The notes under the pieces: generated by a model | Databases searched by the model: none | Told to the model about the DNA's origin: nothing | Seen by the model: the letters and a program-made list of their open reading frames with translations, nothing else | Translations under genes and position numbers: made by a program | Origin: Bacillota bacterium | GTDB lineage: Bacteria > Bacillota_I > Bacilli_A > Acholeplasmatales > Acholeplasmataceae | Reading direction: 5' to 3' | Length of the DNA stretch: 57,776 nt | Assembly (NCBI GenBank): GCA_027620815.1 | Contig: JAQCDH010000001.1 | Coordinates: 1-57,776, forward strand | Shown: positions 1-57,776 of the stretch, piece after piece | Layout: each line of letters begins with the position of its first letter | Numbering within the stretch: the stretch's first letter is position 1

Positions 1-1350
1 ATGATTTAGTTTTTTAATGATTGTATCGACCGCGAGCTTCAGTGTTTTATCTTGTTTGAGTTCATTTTCAATTTTCTCACAAGCTGTTAATACCGTTGAA
101 TGATCCCTGTCTCCAAATAACGAACCAATGCTTTTATAAGGAATATTGTGGTGTGTTTTAATTAAATACATTGCGATGTGTCTTGGAATGACGTATTTAG
201 AATGTCTTTTTTTACCAATAAGGTCATCAATTGAAATCCCGTAAAAATCACTGACAACACTTTGAATACGGTCGTAGTTGTTTTCGTTAAGTTGATTACT
301 TTTCCGTCTGGTTTTTAATAGAGGCTCTAAAGCTTCTTGAGCGTGCTCGATGGAAAGATCAATATTATTTGTAAGTGCATAAAATAAGACACGCTTTAAA
401 GCACCTTCAAGCTCTCTTATGTTTGTTACAAAAGAAGACGCAATAAAGTTCAAAACATCATAACTCATCGCCTCTGCTTGCGATGTTTCAGAAGATAATT
501 TTCTTTTTAAGATTTCAATTCTGTGCTCTAAATCTGGAACTTGGATATCAACACTTAAGCCCACCTCAAAACGTGATGTTAGTCGTGACATCATGTTTTT
601 TAATTCTGAGGCGGGTTTATCACTTGTAATGACAATTTGTTTATTTTGTTGATACAAAATATCAAAAAGCTTAAAAAACTCCATTTGAGTTTTTGTTGCA
701 CCACCCATAATTTGGATGTCATCAACAAGTAAAACATCCATATCACGATATTTAAGATGGAAATCATCCATTTTTTGTCTTTTTAGTAAGTTTGCAAAAT
801 CTTCAATAAAACTATCTGCTTTGACATATAAAACTTTTGCGTATGGATCGTTATCTAAAATATAATTTCCTATTGCCTGGGTTAAATGTGTTTTTCCTAA
901 TCCCACATCACCAAATATATAAAGAGGATTGGCAACAACGCCTGGTTGATCAGCAACCTTCATCGCCATTCTAAAAGCAAACATGTTACTTTTACCAACA
1001 ACAAAATTATCGAAGCGAAAAGAACCGTTTAAATTTCCTAAACGGTATCTACTTTCTAAATCTAAATCCGGAGAAACAATATCATACTCGGGTTCTATTT
1101 CGTTTTCCAGCAAAAACTTAAAACGAAGCGTTTCACCACTATGAATTTGAGCGAGATCTTGAATTTTAGATAAATACAATCGCTGTATCCGGTTTTTAAT
1201 GAATTCGTTGGGTACAAGAATATAAATAACGTTATTTAAAACTTGATGAATTGTCTGAAGAGGCTCAAAAACCTCACCGAAAGTATCTTCATCATAAGTT
1301 TGTTCAAGTTCAGATAAAATTGTTTGCCATAATATGTCGTAGTTGTCCAA
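1..1350 (-). CDS. dnaA: Chromosomal replication initiator DnaA; the C-terminal end runs off the left edge of the window
   Basis: Open minus-strand frame missing from the ORF track because it has no in-window stop. TTG start at 1350 is preceded by AGGAGA. Translation begins LDNYDILWQTILSEL and contains Walker A GDVGLGKTHL, Walker B VLLVDDIQ, and the C-terminal DNA-binding region DRDHSTVLTACEKIENE. Confidence 0.95.
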   Translation of the reverse strand, partial: MDNYDILWQTILSELEQTYDEDTFGEVFEPLQTIHQVLNNVIYILVPNEFIKNRIQRLYLSKIQDLAQIHSGETLRFKFLLENEIEPEYDIVSPDLDLESRYRLGNLNGSFRFDNFVVGKSNMFAFRMAMKVADQPGVVANPLYIFGDVGLGKTHLTQAIGNYILDNDPYAKVLYVKADSFIEDFANLLKRQKMDDFHLKYRDMDVLLVDDIQIMGGATKTQMEFFKLFDILYQQNKQIVITSDKPASELKNMMSRLTSRFEVGLSVDIQVPDLEHRIEILKRKLSSETSQAEAMSYDVLNFIASSFVTNIRELEGALKRVLFYALTNNIDLSIEHAQEALEPLLKTRRKSNQLNENNYDRIQSVVSDFYGISIDDLIGKKRHSKYVIPRHIAMYLIKTHHNIPYKSIGSLFGDRDHSTVLTACEKIENELKQDKTLKLAVDTIIKKLNH

Positions 1351-1360
1351 AACAGTCTCT

Positions 1361-1566
1361 CCTAAAAATAATAATGAAATATTAGCATAAAAAAAACAGA
1401 AACAAATAAAAAAATAACAACAAAAATTGTGGATAACTTTTTATAAACACGTAAACAAAAAGTAAAAATTGTGGATAAAAAAAGACACTTTAAGGCTTAA
1501 TAAAGACATTTTAAGAGTTATCCAATTGTCCACAATGTCTATAACTATAATAAATAGTTGTCCACA
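1361..1566. promoter_or_regulatory. oriC-type region: an A-rich tract followed by a DnaA-box cluster
   Basis: Two perfect boxes TGTGGATAA (reverse complement of TTATCCACA) lie at 1428-1436 and 1470-1478. TTATCCAAT is at 1518-1526, and TTGTCCACA at 1526-1534 and 1558-1566. A strongly A-rich stretch at 1361-1426 is a candidate unwinding element. The region sits between divergent dnaA and rpmH. Confidence 0.8.
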
Positions 1567-1668
1567 TTAGAGCCTAGCATCTAACTTTATAATGGATTCT
1601 TGTTGACAAAGATAAAACCTTTATATATAATAACAAAGCATGGTTTCCTATGAAGGGTGGTAAGATAA

Positions 1669-1803
1669 ATGAAAAGAACATATCAACCAAATAAACGCAA
1701 ACGTCAAAAGACACACGGCTTTAGAGCAAGAATGGCAACTGTTGGTGGACGCCGCGTACTTGCAAGACGTCGCGCAAAAGGTAGAGCGCAGCTCACCGTT
1801 TAA
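1669..1803 (+). CDS. rpmH: 50S ribosomal protein L34
   Basis: 44-aa ORF below the track cutoff: [44 protein letters not shown]. This is the canonical L34 sequence, and GGTGG lies upstream. The track ORF 1648..1845 (-) is its antisense shadow. Confidence 0.95.
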
Positions 1804-1822
1804 TTGTAATTTATAAATAACT

Positions 1823-1862
1823 AGGACTACTCGACTAAATTTCAAAGAGACGTCCTTTTTTT
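1823..1862 (+). terminator. Imperfect hairpin plus T7 run between rpmH and rnpA (possible partial terminator or attenuator)
   Basis: AGGACTACTC (1823-1832) pairs with GAGACGTCCT (1847-1856) with a 2x2 internal mismatch and a 14-nt loop. A T-run follows at 1856-1862. Confidence 0.35.
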
Positions 1863-1872
1863 AAAAAAAAAT

Positions 1873-2238
1873 ATGAAAAAAAGATACCGACTAAAAACAA
1901 AGAAAGAAATTGATTTTGTTTTTGCAAATAAAAAAAGTGTTAAAAACCAATTTTTTGGTATCCACTTCATTAAAAACTTGGATCAACCACACTTTAGGTT
2001 TGCACTATCTATTGGAAGAAAGTACGGCAATGCTGTTGCTAGAAACCTTAGAAAAAGACAAACTCGAATGATTGTTTCTTCGATACAACAAATTTCAAAC
2101 CATGTCCAATTTGTTGTTGTTATTTACCCAAAATCAAATCAGTTAAGTTTTGAAGAAGTCAAAAAAAATGTGTTGCAACTTATCGATCAAGCAACACTCA
2201 CGGAGAAAAATAATGAAAAAAATAGTATTGTTATTTAG
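1873..2238 (+). CDS. rnpA: Ribonuclease P protein component
   Basis: 121-aa basic protein directly after rpmH. It carries an RNR-type motif (AVARNLRKRQTR), and the rpmH-rnpA-yidC-jag order is conserved. Confidence 0.85.
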   Translation: MKKRYRLKTKKEIDFVFANKKSVKNQFFGIHFIKNLDQPHFRFALSIGRKYGNAVARNLRKRQTRMIVSSIQQISNHVQFVVVIYPKSNQLSFEEVKKNVLQLIDQATLTEKNNEKNSIVI

Positions 2239-3607
2239 TGTTATTTTTGCACTTGTCATCTTATCGAGTTGTACCCAAGAAGATGGGACGATTAAAACAG
2301 TTGTAAACCCACCTTTAAATATGGTTTACACAGAGGCTGAATTCGCAAATGGATATGTCTTTAAAGGTGAAGAGGGTGTCTCGTTTTTAAACATCAAACA
2401 ATCAGGTGAAGTTGAAATCGTCCCATTAGAAAACCAAGGAATCAATGAACCTGTTGGAGATAATGGTGTTTTAACATACCGCGTATCCTATAATGACGTG
2501 CTTTATGATTTTGATATTTATGTTATTCCTAACAACGTCAATTCTAACGATACAAGCATTGTTTTGATCAATTTTGTTTTTACTGATGCAAACGTCAGAA
2601 CAAACATTGGTGGTATAGAAAACCTAGAAGGGTTAGACGTCTATGTTGTTCGTGCTAACGGAACAGTTGAGATTTTAAATGCCGAAGAACACACAGAGAA
2701 ATTTTCAAACAATGGGTTTATTCCTCTTCAAGAAGATGGATTTTTTGCAAACGATAGTTTTGATGTTACGTTTACCTATGAAGGAAGTTCAGCAAGTTTC
2801 GAAGTCTATGTTACAGGCGGAGAAGCGCCTATTCACTCTGATGATGCTGGGTTCTTTGATTGGATTTTAGTAATTCCGGTTGCATTCCTAACTCAACTAT
2901 TTGGAGGTTTATTTGGGAACTCATTTGCACTTGGAATTTTATTTACAACCCTAATCGTAAGAACACTTGCATGGCCTATTTACGCTAAAAGTAATGATTT
3001 GAGTTTAAAAATGAATCTTGCACAACCTGAAATGCAACGCGTCCAAGGTAAGTATGCAACAAGAAAAGATCCCCAATCACAACAACAAATGCAAATGGAA
3101 ATGATGGGTGTATATAAAAAATACGGCATTAATGCGTTTGGTTGTTTATTACCATTTCTACAAATGCCAATCTTTATTGCAATGTATAGTGTCGTTAGGA
3201 GAATTACAATTCCAGGCGGCATGTATTCAGAACAAGTTTCAAACACCATGTTCTTTGGAATTGATTTAGCAAATACAAACGATGGGATTACAGCAATTGT
3301 ATTAGCAGCGATTGTAGGTGCAACCATGTTTGGACTTCAAAAACTTGCGATGTCTAAACCAAGTTATGCCAAAACAGTTGTCAATCCTAACCCACAAGCA
3401 CAACAATCTCAACAAACCATGAAATACGTGAGTTACTTTATGGTTATTATGATGATGTTTATTTCATACCAAAGTAACGCGCTTGCTATTTATTGGATTT
3501 TTGGTAACTTATATTCACTTACACAAACAATTATAAACAGAAGACTAAGCGAAAAGAAACATGCAAAACTAAAAGAAAAAGAACTTTTAGGAGGTCTTGT
3601 TAAATGA
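2213..3607 (+). CDS. yidC: YidC/Oxa1-family membrane insertase lipoprotein with a long N-terminal ectodomain
   Basis: The start chosen is the internal ATG at 2213, preceded by GGAG, which gives the lipobox signal MKKIVLLFSVIFALVILSSC. The conserved YidC core begins at FFDWILVIPVAF...RTLAWPIY...QPEMQRVQ. The gene overlaps rnpA by 26 nt. Confidence 0.9.
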   Translation: MKKIVLLFSVIFALVILSSCTQEDGTIKTVVNPPLNMVYTEAEFANGYVFKGEEGVSFLNIKQSGEVEIVPLENQGINEPVGDNGVLTYRVSYNDVLYDFDIYVIPNNVNSNDTSIVLINFVFTDANVRTNIGGIENLEGLDVYVVRANGTVEILNAEEHTEKFSNNGFIPLQEDGFFANDSFDVTFTYEGSSASFEVYVTGGEAPIHSDDAGFFDWILVIPVAFLTQLFGGLFGNSFALGILFTTLIVRTLAWPIYAKSNDLSLKMNLAQPEMQRVQGKYATRKDPQSQQQMQMEMMGVYKKYGINAFGCLLPFLQMPIFIAMYSVVRRITIPGGMYSEQVSNTMFFGIDLANTNDGITAIVLAAIVGATMFGLQKLAMSKPSYAKTVVNPNPQAQQSQQTMKYVSYFMVIMMMFISYQSNALAIYWIFGNLYSLTQTIINRRLSEKKHAKLKEKELLGGLVK

Positions 3608-4224
3608 TATTAAAACGTATTGAATTAGAAGCTAAAAATGAAACTGAAGCTCGCGAACGCGCTGCAGAAGAATTAAGAATTCAACCAGAAAAACTAAAAA
3701 TCACACTTACTCGCGAGAAAAAAGGTTTTTTTGCTGGCGGAAATAACTTATATGAAGCCATACCGGACGTCAATTTAACACTTGAAGGAAAAACCTATTT
3801 AGAAAGCATATTACAAACGATGGATGTTGAATTTAAAATGGAACTTAGAACAAAAGACGATGGTAAAGAAATCCACTATAATGTCCAATCTACAGATAAC
3901 GCAGTACTTATTGGAAGAGAAGGAAGAACGTTAATTGCGCTTCAATATTTACTTAGAAGTTATTTGCAGACGTTTGTTCAAAGTCAAGCTGTGATTACGC
4001 TTGATATTGCTAACTATTTTGAAAACCATAAACGCCAACTAGAAATCCTTGCAACGAAAACTGCGAAAGACGTTGCTAGGTCTAAAATCGAAGTTAAACT
4101 TGATCCAATGAACGCCTATGATAGACGCATCATTCACACAAAATTAAGTGAATGGCGCGATGTAGAAACTGAATCTCAAGGTGAAGGCGAAGAACGCGCA
4201 CTTGTCATTCGTCCAAAAAAGTAG
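3604..4224 (+). CDS. jag: Jag/KhpB-type RNA-binding protein (KH + R3H)
   Basis: ATGA overlap with yidC. The C-terminal R3H region reads NAYDRRIIHTKLSEW, and the gene follows yidC as expected. Confidence 0.85.
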   Translation: MILKRIELEAKNETEARERAAEELRIQPEKLKITLTREKKGFFAGGNNLYEAIPDVNLTLEGKTYLESILQTMDVEFKMELRTKDDGKEIHYNVQSTDNAVLIGREGRTLIALQYLLRSYLQTFVQSQAVITLDIANYFENHKRQLEILATKTAKDVARSKIEVKLDPMNAYDRRIIHTKLSEWRDVETESQGEGEERALVIRPKK

Positions 4225-4291
4225 CCCAGCTACTTTTTTTTATATCCAATATGTTATAATCAAATCAAGTAAAAAAAGGAAAAAACACGCA

Positions 4292-5215
4292 ATGACATTG
4301 ATTTTCTTAAAAATAAAAAAACCAGTTTTAAGATACATCAAAACAAGCGCGCTTATTGTCATAACGGGCCTTATTTATAGTTTGGGAGGAGTCATAAGAC
4401 TTGATATTGAAGCCACCCAAAATATTCATACATTTACATCTAGAGCAGAAACAACACCAGAGCACACACAAACAATTAACGGATATACATTCAATTATTT
4501 TCCTGTTTCACGTGAAACATTTGAATTAGACGATCAAAGAAATGTATTTTTTGATGAAAATAAGACAAAACTTGGTCAAACGGGTGACATCATTGTTACA
4601 CAACAATCTCCGTTTCCAAATATTCCAGGAATCCACCAGTGGATCACGTATTATTTTGGGGGTCACGCGTCTTTAGTGAACGAGGACAACAAATTATACG
4701 AGGCAACCGGAATCGGAAGTGCAAACATTTTTGAAGTCATGTTGTTTCCGGGAAACAAAGAACATGATTTTGATATTTCCGTCACACAAAGCAACAACTA
4801 CTGGTTAAACACAAATAGAAGAACAGAGTCAAACCCGGCATTTCCTTATTACGGCTCATTTAACAGAAACGAGTTTTTAAGTTTGCGTGTTAAAAATATT
4901 ACAAACACCCAAAGAGCAGGTGCTGTTGAATATGCGAGAACGTTATATGAAGAAAAAGCACTATATAACTATACTTTTTTTCTAGATGTTGAATATAAAT
5001 ATTATTGCACAGATATGATTTCAAGAGCGTATCAAGATGTCATGGTTCCAACACACCGACAAAGAGGTTACGCACAAGCTCTTAATGATCGATTCATTAC
5101 ATCAGTCAACGACTTAATTAATGCAGAAGAAACCTATATTACAAGTTACATTAAAATAGAAAATAATGTTGTATCTATTTATTATTTAGAGGATATTGAA
5201 GGAGGATCACAATGA
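4292..5215 (+). CDS. Membrane-anchored protein, possibly a YiiX/YaeF-type permuted papain-like (NlpC/P60-fold) amidase
   Basis: An internal ATG at 4292 gives an N-terminal TM (ALIVITGLIYSLGGVI). The ordered motifs GDIIV ... GGHASLV ... YYCTDMISRAY match the permuted Gly-Asp / His / Cys layout of that family. This is a pattern match only. Confidence 0.5.
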   Translation: MTLIFLKIKKPVLRYIKTSALIVITGLIYSLGGVIRLDIEATQNIHTFTSRAETTPEHTQTINGYTFNYFPVSRETFELDDQRNVFFDENKTKLGQTGDIIVTQQSPFPNIPGIHQWITYYFGGHASLVNEDNKLYEATGIGSANIFEVMLFPGNKEHDFDISVTQSNNYWLNTNRRTESNPAFPYYGSFNRNEFLSLRVKNITNTQRAGAVEYARTLYEEKALYNYTFFLDVEYKYYCTDMISRAYQDVMVPTHRQRGYAQALNDRFITSVNDLINAEETYITSYIKIENNVVSIYYLEDIEGGSQ

Positions 5216-6351
5216 TTGAAATTGTAACACTTGTTTTACTTGTGAGTCTCATGATCTTTTTGGTTGTATTTTTAGTAATACAAAACCAAAAAAAAGCGAT
5301 TCCTCAAGATCAAAGCGATTTAAAAGTCTACATGCAAAAAGAGTATGAAGGTTTAAAAACTCAACTAAGAGAGCTGATTTATGAATCAAACGAAAAAAAC
5401 ACAAAAGATTTATATAAGTTTAAAGATTTAATTACAGTACACATCGAAAACAAATTAAAAGAAATGAACACGCTCGTTGAAAAAAGACTTCAGGGTGGAT
5501 TTGAAAGAACCAATGAAACGTTTGTTAATGTTGTTGAAAGATTATCTAAAATAGACGAGGCTCAAAAAAACATTGAGCAATTATCAAAAGAAGTCGTGAG
5601 TTTAAATAGCGTTTTAGCTGATAAAAAAACAAGAGGGATTTATGGAGAAGTTCAACTTTATCAACTTTTATCCGCTGTTTTTGGCCAAGACGAAAATCTT
5701 TATAAAACGCAGGTGAAACTGTCTAACCAAACCATCGCAGACGCGGTTTTGTACGCACCAGAACCACTTGGTATGGTTGTGATAGATTCAAAGTTTCCAC
5801 TAGATAACTATAAAAGAATGACCAATAGCGAATATCATCAAACAGAAAGAGATACTGCAAAAAAATTGTTTCAATCGGATGTTAAAAAACATATCGATGA
5901 TATTGCAAACAAATATATTATTGAGGGTGAAACGTCACACCAAGCAATACTATTCTTACCTGCAGAAGCTATTTTTGCTGAAATCACCGCACATCATGAA
6001 ACTTTAGTAGAGTACAGCAATAATAGGCGCGTTTGGTTAACTTCGCCTACAACACTATTTTCAACGCTCACAATGATACAAGTCTTTGTTCAAAACTTAA
6101 AAAGAGATGAACAAACAAAAGTCATTATTGATGAACTTAATAAACTTAACATCGAGTTTATGAGATATAGCGAACGTTGGGAAAAGTTGAATCGTTCGAT
6201 TGACACGATTAAAAAAGATGCTGAAAAAATGTCAACCACCACTGAAAAAATTAAAAAGAAATTTGATTATATTAAAGATGCTAAATTCGAAGAAGCGCGA
6301 TTCATAGATAACATGACTAAAGATGAGGATAACGATGGAGACGACAGTTAA
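5212..6351 (+). CDS. rmuC: DNA recombination protein RmuC
   Basis: N-terminal TM, a long coiled coil, then the RmuC nuclease-like core (RGIYGEVQLYQLL ... VVIDSKFPLDNY ... AILFLPAEAIF). ATGA overlap with the upstream gene; GGAGGA RBS. Confidence 0.85.
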   Translation: MIEIVTLVLLVSLMIFLVVFLVIQNQKKAIPQDQSDLKVYMQKEYEGLKTQLRELIYESNEKNTKDLYKFKDLITVHIENKLKEMNTLVEKRLQGGFERTNETFVNVVERLSKIDEAQKNIEQLSKEVVSLNSVLADKKTRGIYGEVQLYQLLSAVFGQDENLYKTQVKLSNQTIADAVLYAPEPLGMVVIDSKFPLDNYKRMTNSEYHQTERDTAKKLFQSDVKKHIDDIANKYIIEGETSHQAILFLPAEAIFAEITAHHETLVEYSNNRRVWLTSPTTLFSTLTMIQVFVQNLKRDEQTKVIIDELNKLNIEFMRYSERWEKLNRSIDTIKKDAEKMSTTTEKIKKKFDYIKDAKFEEARFIDNMTKDEDNDGDDS

Positions 6352-7717
6352 GTATTTATTTGAAAATCACCAGCAATTAGATCAACAAGAAGTTACCATC
6401 TATGGATGGGTAAGAAACAACCGAAGCCAAAAAAACTTCGGGTTTATCAATTTTCACGATGGAACGACATTCCCAACACTACAAGTTGTTTACGAAGAAA
6501 CACTACACAACTTCAAAGAAACTCAAAAAATACGTGTAGGTAGTTCCGTTGAAATTCATGGAAAGCTCGTGTTGACGCCTGATATGAAACAGCCTTTTGA
6601 AATTAAAGCAACACAAATCGCGCTTCTTGGGGATTCCCCGGAAGATTATCCAATTCAACCCAAAAGACATACAAGAGAGTTTTTAAGAGAAGTTGCGCAT
6701 CTTCGCATGCGTACCAATCTTTTTCAAGCGGTCTTTCGAGTGAGAAGCGAAGCCGCAATGGCCGTTCATCAATTTTTTAATAAGCGAGGATTTGTTTATA
6801 CCCATACACCACTCATTACAGGAAATGACGGTGAAGGTGCTGGATCGATGTTTCAAGTGACCACGCTAGACTTAAAACAAACGGGAAAAGAAAAAGAAAT
6901 TGATTATTCCAAAGATTTTTTTGGAAAACCAACCTATCTTGCAGTGACTGGCCAATTAGAAGCTGAAGCATACGCGATGGCGTTTAAAAACGTGTATACA
7001 TTCGGACCTACTTTTCGAGCCGAAAAATCAAACACCCAAAGACATGCATCTGAGTTTTGGATGATTGAACCAGAAATGGCTTTTTGTGATCTTGAAGGAG
7101 ACATGAATGTTGCCGAAGATATGGTTAAATACGTCATTGAATATATATTAAAAACTTGTCACTTTGAAATTGATTTCTTTAATGAGTTCGTTGATAAAAA
7201 CCTTAAAGAAAGACTAACACTTGTATTAAATAGTAGTTTTGAACGAATTACTCACGAAGAAGCAATCAATCAACTACTAGCCTCTAATCATCCTTTTGAA
7301 AATAAACCAACACACGGTCAAGACTTAAACACAGAGCACGAAAAATATTTAACTGACGTCCTATATAAAACACCTGTATTTATTACGCATTGGCCTAAAG
7401 ATATTAAAGCGTTTTATATGAGAATCAATGATGACCAAAAGACGGTTGCAGCAATGGACTTACTCGTTCCAGGAAGTGGAGAACTTATCGGTGGATCTCA
7501 AAGAGAAGAACGATTAGACCTCCTTATAAAAAGAATGAAAGAAATGCATGTTCCTATAGAAGAATTTAATTGGTATCTTGATTTAAGACGTTATGGCGGT
7601 ACCGTTCATAGTGGATTTGGGATGGGGTTTGAAAGACTCATTATGTATTTAACAGGTGTAGAAAATATTAGAGATGTGATTCCATTTCCAAGAACACCAA
7701 ACAATTGTGAATTTTGA
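6335..7717 (+). CDS. asnS: Asparagine--tRNA ligase
   Basis: Class IIb aaRS with an N-terminal OB fold (EVTIYGWVRNNR), motif 2 FRAEKSNTQRHASEFWMIEPE, and motif 3 GFGMGFERLIMYLTGVENIRDVIPFPR. The start METTVKY at 6335 has GAGGA 5 nt upstream; the track's alternative start is 6323. Confidence 0.93.
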   Translation: METTVKYLFENHQQLDQQEVTIYGWVRNNRSQKNFGFINFHDGTTFPTLQVVYEETLHNFKETQKIRVGSSVEIHGKLVLTPDMKQPFEIKATQIALLGDSPEDYPIQPKRHTREFLREVAHLRMRTNLFQAVFRVRSEAAMAVHQFFNKRGFVYTHTPLITGNDGEGAGSMFQVTTLDLKQTGKEKEIDYSKDFFGKPTYLAVTGQLEAEAYAMAFKNVYTFGPTFRAEKSNTQRHASEFWMIEPEMAFCDLEGDMNVAEDMVKYVIEYILKTCHFEIDFFNEFVDKNLKERLTLVLNSSFERITHEEAINQLLASNHPFENKPTHGQDLNTEHEKYLTDVLYKTPVFITHWPKDIKAFYMRINDDQKTVAAMDLLVPGSGELIGGSQREERLDLLIKRMKEMHVPIEEFNWYLDLRRYGGTVHSGFGMGFERLIMYLTGVENIRDVIPFPRTPNNCEF

Positions 7718-7749
7718 CATAAAATTTACGCAAAAAAACATTGCATTAC

Positions 7750-7777
7750 TTGAAAAAAACTTGTTTTGATATATAAT
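7750..7777 (+). promoter_or_regulatory. Sigma-70-type promoter for the leader and ABC operon
   Basis: TTGAAA (7750-7755), a 16-nt spacer, then TATAAT (7772-7777), with TG upstream at 7767-7768. Confidence 0.45.
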
Positions 7778-7885
7778 AATAATGCGAGGAAATTAAGATT
7801 GAAAAAAGACCACTATTTATTCAAAAATTTGAACACAAATATTACTTGGAGATTTTTTAACAATACAACAAAACACTAATTTTTT

Positions 7886-7924
7886 AAAGCGCTTAATAGA
7901 AACGATTAAGCGCTTTTTATTTTA
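7886..7924 (+). terminator. Intrinsic terminator or attenuator hairpin 20 nt upstream of the ABC ATPase start
   Basis: AAAGCGCTTAAT (7886-7897) pairs perfectly with ATTAAGCGCTTT (7905-7916) around a 7-nt loop. TTTTTATTTT follows. Confidence 0.6.
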
Positions 7925-7943
7925 AGAAAAACGGAGAATAGTA

Positions 7944-9491
7944 ATGCAAAATTCACACAAGAGTTTATCTATCAAACTAGAAAATTTACACAAGGATTTT
8001 GTCGATAAAAAAACAGGAAAAATCACACGCGCTGTGTATGATTTTGATGTTGAAATTCCGTCAGGAAAACTTGTGGGATTATTAGGGCCTTCAGGATGTG
8101 GAAAATCAACAACACTTTACATGATTGCGGGACTTTTGGCACCAACAAAAGGTAAAATTTTCTTTGGTGAAACAGAAGTCACTGAATTGGACGCCGAAAA
8201 GAGAGGGATTGGCTTGGTTTTTCAAAACTATGCACTTTATCCACACATGACGGTTAGAAAAAACATTTTATTTCCCTTAGAAAATATGAATTTAAAAAAA
8301 GTGTCTATAGAAAAAGCTTATAGACAAGCGTTTTTTATTGAAACACCATCAGAAGCAAAGAGGTATTTTGATTACGTAGATGCTTTTGAAAGCCTACAAA
8401 ACAAATTTAAGAGATTAGACAATGATGAGGCAAATGAAGTGAATAATGCCGTTCAAAGTTTAAAAGTTGAAAGCAAACAAAACAAAGAATTGAAACAAGC
8501 AAATAAAGAAAAAATAACAACACTTAAAGTTGAACTCAAAAACAAGCGTGATGCGCTATCTAAACAATATGAAAAAGAATTAAGCGAACTCGCTGTTGAA
8601 GATGTTAAGGCGTTATTTTCAACAATGAAACAAACGTATCAAGCAAAAGAAAAAATCTATAAAGAAACTTTAAAAAATAATTCTAATGCAGCTGTACCAG
8701 AGAGTGTTTCACTCGTTTTAGAAGCAAAAAGAACAAATTATAAAGCACTAATGGAAGACAGCATGATAGAAATGGCAAAACTCGTTGGTATTGAAGATCA
8801 ACTAGACAAAAAGCCAGCCCAACTTTCAGGCGGACAACAACAACGTGTAGCGATTGCACGCGCACTTGTTAAAAAACCACAAGTGTTGTTATTAGATGAA
8901 CCACTATCAAACTTAGATGCAAGACTTAGACTTCAAACAAGAGAAGAAATTAAACGCATTCAAAGAGAAACAGGTATTACAACAATTTTTGTCACACATG
9001 ACCAAGAAGAAGCGATGTCGATTTCTGATGAAATTGTCTTAATGAATTTTGGTGAAGAACAACAAAAAGGCCAACCTCAAGAAGTTTATGACCAACCAGC
9101 TAACTTGTTTTCAGCACAATTTTTGGGAACACCTCCAATTGGGATATACCACGCGGAACTCAAAAAAGGACAAGTTTTTATTAACCAAAAACTTGTGTTT
9201 GAATCAGAGAAACTCTCTAAAGAAAAAGACAGACAAGTTGTTGTTGGTGTGCGTCCAGAAGGATATACTCTTGATAAAGAAGGACCATTAACAATTGAAG
9301 CTCAGTTTGTTGAAACGATTGGCCGCGATTTTGCCCTAGTGTCTATTCATTCAGCATCTACCGCACCATCATTTAGAATTATTTTAAATGACGAGGTTAA
9401 TCTAAACGAACTAAAAGGAAACGTATCCTTTAAATTAAAAGAAAATAAAACCTATATTTTTGAAGAATCAAACGGTAGGAGACTTGCGTAA
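7944..9491 (+). CDS. ABC importer ATP-binding protein (MalK/UgpC/MsmK type) with a large internal insertion
   Basis: Walker [11 protein letters not shown]-loop [11 protein letters not shown], signature LSGGQQQR, Walker [13 protein letters not shown]-loop IFVTHDQ, and a C-terminal MalK-like regulatory domain. About 150 extra Lys/Glu-rich residues lie between the Q-loop region and the signature motif. Confidence 0.9.
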
Positions 9492-10417
9492 TGTTAGAAA
9501 ATAAAATTGATCGAAAAGCATGGTTTTATCTTGCTTTTCCGCTCCTTTTACTAACAGTATTTACGTTTTATCCCTTAGTAAAAACAATTTTAATCTCTAT
9601 TTTTTCTCAATATAATCCGATGACAGATACATTTGGATCGTATTTAGATGTCGCTGCTTACGGCGCAATTTTTAATGATCCGTATTTTATTAGAGCCATT
9701 GGAAACACAATGATCTTAGTTTTTGTTTCCGTACCGGTCTCTACAGGGCTTGCCTTATTAATTGCAGTTGCTTTAAATTCGATTAAACCGCTTCAAAAAA
9801 TATTCCAAACGGTGTTCTTCTTACCTTATGTAACAAACGGGTTAGCAATTGGGATGGTTTTTAGTGTCATGTTTTCACACCCATTAACAGACGGTTTAAT
9901 GGCTGAAGGTCTAATTAATACCTTGTTTAGACTTTCTAGAGACTGGGTTGGTGTGACCGCAGACCGTTCAGATTGGATGTTTGTTGTTCTGGTGTATTCT
10001 ATTTGGGATGGACTACCATTTAAAATTTTAGTCTTTATTGGTGGGCTCCAAAACATTTCAAAACAATATTATGATGCAGCAAAAATTGATGCAACTCCAA
10101 AAAGAAGAATTTTAAGACACATCACCGTTCCGCTACTATCACCACTTATTAGTTATATTTTGATTACCTCTTTTATAGGTGCATTTAAATCTTATGAAAG
10201 TGTGCTTGCTGTTGCAGGATCAACAGGAAGGCTTCTTGATAGAAATCGATGGACAGCTGTTGCTTATGTCTATGATAAGATTGGTAACGTTGGACTAGAC
10301 AGTAATTTTGTTTCTTACTATTCTAGAGGTGCAGCGTCTGCGGTAATTTTATTTATCATTATTTTGATATTCACGTTTATTAATTTGAATATTTCTAAAA
10401 AACGGGTTCATTACTAA
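9491..10417 (+). CDS. ABC importer permease (MalF/UgpA type)
   Basis: Multi-TM protein with the EAA-type loop YYDAAKIDATPKRRILRHITVPLLSP. TAATG overlap with the ATPase gene. Confidence 0.9.
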   Translation: MLENKIDRKAWFYLAFPLLLLTVFTFYPLVKTILISIFSQYNPMTDTFGSYLDVAAYGAIFNDPYFIRAIGNTMILVFVSVPVSTGLALLIAVALNSIKPLQKIFQTVFFLPYVTNGLAIGMVFSVMFSHPLTDGLMAEGLINTLFRLSRDWVGVTADRSDWMFVVLVYSIWDGLPFKILVFIGGLQNISKQYYDAAKIDATPKRRILRHITVPLLSPLISYILITSFIGAFKSYESVLAVAGSTGRLLDRNRWTAVAYVYDKIGNVGLDSNFVSYYSRGAASAVILFIIILIFTFINLNISKKRVHY

Positions 10418-10427
10418 GGAGAATGCG

Positions 10428-11366
10428 ATGATACAATACATGAATCCAAGCGGTCATTACCGCGTTAACCGAAAACTAAAAGAACAACGTGCACTTTTTG
10501 TTGCAAATAAATCAATGACATATTTCTTCTTATTTGTTATGGCGTTTATTGTGATTGTGCCATTTTACTGGATGCTTAATGTGTCCTTTCAATCTAGTAA
10601 CGAAGTACTTAACTCACTTAACACAAGTTTATTTCCTAAAGAATTTAGCCCACAGAATTATGTCTCAACATTTTTATACTCATCAGCACAACAAGGTGGG
10701 ATTACCTTTACGAGATATTTAAGTAATACACTGATTGTTGCGATATTTTCAACTGTAGGTGGAACCTTCTTCTCAATACTTGTGGCATTTGCACTTGCAA
10801 GACTGAACTTCAAAGGAAAAGAACTTATCTTTACAATCTTACTTGCAACCATGATGATTCCGGGTGAAATGTTAATTATCTCAAACTATATTACAGTTTC
10901 AAGATTAGGTTGGGTCAATGATGATGGTATCGGATCGTTCTTGGCGATGATCATTCCATTCTTTATTTCAATTTTCCATATTTACTTACTTAGACAAACA
11001 TTTAAACAAATTCCTAATGAATTGTATTATGCAGCCAAAGTCGATGGATGCAAAGACTTTAAATACTTAAGAACTGTGATGGTTCCTATGGCAAAAAGTT
11101 CAATCATCACCATCGTCATCTTAAAATTAATGGGTGCATGGAATGCCTATATTTGGCCAGATATTGTTGCAAACGAGAAATACAAACTCGTCACAACCTG
11201 GCTTAGATCTTCATTTACTGATCAAGACGCAACAGGTGTTGGTAGAGTCTTGATCAACTATCAAATGGCAGCGACTGTGATTGTGACAGTGCCATTACTA
11301 CTTATGTTTATCTTTTTTAGAAAATACATCATGTCTGGAATTTCTAGAAGTGGTGTTAAAGGGTAA
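10428..11366 (+). CDS. ABC importer permease (MalG/UgpE type)
   Basis: Multi-TM protein with the EAA-type loop LYYAAKVDGCKDFKYLRTVMVPMAKS. AAGGAGA RBS. Confidence 0.9.
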   Translation: MIQYMNPSGHYRVNRKLKEQRALFVANKSMTYFFLFVMAFIVIVPFYWMLNVSFQSSNEVLNSLNTSLFPKEFSPQNYVSTFLYSSAQQGGITFTRYLSNTLIVAIFSTVGGTFFSILVAFALARLNFKGKELIFTILLATMMIPGEMLIISNYITVSRLGWVNDDGIGSFLAMIIPFFISIFHIYLLRQTFKQIPNELYYAAKVDGCKDFKYLRTVMVPMAKSSIITIVILKLMGAWNAYIWPDIVANEKYKLVTTWLRSSFTDQDATGVGRVLINYQMAATVIVTVPLLLMFIFFRKYIMSGISRSGVKG

Positions 11367-11394
11367 TAAACAAAACAAAAAAGGAGAAAAGGGT

Positions 11395-12834
11395 ATGAAA
11401 AAAGTATTATTATTATTTTTAGCACTTACTGCTGCAGTTTCACTTGCTGCATGTGGTGGTGAACGTACAGGTGAAGAAGCCGCTCGTCTTGTTGAGTGGT
11501 ATGAATTATCTGCAGATGCTGATCTTGATACTACAAAAGAAATCACGATCACGTTTTGGCATCGCATGGGTGCACAATCTCAAGCACTCGTACAAAAATG
11601 GATAGAAGAATTTAAAGTTGTTTATCCAAACATTACCGTGATTGAAGAAAAAGCAGCTGGAGATTATACTGCTTTATCTGATAAGATTGCGCTTGCAATT
11701 CCTGCAGGAAATCAACCAGATATTGCTGAAAGTTATCCAGACCATATTGCACGATATGCTGCTGCAAAAGCACCACTTGCTCTGAATAACTTCATTAATA
11801 ATCCAAATATTGGTTTAACAGATGAAGAAATTGCAGACTTTTTGCCAGGATTGTGGGCAGAAGGTCAAAGTTATGATGATGAAGGAACAATTCTTTCATT
11901 GCCATTTACTAAGTCTTCAGAAGCGTTTTTCTATAACGAAACATATTTTAACGAACACGGATATGACGTTCCAACAACTTGGGATGAAGTATTTGAAATT
12001 GCTGCAGATATTAAATTAAGAGAACCAGATTCATTTCCTTTTGGATATGACTCAGAAGATAACTTATTCATTACAGGGTCTAAACAATTTAATGCACCTT
12101 ATACAGGATATAATGCTGAAACTGGACGCGGTGAGGTTCAATTCAACAACGACTTATCTAAAGATATGGTACGTTATTTTAAAGATAAGGTAGATAAGGG
12201 ATTAATGATTACACGTGCACTTAATGGCGATGCATATAACTCTGACTCAATGAAAGTTGCAAACCCTAAAACATATATGTACGTTGGATCTACAGGTGGA
12301 ACACGCTACGCTTATGTTGGTATGCCTCAAGCGGTTTTTGACGCGGGGTACCGTGTTGGTGTTGCACCACTTCCAGGATTTACTGCAGAATCTCGTTTCC
12401 AAATTCAACAAGGACCAAACATCAATTTATTCAAATCTAATGATGAACAACGCATGATTGCTGCATGGTTATTTGCGAAATTTATGTTAGAACCAGAGAG
12501 AACTGCTGAATTTAGTATTCCTTCAGGATATGCACCAATTCGTTATTCAGCTTACGAAACAACGCGTTGGACAAACTATGTTGCAGGTATTAAAGAAACC
12601 CCAACAACAATGGATGAAGCGATTGCAAAACTTGTTAAAGAAGCGATTGAAATTTTCTTAGAAAACGAAGATATTTTCTTTACATCAGCAGTATTTAATC
12701 AAAGTTCAAAAACACGATCTGAAGTTGGTGCACTACTTGTAAAAATACTTGCTTATGAAGCAGCAAGTGACGCTGATTTAGATGCTTATATTGATCAGCA
12801 ATATCAAGAATCATTTGATTTTATAACGAATTAA
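11395..12834 (+). CDS. ABC importer substrate-binding lipoprotein (family-1 extracellular solute-binding protein)
   Basis: The internal ATG at 11395, after AAGGAGAAAAGGG, gives the lipobox signal MKKVLLLFLALTAAVSLAACGG. It then reads ITITFWHRMG...EEFKVVYPNITV, typical of SBP_bac_1 proteins. Same operon as the permeases. Confidence 0.85.
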   Translation: MKKVLLLFLALTAAVSLAACGGERTGEEAARLVEWYELSADADLDTTKEITITFWHRMGAQSQALVQKWIEEFKVVYPNITVIEEKAAGDYTALSDKIALAIPAGNQPDIAESYPDHIARYAAAKAPLALNNFINNPNIGLTDEEIADFLPGLWAEGQSYDDEGTILSLPFTKSSEAFFYNETYFNEHGYDVPTTWDEVFEIAADIKLREPDSFPFGYDSEDNLFITGSKQFNAPYTGYNAETGRGEVQFNNDLSKDMVRYFKDKVDKGLMITRALNGDAYNSDSMKVANPKTYMYVGSTGGTRYAYVGMPQAVFDAGYRVGVAPLPGFTAESRFQIQQGPNINLFKSNDEQRMIAAWLFAKFMLEPERTAEFSIPSGYAPIRYSAYETTRWTNYVAGIKETPTTMDEAIAKLVKEAIEIFLENEDIFFTSAVFNQSSKTRSEVGALLVKILAYEAASDADLDAYIDQQYQESFDFITN

Positions 12835-12860
12835 TAAAAAAAAGAAAAAGGGAGAAGTGA

Positions 12861-15800
12861 ATGAAAAAATTATTTTTATTACTCGCATCATTCGCACTTG
12901 TCTTTGGTTTAGTTGCATGTGAAGACCCAGTAACGGTCGATCCAGCTCAAGAAACCCTACAAGATGCATATGATACATTAAACGGATTAATCTCTGACCC
13001 ATCAAATATTACCGGTAACTTTACGGTCCCAACATTACTTGTTGGTGGTGTTGATGCAGTATGGTCAACCAATAATCCAGGGGTTGTCACAGTAGGACAA
13101 CCAGCAAGTAACTTAGCAGTTGTAACTGTGAACCGTCCTGCATTTGGTGAACCAGATGCTAAAGTCACGTTAACAGCAGTTTTAACGATTCCATCTGAGT
13201 TAGATGCAACTCAAGAGCTTACACTTACTTGGAATTTAGAACTTACTGTTAAAGCAAGTGAAGTTGAAGAAGTCACAATTGAAAATATTGAAGACGTTCT
13301 CGCACTTGACGATGTTGCATATGATGGTACATACCAAGTAACATTAGACGGATTAACCATTGTAGGTAAAGGTTCAGATTCTGCGTTTGCATATGACGGA
13401 ACAGGAATCATTCAACTTTACGGTGGAGACATGAGTGGACTTGAAGTAGGAAAAGTCTATGATGTTTCTGGTACGACTGAATGGTACTTTGGTATTTGGG
13501 AACTTGTTGCTTGGACAGCGGAATTAGATGCTACAGCAACACCACAAATGCCTACAGCTGAAGTCATTACTGATATTGCAGCATATGTCAATAATTTACT
13601 TGATACAGATCAAGACCAATTTGCTTATGGTGATGCAGCAAGCGGCGCTTTTGAAACAGTTTATGCAACAGTTACAGGACGTGTTTATGTCATTCCTGGT
13701 GACACATCAAACTACAACACCTATATTATGCCAACCAATTATGACACAACACAAACATGGGTTCCAGGTACTACAGACGAACCAACAGTTGGTTTAATGA
13801 TTTACTATAATACATTTAATATGGCTGACATACAAGCATATAACGGAAAAGTTATTACAGTAGACATTTTAATTTATACATTTAGATCTAATAATAAAGC
13901 ATTTGCCTTCTACTATGTAGGTGGTGAAGATGGAATTACAGCAAGCCTTACAGATGCAGAAGCAATTGAAGTTGATGGTTCAGCATTATCGATTCCATTT
14001 AACATTCTTGAAGATACTACACTAGATTTAGCAACGACAGGTGCAAATGGCACGACAATTGCTTGGACATCAGATAATGAAGCTGTCATTAATCCAACGA
14101 CTGGTGCAGTCACTGTACCAACAGATGGTCAAGTTACAGTTCAATTAACTGCAACAGTATCACTTGGAACTGCAACTGCAGTTGTTAAGGAATTTACTGT
14201 TAAAGTCGGAGTATCACCAGTTGTTTCTATTTCTGAAGCGTTAGAAATTGCAGCAGGTGAACTTGCAGTAGTTCAAGGGTATGTTACATTGAATGTTGAT
14301 GGCAATAACTTCTTACTACAAGATGAAACAGGTGCACTTGATTTATATATGCCAGGTGATAGTGAACAAAAAACTGCAATTTTAGCAGCATTAGCAAGTG
14401 GAGAACTTGTTGAAGTTGTTGGTGAACGTGGTGCTTTTAGAGGATTAGAACAATTATCAGGTATCACAAGCGTTGCTGTTGTTCCTGAACCTGAAGTTGC
14501 ATTCCCGATTGTTGTTGATGTAACAGCATTATCACAATTAGATGGACTCGTTGCTCAACTCGTTAGATTTAGAAATCTTGAAGTCGTAAGTATCGCTTAT
14601 GACCAATATAACAACTTAGATATTACTGCAACCTTAGGAACAGAAACAGTTGTGATTCGTTGGGACTCAAGAGCTGCTACACCTGCTGGACTTCCAACAG
14701 AACTTGAAGCGGGCGACATTGTTAACGTTGTTGCTGGTGTGTATTTCAGTAACTCAGCAAGATTAAGAATTGACTCAGCAGATGATGTTTCATTACCTCC
14801 AATGACAATTGCAGCAGCATTATTAGAAGCTGTAGATACTGTTGTAACTGTTGAAGGATACATCACCATGAATGTTGATGGCAATAACTTCTTTATTCAA
14901 GATGGCACGGGTGCACTTGATATCTTTGCTGGTGGTGGTGCAAGCCCTACTAAAGATGAATTATTACGTGCGTATTACGGACGTTATGCAGTTCAAGTTA
15001 CAGCAAAACGTGGAACATTTAGAGGGTTAGAACAAGTATCAACAATTACAGAATTAATGCTTTTAGATAAAATTGGTGCTGCATTCCCTACACCAACAGT
15101 TGTGACAAGTGTTGGTGATTTATCAGACTACATTGCACAACAAGTTCGTTTAGAAGGTTTAGTATTTGTAAGCCTAGCGACAGATCAATACGATAACGTT
15201 GATTTCACATTTACACTAGGTAGTGAATCTGTTGTCATTCGTTGGGATTCAAGAACAGGAGATCCAGCAGGATTCCCATTAACACTAGTAGCTGGTGATG
15301 TTGTTGATGCTGTTGTCGGTATTTACTGGAGTGATGGTGCACGTTTAAGAATTGATGCTGAAGGTGATTTTACATTACCTCCAATGACCATTGCTACCGC
15401 ACTTACTGAAGCAGTAGACACAATCGTAACAATTCGTGGATATGTCACACTCAATGTCGATGGTAATAACTTCTTATTCCAAGACAACACTGGTGCACTA
15501 GATGTGTTCTTAGGAAGTGGCGCAAGTGCTGAAAAAGATGCGTTCCTAGCTGCTTACTTAGGTGGGTATGCAATTGAAATTCAAGCGACTCGTGGCACAT
15601 TTAGAGGATTAGAACAAGTTTCTAATGTTCAATTTGTAAACATCATTCCAACACCAGGATTTAACTTCCCAACAGCAGTTGATGTCACAGCAATGGATGT
15701 TACTGCATTAGAAGCGTATACCGCTCAACTTGTTGAATTTAAAGGATTAGAGGTGATCAGCTTAGCGTACGACCAATACGGGAATTTAGATATTGAAGTT

Positions 15801-16490
15801 TCAAATGGAACTGCAACATTCTTTATTCGTTGGGACTCTAGAACAGGCGATCCTGTTGGATTACCAACTGAGTTAGTTGCTGGTGATGTAATCAATGTTG
15901 TTGCTGGCGCATACTGGAGCAATGGATTAAGATTACGTATTGCAAGTGCTGATGCTGTTGAAAAAGTTGTTGTAGCGACCCCAACTCCGGACCTATTCAT
16001 TTCTGAGTATGTTGAAGGTGATGGCGGAAACAATAAAGCAATTGAATTATATAATCCAACAGCTGCTGCATTAGATCTAACAAACTATAGAGTAGTCTTA
16101 TATTCAAACGGAAGTACAACCGCTTCTCAAACATCAGTACTCTCAGGTTCTCTTGCAGCTGGAGATGTATTTGTAATCTATAACAGTCAATCAGTTTCTG
16201 AAATTACTTCAGTTGGAGATTTATCAGGAAACGTAACATTTTTCAACGGTGACGATGCATTTGTTTTAGAAAAAACAACTGACGGTGGAACTACATGGGT
16301 TGTCATAGATATGTTTGGTGTTGTTGGTGAAGATCCAGGATCATCTTGGGTTGTTGGCACTGGAACAACAGCAGATGTAACTCTTGTAAGAAAACCAGGT
16401 GTGACTGGTGGTACTGGAACATGGAATCCAGAAGAATGGATTGTATATCCAGCAAATGATTTTTCATATTTAGGTTCACATACTGCGTAA
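12861..16490 (+). CDS. Giant surface lipoprotein (1209 aa): Ig-like modules, three tandem ~194-aa repeats (OB-fold-like) and a C-terminal lamin-tail domain (LTD)
   Basis: Lipobox MKKLFLLLASFALVFGLVAC and GGGAGA RBS. The C-terminal segment LFISEYVEGDGGNNKAIELYNPTAAALDLTNYRVVLYSNGSTT...GDDAFVL matches the LTD module of ExeM/NucH-type extracellular nucleases. No catalytic nuclease motif was recognised. Confidence 0.8.
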   Translation: MKKLFLLLASFALVFGLVACEDPVTVDPAQETLQDAYDTLNGLISDPSNITGNFTVPTLLVGGVDAVWSTNNPGVVTVGQPASNLAVVTVNRPAFGEPDAKVTLTAVLTIPSELDATQELTLTWNLELTVKASEVEEVTIENIEDVLALDDVAYDGTYQVTLDGLTIVGKGSDSAFAYDGTGIIQLYGGDMSGLEVGKVYDVSGTTEWYFGIWELVAWTAELDATATPQMPTAEVITDIAAYVNNLLDTDQDQFAYGDAASGAFETVYATVTGRVYVIPGDTSNYNTYIMPTNYDTTQTWVPGTTDEPTVGLMIYYNTFNMADIQAYNGKVITVDILIYTFRSNNKAFAFYYVGGEDGITASLTDAEAIEVDGSALSIPFNILEDTTLDLATTGANGTTIAWTSDNEAVINPTTGAVTVPTDGQVTVQLTATVSLGTATAVVKEFTVKVGVSPVVSISEALEIAAGELAVVQGYVTLNVDGNNFLLQDETGALDLYMPGDSEQKTAILAALASGELVEVVGERGAFRGLEQLSGITSVAVVPEPEVAFPIVVDVTALSQLDGLVAQLVRFRNLEVVSIAYDQYNNLDITATLGTETVVIRWDSRAATPAGLPTELEAGDIVNVVAGVYFSNSARLRIDSADDVSLPPMTIAAALLEAVDTVVTVEGYITMNVDGNNFFIQDGTGALDIFAGGGASPTKDELLRAYYGRYAVQVTAKRGTFRGLEQVSTITELMLLDKIGAAFPTPTVVTSVGDLSDYIAQQVRLEGLVFVSLATDQYDNVDFTFTLGSESVVIRWDSRTGDPAGFPLTLVAGDVVDAVVGIYWSDGARLRIDAEGDFTLPPMTIATALTEAVDTIVTIRGYVTLNVDGNNFLFQDNTGALDVFLGSGASAEKDAFLAAYLGGYAIEIQATRGTFRGLEQVSNVQFVNIIPTPGFNFPTAVDVTAMDVTALEAYTAQLVEFKGLEVISLAYDQYGNLDIEVSNGTATFFIRWDSRTGDPVGLPTELVAGDVINVVAGAYWSNGLRLRIASADAVEKVVVATPTPDLFISEYVEGDGGNNKAIELYNPTAAALDLTNYRVVLYSNGSTTASQTSVLSGSLAAGDVFVIYNSQSVSEITSVGDLSGNVTFFNGDDAFVLEKTTDGGTTWVVIDMFGVVGEDPGSSWVVGTGTTADVTLVRKPGVTGGTGTWNPEEWIVYPANDFSYLGSHTA
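14214..15960 (+). repeat. Three in-frame tandem coding repeats (579, 582 and about 585 nt) inside the giant lipoprotein gene
   Basis: Units start at 14214, 14793 and 15375; the last two both begin TTACCTCCAATGAC. Shared blocks are GYVTLNVDGNNF(L/F)xQDxTGALD, RGxFRGLEQxS, DQYxNxD, (V/F)IRWDSR and ARLRI. The copies have diverged at the DNA level. Confidence 0.88.
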
Positions 16491-16511
16491 TAATTGATTT
16501 AACATTGTAAG

Positions 16512-16541
16512 AAAAAGGATAGAGCAATCTATCCTTTTTTT
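16512..16541 (+). terminator. Rho-independent terminator after the giant lipoprotein gene
   Basis: GGATAG (16517-16522) pairs with CTATCC (16529-16534), extended by flanking A/T pairs. A T7 run follows. Confidence 0.7.
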
Positions 16542-16553
16542 ATTTGTAAAAAA

Positions 16554-16582
16554 GTATTAAAAAACGTATAATAGACATACAC
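16554..16582 (+). promoter_or_regulatory. Near-consensus promoter for the membrane-protein and nuclease pair
   Basis: TTGTAA (16554-16559), a 17-nt spacer, then TATAAT (16577-16582). It lies 19 nt upstream of the ATG at 16601. Confidence 0.5.
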
Positions 16583-16600
16583 AAAAACCTAGGAAAACAC

Positions 16601-17458
16601 ATGGGAAAAATCTTTGGAATCACATCATATATTATATTGATTGCTTTTATCACCTTTATTGTTGCTGGTTATGCAAGAGCCAATCAAACAGTAACATTTT
16701 TAGAAGAACAAGAAGCAAGTATATATGATGATTCAAAAGATTTGATAACAGCAACTTTAATCGCAAACACACAAGGACAATTTGATATTTATATCAAAAA
16801 TGATCCCATCATTGATGTTGAAATTACTCAACCAAACTATGCCTATCAACTTATGATATTTCCCGTGCTATTATACGAAAACAACAGTAATTATCATTAT
16901 GAAATGATCATATTCATTTGCGATTATGAGAATACTGATTCTTTTGCTTTTTTTAATGATGATGCACTTACACTAAAAATTGATATTGCGTTTGAATCTA
17001 ATCCAGAAGGGTTTAATCAAAGTGTCTTTCAAGAACAATTCGTCCAACTATATGACGATTCAATGCACATGTATGCAATCGATCAAAGACATTTTATAAA
17101 GGACACCAAAACAACACGTATTGAACGTATTGAAGTATTTTATCCAACAGAAGGATTTGATGTTTCAACATCAAAACTCATCAATACCGATGTTTATGAG
17201 GATAAGAGTTTAAGTTTTCCAGATTTCTACCAAGCAGATTTAAACACAATAGAAGAATCAAATATTCAACTTGAAACCATTAATGATAAAGATACGTGGT
17301 ATCTTAATACCGAACTTAATACAATGTTTCAATCATATAACTACTTGAGTTACTTATATATAGGAATTGAAATACTTATATTTATTCCCGTCACCTACTT
17401 TACGTTTTTTCATAAAATTGTGAAGAGAATGAAAACAAACAAGGAGATCACGAAATGA
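16601..17458 (+). CDS. Bitopic membrane protein of unknown function with TM helices at the N and C termini
   Basis: 285 aa. The N-terminal TM is IFGITSYIILIAFITFIVAGYA and the C-terminal TM is LSYLYIGIEILIFIPVTYFTFF. The central region of about 220 aa is acidic and Asn/Tyr-rich. ATGA overlap with the downstream nuclease gene. No family was recognised. Confidence 0.65.
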   Translation: MGKIFGITSYIILIAFITFIVAGYARANQTVTFLEEQEASIYDDSKDLITATLIANTQGQFDIYIKNDPIIDVEITQPNYAYQLMIFPVLLYENNSNYHYEMIIFICDYENTDSFAFFNDDALTLKIDIAFESNPEGFNQSVFQEQFVQLYDDSMHMYAIDQRHFIKDTKTTRIERIEVFYPTEGFDVSTSKLINTDVYEDKSLSFPDFYQADLNTIEESNIQLETINDKDTWYLNTELNTMFQSYNYLSYLYIGIEILIFIPVTYFTFFHKIVKRMKTNKEITK

Positions 17459-18663
17459 GAAAAACCATCACAATAATCACGCTTCTTTTAAGTGTTTTCT
17501 TACTTCAATCGTGTCAAGGAGAAACACCAAACATTGTTATTTCTAAAGTGTTCGATGCAACATCGATGTCTAATAATGTTATTGAATTATATAATCCATC
17601 CAATGAACCAGTGGATTTAAACAAGGTTGAATTAAGAATTTATAATAATGGGTCGACAACAGACGGTGGGGATCACGCCATACAACTTGAAGGAAGTCTC
17701 GAACCAAATTCCTATTATGTAGTTTCAGGGAACAATCCAACGAATATAAATATTCAAAACAAGACAGATTATCAATATAACAATAACTTACCTTATAATG
17801 GTAATGACGTCATAGAACTTTTTTATAATAATCAAAAAGTAGATCAATTTGGGCTATTAGGATTTGATATTAATTTTGCAGTCGATCTTACAATGATAAG
17901 ACTTGGTGAAAAAGAAGACTATATCGCATCAACAGAATATAATCAATTTAATTTTATTGCATATATTCCTGATTTGTTTGAGAACTTAAAAAACGATAAT
18001 CATGACATTAAAACACTTGAACAACTCTATCAAGGGCCGCAATTAGAACAACGCTATTTAGATTTGCCATACGTTGACCCAAACAACAATGAATTAGGTT
18101 ATGGAGGTGCAGCAGAGGTTCAATTGAACGGAGTTGCTGATGGAGATACCGCATTTTTTACCTCAATGAATGGATATCCAGGAGGGTCGTTAAGATACTT
18201 TTACTTAAACACACCTGAAGTGAATGGAAGCAATGTATCAGCAGAACCATGGGGATATGTTGCTAGTAAATATAATAAAGAATATCTTTTAAGCGAATCT
18301 AATTCAAAGACCATACACATACAATCAATTCCTGGAAATAGTCTACAAGAGGGATATGGTAGAAATCTTGGACTTGTTTGGATCAACGGGGCCCTTTCAC
18401 AATTTTGGATTGTCGCAGAAGGATTATCAGAAGATGTTGGTTCACAATACCAAGCCTATGATTATTTGTTAACCTATAAAAATGTACCTTATTTAACATT
18501 TTTAAGATTTGCTCAACATAGAGCAGAACAGAATAGTTGGGCAACTAAAGGATTTCCAAATGATCCAGAAGGTGAAAAATCTCCTGACTGGAACTATGAC
18601 ACAAGAAGAAATACAACTGAAAATCCAGTTTGGACACCACACTTAAAACTTCCTTGGGAATAA
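17455..18663 (+). CDS. Surface lipoprotein fusing an N-terminal LTD to a C-terminal staphylococcal (micrococcal) nuclease domain
   Basis: Lipobox MRKTITIITLLLSVFLLQSC. The LTD reads NNVIELYNPSNEPVDLNKVELRIYNNGSTT...NGNDVIELF. SNase blocks are ADGDTAFF, LRYFYLNTPE, EPWGYVASKYNKEYL, GYGRNLGLVWING and IVAEGLS. Confidence 0.85.
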   Translation: MRKTITIITLLLSVFLLQSCQGETPNIVISKVFDATSMSNNVIELYNPSNEPVDLNKVELRIYNNGSTTDGGDHAIQLEGSLEPNSYYVVSGNNPTNINIQNKTDYQYNNNLPYNGNDVIELFYNNQKVDQFGLLGFDINFAVDLTMIRLGEKEDYIASTEYNQFNFIAYIPDLFENLKNDNHDIKTLEQLYQGPQLEQRYLDLPYVDPNNNELGYGGAAEVQLNGVADGDTAFFTSMNGYPGGSLRYFYLNTPEVNGSNVSAEPWGYVASKYNKEYLLSESNSKTIHIQSIPGNSLQEGYGRNLGLVWINGALSQFWIVAEGLSEDVGSQYQAYDYLLTYKNVPYLTFLRFAQHRAEQNSWATKGFPNDPEGEKSPDWNYDTRRNTTENPVWTPHLKLPWE

Positions 18664-18684
18664 AAGCGGGGCAACTCGCTTTTT
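18663..18684 (+). terminator. Rho-independent terminator after the nuclease gene
   Basis: AAAGCGGG pairs with CTCGCTTT (one G-U pair) around a GCAA tetraloop, followed by a T-run. Confidence 0.6.
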
Positions 18685-18729
18685 ATTATGAAATATGATA
18701 TTCTATTATAATCTTCAAAAGGAGCAAAC

Positions 18730-19686
18730 ATGAAAGATGTCATCTTAAGCAAAATCAAAGCATATCACACGATTATCATCCATAGACACCTAAGGCCCGA
18801 TTTAGATGCTATTGGGAGTCAAATGGGATTGAAATTTCTTTTAGAAAGACAATTTCCAGATAAAAAGATATGTGTTGTAGGGGATTTAAATACAATGAGT
18901 TATCTTGCAAACATGGACGAAGTAACTGATGAAATGTATAAAGATGCACTTGTTATTATTACAGACGTTGCTGTATCACATATGATTAGTGATGATCGTT
19001 ATCTATTAGGAAAAGAAATTATCATTATCGATCACCATGAAAACGATACTGACGTAGAAAATGTTTCAATCCATTATAAAGATACGAGTTTTAACTCAGC
19101 ATGTGAGATGATAATAGACATTGCTAAGACATACGATTTTCATTTATCAAAAGATGCAGCGACGTATCTTTATGGAGGGATGGTCACAGATTCTGGAAGG
19201 TTTTTATACTTAAAAAATCCAGAAAGAACCTTTTTACTCGCAAGCTATGTATCTCGTTTTGAACCTAATATCCAAGATTTATATAATTATTTGTATACCG
19301 AAACACTTTCAAGAAAAGTATTGAAAAATCAATTTTCATCATTTGAACTTACTAAAGAAAATGTTGCTTATAGAATTAACTCCAAAGCCTTAATTGAATC
19401 AACTGGTGAAGACTTTCAATCCATTAGTCGTGGTATGGTCAATCAAATGTCAGGCATTAAAGAAGTGCTGATATGGGGAAGCTTCTCTGAAGATCAGAAT
19501 GGTTCTTATGTCGCCGAACTTCGTTCAAGAGATATCCCGATTGTAGATGTTGCTAAAAAATATGGTGGCGGTGGGCATTTAAATGCTTGTGGTGCAACAT
19601 TAGAAAATATTGAAAAAGTGTATCAACTCATAGAAGACTTAAATGAAAAGGTGAAACAACATGACAAACATTCTACAAGAAATTAA
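18730..19686 (+). CDS. DHH/DHHA1 phosphoesterase, NrnA-like (nanoRNase, pAp phosphatase or Pde2-type), paralog 1
   Basis: HRHLRPDLDAIGS (DxD motif), IIIDHHEND (DHH), GGGGHLNACG (DHHA1 GGGH). 318 aa. Confidence 0.85.
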   Translation: MKDVILSKIKAYHTIIIHRHLRPDLDAIGSQMGLKFLLERQFPDKKICVVGDLNTMSYLANMDEVTDEMYKDALVIITDVAVSHMISDDRYLLGKEIIIIDHHENDTDVENVSIHYKDTSFNSACEMIIDIAKTYDFHLSKDAATYLYGGMVTDSGRFLYLKNPERTFLLASYVSRFEPNIQDLYNYLYTETLSRKVLKNQFSSFELTKENVAYRINSKALIESTGEDFQSISRGMVNQMSGIKEVLIWGSFSEDQNGSYVAELRSRDIPIVDVAKKYGGGGHLNACGATLENIEKVYQLIEDLNEKVKQHDKHSTRN

Positions 19687-20593
19687 ACGATTTGATACGA
19701 TTATTATTCATGGACATAAAAGACCAGATGGGGATTGCTACGGAGGACAATACGGACTCAAAGGCATTTTAAAAGCAGCCTTTCCTCAAAAGAACATTTA
19801 TGTTGTAGGAGAAGAAAGTGATTACGTCAAGTACGTAGGAACGCCAGATGTGATTACTGATGATGTATATAAAGATGCATTATCAATTGTTGTTGATACA
19901 GCGACCAAAGATCGCATAAGCGACATGAGATATACACTAGGAAAAAAAGTGATTAAAATTGACCATCATATTGATGTTGACGCTTATGGTGATATGAATT
20001 GGGTAGATACGAGTTACCCTGCAGTTTCTGAAATGATTACTGACTTTGCATTTCAGCACAAGTTAGAAATTCCATTAGAATCTGCAATCGCTTTATATAC
20101 AGGGTTAATTACAGATACGGGTAGATTTCGTTATCGTGGCGTTTCAAAAAGAACACATACACTTGCTGGATTATTAATCGAAGCAGGAGTTGATGTTGAA
20201 CTTATTGATTCAAAACTCAGCAAAGAAACACTAAAAATGTATGCCCTAAAAGGATATGTTTATTCTAATTTTACAACTGTTGAAGGTGGATTTATATACT
20301 TAAAGATGCCAAGAGCAGTTATTGAAGAATACGGTGTCACAGATGAAGAAGCTGCTTCTGTTGTCAATTTAATAGGAGGATTAGATGGGTATCCTGTTTG
20401 GGCACTTATGATTGAATATGAGAATGAAATCCGTATAAGACTAAGATCTTCTGGACCAATGATTAATACACTTGCTGAAAAGTATGAAGGTGGTGGCCAT
20501 GCAAAAGCATCAGGAGCAAGATTACCTTCTTGGGAACATGTTGATCAATTTAGTAAAGATGTCATTCAACACATAAAAGACTCAAAGGAGTAA
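19661..20593 (+). CDS. DHH/DHHA1 phosphoesterase, NrnA-like, paralog 2
   Basis: HGHKRPDGDCYGG, KIDHHIDVD and EGGGHAKASG motifs. AAGGTGA RBS. Overlaps paralog 1 by 26 nt. Confidence 0.85.
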   Translation: MTNILQEIKRFDTIIIHGHKRPDGDCYGGQYGLKGILKAAFPQKNIYVVGEESDYVKYVGTPDVITDDVYKDALSIVVDTATKDRISDMRYTLGKKVIKIDHHIDVDAYGDMNWVDTSYPAVSEMITDFAFQHKLEIPLESAIALYTGLITDTGRFRYRGVSKRTHTLAGLLIEAGVDVELIDSKLSKETLKMYALKGYVYSNFTTVEGGFIYLKMPRAVIEEYGVTDEEAASVVNLIGGLDGYPVWALMIEYENEIRIRLRSSGPMINTLAEKYEGGGHAKASGARLPSWEHVDQFSKDVIQHIKDSKE

Positions 20594-20596
20594 ATC

Positions 20597-21106
20597 ATGG
20601 AGTATATTTTAGATAGTAATATTACACTAGAACAACTGTTTTATATTATTTTATTACCACTATTTTTAACATCAATCATTGCTTATTTTATCGGATTTGA
20701 AAGACAGAAGATTGGAAAAGCAGCAGGTATTTCTTCTCATATGCTTGTCGCGTTCGCAAGTGCTGCAATTGCAATCATGCAACGCCTACTTTATGAATAT
20801 GAAATCAATCAACTTGGGATACAAGAAGTACAAACACAACGTATTATTGCACAAGTACTCACGGGTATAGGGTTTATTGGTGCAGGTGTCATTTTAAAAG
20901 AAAAAGGCTCAATTAGAGGAATTACCACAGCAACAACGATTTGGTCATCTGCCATCATAGGACTTATATTAGGGAGTGGGTTTCTTGTTTTAGGTGTCAT
21001 TGTTGGAGTGTTGATATTTTTATTTATTTTTCTAAGAGACTTAGCAAGAGGATTTAACCCATTTAGAAAAGATCATAAAAATGAGGAGCTTGAAGACCAT
21101 CTATGA
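20597..21106 (+). CDS. MgtC/SapB-family membrane protein (short form)
   Basis: IGFERQKIGKAAGISSHMLVAFASAA and GIGFIGAGVILKEKGSIRGITTATTIWSSA are typical MgtC-family blocks. At 169 aa it lacks a long soluble C-terminal domain. Confidence 0.8.
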   Translation: MEYILDSNITLEQLFYIILLPLFLTSIIAYFIGFERQKIGKAAGISSHMLVAFASAAIAIMQRLLYEYEINQLGIQEVQTQRIIAQVLTGIGFIGAGVILKEKGSIRGITTATTIWSSAIIGLILGSGFLVLGVIVGVLIFLFIFLRDLARGFNPFRKDHKNEELEDHL

Positions 21107-22446
21107 TGTCATCTACGATTGCAGCAATTGCTACCCCTTATGGAAAAGGTGCAATTTCAATCATTAGAATAAGTGGTAATGATGCCATTATCCTTTCATC
21201 TAATCTATTTAAAAAAATGAATCTCACTAGTCTTAAACCAAATCAAATGATACATACACAACTTCTTGAAAATGACATGGTTATAGACGATGTAATGATT
21301 ACAATTTACAAAGCACCTAAATCATATACTGGTGAAGATATGGTTGAAATCTTTTGTCATGGTGGTATTCAAGTTACTCAAAATGTGTTATATGCTGTGT
21401 TAAGACAGAATATAGAACTTGCTAAACCTGGTGAATTTACAGAACGTGCGTATTTGAATCAAAAACTTGATTTAATACAAGCAGAATCAGTGATGGATCT
21501 TATTAACGCTGAAAATGACTTACAAATTAAACTGGCTCAAGCCGGTCTTCAATCTTTTATCTCAAAGAAAATTCACACATTTAGAGAAAAAATCATGTCT
21601 TGGATTACGCATATTGAAGTAAATATTGATTATCCAGAATATGAATCTGAAAATGAAATCACTCAAGCGTTTTTAATGCCACAACTCATCGAATTTATTC
21701 ATGAAATTGATGTGTCTTTAAAAGAATCTAACAAAAACAAGTGGATAGTTAATGGTTTAAAAACAGCCATTATTGGAAAACCAAATGTTGGTAAAAGTAG
21801 TTTATTAAACGCGCTTATTAAAGAAGAAAAAGCAATTGTTACAAACATTCCAGGAACAACCCGAGATGTGATAGAAGGTTATATTAACATCAACGGTATT
21901 AAACTCCACTTACTTGATACAGCGGGCTTACGCCACAGTGAAGATACAATTGAACGCATCGGTATCGAAAAATCAAAACAAGTGATCGAAAAGGCTGAAC
22001 TGATTATTTTTGTTGTTGATCAATCTCAACCCATTGATGAAGAAGAAAAAGCACTTTTAGCGTCCATTTCACACAAGCCGCATCTTGTTGTTGGAAATAA
22101 AAACGACATTAGTGATAATCGATCAGGCATTGACCTCATTTCGTTATCGGCTAAATCCTCAATAAATATTCATCTTTTAGAGGATGCAATCAAAAAGCTA
22201 TTTGAGTTAGGCGACTTAGATTCTAGGAACATAGAATTTCTTTCTAACGAAAGACAAATCAAGCTATTAGAAAAATGTCATCAACATTTAAATCAAGCGG
22301 TGACATCAACAAAAAACAACTTACCAATCGATATGATTCAACTAGATTTAAGAGACGCTTGGGAAGCATTATCAGATATTACGGGTCAAAGGTATCACGA
22401 ATCACTTGTTGATGACATGTTTAGACGCTTTTGTCTCGGTAAATAA
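21103..22446 (+). CDS. mnmE: tRNA modification GTPase MnmE
   Basis: G-domain motifs GKPNVGKSSLLN, DTAGLR and GNKND, with the C-terminal FCLGK. ATGA overlap with the upstream gene. Confidence 0.95.
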   Translation: MMSSTIAAIATPYGKGAISIIRISGNDAIILSSNLFKKMNLTSLKPNQMIHTQLLENDMVIDDVMITIYKAPKSYTGEDMVEIFCHGGIQVTQNVLYAVLRQNIELAKPGEFTERAYLNQKLDLIQAESVMDLINAENDLQIKLAQAGLQSFISKKIHTFREKIMSWITHIEVNIDYPEYESENEITQAFLMPQLIEFIHEIDVSLKESNKNKWIVNGLKTAIIGKPNVGKSSLLNALIKEEKAIVTNIPGTTRDVIEGYININGIKLHLLDTAGLRHSEDTIERIGIEKSKQVIEKAELIIFVVDQSQPIDEEEKALLASISHKPHLVVGNKNDISDNRSGIDLISLSAKSSINIHLLEDAIKKLFELGDLDSRNIEFLSNERQIKLLEKCHQHLNQAVTSTKNNLPIDMIQLDLRDAWEALSDITGQRYHESLVDDMFRRFCLGK

Positions 22447-22457
22447 ACACCATTTCA

Positions 22458-22466
22458 TGATATAAT
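22458..22466 (+). promoter_or_regulatory. Extended -10 element TGATATAAT upstream of dnaX
   Basis: An exact TGnTATAAT match 18 nt upstream of the dnaX ATG, with the AGGAGA RBS in between. Confidence 0.4.
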
Positions 22467-22483
22467 AACGTTAGGAGATATAC

Positions 22484-24160
22484 ATGGCATATGTCGCATT
22501 ATATCGTGCATATCGACCAAAAACATTTCAAGATGTGATTGGTCAAGAAGCTGTGATTCAAACGCTTCAAAATGCACTCAAATTTAATCAAACATCACAC
22601 GCCTACTTATTTAGTGGACCAAGAGGAACTGGAAAAACATCGATTGCTAAAATATTTGCTAAAGCAATTAATTGTTTTCAAGAAGATCAAGAAGTATATG
22701 ATCACTGCGAGGTGTATCACACATTAAAAGCTTCTGATATGACAGATATTATTGAACTTGATGCTGCCTCAAATAATGGTGTTGATGAAATTCGTGACAT
22801 AAGAGATAAAGTTAAATTTATGCCTAGTATCGGTAAATATAAAGTTTATATTATCGACGAGGTTCATATGTTAACTACGGGTGCATTTAACGCATTACTA
22901 AAAACATTAGAAGAACCACCACAACATGTGATTTTTATTCTTGCAACTACAGAAATTCATAAAATACCGCAAACGATTTTATCCCGTTGTCAACGTTTTG
23001 ATTTCACACTCGTTTCTACAGATAAAATCATTAAAAAAATTGATGAAATTGCCTCTAAAGAAGTTATTAAAATCACTAAAGAAGCTACAAAAGCAATTGC
23101 TATTTTAGGTGGTGGCTCAGTAAGAGATTCCATTTCTTTACTTGATCAAGTTCGTGCTTATGCAGCAGCTGAAATTACTGAAGAAATCGTTTATCAAGTG
23201 ACCGGTGCAGTATCCAGTAAGGATTTACAAGAACTTCTTCAAGCAATCGTTAATAAAGAGGCTGCAGAAGCTTTAAACATTATCAAAAAACAAATGTATC
23301 AAGGAAAAGAAGTTGGTCGAATTCTTGCCGATTTAACAGAAGCCCTTTCTCAAATACTAAAAGAAAAAGCAACCAAGCAAAAAGGATTTTACGAATCAAT
23401 TTCATCCTACATTCCATTTGAAAAACTATATCATTATTTAGATGTGATTAATGCATTAAGTTATGATATTAAATATACAACTCAAAAAGAGACCTATTTA
23501 GAGCTTGCTGTTGTAAAAATGATTGAACACCAAGTAATTACAAATATTGATGTTTCATTTGAAATTCAAACATTGCGTCTAGAAATTCAAAAATTAAAAG
23601 AACATAAGCAATCGCAAGTGATGACACAACCTGAAGCTCCAATTAAAGAAGAAAAAAGAAGTGAGCCACAAGTAGGAAGAGAACCGCTTGTTACAATAGT
23701 TGATGTCGAAAGAATTTTACATCAAAGTGACAAACAAAAGAAAGAAAGTCTATTAGCAGCATGGCATAAATTAGAACAATTTGATGAACCCGGAAAAGAG
23801 TTATCAGCCCACCTGTTGTTTGAAGGTGAACTAGAAGCCGTATCAGAAAAAGAAATGCTTCTTGTTTATGATGATGTTGCAACAGCGACTCAAATGTATG
23901 ATCAAGATATTAAAAATGACGTTTTAGAAATATTAAATTCAAAATCCAAAGTCATTGAAAACTACGCTGTCATTTTAAAATCAGACTGGCTTGCAATTAA
24001 GGCGGAATATGTCACATTGTGGAAACAAGGGCATACAGAACCTAAATTAACCAATCGTGATTTACAATTATATAAGAAAAGTAATCGTATTAAAACCGAT
24101 GAAGCTTATGATATCGCAAAAGAATACTTCGGTGAAAAAGCAACAAAGAAAGGAAACTGA
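22484..24160 (+). CDS. dnaX: DNA polymerase III subunit tau (gamma/tau)
   Basis: GPRGTGKTS Walker A, IIDEVHML, and the sensor motif LSRCQRFDF. 558 aa. Confidence 0.95.
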   Translation: MAYVALYRAYRPKTFQDVIGQEAVIQTLQNALKFNQTSHAYLFSGPRGTGKTSIAKIFAKAINCFQEDQEVYDHCEVYHTLKASDMTDIIELDAASNNGVDEIRDIRDKVKFMPSIGKYKVYIIDEVHMLTTGAFNALLKTLEEPPQHVIFILATTEIHKIPQTILSRCQRFDFTLVSTDKIIKKIDEIASKEVIKITKEATKAIAILGGGSVRDSISLLDQVRAYAAAEITEEIVYQVTGAVSSKDLQELLQAIVNKEAAEALNIIKKQMYQGKEVGRILADLTEALSQILKEKATKQKGFYESISSYIPFEKLYHYLDVINALSYDIKYTTQKETYLELAVVKMIEHQVITNIDVSFEIQTLRLEIQKLKEHKQSQVMTQPEAPIKEEKRSEPQVGREPLVTIVDVERILHQSDKQKKESLLAAWHKLEQFDEPGKELSAHLLFEGELEAVSEKEMLLVYDDVATATQMYDQDIKNDVLEILNSKSKVIENYAVILKSDWLAIKAEYVTLWKQGHTEPKLTNRDLQLYKKSNRIKTDEAYDIAKEYFGEKATKKGN

Positions 24161-24161
24161 T

Positions 24162-24452
24162 ATGAATCCAAATATGTTAAACAAGCTCAAAAAAATGCAA
24201 AAACAAATGCTTGAAGCACAAGAACAACTTGAGTCCAAAGAGTTTTACGGAAAAGCAAGCGGAGTAACAGTGATTGTTCTAGGAACAAAACAACTCATCG
24301 ATGTTCAAATCGATCCAGAACTATTAGCAGAAGTTGAACTACTTCAAGATGCCATTGTGATGGCAACCAATGATGCACTTAAGCAAATAGAAAAAGAAAC
24401 AGATGAAACCATGGGCCGATTTGCTGGTGGCATGGGTGGATTTGGATTCTAA
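24162..24452 (+). CDS. ybaB: YbaB/EbfC nucleoid-associated protein
   Basis: The internal ATG at 24162 gives MNPNMLNKLKKMQKQMLEAQEQLESKEFYGKASGVTV. The dnaX-ybaB-recR order is conserved. Confidence 0.9.
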   Translation: MNPNMLNKLKKMQKQMLEAQEQLESKEFYGKASGVTVIVLGTKQLIDVQIDPELLAEVELLQDAIVMATNDALKQIEKETDETMGRFAGGMGGFGF

Positions 24453-25036
24453 TGTATCCAAAAAGTCTAGAAAAACTCATAGAGGATTTTCAAAAGTTAC
24501 CAGGAATTGGTGAAAAAACAGCTGAAAGACTTGCACTTCACCTGATTACCACTCAATCTAAAGAAGATATTTTATTATTTTCAAAAAATTTAGAAGCAGT
24601 CACGACATCCATTCATGAATGTCCAACATGTCATATGATTACTGATCAACCCTTGTGTGATATTTGTAGTGATTCAGACAGAGAAAACATTGTGATGGTT
24701 GTAGCAGAAGCGAAAGATGTGATTTCACTCGAAAAAATGCAAACGTATAAAGGTTATTATCATGTTTTAGGAAATTTAATTGATTTTTCAAGAGGAATTT
24801 CAAATGAAGATCTTAATATTGATACGCTTCAAGCACGGTTATCTCATTTTAATGAAATGATCATTGCAACCAACAGTACGGTAGAAGGTGAACTTACAGC
24901 CCGTTACTTACATTCTTTATTTAAAGATAGCATCACTGTTACAAGACTCGCTTACGGATTACCAATGGGAACAGATTTTAAATATGCAGACAGTCAAACA
25001 CTGGCTAAAGCAGTTGAAAATAGAAAAGGATTTTAA
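24452..25036 (+). CDS. recR: Recombination protein RecR
   Basis: HhH region LPGIGEKTAERLA, Cys4 zinc finger CPTCHMITDQPLCDIC, and a Toprim region. TAATG overlap with ybaB. Confidence 0.95.
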   Translation: MYPKSLEKLIEDFQKLPGIGEKTAERLALHLITTQSKEDILLFSKNLEAVTTSIHECPTCHMITDQPLCDICSDSDRENIVMVVAEAKDVISLEKMQTYKGYYHVLGNLIDFSRGISNEDLNIDTLQARLSHFNEMIIATNSTVEGELTARYLHSLFKDSITVTRLAYGLPMGTDFKYADSQTLAKAVENRKGF

Positions 25037-25051
25037 GAAAAGGGGGTTTAT

Positions 25052-25318
25052 ATGGAATCAAGTGGCATCTTAAATGTTATTAATAATATTTTTGGAGATA
25101 TTAACGGATTTCTTCAAAACCTCATTCAATTTGATGACCTCATCCTTGGATTTTATGATCAATTCATTGCACCACTTCCTGAACTTGTTAAAATTCCGGG
25201 AAGTGTCTTACTTGCTGTGATTCTTGTTTTAGGAACAATTCAATTTGTTAAGAAAATGCTTAAATTATTTATTGTTGTTGCGGTGATTCTTGTCATCGTC
25301 TTAGCAATGTCATCATAA
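25052..25318 (+). CDS. Small hypothetical membrane protein (88 aa)
   Basis: ORF preceded by GGGGG, with two hydrophobic helices in the C-terminal half. No family was recognised. Confidence 0.5.
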   Translation: MESSGILNVINNIFGDINGFLQNLIQFDDLILGFYDQFIAPLPELVKIPGSVLLAVILVLGTIQFVKKMLKLFIVVAVILVIVLAMSS

Positions 25319-25322
25319 ATGC

Positions 25323-25351
25323 TTGCAAATGTATGTGGTTTACGTTACAAT
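25323..25351 (+). promoter_or_regulatory. Promoter upstream of rpoE
   Basis: TTGCAA (25323-25328), a 17-nt spacer, then TACAAT (25346-25351). An AGGAGG RBS follows at 25365-25370. Confidence 0.5.
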
Positions 25352-25374
25352 AGTTACGTTTTTAGGAGGCGTCA

Positions 25375-25965
25375 ATGAACAAACCAAATGATTCATTATC
25401 AATGTTAGAACTTGCAGAACTCTATATTAGAGAAAAAAATGAAAATACCCCACTTCAAGATATCATCAATTATATTTTTGAAGTAAAAGGTTTTCAATTA
25501 AACGATTTTCAAAAACTAAACGCATTTTATCTTGATTTAACGCATAGTGCGAAATTTGTATTTTGTGGTAACAATCTCTGGAACCTTAAAGAAAACAATT
25601 TAGAGCTATGGGATAAAGAAGGGTTTGCTTACGTTGGAGATGTTGATGCAAGTGAAGAAGATGTCGAAGAAGACATCGAATTTACTGATTTTAATATTGA
25701 TGATATTTCACTACCATCTGAAGATGAAGAACTTCTTGTCGAAGAAGATAATGATGACGATGAAGAAGACATCGATATCATTGAAGATGAAGAAGAGATT
25801 GAAGCGATCTTAGAAGAAAAAGAATATATCGATGTAGAAATTTCAATGAAATCAACCGATGAAGATGACGGCGATGATGTTGAACTTGATTTTGATGAAG
25901 ACTTTGATGATGAAGACTACAATGAAATCATGGATGATTACGAAGATATGTATGACGAAGAGTAA
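25375..25965 (+). CDS. rpoE: RNA polymerase delta subunit
   Basis: N-terminal HARE-HTH-like region (LSMLELAELYIREK...FYLDLTHSAKFVFCGNNLWNLKE) followed by an Asp/Glu tail of about 110 aa. This is the typical Firmicute/mollicute delta factor layout. Confidence 0.8.
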   Translation: MNKPNDSLSMLELAELYIREKNENTPLQDIINYIFEVKGFQLNDFQKLNAFYLDLTHSAKFVFCGNNLWNLKENNLELWDKEGFAYVGDVDASEEDVEEDIEFTDFNIDDISLPSEDEELLVEEDNDDDEEDIDIIEDEEEIEAILEEKEYIDVEISMKSTDEDDGDDVELDFDEDFDDEDYNEIMDDYEDMYDEE

Positions 25966-25988
25966 AAAGTCTCCAAGAGACTTTTTTC
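25964..25988 (+). terminator. Rho-independent terminator after rpoE
   Basis: AGTCTC pairs with GAGACT across a short loop, extended by A/T pairs, then T6. Confidence 0.6.
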
Positions 25989-26061
25989 TTGTTTAAAAAC
26001 TTACAAAATAAAATAAAAAAATCATGTATAATAACATTGAAATAACAAAGGAGAAAACATT

Positions 26062-26928
26062 ATGGCATTAGTTTCAGCACGCGATATGCTTTTAAAAGCA
26101 AATAAAGATGGTTATGGGATTGCCCAAATCAATATCAATAATTTAGAATGGATTAAAGCAACGCTTGAAGAAGTTCAAGCACTTCAATCCCCTGTTATTT
26201 TAGGAGTATCAGAAGGTGCAGCGAAATATATGGGCGGATATAGAAACGTCATGGGAATGGTTAGAGAAGTACACGACTTTTTAGGTGTCACCGTTCCAGT
26301 AGCGGTTCACTTAGATCACGGTTCATTTGATGGCGCACAAAAAGCACTTGCTGCAGGATTTACATCGATTATGTTTGATGGTTCACATTATCCATTTGCA
26401 GAAAACTTAGAAAAAACAAAAGAAGTTGTAGCAATGTGTCACGCTAAAGGCGTCTCAGTAGAAGCAGAAGTTGGTTCTATTGGTGGTGAAGAAGATGGTG
26501 TCATTGGTGGTGGAGAAATTGCCGATCCTGAAGAATGCCGTCAACTTGCTGCAACAGGTGTAGACATGTTTGCTGCAGGTATTGGTAATATACATGGTAT
26601 GTATCCGCCATCATGGAAAGGTCTTAACTTTGACGTTTTAGAGGAAGTTCAAAATGTAACTGGTGGTGTACCTCTTGTCTTACATGGTGGATCAGGTATT
26701 CCTGATGAGATGGTTAAAAAAGCAATTTCTTTAGGTGTTTCAAAAATTAATGTCAACACAGAATGCCAAATTGCATTTGCGAAAGCAACCCGTGAATACA
26801 TTGAAAAAGGTCTTGATCAACAAGGAAAAGGATTTGATCCAAGAAAGTTATTAAAACCAGGATATGACGCAATTAAAGAAGTCATTCGTACGAAATTAAC
26901 ATTATTTGGATCTGTGAATCAAGCATAA
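26062..26928 (+). CDS. fba: Class II fructose-bisphosphate aldolase
   Basis: Recognised blocks: MALVSARDMLLKANKDGYGIAQININNLEW, VAVHLDHG, LVLHGGSG. Confidence 0.95.
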   Translation: MALVSARDMLLKANKDGYGIAQININNLEWIKATLEEVQALQSPVILGVSEGAAKYMGGYRNVMGMVREVHDFLGVTVPVAVHLDHGSFDGAQKALAAGFTSIMFDGSHYPFAENLEKTKEVVAMCHAKGVSVEAEVGSIGGEEDGVIGGGEIADPEECRQLAATGVDMFAAGIGNIHGMYPPSWKGLNFDVLEEVQNVTGGVPLVLHGGSGIPDEMVKKAISLGVSKINVNTECQIAFAKATREYIEKGLDQQGKGFDPRKLLKPGYDAIKEVIRTKLTLFGSVNQA

Positions 26929-26938
26929 CGAGGTCATT

Positions 26939-27496
26939 ATGAACGAAGAGCACGTCTATCACGAGTATGCGAGTTGGAAATTAGATAAACACGAATTTTT
27001 ACAAACATTGATTGCGCAGGAATCGTCTTTAATGTTGCGTTTTCAACATGTCTTTAATGTGGTGGATCATCTCTATACAAAAATGGTGGATTCATTATCT
27101 TATACAGAAGATGAACTCAACATTTTTCAAACGGGATTTTATTATTTAGCTGATCAAATCGATGAAATCGAAACCATTTTAAAGAAATTCTTTAAAGAGG
27201 ATTTAAATGCATTAGAAAAACAAGTTAAAGATGTCAATTTATTACTTTCAACCATTGAATTTCAACAAGAAATACTAGGATTAGATGAATTCCAACAAGA
27301 AGATTTAGATAAATTAATGGATTTTGAAAAACAACTTGTTGATAAAATATCAAATCAAGAACCAATACCTATTCATATGTTTAAAGATTTAGATGAATTA
27401 ACATATAATATGTTTAAAAGGTTAAACGTTGATTTTTATCCAATCGATGATATATACTTAGAAATTGCTGATGAACTCGGCATTATAGAAGGATAA
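26939..27496 (+). CDS. Hypothetical acidic, probably helical, cytoplasmic protein
   Basis: 185-aa ORF with a GAGG RBS. No recognisable motifs. Confidence 0.55.
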   Translation: MNEEHVYHEYASWKLDKHEFLQTLIAQESSLMLRFQHVFNVVDHLYTKMVDSLSYTEDELNIFQTGFYYLADQIDEIETILKKFFKEDLNALEKQVKDVNLLLSTIEFQQEILGLDEFQQEDLDKLMDFEKQLVDKISNQEPIPIHMFKDLDELTYNMFKRLNVDFYPIDDIYLEIADELGIIEG

Positions 27497-27531
27497 TAAA
27501 AAGCCACTCTATCTAGAGTGGCTATTTTTTT
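27496..27531. terminator. Bidirectional terminator between convergent genes
   Basis: AGCCACTCTA (27502-27511) pairs with TAGAGTGGCT (27514-27523). It is flanked by an A-run on the left and T7 on the right, and abuts the lysS stop codon. Confidence 0.7.
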
Positions 27532-29008
27532 ATTCTTTTGTTTTTAAGTGTGGGAATAAGATGACATCTCGTATATTAGGTGTATTCGTAAGTAGCATAA
27601 TGAGTCTATCAATACCAATACCTAAACCGCCAGCAGGTGGCATCCCGTACTCGAGTGCTTCTAAGAAATCAAGATCAACATCATTGGCCTCATCATTACC
27701 AAGTGCTTTTTGAGCTTGCTGAGAATCAAATCTTTCTTTTTGATCGATTGGATCATTCAGTTCAGAAAACGCATTTGCAAACTCACTTTTTACGATGAAT
27801 AACTCAAAGCGCTCTGTAAATCTTGAATCCACATCATTTTTCTTAGCAAGTGGACTAATTTCAATTGGATGTCCATAGACAAAGGTTGGTTGTATCAAAG
27901 TTTCTTCAACAAAATGTTCAAAGAAGGCTTCAACAATGTGTCCATATTCAAAATGTTTCTCAACATGAATATGATTGTCTTTAGCAAGTTTTTTTGCTTC
28001 CTCAAGCGTTTTAACTTCAAATAAATTAATGTTTGTTTTTTCTTTAATCGCATCGACCATATGAATACGTTTAAATGGTTTTTCAAAACGAATCTCTTGA
28101 TCTTGGAAGGTGACTTTAGGTTCCCCTAAAACATCTACTGCCACTTGATTAAAGACGTCTTCAATTAAATCCATTATTCCCTCCATATCTGAATAGGCAA
28201 GGTAAGCTTCGATGGTTGTAAATTCTGGATTATGTTTTGCATCCATCCCTTCATTTCTAAAAAGACGACCAATTTCATAAACCGCTTCTAACCCACCTAC
28301 AAGTAATTTTTTAAGTGGTAATTCTGTCGCGATACGTAAGTTAAAATCCATATCTAATGCGTTATGATACGTTCTAAAAGGACGCGCAGAAGCCCCACCT
28401 AACGTTTTTTGTAAGACAGGAGTTTCTACTTCAATGAACCCTTTTTCATCAAAAAAACGTTGGATTGAACGAATGATCATTGGACGAAGAACAGCGACTC
28501 TTAATGCTTCATCACTTGTTAGTAAATCTAAATATCTTCTACGACGCGCAATTTCTTTATCTTGTAAACCGTGAAATTTATCTGGTAAAGGTCTGAGTGC
28601 TTTTGTTAAATGCGTATATGTGGTTGCGTGAATGGTTAATTCATCTGTATTTGTTCTAAATAAATAACCTTTGACACCAACAATATCACCTAAGTCACTA
28701 TGCATGACAGTATCATATTGATCATCACCTAAATCATTAAGTCTCACATAAACTTGTATGGTTCCACTTCGATCTTTAATATGCATGAAACCAGCCTTAC
28801 CTTGGCCACGTTTGAGCATAATTCTACCAGCAATAGATACTTCCACTTTAAGTGACTCTAACTCTTCTTTAGGAAGGCTGTCATAAGCATCTTTAATTTG
28901 TTTTGCATGGTGAGTTCTTTCGTATTTAGAACCAAAAGGATCAACACCTTTATCTTTTAAATACTGTAGTTTTTCTTTACGTATACGGGTTTGTTCTAAG
29001 TCTTCCAT
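27530..29008 (-). CDS. lysS: Lysine--tRNA ligase (class II)
   Basis: RLFRNEGMDAKHNPEFTTIE (motif 2) and GGLGIGIDRLIMLLT (motif 3). The start MEDLEQTRIRKEK at 29008 follows AAGGAG; the track ORF extends 15 codons further upstream. Confidence 0.94.
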   Translation of the reverse strand: MEDLEQTRIRKEKLQYLKDKGVDPFGSKYERTHHAKQIKDAYDSLPKEELESLKVEVSIAGRIMLKRGQGKAGFMHIKDRSGTIQVYVRLNDLGDDQYDTVMHSDLGDIVGVKGYLFRTNTDELTIHATTYTHLTKALRPLPDKFHGLQDKEIARRRRYLDLLTSDEALRVAVLRPMIIRSIQRFFDEKGFIEVETPVLQKTLGGASARPFRTYHNALDMDFNLRIATELPLKKLLVGGLEAVYEIGRLFRNEGMDAKHNPEFTTIEAYLAYSDMEGIMDLIEDVFNQVAVDVLGEPKVTFQDQEIRFEKPFKRIHMVDAIKEKTNINLFEVKTLEEAKKLAKDNHIHVEKHFEYGHIVEAFFEHFVEETLIQPTFVYGHPIEISPLAKKNDVDSRFTERFELFIVKSEFANAFSELNDPIDQKERFDSQQAQKALGNDEANDVDLDFLEALEYGMPPAGGLGIGIDRLIMLLTNTPNIRDVILFPHLKTKE

Positions 29009-29059
29009 GAGACACTCCTTTTGTTCATTACAAATGGCCATAAATATGGCCAAATGAAG

Positions 29060-29311
29060 TTAAGCTTGTATCACACCATACATTAAATGATCTTTGATAA
29101 CAGTAAGTGATGACACTTTAACAATGATTGTTTTTGCAGCATAATGAATGGCAATTTCATCACCAATTTTAAGTTGATAGCTTGGTTTGACTGGTTTTCC
29201 ATTGACATCAATTTTAGATTTTTCAGCAACATCTTTAGCAACTGTACGTCTCTTCATTAAGCGAGAAACTTTTAAATATTTATCAAGCCGCATCGGGTGA
29301 TTCTGTTTCAA
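29060..29311 (-). CDS. S4-domain RNA-binding protein (Hsp15/YabO-like)
   Basis: [47 protein letters not shown] is a typical S4 fold motif. The start is uncertain (TTG at 29311 or ATG at 29293). Either choice overlaps the ftsH 3' end. Confidence 0.8.
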
Positions 29312-31205
29312 CCTTTTTTTCTTCTATGAGTTGATTTTCCCACCAAGCGAGTTTACCAGATTTAACAATTTCATCAATATCTGCTTTTGTAAGAGTTTCA
29401 ATATCAAGTAAGTATTGCGCGATCGTATCTAATAAGGTGATGTTTTCAGTAATGATTTTACGTGCTGTTTCATAACATTCAGTAATAATATCACGCACTT
29501 CTTTATCGATTTCATGAGCAACTTGATCTGAGAAGTTTTTCTCTTTGTAGTAATCACGACCTAAAAAGACACTTCCACCTTGGTTTTCATATTGAATTGG
29601 ACCAAGTGCACTCATTCCGTATTCAGTGACCATTGCACGTGCAATTTTAGTTGCCATTTGAAAGTCATTGTAAGCACCGGTTGTGACCGTATCAAACTTA
29701 ATTTCTTCTGCAACACGTCCACCTAAATAACTGGTAATCATTGCAAGAAGAGATTGTTTTGTTTCTAAGAATGTTTCTTCAGCTGGCGTCATTAAGTTAT
29801 AGCCACCTGCTCTCCCACGAGGGATGATGGTTACTTTTTGAACGACATTGGCGTGTGGAACTTTAATCCCGATAATAGCATGTCCAGCTTCATGGAATGC
29901 AACGGTTTTCTTTTCTTTTGGTGTAAACTTACGTGATTTTTTAGCAGGTCCCATACGGACACGATCCATTGCTTCATCTAAATCTTTTTCAATGACCATC
30001 GTACGATTTTCACGTGCAGCAAGTAATGCAGATTCGTTGAGTAAATTTTCTATGTCTGCCCCACTAAAACCTGGAATTCTTAAAGATAAACCTTTAAAGT
30101 CTATATCTGGATCAATTTTTTTATTTCTTGCATGGACCTTTAAGATTGCTTCACGACCTCTCACATCCGGTAAGTCAATCGTGATCTGTCTGTCAAAACG
30201 ACCGGGACGTAATAAGGCTGGATCTAAAACATCAGGACGGTTGGTAGCAGCCATAATGATAACTCCTAAATTTCCAGTAAATCCATCCATTTCAACAAGT
30301 AACTGGTTTAAAGTTTGTTCACGTTCATCGTGACCACCACCTAATCCAGCACCACGCTGACGACCAACAGCATCAATTTCATCGATAAAAATGATACAAG
30401 GTGAGCTTTCTTTTGCAACTTTGAATAAGTCACGAACACGAGAAGCACCAACCCCAACAAACATTTCAACAAAGTCTGAACCTGAAATAGAAAAGAATGG
30501 AACATTTGCTTCTCCGGCAACTGCTTTTGCAAGTAAGGTTTTACCTGTACCAGGTGCGCCTACGAGTAAGACACCTTTTGGGATTCTAGCACCCATATCT
30601 GCGTATTTTTTAGGTGTTTTAAGGAAATCAATGATTTCTTCTAATTCCTCTTTTTCTTCGTCAACTCCCGCAACATCTTTAAAAGTGACTGTTTTTTCAC
30701 GGTTTAATTTTGCACGATTTTTTGAGAAATCAAACGCACGATTATTTTGACTATTTGCATTTCTAAATATAATAAATAAGACAACTAAAAATAATCCAAT
30801 CGGTAAAATGTTAATAAGAACGGTCCAGAAAGTCACCCCAGAAACTGGAACGATTTCAGTTGTACCACCTGATAGGTTAACTTTCTCAGCGATAAGATCA
30901 GCTTCATCAATACGCATAATTCCTGTAAATTGACGAATATCACCATAACTTGATGCACTCGCTGCTTTGATAACACCAGAAATATTCACGAGGTCGAAAT
31001 TTTCTCCTCCAATGAGTTGATAAGAGAAATATTCGATATCTTGTTGATCTGCAGCTTCTGTAATTTCAATGGTTGTTAATGCTTGAGATGGTTCTTCAAG
31101 CGCGTTACGTAAAAATAAAAAGACCCCCAAAACAATTACTAAGGTAAATATGATGACTAAATAATCTGGTTTTTTCTTTAATGGTGTGTTTGGTTTTTTT
31201 GTCAT
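29283..31205 (-). CDS. ftsH: ATP-dependent zinc metalloprotease FtsH
   Basis: Two TM helices, Walker [14 protein letters not shown], Walker [10 protein letters not shown], the second region of homology, and the zinc site HEAGHA. Confidence 0.97.
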
Positions 31206-31208
31206 TAA

Positions 31209-31760
31209 TTACGACTCCTTGTTTGAATAAACTGCTTTTTTTAAGATACCCACATAAGGTAAGTTACGGTAAAGTTCATTATAATCTAATCCATAGCCAA
31301 CAACAAACTGATTTGGAATGGTTGTTCCGATGTAATCGGGTGTATAAGTTTTTAATCTTCCACCTGGTTTATCTAACAAAGTAACAACTTTAACTGAGTT
31401 TGCGCCTCTATTTTTAAAAACTTCTAACATGGTTGTGATCGTGTTTGCGGTATCAACAATGTCTTCAATAATTAAAATATCACGGTTCTTAAGTGAAATA
31501 TCAGAATCCTTTGTAATTTTAACATCACCCGTAGATGCAATGCCTCCGTGATAACTACTGACAGATAAATATTCCATATCTACATACAAATCAATGTGCT
31601 TCACTAAATCAGACATAAACGGGATACAACCCTTAAGTAAACCAATAAGAAGCGGTTTTTTATCTTGATAATCATGTGTGATTTGTGCACCTAGTTGGAT
31701 ACAAATCTCACGAATTTGCGTTTCTGAAACAAGTATTTCTTCGATATCATCTTTAATCAT
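31209..31760 (-). CDS. hpt: Hypoxanthine(-guanine) phosphoribosyltransferase
   Basis: PRPP-binding loop ILIIEDIVDTANT, and the conserved tilS-hpt-ftsH order. Confidence 0.93.
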   Translation of the reverse strand: MIKDDIEEILVSETQIREICIQLGAQITHDYQDKKPLLIGLLKGCIPFMSDLVKHIDLYVDMEYLSVSSYHGGIASTGDVKITKDSDISLKNRDILIIEDIVDTANTITTMLEVFKNRGANSVKVVTLLDKPGGRLKTYTPDYIGTTIPNQFVVGYGLDYNELYRNLPYVGILKKAVYSNKES

Positions 31761-33027
31761 GTGTGTGAATGTTTACCCACAGTGTGTGAGTGTCTCCTAA
31801 CGTTTTGTTTGTATAAGTATCTTCAACATAAATTATGGTTTTTGATTGATCTTCGATAACGATAAGAGAATCTCTTAGATGTTTGGGATATTTCACATTC
31901 ATTAAATGGTCTTTAAGTTTTTTATGGCCATAATGAAAATGAAGTAAATCACCAGGGTTTCGATATCGTATCGCAAGTGGGAAAATCAATTTATTATAAC
32001 ATATTTTAATAAGAGGTAGGTTGTTGTTTGGCTTATTATCGTAAAATATGGAAACGTCTTTGTGACCTAATATTTCGTTATTTTGAATCAATTTTTCTGA
32101 TTTGGTCGTTTTGACATGTTGTTGATTAAGAAAAATCTCGTCATAAGAAAAATAAATCAATCTATCGTTTTCAAGATGAATTTCTAAAGAGGGTTTCTCA
32201 TTGATTAACTCAGAATATATGCGAGTGATATAAACTTTTGATGGCGTGCAAGCATGTTTGATCAACCACAATCGAATGATTTCTTGTGCAAGTAGAGGGT
32301 CTATAGAAAGTAACTTTTTTCGAGATAATTTTTCTGTGACATACGGTTCTGCAAGATTTTTAATCATATTTGAAACATCACGCGCACGCTCTGAAAAATG
32401 AAGTAAATATGTTTGATAATCAGGGGAAATGCTTTTAAGGACAGGTAGCAATTCATTCCTAATTTTATTTCTCGTATAGACATTGGATTGATTAGAAATG
32501 TCTTCATTAAAAGGGACGTGATATTTTTCTGCATAGGTATATAAAGCTTGTTTTTCAACAGATAAAAAAGGTTTATAAAAAACAATACCGTCTATTGTTT
32601 GTTTTAAATTCAATCCCGCTTGATATTCTAAAGCACTTCCTTTAAGTATTCTCATAATAATCGTTTCGATGTGGTCGTCTTGATGATGTGCGGTTAAAAG
32701 AGTCGAGACACCAAATTGATGAGCAAGATCAAGATAAATTGATTGTCTTAATGCATGAGCTTCAGCGTGAAAATTCCCTTTTTTAACATCAATGTGTTTT
32801 ATAAAATAAGTTAACTTTTCTTGAATACAAAAAGATGAAACTAGCGTTTCATCTTCTATCGCTTCCTCACGTTTATGATGATTAATATGAACAACGATAG
32901 GAGAAAGATTTTTAAGAGCATGCAAAAGGACCATGGAATCTACACCACCACTGACTGCAATTAGAAGTATTTGACCTTGAAGTTCGCGATTAAGTTTTTG
33001 AATGATAGTTTCTAAAGACATAACCAT
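31753..33027 (-). CDS. tilS: tRNA(Ile)-lysidine synthase
   Basis: PP-loop LLIAVSGGVDSMVLLH. Overlaps the hpt start by 8 nt. Confidence 0.9.
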   Translation of the reverse strand: MVMSLETIIQKLNRELQGQILLIAVSGGVDSMVLLHALKNLSPIVVHINHHKREEAIEDETLVSSFCIQEKLTYFIKHIDVKKGNFHAEAHALRQSIYLDLAHQFGVSTLLTAHHQDDHIETIIMRILKGSALEYQAGLNLKQTIDGIVFYKPFLSVEKQALYTYAEKYHVPFNEDISNQSNVYTRNKIRNELLPVLKSISPDYQTYLLHFSERARDVSNMIKNLAEPYVTEKLSRKKLLSIDPLLAQEIIRLWLIKHACTPSKVYITRIYSELINEKPSLEIHLENDRLIYFSYDEIFLNQQHVKTTKSEKLIQNNEILGHKDVSIFYDNKPNNNLPLIKICYNKLIFPLAIRYRNPGDLLHFHYGHKKLKDHLMNVKYPKHLRDSLIVIEDQSKTIIYVEDTYTNKTLGDTHTLWVNIHTHD

Positions 33028-33086
33028 ATTATATCATGTTTAAAGTGATGAAACGTGTTGTGTTATAATACCAGCGGAGGAAATTT

Positions 33087-33659
33087 ATGCGAATCATTTT
33101 AGCGAGTCAATCCCCTAGAAGACAATCGATATTAAAAGATGCTGGAATTGAGTTTGAAACCATTCCAAGTATGTTTGATGAATCAAGTATTCTACCAACA
33201 ACTAAAGAAGATTTTGTCATGAAGCTTTCATATCATAAAGCGAAAGAAGTTTATCTCAAAAACCAAGATGCGCTTGTTATTGGTGCAGATACCATTGTGT
33301 ATTTAAAAGATGAAGCGAAAGAGTATTATTTAGGAAAACCTAAAGATAAAGATCATGCAAAAGAGATGTTATCATCACTTTCAGGACGTACACACCAAGT
33401 ATTAACAGGTGTGACAGTCCTAACAAAAAATCATCAAGAAATTTTTTATACACAATCAAGTGTTACTTTTAAGAACCTTTCTGAATTAGAAATTGATGCT
33501 TATATAGAATCAAAAGAACCTTTTGATAAAGCTGGGGCATACGCGATTCAAGGCGAGGGACATCAATTGGTCTCAAAGTATGATGGCGATTTTTTTACGA
33601 TTATGGGACTTCCAATAAAAGAGCTTATTAAAGCAATCAATAAAATAAAGACATCCTAA
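33087..33659 (+). CDS. maf: Maf-like nucleoside triphosphate pyrophosphatase
   Basis: Blocks MRIILASQSPRRQSIL and DKAGAYAIQG. GGAGGA RBS. Confidence 0.9.
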   Translation: MRIILASQSPRRQSILKDAGIEFETIPSMFDESSILPTTKEDFVMKLSYHKAKEVYLKNQDALVIGADTIVYLKDEAKEYYLGKPKDKDHAKEMLSSLSGRTHQVLTGVTVLTKNHQEIFYTQSSVTFKNLSELEIDAYIESKEPFDKAGAYAIQGEGHQLVSKYDGDFFTIMGLPIKELIKAINKIKTS

Positions 33660-33675
33660 TTGGATGTCTTTTTTT
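33648..33675. terminator. Bidirectional terminator hairpin containing the stop codons of both convergent genes
   Basis: AAGACATCC (33648-33656) pairs with GGATGTCTT (33662-33670) around the 5-nt loop TAATT, then a T-run. The maf TAA (33657-33659) and hslO TAG (33658-33656) both lie at the loop. Confidence 0.65.
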
Positions 33676-34543
33676 CGATTAATAAACGGATATCTGATTC
33701 AGTGATATTGTATTCTTTCTTACAAAAATGACATGTGATATGTGCACCATGATCTTCATCAGCAAGCGGTCTTAAAGCCTCATCAGATAACGTGGATAAT
33801 GATGTTAAGAAGCCTTCATAAGAACAAGGACATTTGTATTGAATGTGTCTTTTATCTAAAATAACACCTGTATTTTTAGATAATCGGTCAAACAACATTT
33901 CTGGTGTTTCACCCGCTTCATAAAGTGTTGTGATCGGTTCAAGATTTGAAATCACAGTTTCTATTTCAACGATGGTTTCTTCAGTGACACCTGGCATGAG
34001 TTGTAAAATATATCCACCACTTGTTTGAATGCTTTGATCTGGATTGACAAGCACACCTAATCCCACGCTAGAATTTGTTTGTTCTGAGGTTGTGAAATAA
34101 TAGGTGAAGTCATCCGCAATTTCTCCTGTTTGTAACGTGGAAGAAGAAGTGTAGTATTCTTTCATCAACAAATCTTTAGTAACAAATAAAAAACCTTCAC
34201 CCACTGCTCCCCCCACCGCAAGTTTCCCCTTTTTAGGACCATCATGATAGGTCATATAAACTTCCGGGTTTGAAATATCTGCGCGTACCTCACCTAAACC
34301 GTTGGCTTCTACAGTCATGGATCCAATGGGACCATCACCCTTTATTCTTAACGTTAATCGTTCGTTATCTTTATACATGAGTCCCATCATTGCAGATGCA
34401 GTTAAAAAACGACCTAAGGCAGCACTTGCAGTTGGCCATGTTTGATGTAATACATGTGCTGTTTCAACGAGTTTCGTTGTTAAGGCTGTATAAATACGAA
34501 CTGTTTTATTATAGGCATGACCTATAAGTACATAATCTTCCAT
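33656..34543 (-). CDS. hslO: Redox-regulated chaperone Hsp33
   Basis: The C-terminal zinc centre CPCS...CHFC is typical of Hsp33. 295 aa. Confidence 0.92.
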   Translation of the reverse strand: MEDYVLIGHAYNKTVRIYTALTTKLVETAHVLHQTWPTASAALGRFLTASAMMGLMYKDNERLTLRIKGDGPIGSMTVEANGLGEVRADISNPEVYMTYHDGPKKGKLAVGGAVGEGFLFVTKDLLMKEYYTSSSTLQTGEIADDFTYYFTTSEQTNSSVGLGVLVNPDQSIQTSGGYILQLMPGVTEETIVEIETVISNLEPITTLYEAGETPEMLFDRLSKNTGVILDKRHIQYKCPCSYEGFLTSLSTLSDEALRPLADEDHGAHITCHFCKKEYNITESDIRLLIEKKTSN

Positions 34544-34614
34544 TTCATCACCAAACGTATTGTAGCATATTTGAAACTAAGGGTATGGTATGATACAATC
34601 AAGTCGGTGAAAAT

Positions 34615-35580
34615 ATGGGATTTAAAATAGGAAATATCGAAGTGAATAACAAGCTGGTTTTAGCGCCGATGGCTGGTGTTTCTAACAGCCCTTTTCGTTT
34701 GCTTGCAAGAAACCACGGCGCAGGTATGGTTTATGCTGAGATGATTTCAGATAAAGGCCTTATTTATAAAAATGAAAAAACCATTCAAATGTTATTTATG
34801 ACAGACGATGAAAAACCAATGATTCAACAAATCTTTGGGTCTGATTTAGATACCATGGTTGAAGCTGCTATCTATATTGACAAATTTAGCAATTGTGATG
34901 CCATTGATATTAACATGGGATGTCCAGTTCCGAAAGTAGCGATTAAAGCTCAAGCAGGTGCTGCACTCATGAAACATCCTGCTAGAATTTATGACATTGT
35001 TTATGAAATTTCAAGACGTGTTTCTAAACCTCTTACTGTTAAAATTCGTTCTGGTTGGGATGATGATTCTGTAAATGCAGTTGAGGTTGCTAAAGAAATC
35101 GAACGTGCTGGTGCAAGCGCGATTACCGTTCATGCAAGAACACGTGCTCAAGGCTATTCTGGTAAGGCAGACTTAGATGTAATAAAAGCCGTTAAAGAAG
35201 CGGTTTCCATACCAGTGATTGGTAATGGAGATATTGTTGATGGACCATCAGCAAAACGTATGTTAGATTACACGGGTTGTGATGCAGTAATGATTGGTAG
35301 AGCGGCTTTAGGAAATCCTTGGATATTTAAAGAAATAGATGCCTATTTAAATGGAGACCCAGAAGTTATAAGACCGACAGTCGATGAAATCAAAACACTT
35401 ATGTTAGAACATCTATACGATCTAGTTAAACTAAAAGGTGAAAAACTTGGTGTTTTAGAAATGAGAAGTCACGGACCTTGGTATTTAAAGGGTATTGATA
35501 ATGCAACAAGCCTTAGAAAAGAGCTCGTAAGAGCAAAAACAGTTAAAGAATATGAAGATGCAGTTCACGCATTTGAGTAA
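34615..35580 (+). CDS. dusB: tRNA-dihydrouridine synthase
   Basis: Blocks LAPMAGVSNSPFR, NMGCPVPKV (catalytic Cys), HARTR, IGNGDI. Confidence 0.9.
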   Translation: MGFKIGNIEVNNKLVLAPMAGVSNSPFRLLARNHGAGMVYAEMISDKGLIYKNEKTIQMLFMTDDEKPMIQQIFGSDLDTMVEAAIYIDKFSNCDAIDINMGCPVPKVAIKAQAGAALMKHPARIYDIVYEISRRVSKPLTVKIRSGWDDDSVNAVEVAKEIERAGASAITVHARTRAQGYSGKADLDVIKAVKEAVSIPVIGNGDIVDGPSAKRMLDYTGCDAVMIGRAALGNPWIFKEIDAYLNGDPEVIRPTVDEIKTLMLEHLYDLVKLKGEKLGVLEMRSHGPWYLKGIDNATSLRKELVRAKTVKEYEDAVHAFE

Positions 35581-35612
35581 AAAAAGAGAGTAGATTATCT
35601 ACTCTCTTTTTT
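35581..35612. terminator. Bidirectional terminator between dusB and hflX
   Basis: AGAGAGTAGA (35585-35594) pairs with TCTACTCTCT (35598-35607), flanked by A5 and T6. Confidence 0.7.
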
Positions 35613-36876
35613 ATATTTCTTTAATAAAACGCATGTATGGTTTCATATGATTGGGATCAATAGACACTTTAATATCGATTCCTAACTCGTGATACGTTTC
35701 TGAAACAATCTTATATCTAGATTTTAACTTGTGATAGACGTCCATGTGATTAAAATCAAGGAACAAGGTGACGTTTTCAAAGGTTTGATATAATTGTTCA
35801 AAAATACTTGTCATAAGTTGAGGAATACCGTTTTGAGAGTGTGCTGAAATAAGCATATAATCTAAATCGATGATTGGAAAATCGTTAAGTAAGTCAGCTT
35901 TAGTAATCACATATTGAGTAGGAATGTGATCTGCGCCTATTTTTTTAAGAATGTTTTGTGTTGTTTGGATATGAGAAAGGGAAACACTTGTACCATCAAT
36001 TAAGTGTAATATTAAATCTGCTTGTTTGACATCTTCTAGAGTGGTTTCAAAAGAGTTAATGAGTTCTGTAGGGAGTTTTGAAATGAACCCAACGGTATCA
36101 ATAAGTAAAAAATCTCTTTGGTTATCAAAATGGAGTCTTTTTGATTTTGTATCAATGGTTGAAAAAAGCATATCTTTTTCAAGTGTTTCGTGTTCTTTAA
36201 TGCCATAGAGTTTCACTAAAGCATTCATAAGAGAAGATTTTCCTGCATTGGTGTAACCCACTAAAGCAACAGTTTTTGTTTTTGTGTGTTTTCTTTGTTT
36301 ACGGGTTGTTTCTTTTTCAGTTTTGATTTTTTTTAATTGTGCTTTGATAATTGAGATATCTTCAAGAACTTTTCTTCGATCAAGTTCTAGTTTTGTTTCA
36401 CCGGGTCCTTTTGCATTATAAGAGCCTCCACCTTGTCTTGAAAGTGAAGCGCGCATTCCTATAAGTCTCGAAATCATGTATCTTTTTTGAGCTAAAGCCA
36501 CTTCTAGTACAGCTTCTTTTGATTGTGCGCGTTCTGCAAAAATCGATAAAATTAAAAAACTTCGATCAAACACTTGAACATCTAAATCAGACTCAAGATT
36601 ACGAAGTTGGGCCGGGGATAATTCATCATCAAAAATAACAACATCAATGTTATCTTTTTCAATGAGATGTTTGATTTCTTGAACTTTTCCATCACCAATC
36701 AGTGTTCTTGCTGAGGCAACTTTTCCATGTTGCGTGATTTTGTGAACGGTGTGTATAGATACCGTTTGGGCAAGACGTTCAAGTTCATCAAGCGACGTAA
36801 GTAAATCGCTAGTATCTAGTTGAGTAGAGAAAGCGACTAAAATCGCTTGGTCTTGTTTTTGTTTTGTTAGAATCAT
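35611..36876 (-). CDS. hflX: GTPase HflX
   Basis: Blocks GYTNAGKSSLMN (G1), DTVGFI and TKADL. The ATG at 36876 (MILTKQKQDQAILVAF) is preferred. The track's TTG at 36912 falls inside a putative -35 box. Confidence 0.88.
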   Translation of the reverse strand: MILTKQKQDQAILVAFSTQLDTSDLLTSLDELERLAQTVSIHTVHKITQHGKVASARTLIGDGKVQEIKHLIEKDNIDVVIFDDELSPAQLRNLESDLDVQVFDRSFLILSIFAERAQSKEAVLEVALAQKRYMISRLIGMRASLSRQGGGSYNAKGPGETKLELDRRKVLEDISIIKAQLKKIKTEKETTRKQRKHTKTKTVALVGYTNAGKSSLMNALVKLYGIKEHETLEKDMLFSTIDTKSKRLHFDNQRDFLLIDTVGFISKLPTELINSFETTLEDVKQADLILHLIDGTSVSLSHIQTTQNILKKIGADHIPTQYVITKADLLNDFPIIDLDYMLISAHSQNGIPQLMTSIFEQLYQTFENVTLFLDFNHMDVYHKLKSRYKIVSETYHELGIDIKVSIDPNHMKPYMRFIKEI

Positions 36877-36882
36877 AACATG

Positions 36883-36912
36883 ATTATAAAGCAAACGATA
36901 TCGATTTAGCAA
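36883..36912 (-). promoter_or_regulatory. Putative hflX promoter that would give a leaderless transcript
   Basis: On the minus strand: TTGCTA (36912-36907), an 18-nt spacer, then TATAAT (36888-36883). Only 6 nt (CATGTT) separate it from the ATG at 36876, and there is no Shine-Dalgarno sequence. Confidence 0.35.
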
Positions 36913-36947
36913 GTAAAGAAATGAACCCTATTAAAAACACATAATTA

Positions 36948-36956
36948 TGCTATAAT
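36948..36956 (+). promoter_or_regulatory. Extended -10 element TGCTATAAT upstream of cdaA
   Basis: TGnTATAAT 26 nt upstream of the cdaA ATG, with an AAGGAG RBS in between. Confidence 0.4.
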
Positions 36957-36982
36957 AAAAGTGTTATTTAAAGGAGTATTGC

Positions 36983-37723
36983 ATGCCAGAAATTACATTT
37001 AAACTGATCATTGAATTTTATTTACTATTTGTTTTTGCACTTTTTGTTTTTAGATTTGTCACATCATCTAAAAGACTTATTGCAATCACAACCGTTTTCG
37101 CATTTATCTATCTCTTATCGGTTTTTGTATATATGCTAGAACTCCCTGTTTTAATCGTATTTTTTGATTATGTTTTATATTGGATTCCACTTGTTTATGT
37201 AATCGTCATTGTTCCTGATATGCGTCTTGCGATCGATTTAGCTTGGAAAAAACAAACTAAAAAAGATGATTTTGAAATGTTTAGTGATCAAACGAAATTA
37301 CAAATTTATGACGCAGTTGTTCATCTCTCTAATCAAAAAACAGGTGCGCTCATCACCATTGAAAAACATAACACGTTGGATCAATACAGCGAGCGTGCTG
37401 TATTATTACATAGTAAGGTAAGCAAAGAAATACTCATTAATATATTCACACCACTTACACCACTTCACGATGGTGCAGTCATCATTCGTGGGGATGAAAT
37501 TGTATGTGCAGGTGCATATTATGTATTATCTGAAAATGAAAAAGTAGAGTCTACAATGGGATCTAGACATCGTGCCGGATTAGGCATTAGTGAAGTAACA
37601 GATAGTTTAACGATTGTTGTTTCTGAGGAAACAGGAAGCATTTCTATTGCAATTGAAGGTATTTTAGTACGTTTAAGTGAGAAAGAAAAGCTCATGGACT
37701 ACTTGAATACATTTATGAAGTGA
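36983..37723 (+). CDS. cdaA: Diadenylate cyclase CdaA (membrane-bound, DisA_N/DAC domain)
   Basis: Three N-terminal TM helices, then the DAC motifs TPLHDGAVIIRGDEI and GSRHRAGLGISEVTDSLTIVVSEETGSISIA. Confidence 0.9.
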   Translation: MPEITFKLIIEFYLLFVFALFVFRFVTSSKRLIAITTVFAFIYLLSVFVYMLELPVLIVFFDYVLYWIPLVYVIVIVPDMRLAIDLAWKKQTKKDDFEMFSDQTKLQIYDAVVHLSNQKTGALITIEKHNTLDQYSERAVLLHSKVSKEILINIFTPLTPLHDGAVIIRGDEIVCAGAYYVLSENEKVESTMGSRHRAGLGISEVTDSLTIVVSEETGSISIAIEGILVRLSEKEKLMDYLNTFMK

Positions 37724-37730
37724 GGCACAT

Positions 37731-37892
37731 ATGAAAATTATAGCGATGATTATATTTTTACCATTTCGTGTATTGGCTGGAAACCAGGTTTCTGGAAGTT
37801 TATTTAACATATTTAAAAAATATCCGTGGTTGAACATCATACTGTCATTTCTTTTTGCCTTAGTGACGATACTCATAGTTAATAGAGGGTAA
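37731..37892 (+). CDS. 53-aa membrane peptide resembling only the N-terminal anchor of CdaR/YbbR
   Basis: Below the ORF-track cutoff: MKIIAMIIFLPFRVLAGNQVSGSLFNIFKKYPWLNIILSFLFALVTILIVNRG. It occupies the slot after cdaA where cdaR normally sits. The track's 37673..37906 (-) ORF is its antisense shadow. Confidence 0.4.
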   Translation: MKIIAMIIFLPFRVLAGNQVSGSLFNIFKKYPWLNIILSFLFALVTILIVNRG

Positions 37893-37893
37893 T

Positions 37894-39474
37894 ATGGTTC
37901 ATCCAATTTTCTTATTTGTTTTTTCCATTCTCATGCTCGTGATGATTATTCTTCAAAGTCTCCAACAAGAAAAAGTATTTGTATTGAGACTTGTTTTTGT
38001 TTTTGTCTTTGTTTTTGGGAACGCGATGTTGACATATTTAACCTTTAATGAAACCATTGTTTTAGCGTCATTATCCACACTGAACCAACAACTATATCTT
38101 GCTTATGTTGTTCTCGTATTTCTAATATTATTAGTCCTTATTTTAAGTTTATTTAAGTCATCCACTCTTAAATCGAATCATTATGCACTATTTATTAAAG
38201 CAATGAAAAATTCTAAATTTAACATGTATTTTATTTTAGATCAAAAAGAACGATTAAAAGATGTTTCGATTGGATTCTTACATGAATTAGGATTAGAAAA
38301 AGAAGACACTTTAGGTAAAAAACTTTACCAGACACTTTCTAAGACTATACGACTCCAACAACTCAACAACGAAGATGCAACGCCTAAAGATTTGCAAAAT
38401 TTCTTATCGACGTATAAAAAAACAGTCAAACCAAGTCAAACCGACGTTTTGGAAATAATTTTTTTAAACGCATTAGGAGAGCGAACACTCATTCGTTTCA
38501 TTCTTCAACCTGTTTTTGTTTTTTCTAAATTTAGAGGACTCGTTGCGGTAGGAGAAAAGAAAACAAATATCGAAATGATTGCTGTTGAAAAAGAACTTGA
38601 ACAAAGCAATTTAGAATTAGAAAGTATCCGTCATAAGTTTGTTGCAGTACTCGAGTTAACTAAAGAAGGATTGTTTTCAATTGATTTAAACAAACAAGAA
38701 ATTTGGATGAATGAACCCGCGAGTCAGTTGTTTCAATTAGGAAGTGAAACAACACCATATGAAACATTTTTACATAGACTCGTAAAAGAAGATCAAGAAA
38801 AAAGAGATCAAATCATAAGTAGGTTAAGCTATGAAGCACCAACATACGAATTCAAGTACCGAATTCTTAAAGAAAACCAAACAGTTTGGGTTGTAGAAAA
38901 AGGGAAGTATTTATTTGATAATCACGAAGAAAAAACGATTATGGGTACGATTCAAGAAATTCAAACAAAACATTTCTTAGCATCTAATATCGATGTATTA
39001 GACGCACTAAAAACATATCATGATATCGAAGTTGATTTACAAAAAAAGAAAAACAATCAACAATTTTATGATATTTTATACATCTCCATGCATAATTTAA
39101 ATGAGTTGAATTTAAAGCACGGACGTGATGTTGGCAATATGTTTCTAAGTGAATATATCAAACAGATGAGAAAAACATTCATCTCTGAATCCGGCGATAT
39201 TTATAGAATGAGTGGAAGTCGCTTCATTGTATTAATCACGGATCCAAGACGTGTTGATAATCTTGAAAAAGGACTTCAAACAGGGACACATTTTATGGAT
39301 GTCGCTTTGCAGTATGGTACCATTAGAGAACAATTACAAGTCAACGCTGTGATGATGGAAAGTACACTTGTGAAACATATCCAAGAAACGTTAAAATACA
39401 TGGAACAGCAGTTAATTACTTTGCGTGTAGGGATGCAAAAAAAATCAACCATGAGACTTTATGACGAAATCTGA
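37894..39474 (+). CDS. Membrane sensor protein with PAS-like domains and a degenerate GGDEF-like C-terminal domain
   Basis: About 4 N-terminal TM helices. PAS-like segments include GLFSIDLNKQEIWMNEPASQLF...YEFKYRILKENQTVWVVEKG. The C-terminal region LYISMHNLNELNLKHGRDVGNMFL...IYRMSGSRFIVLI aligns by eye to DxDxFKxxNDxxGHxxGD...RxGGDEF, with SGSRF in place of GGDEF. Confidence 0.6.
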   Translation: MVHPIFLFVFSILMLVMIILQSLQQEKVFVLRLVFVFVFVFGNAMLTYLTFNETIVLASLSTLNQQLYLAYVVLVFLILLVLILSLFKSSTLKSNHYALFIKAMKNSKFNMYFILDQKERLKDVSIGFLHELGLEKEDTLGKKLYQTLSKTIRLQQLNNEDATPKDLQNFLSTYKKTVKPSQTDVLEIIFLNALGERTLIRFILQPVFVFSKFRGLVAVGEKKTNIEMIAVEKELEQSNLELESIRHKFVAVLELTKEGLFSIDLNKQEIWMNEPASQLFQLGSETTPYETFLHRLVKEDQEKRDQIISRLSYEAPTYEFKYRILKENQTVWVVEKGKYLFDNHEEKTIMGTIQEIQTKHFLASNIDVLDALKTYHDIEVDLQKKKNNQQFYDILYISMHNLNELNLKHGRDVGNMFLSEYIKQMRKTFISESGDIYRMSGSRFIVLITDPRRVDNLEKGLQTGTHFMDVALQYGTIREQLQVNAVMMESTLVKHIQETLKYMEQQLITLRVGMQKKSTMRLYDEI

Positions 39475-40000
39475 AATTAGAGCATATATGCTTGAAAAAA
39501 GATACGCATTGAAAGAAGAAAAGCATCTACAATATTCATTAGATGCAGTCAAACATATTCAAGCCCACCCTATGTATCAACAAGCACGTGTTGTTGGATT
39601 ATACCACCCTATTAAAAATGAATTGAATATACTATCTCTTCTTGAAGATAAAAAAACGTTTTTATTACCAGTGGTGGATGAAGATCAGATGCATTATCAT
39701 CTTTTTAAAAACGGTGATACACTCACTAAAAGTACACTTCAAATATTAGAACCCAAAGATAATCCCGTGATGGATGATACACTTGAATTAATCATTGTTC
39801 CCGCACTTGCTGTAAGTAAAGATGGCCACCGAATTGGATATGGAAAAGGATTTTTTGACAAGTTTATTCAAACGCATGCACACATCAAAACATTAACAGT
39901 TGTTTTAGACTTTCAAGTAATAGAAAAATTACCCATAGAAAAGCACGATCAACACATTCAAACGGTGATCGTATTAAAAGGAGAACATCATGATTGTTGA
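39461..40000 (+). CDS. 5-formyltetrahydrofolate cyclo-ligase
   Basis: KSEIRAYMLEKR near the N terminus, and LIIVPALAVSKDGHRIGYGKGFFDKF. Size of 179 aa fits. Confidence 0.85.
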   Translation: MTKSEIRAYMLEKRYALKEEKHLQYSLDAVKHIQAHPMYQQARVVGLYHPIKNELNILSLLEDKKTFLLPVVDEDQMHYHLFKNGDTLTKSTLQILEPKDNPVMDDTLELIIVPALAVSKDGHRIGYGKGFFDKFIQTHAHIKTLTVVLDFQVIEKLPIEKHDQHIQTVIVLKGEHHDC

Positions 40001-40319
40001 AACAGAACATGGCGAATACACACTTATAAAAAACTATAAAGATGCATTTGATATCGTTAAATTTAATGAAAAATATATCGATGATTTATTTGATAAGTAT
40101 CAATACATTGTTGGTGATATTTCTGCAAGTATTGTAAGATTAAGAGGATTTTCAGAAGATGAGAGTAGTCCACAAAGCTTTAAAAAAATTCCTGATTATT
40201 TAAATGAAAGTTGTAATATGAATACAGCGTATTTCATTTTAAAAAGAGGAACAGAAGTAGTAGAAGAAGGATTGCTTGAAAAACAAGATGATACACCTTA
40301 TAATGAAGACAAGGAGTAA
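39990..40319 (+). CDS. YutD-like protein (DUF1027 family)
   Basis: FNEKYIDDLFDKYQYIVGDISASIVRLRGF resembles the YutD signature. It is adjacent to an Nfu-type gene, as in Bacillus (yutD/yutI region). Confidence 0.65.
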   Translation: MIVETEHGEYTLIKNYKDAFDIVKFNEKYIDDLFDKYQYIVGDISASIVRLRGFSEDESSPQSFKKIPDYLNESCNMNTAYFILKRGTEVVEEGLLEKQDDTPYNEDKE

Positions 40320-40322
40320 ACA

Positions 40323-40562
40323 ATGGATCAACAAACAATGGTAACCCAAGTAAATACTTTAATTACAAAAGTAAGACCGTATCTTCAAAGAGACGGTGGC
40401 GATATTGAAATCATCTCTATTGATGATGGCATCGTTTATGTAAAGATGCTCGGCGCATGTGATGGTTGTATGGCAATTGATATTACCCTTAAACAAGGAA
40501 TAGAAACCATGTTATTAGAAAACGTACCAGGAATCATTGGTGTTGTGATGGTAGAAGAATAA
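40323..40562 (+). CDS. NifU/Nfu C-terminal-domain iron-sulfur scaffold or carrier protein
   Basis: VRPYLQRDGGDIEIISIDDGIVYVKMLGACDGCMA contains the CxxC motif. Confidence 0.85.
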   Translation: MDQQTMVTQVNTLITKVRPYLQRDGGDIEIISIDDGIVYVKMLGACDGCMAIDITLKQGIETMLLENVPGIIGVVMVEE

Positions 40563-40593
40563 GGTCATTTTATATACATGATCTTTTTTTTTT
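40563..40593 (+). terminator. Weak hairpin plus T10 run after the Nfu gene
   Basis: GGTCAT pairs with ATGATC (one G-U pair) around a 9-nt loop. T10 follows at 40584-40593. Confidence 0.35.
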
Positions 40594-40601
40594 GATATAA
40601 T
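40593..40601 (+). promoter_or_regulatory. Extended -10 element TGATATAAT upstream of the DegV gene
   Basis: An exact TGnTATAAT match 27 nt upstream of the ATG at 40629, with an AAGGAG RBS in between. Confidence 0.4.
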
Positions 40602-40628
40602 ATAATAAATTATTTAAAGGAGAATTAC

Positions 40629-41477
40629 ATGGCAAAAATTGGACTTATCGTAGATTCAACGTTTACCATCAGCGAAGAACTTGCAAAAAAGCATGACATT
40701 TCAATTATTCCCCTAACCGTATTTGTCGACGGACAACCACATTTAGACGGAACAATCACTATCAAACAACTCGAACAAGCATTTTTAGAAGACAAAGATT
40801 TTAAAACAAGTCAACCTACTCCAGAAAGTTATGTAAAAGCATACGAAGAACAACTTAAAAAGTACGATGAATTACTCGTATTAACACTTGCAAAAAATTT
40901 GAGTGGAACATTTAACTCAGCAACACTCGCAAGAGAAACATTAGACCAACCAGAGCGTGTCACCATCGTTGATACAGAATCAACAGGTGCAGGTGGACTT
41001 TATTTTGTTGAAGCTGTTTTAGCAAAACTTAAAAAAGAAGTTGCAATGTCTGAACTCGTTGCGTTATGTGAAGATATTAAAACTAGAGGCTTTTTCTTTG
41101 TCACTGTTGATGATTTAAAGTATTTAATCAAAGGTGGTAGAATTACAAAAACCAAAGCATTCATTGGTAACTTGTTAAAGAAAAAACCAGTATTGAAATT
41201 TAAAAATGGAAAATTAGAACTTGATCAAACCGTACGTAGTTTCATCGGTGTTAAAGACTACATATTTGAACAATCTAAAGGATTGATTGAAACAACTAAA
41301 AAGAAATTAACAGTATATATCAATTATGTTAATGATATCGAACGTGCTCAATCGTTAAAACAAAAACTGTCTGAACTTGGAAATGAAGTTAATATTCAAA
41401 TCGTCGGTCTTGTAAGTCCAGTTGTCTCAGCACACGTCGGACTTGGCGCACTAGGCATCTACTTAGTTACTGAATAA
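40629..41477 (+). CDS. DegV-family fatty-acid-binding protein
   Basis: KIGLIVDSTFTISEE and NLSGTFNSA motifs. 282 aa. Confidence 0.9.
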   Translation: MAKIGLIVDSTFTISEELAKKHDISIIPLTVFVDGQPHLDGTITIKQLEQAFLEDKDFKTSQPTPESYVKAYEEQLKKYDELLVLTLAKNLSGTFNSATLARETLDQPERVTIVDTESTGAGGLYFVEAVLAKLKKEVAMSELVALCEDIKTRGFFFVTVDDLKYLIKGGRITKTKAFIGNLLKKKPVLKFKNGKLELDQTVRSFIGVKDYIFEQSKGLIETTKKKLTVYINYVNDIERAQSLKQKLSELGNEVNIQIVGLVSPVVSAHVGLGALGIYLVTE

Positions 41478-41483
41478 CACATT

Positions 41484-41511
41484 AAAGGATACCACTTGGT
41501 ATCCTTTTTTT
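41484..41511 (+). terminator. Rho-independent terminator after the DegV gene
   Basis: AAAGGATACC pairs with GGTATCCTTT around the loop ACTT, followed by T7. Confidence 0.7.
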
Positions 41512-41512
41512 A

Positions 41513-41521
41513 TGATATAAT
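41513..41521 (+). promoter_or_regulatory. Extended -10 element TGATATAAT upstream of the S1-domain gene
   Basis: An exact TGnTATAAT match 15 nt upstream of the ATG at 41537. Confidence 0.4.
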
Positions 41522-41536
41522 AAATTGAGGTTTTCT

Positions 41537-41884
41537 ATGGAAACAGGGCAAGTAATCAGGTGTAAAGTATCAGGTATTCAGTCTTATGGAGCGTTCGTTG
41601 AATGTGGGGAGATTAAAGGATTGATTCACATCTCTGAACTCTCTGATTTTTATGTCGCAAATATAGAGTCGATGTTACAAGTTGGGGATGACATTGATTG
41701 TTATGTTTTAGAAGTTGATACCAATAAACTAAAACTCAGTTTAAAAAAGATTTATTACATCCCTCATCATGTATTAAGACATGTCAAAATTACAACCGGA
41801 TTTTTAACACTTGAACGCGTCTTACCTCACTTCATAGAAAAAGCTAAAAAACACATCAAAGGAGAGTCACATGATTCACATTAA
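41537..41884 (+). CDS. S1-domain RNA-binding protein (YugI/CvfD-like)
   Basis: GQVIRCKVSGIQSYGAFVECGEIKGLIHISELSD is a canonical S1 motif. The ATG at 41537 has GAGG 6 nt upstream and is preferred over the track's TTG at 41525. Confidence 0.8.
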   Translation: METGQVIRCKVSGIQSYGAFVECGEIKGLIHISELSDFYVANIESMLQVGDDIDCYVLEVDTNKLKLSLKKIYYIPHHVLRHVKITTGFLTLERVLPHFIEKAKKHIKGESHDSH

Positions 41885-43148
41885 CACAAAGTATGTCACA
41901 CCTTTTTTAAAGGGTGACATGAATGATTACCAGTCAAGAGTCAATGAAATTCATCAGATGATTCATGAAAAAACAGGAAAGGGTTCTGATTTTTTAGGTT
42001 GGGTAGAACTCCCTAACACCATTTCAGAACAGTTGCCTAGAATTCAAAGTGTTGCTGACAGGTTAAAGCAATATGATGTTTTAGTTGTGATTGGTATCGG
42101 GGGATCTTATTTAGGGACAAAAGCGGGATTAAACTTTTTAGAAACACCTTTTAAACATATGAAACCAGAAATTATTTTTGCTGGACACAATATGTCAAGT
42201 AATTATATGGTTGAGTTGTTAGAATATATTAAAGATAAAAGTGTTGCAGTCAATGTGATTTCAAAATCAGGAACAACAACAGAACCAGCAATTGCATTTC
42301 GTTTAATTATGGATCAACTTAAAGCAAGATATACAAAAGTAGAACTTCAGTCATGTATCGTTGCAACAACAGATAAAGCACGTGGCGCACTATTTCAATT
42401 ATCTAAAGCTGAAGGATATGATCAATTTGTCATACCTGATGATGTTGGTGGAAGATACAGTGTATTATCTCCAGTAGGATTATTACCACTTGCTGTTGCA
42501 GGTTATGATATTCAGGAGATGATTTCAGGTGCTAAAAAAGCATATAAAGATGCATCTAACCCAGAGTTAACAAAAAATGTGAGTTACCAGTACGCAGTCT
42601 TGCGTTATATGCTTTATACACAAGGTAAAAAAATCGAAATGCTTGCAAGCTATGAACCAAACATGCAATACGTCAACGAATGGTGGAAACAATTATTTGG
42701 TGAATCTGAAGGTAAAGAAAACAAAGGACTTTTTATTTCTAGTGCCCTTTTCTCTACAGATTTACACTCATTAGGTCAATATATACAAGAAGGTGAAAGA
42801 CATTTATTTGAAACCATTATTCATATTGATCAACCTAAAAAAGACATTGTGATTCAAGCACAAGACCAAGATTTAGACGGTTTGAACTATCTTGCTGGAG
42901 AAACATTATCTTATGTGAATACAAAAGCTGAAGAAGGCACACTACTAGCCCACCAAGAAGGAAATGTTCCTAACATCGTTTTACATTTAGAAAATGTGAG
43001 TGAAGCGTCTTTTGGCTACATAATGTATTTCTTTGAAATTGCATGTGCAATGTCAGCGTATTTAATTGAAATTAATCCATTTGATCAACCAGGTGTTGAA
43101 TCGTATAAAAAACATATGTTTCAATTATTAGGTAAACCAGGCTATTGA
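41871..43148 (+). CDS. pgi: Glucose-6-phosphate isomerase
   Basis: Blocks GIGGSYLGTKAG, DDVGGRYSVLSPVG, FGESEGKENKG. Confidence 0.95.
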   Translation: MIHINTKYVTPFLKGDMNDYQSRVNEIHQMIHEKTGKGSDFLGWVELPNTISEQLPRIQSVADRLKQYDVLVVIGIGGSYLGTKAGLNFLETPFKHMKPEIIFAGHNMSSNYMVELLEYIKDKSVAVNVISKSGTTTEPAIAFRLIMDQLKARYTKVELQSCIVATTDKARGALFQLSKAEGYDQFVIPDDVGGRYSVLSPVGLLPLAVAGYDIQEMISGAKKAYKDASNPELTKNVSYQYAVLRYMLYTQGKKIEMLASYEPNMQYVNEWWKQLFGESEGKENKGLFISSALFSTDLHSLGQYIQEGERHLFETIIHIDQPKKDIVIQAQDQDLDGLNYLAGETLSYVNTKAEEGTLLAHQEGNVPNIVLHLENVSEASFGYIMYFFEIACAMSAYLIEINPFDQPGVESYKKHMFQLLGKPGY

Positions 43149-43152
43149 CCTT

Positions 43153-43611
43153 ATGTCAATACACGTGACCTCGAATCAACAAGAAACTGAACTTCTAGGC
43201 TATCAATTAGCTTCTCTTTTAAACTATCAAGATTACCCTATCGTGATATTAGATGGTCCACTTGCAGCAGGAAAAACGACATTTACTAAAGGAATTGCTA
43301 AAGCATTAGACATTACTAAAATGATCAATAGTCCTAGTTATACACTTATGAAATCATATCAGTCAGAAGATAAAACTAAACAACTTTACCATTTAGATTT
43401 ATATAGAATGAATAAAAATAATCAAGATTATGATTTAGAGGAATATATCAATGCAGAGGCATTTACCGTTATTGAATGGCCTTTTCAAGTTCCTCAGTTA
43501 TTACCAGAACATTATGTAAAAGTAACACTTAAGGTGACTTCAGAATTGATAAGAGAGATAGAAATTACTTGTCATGCGCCATATTGTGTGAACTTGGAGC
43601 AAAAACGATGA
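43153..43611 (+). CDS. tsaE: tRNA t6A37 biosynthesis ATPase TsaE
   Basis: Blocks LDGPLAAGKTTFTKGIAKAL, SPSYTLMKSY, LYHLDLYRM. Confidence 0.9.
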   Translation: MSIHVTSNQQETELLGYQLASLLNYQDYPIVILDGPLAAGKTTFTKGIAKALDITKMINSPSYTLMKSYQSEDKTKQLYHLDLYRMNKNNQDYDLEEYINAEAFTVIEWPFQVPQLLPEHYVKVTLKVTSELIREIEITCHAPYCVNLEQKR

Positions 43612-44192
43612 TTAAATTATATATGGATGTGTCAACAGATGTTATGTATATCGCTTTATCAAAAGATAATACACTACTAGATTTTTCTGTTCGTCACGGT
43701 AAAAGAGATCATGCAAAATATTTAGTTGATCGCATTCAACTAATACTTGAAAAAAATAAACTTCGTTTAGATGATGTTAATGAAATAATTGTAGGAGAAG
43801 GACCGGGATCTTATACTGGTATTAGAATTGCTGTTACCGTTGGAAAAACTCTTGCCTTTGCTAAAAAAATAGATTTATACCGTGTTTCAAGTTTAATATT
43901 TATGTCCTCTGGTTTTGAAGGACTTACTTGTGTCATACATGATGCGAGAAGAGGTTTTGTTTTTGCATCTATTTATGAAGATGGCGATGTTTATTTAAAT
44001 AGTAAATATATCCTATTAGAGGAGTTAAAAAATCATGCTCACTATAAAAAAACAAATATGATCACACTTGATGAAGAAACTTATAAAGTTGATCTTTCAA
44101 AAATTGATTTACATAGAAAGTTAGTTGTTGATGTTCATTCATTTGAACCAAATTATTCACGATTAACTGAGGCAGAAGAAAATGCAAGTTAG
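43608..44192 (+). CDS. tsaB: tRNA t6A37 biosynthesis protein TsaB
   Basis: The ATG at 43608 (ATGA overlap with tsaE) gives MIKLYMDVSTDVMYIAL. The GEGPGSYTGIRIAV motif is present. Confidence 0.88.
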   Translation: MIKLYMDVSTDVMYIALSKDNTLLDFSVRHGKRDHAKYLVDRIQLILEKNKLRLDDVNEIIVGEGPGSYTGIRIAVTVGKTLAFAKKIDLYRVSSLIFMSSGFEGLTCVIHDARRGFVFASIYEDGDVYLNSKYILLEELKNHAHYKKTNMITLDEETYKVDLSKIDLHRKLVVDVHSFEPNYSRLTEAEENAS

Positions 44193-44634
44193 AAAAGCTA
44201 AAGATATTGATGCTGAAATCATTTCATCTATTGAACAAAGTGCTCTGAATGAATCGTTAGGGATTCCATTTTTAAGACAAGAGTTACTCACGAATCCATT
44301 TGCTAACTATTATATTCTTGAAAAAAATGAAGTTGGCATTGGTTATATTGGTGTTCGAGTTGTTGATGATCATGGTGAAATTATGAATTTTGCTGTTTAT
44401 AAAGAAAAACAAAGACAAGGGTATGGCACCTTTCTTTTTGAATATGTATTAAAAGAAATGCTTTCACTCGGTGTAACGAGTATGTCTTTAGAAGTTAGAA
44501 AAAGTAATGTAAAAGCAATAAAGTTTTATGAAAAATATGGATTTACTAAGTCTTACTTAAGACCAAACTACTACAGTGATGAAGATGCAGTCGTTTATAT
44601 AAAGGAATTTAATCATGATTATATTAGCGATTGA
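44182..44634 (+). CDS. rimI: Ribosomal-protein-alanine N-acetyltransferase (GNAT)
   Basis: GNAT motif A QRQGYGTFLF, and the position between tsaB and tsaD. Confidence 0.8.
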   Translation: MQVRKAKDIDAEIISSIEQSALNESLGIPFLRQELLTNPFANYYILEKNEVGIGYIGVRVVDDHGEIMNFAVYKEKQRQGYGTFLFEYVLKEMLSLGVTSMSLEVRKSNVKAIKFYEKYGFTKSYLRPNYYSDEDAVVYIKEFNHDYISD

Positions 44635-45601
44635 AAGTAGTTGTGACGAAACAAGTGTTGCGATCTTAAAAGGCGAAAGAGAAATTTTATCACACGTTCT
44701 CGTTTCTCAAATCGATATTTTTAAATCATTTGGTGGTGTTGTTCCGGAAATGGCATCAAGAAACCATGTTTCAGTCATTACAAAACTCATAGATGAAGCA
44801 TTGAATCAAGCAAATATTCAACCAAGCGAACTTTCATTTGTTGCAGTTACTGAAGGTCCAGGATTAATTGGATCTTTACTAGTAGGTATTAATGCAGCAA
44901 CTGCATTTGCTTATGCACATCACATACCTGTGATTGGCGTTAATCATCTAGCAGGTCATATTTATTCCGCGAATTTAATTCAACCATTTGAATTTCCACT
45001 TCTTGCTTTGTTAGTTTCTGGAGGACACACGGAACTCATATATATGCACGATCATATGTCATTTAAAATTATCGGAGAAACGTTAGACGATGCTGTTGGT
45101 GAAGCTTATGATAAAGTTGCTAAAATGTTAGGATTAGGTTATCCGGGTGGACCTTTAATAGACCAAAAAGCATTTCTTGGTAAAGACACATACCAATTGC
45201 CCAGACCTAAACTTGAATCTCATGGTCTCAATTTTAGTTTTTCAGGACTTAAAAGTGCCGTTGCAAATATCGTAGGAAAAGAACGAGAAAAGATTGATGT
45301 AAACAACATGTGTACCTCATTTCAGTCAGCAGTCATGGATGTAATACAGTATAAATTAGAAAAAACCTACGAGGCATATGATGTTAAACAAACCATTATT
45401 GTAGGTGGTGTTGCTGCAAATAAAGGCTTAAGAATGATGCTTGAAAAACAATTTTCATCACGAAATATAATTGTTCCACCGTTAAATTATTGTACGGATA
45501 ATGCAGTTATGATAGCTGCTGCCGCATATCATCAATACCGATTAAATCCTAATTTTAAAGATTATATTTTAGGTGGTCAAGCAAATCTTTCTCTTGATTA
45601 A
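44615..45601 (+). CDS. tsaD: tRNA N6-adenosine threonylcarbamoyltransferase TsaD
   Basis: Blocks ILAIESSCDETSVA, NHLAGHIY, LLVSGGHT, GGVAANKGLR. Confidence 0.95.
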   Translation: MIILAIESSCDETSVAILKGEREILSHVLVSQIDIFKSFGGVVPEMASRNHVSVITKLIDEALNQANIQPSELSFVAVTEGPGLIGSLLVGINAATAFAYAHHIPVIGVNHLAGHIYSANLIQPFEFPLLALLVSGGHTELIYMHDHMSFKIIGETLDDAVGEAYDKVAKMLGLGYPGGPLIDQKAFLGKDTYQLPRPKLESHGLNFSFSGLKSAVANIVGKEREKIDVNNMCTSFQSAVMDVIQYKLEKTYEAYDVKQTIIVGGVAANKGLRMMLEKQFSSRNIIVPPLNYCTDNAVMIAAAAYHQYRLNPNFKDYILGGQANLSLD

Positions 45602-45610
45602 GGAGATTTC

Positions 45611-47227
45611 ATGTTTTTCTTAACTAAACTTTTGGTTAAATACATCCTTATTCCTATTTTTATTACATTATTGATTCCAATAATCATTCTTTTATTTATG
45701 TACCAACCGCTAGATTTTTATTATCAAGATAAAGAATTAGAACAAGCATCTTTAAATGAAATCTTAGAAGATGGATTTAATACATTTACAGATAGTGAAG
45801 CGAGTTCCTTATCGTTTTCATTACATGAAGATGAAGTCAATTACTATGTGTTGAATGTTTTAAGTGTGGCTAATGAAAACTTTGACTTATCCAACACTTA
45901 TTTTATTGAAGAAGAGTTTTACGGATATGCAGGGAGTTGGTTTTCGTTTAGTGAAGAGGGCATTGAACTTATTTCTAAAATAGATATCTTTTTGACGCCA
46001 ACCATTACCTTTGAGACATCCTTAAGAATTACTTTTGAATTACTTTTTGATGGTGATCAAAGCATATTAGGAATCGATAACATTTATATCGGTAATTTAC
46101 CAATTTTATGGATGATTGATGTTGCCGATTTTGGACTTTCACTTTTTGGTATTCAGCTTGAAGATGAAATATCATCCATTTTAAATCAATTTGGAACCTA
46201 TCAGCACGAATCAAAGATTCTTACAATTAGTGTTTCAGAACTTATTGATGCTTCAAGCTCAGAAACACAAACAGTAGAAAGCGTTCTTGCTTTATTAAAA
46301 GGGATTCAAAATAATAATCTTTTAAGACTTGAAAGCAAAGATCAAATGCTTTCAGTTGTGATTGATGTTTATATCCTAGAAGATACAACAGCAATTCAAC
46401 ATTTAGCTGAAGAAGATAGTCTTCAATCTTATGAAGAAGTGTTACAAAATTGGTATAAATCAATATCATATATAGAACTTTTTCAAGAAACATTAAATTC
46501 AAGTGATCAAGCTTTATTGCAGTACACTGTTGAGATGCAAGAACTTGAGTTGAATCAAATGTTAAGTATTACACTTTCAGAGATGTTTCCTAATACTATT
46601 GAAGTGGGATCTTATAGGATTCAGATGAATCAACCCTATTTAGTAATAGATGATGCATTGTGGATAGAAATCCCACTTCAAATTTATAACGATAACGCGT
46701 CCCCTATTTTTACGACAAAAATGAAATTAGAAACGTCACTCATTTACGAAGATGACAAAGGATCATTAGCATTTAATCAAATTCATATAGGTGAAGCAGT
46801 ATTTAATCAAGAGTTATTATCGGTTTTATTTCAACTTTTTGAAGGTCAAATAGAGAATAATCAGTTAGATATTACCCCGCTTCTAGATATGTTTAATGAA
46901 GAAATATCTATTCAAGACATTTCAATCGATCAAGATAAGATTAAGATTTTGATTCAACCTTCAACTTCTGTAGGTTCAATCATCGATCTTGTTGAACAAA
47001 CAATGAATGAATTACAATTATTAGAAACATTACCAGAAGTCATTCAAACACAATTAGAAGTCATCTCAAATGCAATACTAACAAATGATATTGAAGATAT
47101 GAATCAAGCTTTTGAAGATTTCATGCTGATTTATGACGGATTAGATGATACAATACAAAGTGAGATACAACTCATTATATTTACCTATTTAGATGAGGCA
47201 ATGATATTAGAAACATTATTAAATTAA
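45611..47227 (+). CDS. Large hypothetical protein, N-terminally membrane-anchored and acidic
   Basis: 538-aa ORF with AAGGAG RBS and the TM helix YILIPIFITLLIPIIILLFMY. The remainder is Glu/Asp/Leu/Ile-rich with no recognised motif. Confidence 0.6.
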   Translation: MFFLTKLLVKYILIPIFITLLIPIIILLFMYQPLDFYYQDKELEQASLNEILEDGFNTFTDSEASSLSFSLHEDEVNYYVLNVLSVANENFDLSNTYFIEEEFYGYAGSWFSFSEEGIELISKIDIFLTPTITFETSLRITFELLFDGDQSILGIDNIYIGNLPILWMIDVADFGLSLFGIQLEDEISSILNQFGTYQHESKILTISVSELIDASSSETQTVESVLALLKGIQNNNLLRLESKDQMLSVVIDVYILEDTTAIQHLAEEDSLQSYEEVLQNWYKSISYIELFQETLNSSDQALLQYTVEMQELELNQMLSITLSEMFPNTIEVGSYRIQMNQPYLVIDDALWIEIPLQIYNDNASPIFTTKMKLETSLIYEDDKGSLAFNQIHIGEAVFNQELLSVLFQLFEGQIENNQLDITPLLDMFNEEISIQDISIDQDKIKILIQPSTSVGSIIDLVEQTMNELQLLETLPEVIQTQLEVISNAILTNDIEDMNQAFEDFMLIYDGLDDTIQSEIQLIIFTYLDEAMILETLLN

Positions 47228-47246
47228 AGAAGAAAGCGAAAGACAT

Positions 47247-48875
47247 ATGAGCATCCATTCAAATTTTATTAAATCCATTATGGAAACTGATCTAGAAACA
47301 AAAAAACATCATGAAATTATTACAAGGTTTCCACCAGAACCTAACGGTTTTTTACATATTGGTCATGCGCGTGCAATTGTGACGAATTTTGAGCTTGCAA
47401 AATCTTTTGGTGGTAAAACAAACTTAAGATTTGATGATACAAACCCTTCAAAAGAAGATGATATATTTGTTCAAAACATTATTTCTGACATACGCTGGCT
47501 AGGCTATGAACCAGATGGTATTTATTATGCATCTGATTATTTTGAAGAAATGTATGACCGTGCTGTTATTCTTATTAAAAAAGGACTTGCTTATATTGAT
47601 GAATCCTCAGCAGATGATATTAAAAATATGAGAGGGTCAACGAGTATTAAAGGTATTGAATCCCCTTATCGAAATCGTTCAGTTGAAGAAAACCTTAAGT
47701 TATTTGAGGCGATGAAACTTGGTCAAAAAGAAGAAGGATCATGTGTATTAAGAGCGAAAATAGATATGTCCAGCCCAAATATGAATATGAGAGACCCTGT
47801 CATCTACCGTATTTCATTTGATCATCACCATCACCGAGGAAATGACTGGGTTATTTATCCTATGTATGATTTTGCACATCCAATTGAAGATGCAATCGAA
47901 GGCATAACCCATTCTTTATGTAGCTTAGAATTTGAAGATCATCGTCCACTTTATGACTGGGTTGTTAGAGAAACTGAAATGCCAAAAATTCCTAGACAAA
48001 TCGAATTTGGTAGACTCACCATTGAAAATACCGTGATGTCTAAAAGATATTTAAGACAACTTGTTGAGGAAAATAAAGTAACCGGTTGGGATGATCCAAG
48101 GATGCCAACTCTAAAAGGATTAAGACGTAGAGGATACACACCTGAAGCAATTCGTAAATTTATCCTAGAGTCTGGACTATCAAAAATTAATTCTACCATT
48201 GATTCTTCAATGTTAGATGCAGCTTTAAGAGATGATTTAAATCAAAAAGCAGGACGTCTGATGGGAGTGAAAGACCCATTAAAAGTTGTCATTACAAATT
48301 ATCCTGAAAATCAAGTAGAACAATTAGACGTTGAACTTCACCCAGATATTGAAGCAATGGGAACAAGAAGTATTCCTTTTTCTAGAGAAATATATATTGA
48401 ACACGAAGATTTCATTGTAGAAAAGCCTAATAATAAATACAAACGTTTATATTTGGGTGGTGAAGTGAGATTGTTTCATGCGTATTTCATCACATGTCAA
48501 AATGTTATTTATAAAGAAGATGGCACCATTGATTATTTAGAAGCAACGTATGACCCAGAAACGAAAAGTGGATCAGGTTTTGAATCCAGAAAGCCAAATG
48601 GTACCATTCATTTTGTGGAAGTTTCTCAAGCAGTTCCTGTTACTTTTAATATTTTTGGACCAATGGTTTTAGATGAAGAAGAAGGCGACATTATTTCTCG
48701 CTTTAAAGAAGATTCATGGCAAACACAACACGGTTTTGCAGAACCTTTTATTACATCATTACAAGTAGAAGACAAATGCCAACTTAAAAGATTAGGGTTT
48801 TACTGTGTGGATACATTATCTACAAAAGAAAATATCATCATGAATGAAATTGCGACGTTAAAGAGCAGTAAGTAA
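47247..48875 (+). CDS. glnS: Glutamine--tRNA ligase
   Basis: ITRFPPEPNGFLHIGHARAIVTNFELAKSFGGKTNLRFDDTNPSKED is a GlnRS-type HIGH region rather than the GluRS type. The KMSKS equivalent is VMSKRYL. Confidence 0.92.
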   Translation: MSIHSNFIKSIMETDLETKKHHEIITRFPPEPNGFLHIGHARAIVTNFELAKSFGGKTNLRFDDTNPSKEDDIFVQNIISDIRWLGYEPDGIYYASDYFEEMYDRAVILIKKGLAYIDESSADDIKNMRGSTSIKGIESPYRNRSVEENLKLFEAMKLGQKEEGSCVLRAKIDMSSPNMNMRDPVIYRISFDHHHHRGNDWVIYPMYDFAHPIEDAIEGITHSLCSLEFEDHRPLYDWVVRETEMPKIPRQIEFGRLTIENTVMSKRYLRQLVEENKVTGWDDPRMPTLKGLRRRGYTPEAIRKFILESGLSKINSTIDSSMLDAALRDDLNQKAGRLMGVKDPLKVVITNYPENQVEQLDVELHPDIEAMGTRSIPFSREIYIEHEDFIVEKPNNKYKRLYLGGEVRLFHAYFITCQNVIYKEDGTIDYLEATYDPETKSGSGFESRKPNGTIHFVEVSQAVPVTFNIFGPMVLDEEEGDIISRFKEDSWQTQHGFAEPFITSLQVEDKCQLKRLGFYCVDTLSTKENIIMNEIATLKSSK

Positions 48876-50959
48876 TGGAGTTTTTAAAAGACTTAAACCA
48901 ACAACAATTTAAAGCGGTAACTCACGATGTGGGTTCCGTTTTTGTCATTGCTGGCGCGGGTACAGGTAAAACAAGAACACTTACAATGCGAATTGCATAT
49001 CTTATTTCACAAGGGTATGACCCTAAAAGAATTCTCGCAGTTACATTTACAAATAAAGCAGCCAAAGAAATGAAAACACGTGTGATGGATATGGTGGGAC
49101 CTTCAGCATCTCAAGTTTGGATGTACACCTTTCATGCGTTTGGCTTGCAGATACTAAGAAGACATATTCATTTATTACCCTATGGCTATTTACCTAGTTT
49201 TCATATTATCGATGAAGATGATGTCAAGGTGATTATTAAAGAAGTGATCAAATCCTTGAATTTAGAACCTAAAGACTATTCACTAAAACACTTAAGAAAT
49301 ATTATTTCATTATATAAAACAAGAAGATTAGATGCTTTTGAATTTAGTGAAGAAGAAAATATCTACTTAGGATATGTTAAATATTTAAGAGATCACCAGT
49401 TTGTTGATTTTGATGATCTTATTTTATACACACAAGAGTTACTAAAAACCAATGAAGAAATGAGAACCTATTACCAACAGTATTTTGAACACATCTTAAT
49501 TGATGAGTTTCAAGATACCGATGTTATTCAATATGACATCATTAAGATGTTAGGCAGCAGGCATAAAAATGTATTTGTTGTTGGAGATCCCGATCAAAGT
49601 ATTTATGCATTTAGAGGTTCTCACTACGCGAATAACCAGAAGTTCTTAAATGAATTTTCCGCTAATCAAATCATTTTAGATCAAAATTATAGATCCACCA
49701 ATGACATATTAAATGCTGCAAATTTACTCATCAATCATAATCAAAACCGAATTTTAGGAAAAGAATTAAAAAGCGATCTTGGCCTAGGACAACAAGTGAC
49801 TTTTTATACAGCTCAAAATGATTATCAAGAAACCTATTTTGTCATCGATGAAATAAGAAGATTAAAAAGACAAGGAATCTCATATCAAGATATTGCAATT
49901 TTATATAGAAACAATGCATTATCAAGAATATTTGAAGATGCTTTGATTAAAGAAGGGATGCCTTATAAAATCTTTGGAGGTATTAGTTTTTATGAGAGAA
50001 AAGAAATTAAGGATGCGATTGCATATATACGTGTGACACTTGACCCTATTGAAGATTTTTACTTAAAACGTATCATTAATGTACCAAGAAGAGGTATCGG
50101 CTTGACCTCTTTAGAAAAACTTGAAAAATTTGCAAAAATTGAAGGTCTATCGATGTTTGATGCAATTGAATCGGTTCCAATAACAGGTAAATCTAAACAA
50201 GCATTGTTAGAGTTTAAAGAAACGATTGAATCCATCCAACAACACATACAAGAGTTAAATCATCTAGATGAATTCTTAGCGATCGTTTTAGACATATCAG
50301 GATATTTAGATATGTTAAAAGCAGACCATGATGAAACCTCAGAAGATCGCATTTCCAACTTAAAAGAACTCATTACCGTATTCAAAAGAAGTGAAGGTTA
50401 TTATGAAGGAAATATGAAACAAAAAGTTCAACAGCTTTTAGATCAAATCGCGCTTTATACAAGTTTAGATAAATCAAGTGATGATGAATCGATTATTTTA
50501 AGTACCATCCATCAAGTTAAAGGATTAGAATTTAAAGCTGTTTTTATGGTAGTCATGGAAGAGTCGATATTCCCATCGGACTTCACGTTAAGTGATCCAA
50601 GAGAACTTGAAGAAGAAAGACGTGTTTGTTACGTAGGTGTGACACGTGCGAAAAGATATTTATACATTTCATATGCTCAAAGACGGATGGTCTATGGACA
50701 ATTTAAAATTAACTACGCATCAAGATTTTTAAAAGAAATGAGACAACACAAAGTAGAGCAAGTATCAACATCGACATCTTCGACTACTCAAAAAACATAT
50801 TTATCAAAAGGTGATAAAGTTACACATACTGTTTTTGGAGATGGCGTTGTTGTAAGTATGCAAGAAGATGTTGCAACAATAGCTTTTCCCGCTCCACATG
50901 GAATTAGAAAAATCATTGAAAGCCATCCGGCATTAAAGAAAAAAGCACTAACAAATTAG
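48875..50959 (+). CDS. pcrA: ATP-dependent DNA helicase PcrA (UvrD family)
   Basis: Blocks AGAGTGKTRT, VTFTNKAAKEM, IDEFQDT, TIHQVKGLEF, ERRVCYVGVTRAK. TAATG overlap with glnS. Confidence 0.95.
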   Translation: MEFLKDLNQQQFKAVTHDVGSVFVIAGAGTGKTRTLTMRIAYLISQGYDPKRILAVTFTNKAAKEMKTRVMDMVGPSASQVWMYTFHAFGLQILRRHIHLLPYGYLPSFHIIDEDDVKVIIKEVIKSLNLEPKDYSLKHLRNIISLYKTRRLDAFEFSEEENIYLGYVKYLRDHQFVDFDDLILYTQELLKTNEEMRTYYQQYFEHILIDEFQDTDVIQYDIIKMLGSRHKNVFVVGDPDQSIYAFRGSHYANNQKFLNEFSANQIILDQNYRSTNDILNAANLLINHNQNRILGKELKSDLGLGQQVTFYTAQNDYQETYFVIDEIRRLKRQGISYQDIAILYRNNALSRIFEDALIKEGMPYKIFGGISFYERKEIKDAIAYIRVTLDPIEDFYLKRIINVPRRGIGLTSLEKLEKFAKIEGLSMFDAIESVPITGKSKQALLEFKETIESIQQHIQELNHLDEFLAIVLDISGYLDMLKADHDETSEDRISNLKELITVFKRSEGYYEGNMKQKVQQLLDQIALYTSLDKSSDDESIILSTIHQVKGLEFKAVFMVVMEESIFPSDFTLSDPRELEEERRVCYVGVTRAKRYLYISYAQRRMVYGQFKINYASRFLKEMRQHKVEQVSTSTSSTTQKTYLSKGDKVTHTVFGDGVVVSMQEDVATIAFPAPHGIRKIIESHPALKKKALTN

Positions 50960-51000
50960 TAAAGTGATAACTCACTTGTAATATAAGTTAAGATGATGTC

Positions 51001-51482
51001 ATGTTCAATAAACAACAATTAGAAGCGATCACCTTCCGTGATCGCTTTATTTTAGTAAATGCTGGTGCAGGTTCAGGTAAAACAACAGTTATGATTGCTA
51101 GAATACAAGCTTTATTAAGTGAAGGGGTTTTAGAAGATCAAATATTAGGTCTTACATTTTCTAGAGAAGCGGCCCATCAAATGAAACAATTCCAATGTTT
51201 CTTCAACATAAAATTAAACTATTAACACTACATGAATCAAAAGGGTTAGAGTTTGATGGTGTATGTATCATTCGTATTTATGAAAAAATACTTCCACATC
51301 ACCTTTCAGCCTCAAAAGAAAGTATTGAAGAAGAGAGACGTCTTTTTTATGTTGAACTTGCTCGTGCCAAACATAAGATATATTTTATTTATCATAAACA
51401 TCAAGACCAAAACAAAAATGTAAAACTATCAAAATTCATGTTAGAAATCAGTAAAAATCAGCAATTTAAAGCAATAAAATGA
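51001..51482 (+). pseudogene. Remnant of a second UvrD-family helicase with the central domains deleted and a frame change
   Basis: Frame 1 (51001-51225) keeps the N-terminal motifs QQLEAI, NAGAGSGKTT and LTFSREAAHQMK. The other frame (51195-51482) keeps the C-terminal motifs LLTLHESKGLEF and EERRLFYVELARAKHKIYFIY. About 450-500 codons of helicase core are missing between them. Confidence 0.7.
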
Positions 51483-51488
51483 TATAAT
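51480..51488 (+). promoter_or_regulatory. Extended -10 element TGATATAAT upstream of ligA
   Basis: An exact TGnTATAAT match 17 nt upstream of the ligA ATG, with an AGGTGA RBS in between. Confidence 0.4.
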
Positions 51489-51490
51489 AA

Positions 51491-56288
<4,798 letters not shown>

Positions 56289-56299
56289 AAGATAATCTT

Positions 56300-56308
56300 T
56301 GGTATAAT
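56300..56308 (+). promoter_or_regulatory. Extended -10 element TGGTATAAT that would give a leaderless transcript
   Basis: TGnTATAAT ends 6 nt before the ATG at 56315. There is no room for a Shine-Dalgarno sequence. Confidence 0.35.
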
Positions 56309-56314
56309 GACTTT

Positions 56315-56773
56315 ATGAAACTTCAACTTAAAAACACTAAAAAAATATTTCTTGCGCTCACATTTTATTACCATCCCAAAACTTGGATTCACTTGACATT
56401 ATTATTTTTTATAAATGTGTGTATTATGATTGGATTAATGGGTATATTTGAAGTTACGAATTTACAAGTTTTCTCTTCAACGATTTCTTTGTTATTGGGG
56501 TGTATGTTATTTATTACCATCACAGAACATTTGATTAAAACAACTGCAACAATACGTGTACTTGAAATCATAATGGGTTCTTTTGGAATGGGAACTTCAA
56601 TCATTATTATCATTATGATTGTCCTTTACGCTTCTTTATTTCAATCATTTCAAATTATATCAGTAGAGGGATTAATAGGTATCACTTTTATTTTCGTTTT
56701 CTTTAGATCTAATATGAGACGATTGATCATCAATTGCTTTTCTACAAAAATAATGAGAGGCATAAAAAAATGA
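56315..56773 (+). CDS. Hypothetical polytopic membrane protein (152 aa)
   Basis: Four or five hydrophobic helices. ATGA overlap with hprK. No family was recognised. Confidence 0.55.
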   Translation: MKLQLKNTKKIFLALTFYYHPKTWIHLTLLFFINVCIMIGLMGIFEVTNLQVFSSTISLLLGCMLFITITEHLIKTTATIRVLEIIMGSFGMGTSIIIIIMIVLYASLFQSFQIISVEGLIGITFIFVFFRSNMRRLIINCFSTKIMRGIKK

Positions 56774-57687
56774 GTATATTTGTAAGTGATCTTGTACGTG
56801 ATTTAAAATTAGAAGTTTTAAATGGAGCACGTGCATTAGATAAAAAAATAGAAAGTGATCTTCTTGCAAGACCAGGTGTTGAGCTTGCTGGTTTTTTTGA
56901 TTTTTATGATCCTTTAAGAATTGTATTATTTGGTTCTAAAGAAGCAAGTTTTCTTCAACTATTTGATGAAGTCACGATGCGTCAACGCGTAGAAACATTG
57001 TTTAAAAAACAACCGCCTTGTATGATTTTTTCAAGAAACGTCTATATCCACGATATGTTTTATGAATTCGGACACACTTATGATGTTGCTATTTTAAGAT
57101 CAAGTCATCGTACAACCGCACTTGCAAGCTTACTTTATAATTTCTTACATGCCACTTTAGCACCAAGAAAAACAGTTCACGGTGTCCTTGTTGATATACA
57201 CGGATTAGGAACATTAATTACAGGAAAATCAGGGATTGGTAAAAGTGAAACCGCACTTGAGCTCATTAAGCGTGGTCACCTACTTGTTGCTGATGATCGT
57301 GTCGATTTATATGAGGCAACAGCTGGCTCAATTATTGGTTATGCCCCAGACATTACGAAAAAATTAATTGAAGTGCGTGGCATTGGGATTGTGAATGTTG
57401 TTGAAATGTTTGGTGCTGGTGCATTTAGAGAAGATAAAAAAATTAGACTTGTTGTTGAACTTGAAGCCTGGAATGAAGAAAAACATTATGACCGTTTAGG
57501 AGTTGAAACAGAATATGTTCGGTATTTTGAAACAGAACTTCCTAAAATAACAATTCCAGTATTACCAGGCCGAAATGTTGCAACACTCGTAGAATCTGCT
57601 GCTGATAACATGAAATTGAAGTATTTAGGATACGATGCAGCAAAAGATTTTGTTGAAAAAATCAATAAAAAAGCAAAAGGTGAATGA
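56770..57687 (+). CDS. hprK: HPr kinase/phosphorylase
   Basis: The ATG at 56770 gives MSIFVSDLVRDLKLEVLNG. P-loop GKSGIGKSETALEL, LVADDRV and EVRGIGIVNV are present. Confidence 0.93.
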   Translation: MSIFVSDLVRDLKLEVLNGARALDKKIESDLLARPGVELAGFFDFYDPLRIVLFGSKEASFLQLFDEVTMRQRVETLFKKQPPCMIFSRNVYIHDMFYEFGHTYDVAILRSSHRTTALASLLYNFLHATLAPRKTVHGVLVDIHGLGTLITGKSGIGKSETALELIKRGHLLVADDRVDLYEATAGSIIGYAPDITKKLIEVRGIGIVNVVEMFGAGAFREDKKIRLVVELEAWNEEKHYDRLGVETEYVRYFETELPKITIPVLPGRNVATLVESAADNMKLKYLGYDAAKDFVEKINKKAKGE

Positions 57688-57688
57688 G

Positions 57689-57776
57689 ATGGATCAAGTT
57701 AAAGCGTTTCTTTTAAGACATAAAAACCCGATCAGATTATATGGCGGTGCATTTTTATATTTTATTTTTATTTTAT
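57689..57776 (+). CDS. 5' end of an ORF running off the window, possibly prolipoprotein diacylglyceryl transferase
   Basis: MDQVKAFLLRHKNPIRLYGGAFLYFIFIL is hydrophobic. hprK-lgt adjacency is conserved in Bacillus-like genomes. Too short to confirm. Confidence 0.35.
   Translation, partial: MDQVKAFLLRHKNPIRLYGGAFLYFIFIL

Follow-up and report, generated by a model that had tools for sequence, protein, structure and literature searches.

Nine genes in the 57.8-kb window (the whole stretch of DNA that was analyzed, 57,776 nucleotides) encode an ABC importer, surface lipoproteins including a nuclease, a membrane protein, and two phosphoesterases. This locus raises the question of whether these proteins constitute a single route for using nucleic acids from outside the cell, and of which product the transporter carries. 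The explanation we favor, with a probability of roughly 0.6, is that the locus represents the Acholeplasmataceae version of a conserved extracellular nucleic-acid scavenging locus, with similar loci in wall-less and related reduced-genome Bacillota.

Gene organization of the locus

All nine genes lie on the plus strand at the positions given by an earlier, sequence-only reading of this DNA. The first encodes a UgpC/MalK-type ABC ATPase of 515 aa (7944–9491; Pfam ABC_tran, 2.7e-36), which shares 59% identity with its A. laidlawii counterpart and contains an insert of ~130 aa within the ABC domain, at roughly residues 126–257. It is followed by two permeases, UgpA/MalF-like (9491–10417) and UgpE/MalG-like (10428–11366), both matching Pfam BPD_transp_1 and NCBIfam models, and by a 479 aa substrate-binding lipoprotein of the CUT1 family, UgpB/U3GBP branch (11395–12834; SBP_bac_8, 4e-36, and SBP_bac_1). 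The start of the last gene had been placed at GTG 11350, but ATG 11395, preceded by an AAAGGAG ribosome-binding site, is the most likely one. A giant surface lipoprotein of 1209 aa (12861–16490; Pfam aBig_2, BOF/OB, and LTD, 9.5e-17) completes this transcription unit, which is closed by a terminator hairpin with a T-tail (16510–16548; −16.0 kcal/mol for 16510–16541). A promoter-like site, TTGTAA-17-TATAAT (16544–16572), precedes the genes for a 285 aa membrane protein (16601–17458) and an LTD-SNase surface lipoprotein nuclease (17455–18663; LTD, 2.7e-12, plus SNase). These two genes share an ATGA stop/start overlap at 17455–17458, and a second terminator hairpin with a T-tail follows them (18662–18687; −11.1 kcal/mol for 18662–18683). 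None of 200 shuffles equaled either hairpin. The last two genes encode cytoplasmic DHH/DHHA1 phosphoesterases overlapping by 26 nt, in which the first is the more divergent NrnA-like copy (18730–19686) and the second the closer NrnA relative (19661–20593; B. subtilis NrnA, 7e-71). Pfam searches located LTD, DHH/DHHA1, and SBP_bac_1 in the expected genes, and the binding protein, giant protein, and nuclease each carry a visible lipobox (LAAC, LVAC, and LQSC, respectively).

A candidate attenuator upstream of the transporter genes

The earlier reading listed these genes as found here but missed a promoter, a leader ORF, and a terminator upstream of the ATPase gene (7750–7923, plus strand). The promoter-like site, TTGAAA-16-TATAAT (7750–7777; 11 of 12 matches), would drive both the leader and the ABC operon. 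The leader ORF (7799–7879; 26 codons, TTG start, GAGGAAA ribosome-binding site; MKKDHYLFKNLNTNITWRFFNNTTKH) contains one T6 run (7853–7858), and a second follows it (7880–7885). A 12 bp terminator hairpin with a T-tail (7886–7923; −13.9 kcal/mol), a candidate translation-coupled attenuator that folds stably, as do the other two hairpins, begins 6 nt past the stop codon of the leader. Only 27 nt lie between its end and the ATPase ATG, too few to accommodate another promoter. The same layout of leader, U-run, and terminator recurs in 18 of 20 Acholeplasmataceae loci versus 0.16 expected from shuffles, although these loci are related and the counts are not independent. The region matched no Rfam family. 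A ribosome positioned at a stop codon 5–6 bp ahead of a terminator reduces termination from ~90% to <10% (PMC4824070). This arrangement, described here for the first time, suggests by analogy that the transporter genes are controlled by the nucleotide level. Expression of the operon would have to pass the terminator, probably by the same logic as in the E. coli pyrBI attenuator, to which the leader is likened from its sequence. At low UTP, RNA polymerase would pause in the U-runs, allowing the ribosome to catch up and, once at the stop codon, to mask the 5′ arm of the hairpin, so that transcription goes on. Nucleotide scarcity would thus switch on the uptake genes.

The binding protein and its probable cargo

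In profile comparisons, the binding-protein family scored 110.9 bits with E. coli UgpB, 109.5 bits with a Thermus dinucleotide (U3G) binder (7C0F), and 105 bits with a marine UgpB, as against at most 71.5 bits with the best sugar binder. The dinucleotide and glycerol-3-phosphate (G3P) binders are tied and not separated by these scores. The Tyr, Ser, Ser, and Tyr residues that contact the phosphate are retained in the family. The glycerol clamp of UgpB is absent, with Trp169 replaced by Asp and Trp172 by Phe, and Glu66 is replaced by Pro. By these sequence criteria, the family belongs to the phosphate-ester branch of CUT1, an assignment that is new here. The label of sugar or G3P uptake, which the sequence-only reading had regarded as misleading, is probably wrong in view of the missing clamp and Glu66 and the retained phosphate contacts. 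Since the phosphate contacts typical of the UgpB/U3GBP branch persist in the pocket while the glycerol clamp of UgpB is missing, we consider a mono- or dinucleotide the best guess for the cargo, ahead of nucleosides, G3P, and sugars. This assignment is based on family placement at ~20–25% identity and on the gene neighborhood.

The nuclease, its membrane partner, and the giant lipoprotein

The nuclease comprises a lamin-tail domain (residues 24–133) and an SNase/thermonuclease domain (approximately residues 220–330), and its gene is the only SNase gene in the window. The Pfam score for the latter domain (19.9 bits) falls under the gathering cut-off of 21, while a family HMM supports it at 1e-45. 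SNase enzymes leave 3′-phosphate ends. Aligned with S. aureus nuclease (E = 2e-5), the domain retains DGDT, Arg35, Thr41, Glu43, and YGR87; the Ca2+ ligand Asp40 is Asn here, the sole listed residue that is changed. The lamin-tail domain of ExeM is largely dispensable, as ExeM without it keeps most of its activity. The 285 aa membrane protein had been described as bitopic, but a membrane helix is predicted at each end, with a predicted β-sandwich outer domain between them. Searches of Pfam, NCBIfam, and folds yielded no known family or fold match for this protein.

The giant protein is composed of an Ig-like domain, two small β-barrels, aBig_2, three OB (BOF-type) repeats, and a C-terminal lamin-tail domain. 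The three-fold OB repeat is confined to its close clade, and most relatives carry a single OB unit. BOF-type OB proteins are not established nucleic-acid binders. A nucleic-acid-binding-type OB domain occurs within the family (PF01336, 6e-14, in locus L053), and the giant protein weakly resembles the ssDNA-binding protein LEF-3 in fold.

Conserved linkage of nuclease and importer

A total of 78 loci were gathered by binding-protein motifs alone. An SNase ORF lies near the binding-protein gene in all 41 relatives with enough flank, spanning 98% to 31% identity, and the 15 loci without an SNase match all end <4.6 kb past the binding-protein gene. The SNase gene occupies at least five different positions relative to the transporter: upstream of the ATPase gene (L002, L040, L052), directly 3′ of the binding-protein gene (L044, L047, L129), ~6 kb further downstream (L060, L070), on the other strand (L021, L039), or within a divergently oriented operon (L094, L111, L117). 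Conversely, ABC genes lie near every full-length LTD-SNase relative (at least 25% identity) with enough flank, but not near generic SNase-only matches. The linkage between SNase and the binding protein is not due to chance. Together, the nuclease, the OB/LTD giant protein, the UgpC/A/E-like importer, and the cognate binding protein make up a single conserved functional neighborhood, in line with the earlier expectation. Its carriers include free-living and environmental Acholeplasmataceae and Izemoplasmatales.

In the scavenging scheme, the lipid-anchored OB/LTD giant protein would hold DNA or RNA at the membrane, where the lipid-anchored LTD-SNase, made together with its two-helix membrane partner, would cut it into 3′-phosphorylated mono-, di-, and short oligonucleotides. 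The binding lipoprotein would then capture a small phosphate-containing product and pass it to the UgpA/E/C-like transporter. Finally, the two cytoplasmic NrnA-type DHH enzymes could finish short oligonucleotides to mononucleotides, which is the weakest link because these enzymes may be general housekeeping proteins.

The DHH pair and alternative interpretations

The interpretation in the earlier reading holds in part, and the finishing role proposed for the DHH pair is a weak component of it. The pair recurs beside the locus in varied layouts: in the same order with reciprocal best hits in Izemoplasma, immediately behind SNase in L129, a distant locus, and in L133, after the LTD protein gene in L132, and as an opposite-strand DHH-DHH-SurE unit in Clostridia-labelled MAGs. 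In M. bovis, adding NMPs or nucleosides rescues DHH mutants, a link between these enzymes and nucleotide supply. However, the pair is linked in only 16 of the 41 loci and absent from the flanks of the other 25; of the 16 Acholeplasmataceae whose downstream sequence extends for at least 9.5 kb, 6 lack it. There is slightly less than an even chance that it lies outside the system as a nanoRNase and a DhhP-type cyclic-dinucleotide phosphodiesterase, placed here by inherited gene order. The tandem M. bovis enzymes Mbov_0328 and Mbov_0327 have such activities and serve internal recycling, namely housekeeping turnover of c-di-NMP and nanoRNA. Consistently, a terminator lies between the nuclease gene and the pair, and the housekeeping genes MgtC, MnmE, and DnaX come directly after the pair. 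For the remaining genes, this alternative does not conflict with the main explanation.

A scavenging locus whose transporter imports nucleosides or nucleobases, after surface nucleotidases encoded elsewhere have stripped the phosphates, is unlikely, although it is the interpretation of Wasmund et al., who reported secreted 5′-nucleotidases elsewhere in Izemoplasmatales genomes (PMC8289736). A Paenibacillus relative of the giant protein (P0224), combining LTD, metallophosphatase, and 5′-nucleotidase domains, fits their proposal. However, no nucleotidase or phosphatase genes occur in the window locus or most related loci, and the binding protein groups with phosphate-ester binders; the characterized mollicute nucleoside importers use another binding-protein family, P48. 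Moreover, M. mycoides is reported to take up nucleotides intact, an activity that has not been assigned to a gene. Less probable still is a transporter for G3P, glycerophosphodiesters, or sugars, as annotated, lying in a general surface-lipoprotein or phosphate-scavenging cluster. UgpC, UgpA, UgpE, and UgpB are the best NCBIfam matches and E. coli UgpB is nominally the top profile match, while a phosphate transporter closes the Izemoplasma locus. Yet the NCBIfam scores are all far under the curated cut-offs (55.9 versus 411 for the binding protein), the UgpB clamp is missing, and none of the loci examined showed a UgpQ/GlpQ glycerophosphodiesterase, in contrast to the E. coli ugp operon with its ugpQ gene. 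The invariant SNase linkage, maintained through many rearrangements, is also difficult to account for unless the genes share a substrate stream. We regard as very improbable a mainly non-nutritional role of the nuclease and OB/LTD protein, in clearing biofilm or host-trap DNA or in processing DNA that is to be taken up as genetic material, next to an unrelated transporter. In Mycoplasma, SNase lipoproteins are cytotoxic and break down neutrophil extracellular traps, and ExeM affects biofilm formation; nevertheless, the locus occurs in free-living lineages and contains no competence genes, and the strict importer linkage, together with a leader that looks nucleotide-responsive, points to nutrition.

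Comparison with known systems

The scavenging interpretation is plausible but not new, as similar loci have been described in related bacteria. The earlier statement that no described system combines all these parts does not hold, since Wasmund et al. (2021) reported homologous Izemoplasmatales DNA-degradation loci with a UgpB-like binding protein, SNase nucleases, two tandem NrnA genes, and a large OB/LTD protein to which they, too, assigned the task of keeping DNA at the cell (PMC8289736). Binding, cutting, and import had likewise been proposed in the mycoplasma literature for the operon of MslA/P80, SNase, and ABC genes. On scaffold_255 of Ca. Izemoplasma acidinucleici, the order is binding protein, SNase, large OB/LTD protein, SNase, NrnA, and NrnA. 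The binding protein shares 31.5% identity with its Izemoplasma homologue (4e-55), and the first and second DHH proteins correspond to peg.648 (42%) and peg.649 (40%). Judged from these sequence matches, the window locus is homologous to the DNA-degradation locus of Izemoplasma, an organism in which stable-isotope probing detected the uptake of 13C from labelled DNA (PMC8289736).

Gene organization and surroundings of the locus

The nine genes that a sequence-only reading had listed at 7944–20593 on the + strand are all present in the sequence. Pfam and NCBIfam searches identified a UgpC/MalK-type ABC ATPase (7944–9491), two BPD_transp_1 permeases (9491–10417 and 10428–11366), and an SBP_bac_8/SBP_bac_1 binding protein whose most likely start, judging from the sequence, is the ATG at 11395. 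These genes are followed by a 1209-aa giant protein containing aBig_2 domains, BOF-type OB folds, and a lamin-tail domain (LTD, 9.5e-17), a 285-aa membrane protein (16601–17458), a 402-aa nuclease combining an LTD (2.7e-12) with a staphylococcal-nuclease (SNase) domain, and two DHH/DHHA1 proteins, all on the same strand. Lipoprotein signal peptides are found at the N-termini of the binding protein, the giant protein, and the nuclease, with the lipoboxes LAAC, LVAC, and LQSC, respectively. Profile searches for the LTD, SNase, DHH/DHHA1, and SBP_bac_1 domains named in the same reading found all of them; the SNase match in Pfam is sub-threshold (19.9 versus 21 bits) and is backed by alignment with the S. 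aureus nuclease.

The gene overlaps and transcription signals noted from the sequence were likewise borne out. The stop codon of the 285-aa gene overlaps the nuclease start in an ATGA at 17455–17458, and the DHH genes share a 26-nt overlap. One terminator (16510–16541, -16.0 kcal/mol) lies between the giant-protein and 285-aa genes and a second (-11.1 kcal/mol) follows the nuclease gene; in both cases none of 200 shuffled sequences was as stable. A promoter scan placed a promoter-like site at 16544–16572. Since this site and the first terminator lie in between, the nuclease is assigned to a predicted transcription unit separate from that of the importer.

The locus is flanked by origin-proximal housekeeping genes, with YidC, Jag, RmuC, and AsnS upstream and MgtC, MnmE, and DnaX downstream, and a scan of the rest of the window for more salvage genes returned only housekeeping genes. 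Such surroundings occupy 2150–7717 and 20597–24160 of the window as well as 1–2000 and 18685–21292 of the related locus L002, and in a distant Acholeplasmatales MAG the locus lies between rnpA-yidC and dnaA-dnaN. GC skew climbs steadily over most of the window. In the ATPase, a Lys/Glu-rich insert of ~130 aa (residues ~126–257, window ~8319–8714) splits the ABC domain, separating its N-terminal part from the signature motif. The ATPase is 515–553 aa long in Acholeplasmataceae and 348–395 aa in distant loci that do not have the insert.

Linkage of the nuclease to the binding protein and importer

To retrieve related loci, the binding protein alone served as the anchor, and two family peptide motifs were searched in 185,579 species genomes. 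This yielded 78 loci with binding-protein identities from 98% to 31%. An SNase HMM built from the window and locus sequences was then run against all ORFs of these loci. All 41 loci with at least 6 kb of upstream and at least 6.5 kb of downstream flank contain an SNase ORF, and the 15 loci lacking one all end less than 4.6 kb past the binding-protein gene. Across its 57.8 kb, the window itself has one SNase. The nuclease gene changes place from locus to locus: some loci have it ahead of the ATPase gene or immediately behind the binding-protein gene, others ~6 kb downstream, on the opposite strand, or as part of a divergent operon. This varied placement despite constant linkage points to selection for the linkage rather than to an inherited gene order. 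A reverse search in metagenomes showed that all relatives of the LTD-SNase on long enough contigs have ABC and binding-protein genes within reach; generic SNase-only matches have no such genes nearby.

Within Acholeplasmataceae, the binding protein shares up to 98% identity with those of uncultured members, 67% with that of A. hippikon, and 64% with that of A. laidlawii, whose gene order matches the window from the ATPase through DnaX. Two nuclease types occur at the loci, namely the LTD-SNase of the window and an SNase + DUF5689 lipoprotein, whose gene lies directly 3' of the binding-protein gene in more distant lineages. Examples of the latter, with an SNase N-terminus and a DUF5689-like C-terminal domain, are found in L129 (9869–11026) and L048 (5934–7184), and this arrangement is absent from the window. 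Tandem binding-protein paralogues are frequent in distant lineages (a second gene is present in L044, L047, L052, and L060) and are also absent from the window. Several retrieved contigs (L019, L029, L030, L063, L074, and L081) are labelled Staphylococcus epidermidis, Staphylococcus sp., Hallerella, Parasutterella, or Bacteroides uniformis. Such labels on contigs carrying a mollicute-type locus probably arose through mistaken binning or labelling of public MAGs.

Family and pocket of the binding protein

A PDB search with the window binding protein as a single sequence ranked first a Thermus thermophilus protein that has many entries (7C0F and others, E = 2e-17), with the E. coli and marine UgpB proteins coming next. 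The 7C0F entry is the binding protein for the dinucleotide uridylyl-3'-5'-phosphoguanosine (U3GBP) described by Chandravanshi et al. 2021 (Table S5, PMC12718374). The first rank of U3GBP in this search becomes a tie in a search with a 12-sequence family profile, which scored E. coli UgpB at 110.9 bits, U3GBP at 109.5 bits, and marine UgpB at 105 bits. After a gap, the M. tuberculosis glycerophosphocholine (GPC) binder follows at 75.7 bits, and every sugar binder scores 71.5 bits or less. Because of the tie, our claim is limited to branch membership: the profile ranking and the gap to the sugar binders place the family, as judged by sequence comparison, in the CUT1 branch whose ligands bear a phosphate ester.

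In UgpB, the GPC binder, and U3GBP, the phosphate is held by two Tyr and two Ser residues, and a glycerol clamp of two Trp residues is present in the glycerol-3-phosphate (G3P) binders only (PMC12718374). The phosphate-contacting Tyr, Ser, Ser, and Tyr, together with one Gly, are kept in the window family in both the MAFFT and HMMER alignments. An additional Arg aligns in MAFFT only, the HMMER alignment ending before its column. In both alignments, Trp169 of UgpB is replaced by Asp, Trp172 by Phe, and Glu66 by Pro, followed by an invariant Asp-His. The NCBIfam UgpB equivalog scores 55.9 bits, far below its cut-off of 411. No glycerophosphodiesterase gene was seen in any locus examined, in contrast to the E. 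coli ugp operon with its ugpQ.

Given the absence of the clamp and of Glu66, the retained phosphate contacts, and the missing glycerophosphodiesterase, this family is probably mislabelled as "glycerol-3-phosphate or multiple sugar binding protein". The same residues make it likely that the ligand bears a phosphate and is larger than, or unlike, G3P, and the neighbouring genes would point to a nucleotide or dinucleotide. Judged by the family placement and the pocket residues, a phosphorylated cargo is more likely than the import of nucleosides or bases that Wasmund et al. assumed in their 2021 study of Izemoplasmatales DNA-degradation loci. Known mollicute nucleoside importers use a binding protein of another family.

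Leader upstream of the ABC operon

Upstream of the ATPase gene, a promoter match (11/12) at 7750–7777 precedes a 26-codon ORF (7799–7879) with a ribosome-binding site, and T6 runs lie at 7853–7858 and 7880–7885. A 12-bp hairpin with a T-tail then follows (7886–7916, -13.9 kcal/mol; 0/200 shuffles as stable), and the ATG of the ATPase lies just 27 nt past this terminator. This gap leaves no space for a further promoter, so transcription of the operon must pass the terminator. The layout was defined as an ORF of 22–36 codons with a ribosome-binding site, ending -14 to +10 nt from the 5' edge of the hairpin, and the T-run as at least six T residues 15–40 nt upstream. Each feature is found in 18 of 20 Acholeplasmataceae loci, against 0.16 (ORF) and 0.79 (T-run) expected from shuffles, although the loci are related and these figures overstate their independence. 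The leader peptide sequences are not conserved and the frame of the T-run varies; the layout alone is kept. The gene upstream differs in A. laidlawii, indicating that the leader belongs to the ABC operon.

In E. coli, a ribosome on a stop codon 5–6 bp before a terminator cuts termination from ~90% to <10%, and pause sites in pyrBI set the coupling of ribosome and polymerase (PMC4824070). By analogy, a translation-coupled attenuator is the best reading of the leader. A riboswitch upstream of the ATPase gene fits less well, since a permissive scan of 7690–7960 gave only chance-level matches, and Rfam returned no match at gathering thresholds over the whole window. The attenuator would probably be UTP-sensitive, and the odds that the leader acts as a nucleotide-sensing attenuator, which the analogy suggests, are about even. 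UTP sensitivity, if true, would tie the uptake genes to nucleotide supply.

Giant protein, membrane protein, and nuclease

Outside Acholeplasmatales, homologues of the giant protein are limited to Izemoplasma and a few Bacilli. Most homologues are 890–950 aa long, with aBig_2 domains and often an LTD. Most relatives have one BOF-type OB unit, and by sequence comparison the three repeats of the window protein are a recent expansion in its close clade. The AlphaFold model of residues 25–460 (pLDDT 94) comprises an Ig-like domain, two small beta-barrels, and an aBig_2 domain. Because this model is a string of separate domains, Foldseek gave only weak matches, to Ig domains, cadherins, and the OB-fold ssDNA-binding protein LEF-3 (E = 4e-4). 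A PDB sequence search with the giant protein returned an aBig_2-type match only. A relative from an Anaeroplasmatales MAG has a clear nucleic-acid-binding OB fold (PF01336, 6e-14), and in a Paenibacillus relative the LTD and aBig_2 domains are fused to phosphatase and 5'-nucleotidase domains. From its domain content and the predicted structure, nucleic-acid binding by the giant protein is plausible. In the giant protein and the window nuclease alike, the LTD region matches the NCBIfam model of the Shewanella nuclease ExeM; in ExeM, deletion of the LTD left most of the activity, the domain being largely dispensable.

The 285-aa protein had been read as bitopic; instead, a membrane helix is predicted at each end. 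Its model (pLDDT 81) consists of a helix, a beta-sandwich, and a helix, for which the PDB folds gave no match better than E = 0.045, and it belongs to no Pfam or NCBIfam family. Homologues occur in Acholeplasmataceae only. The protein could be a nuclease anchor, regulator, or inhibitor. Small proteins with a CxxC...CxxC zinc ribbon recur beside distant nuclease/ABC loci (L052 6177–6638, L047 15451–15882, L044 11562–11996, L060 17565–18122, and L068 16070–16675), and they may replace the 285-aa membrane protein there.

Alignment of the nuclease with that of S. aureus brings the DGDT motif, Arg35, Thr41, Glu43, and Tyr85-Gly-Arg87 into register, and the Ca2+ ligand Asp40 is replaced by Asn. In this column (window region 18178–18200), Asn is present in the window and L002, and Asp in A. 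laidlawii, L060, and L053. Nuclease activity or metal preference may differ accordingly among these proteins.

The DHH pair

Both DHH proteins contain DHH and DHHA1 domains with visible IDHH and GGGGH/GGGH motifs. Both are nearest to B. subtilis NrnA (1.5e-46 for the first protein and 7e-71 for the second, which is much closer), and the NCBIfam NrnA equivalog scores of 232.5 and 267.8 bits are both under the cut-off of 350. Neither protein has a signal peptide, which places both in the cytoplasm. Conservation of the gene neighbourhood in relatives, a check named in the sequence-only reading, extends to the SNase in 41/41 loci; the DHH pair is within reach in just 16 of these 41, and in 10 of the 16 Acholeplasmataceae loci whose downstream flank is 9.5 kb or longer. 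Other layouts exist: in the distant locus L129 the pair sits immediately behind the SNase gene, and in L132 it comes after the gene of an LTD protein. MAGs labelled Clostridia carry a unit of two DHH genes and the nucleotidase gene SurE on the opposite strand, 8–9 kb downstream of the binding-protein gene (L046, 18875–21380), and the same unit is found in L049, L051, L067, L076, L078, and L080. In M. genitalium, the nuclease, ABC, and DHH genes may also lie side by side (MG186–MG190), an adjacency that forms no part of the evidence here.

In M. bovis, a tandem DHH pair consists of a cyclic-dinucleotide phosphodiesterase and a nanoRNase and is required in cell culture; added NMPs or nucleosides relieve the defect (PMC7373297). 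These roles and the rescue tie the DHH pair to nucleotide supply. The pair may nevertheless serve housekeeping rather than a dedicated finishing step, and its functional dedication to the locus is an evenly balanced proposition. Elsewhere in the window, 37894–39474 encodes a PAS-PAS-GGDEF protein, which hints at cyclic-di-GMP signalling; it is possible that such signalling would offer the DHH enzymes a further substrate, pGpG.

Interpretation and significance

Reduced-genome bacteria such as Acholeplasma, Mycoplasma, Izemoplasma, and gut RF39-like lineages meet their need for nucleic-acid building blocks by salvage, and DNA outside cells offers a large pool of nutrients. The nuclease travels strictly with this binding protein and importer from Acholeplasmataceae to distant gut and sediment lineages, and the pocket residues argue for a phosphate-bearing cargo other than G3P. 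We consider that the nuclease, scaffold, and importer cooperate in nucleic-acid scavenging, with a probability of about 0.8. The odds are about even that the importer carries a nucleotide, a dinucleotide, or a short oligonucleotide.

We tentatively propose, at somewhat less than even odds, that the binding protein and ABC genes constitute the long-sought nucleotide importer of mollicute-like bacteria. It would carry phosphorylated SNase products (3'-nucleotides, dinucleotides, or short oligonucleotides) rather than nucleosides through a CUT1-family transporter, and would be switched on at low nucleotide levels by an attenuator that senses UTP through pausing at the U-run. Uptake of intact nucleotides was reported for M. 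mycoides in the 1980s, and "no gene has been identified" (PMC6609329). If true, this proposal would supply the gene for that uptake and the first physiological oligonucleotide or dinucleotide ABC importer. Thousands of "multiple sugar" and "glycerol-3-phosphate" annotations in this binding-protein family are probably wrong. The culturable relative A. laidlawii has the whole locus.

The scavenging interpretation given from the sequence stands as a reasonable hypothesis but was already published, and the statement that such a combination of parts was undescribed is superseded by Wasmund et al. (PMC8289736), whose parts are homologous by blastp. The locus type is thus already known, and the new, testable details are the pocket signature and the attenuator.

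Comparison with known systems

The loci described by Wasmund et al. encode an ABC transporter, nucleases of the extracellular and 3'-5' kinds, and a large protein that combines YhcR-like OB, nuclease, and lamin-tail domains and was hypothesized to keep DNA near the cell. The same study noted that nucleases lie close to the best matches that the binding protein has in other genomes (PMC8289736). On the scaffold of Ca. Izemoplasma acidinucleici, a UgpB-annotated binding protein comes first and is followed by an SNase, the large protein, and another SNase; a pair of overlapping NrnA genes and then a phosphate transporter complete the series (Supplementary Table 5, PMC8289736). By blastp, the window binding protein matches peg.643 of this scaffold (31.5% over 419 aa, E = 4e-55), and the DHH genes and the NrnA pair are reciprocal best matches (42% and 40%) in the same order. 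The SNase shares ~30% identity with peg.644 and peg.647, and the giant protein shows a short similarity (35% over 139 aa) to the partial peg.646 sequence. The two loci have the same parts in the same order: binding protein and ABC genes, SNase, a large OB/lamin-tail protein (a probable counterpart in the window), and overlapping NrnA pair. They differ in that the Izemoplasma large protein has an endonuclease I domain, whereas none was detected in the window giant protein, which has three OB repeats instead. A further SNase lipoprotein gene immediately behind the binding-protein gene and a terminal Na/phosphate transporter are peculiar to Izemoplasma; the window ORFs scanned include no phosphate transporter, and MgtC, MnmE, and DnaX come after the DHH pair. 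The two-helix membrane protein coupled to the LTD-SNase is found only in the window. Nucleoside or base import was the assumption of the Izemoplasma authors.

The mycoplasma SNase lipoproteins Mhp379, MPN133, MG186, MAG_5040, and MHO_0730 adjoin a UgpC/A/E-like ABC operon. P80 is its predicted binding protein and the genes are co-transcribed (PMC3585158). In the published model, a lipoprotein binds the polynucleotide, the nuclease cuts it, and the ABC system imports the proposed cargo. This "nucleotide transporter operon" (also represented by MBOVPG45_0307-0311 and P80/MslA) shares with the window a surface SNase lipoprotein, a UgpC/A/E-like importer, and a binding-protein-like lipoprotein, and the window locus gave a weak match to the P68 lipoprotein family (E = 4e-7). 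In contrast, the mycoplasma nucleases have no LTD, and no giant OB/LTD protein has been described in mycoplasmas. The mycoplasma nuclease gene is upstream and co-transcribed, whereas that of the window is downstream in its own predicted transcription unit. The M. bovis proteins Mbov_0328/Mbov_0327, grouped with M. pneumoniae MPN549 and MPN140, resemble the window pair as adjacent DHH/DHHA1 paralogues in a mollicute that are tied to nucleotide supply, although both window copies are nearest to B. subtilis NrnA.

The E. coli UgpBAEC system has in common with the window its transporter architecture, the CUT1 family, and the phosphate-contact residues. The window lacks the Trp169/Trp172 clamp, Glu66, and a ugpQ partner, and the NCBIfam equivalog cut-offs are all widely missed. 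Thermus U3GBP is a CUT1 dinucleotide binder likewise without the Trp clamp, although its identity to the window binding protein is just ~20–25%. The E. coli pyrBI and pyrE attenuators share with the window leader a short ORF, U-rich stretches ahead of the terminator, and a hairpin that a ribosome can mask. Their stop codon lies beyond the 5' edge of the hairpin, whereas that of the window lies at this edge, and they control synthesis genes, whereas the candidate regulated genes in the window serve uptake. Finally, ExeM of Shewanella joins an LTD and OB folds of the type known from the Bacillus extracellular nuclease YhcR to a nuclease at the cell envelope, and the window has LTD, OB, and nuclease domains as well. 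ExeM carries an EEP-type catalytic domain with all domains in one protein, whereas the OB/LTD scaffold and the SNase of the window are separate lipoproteins.
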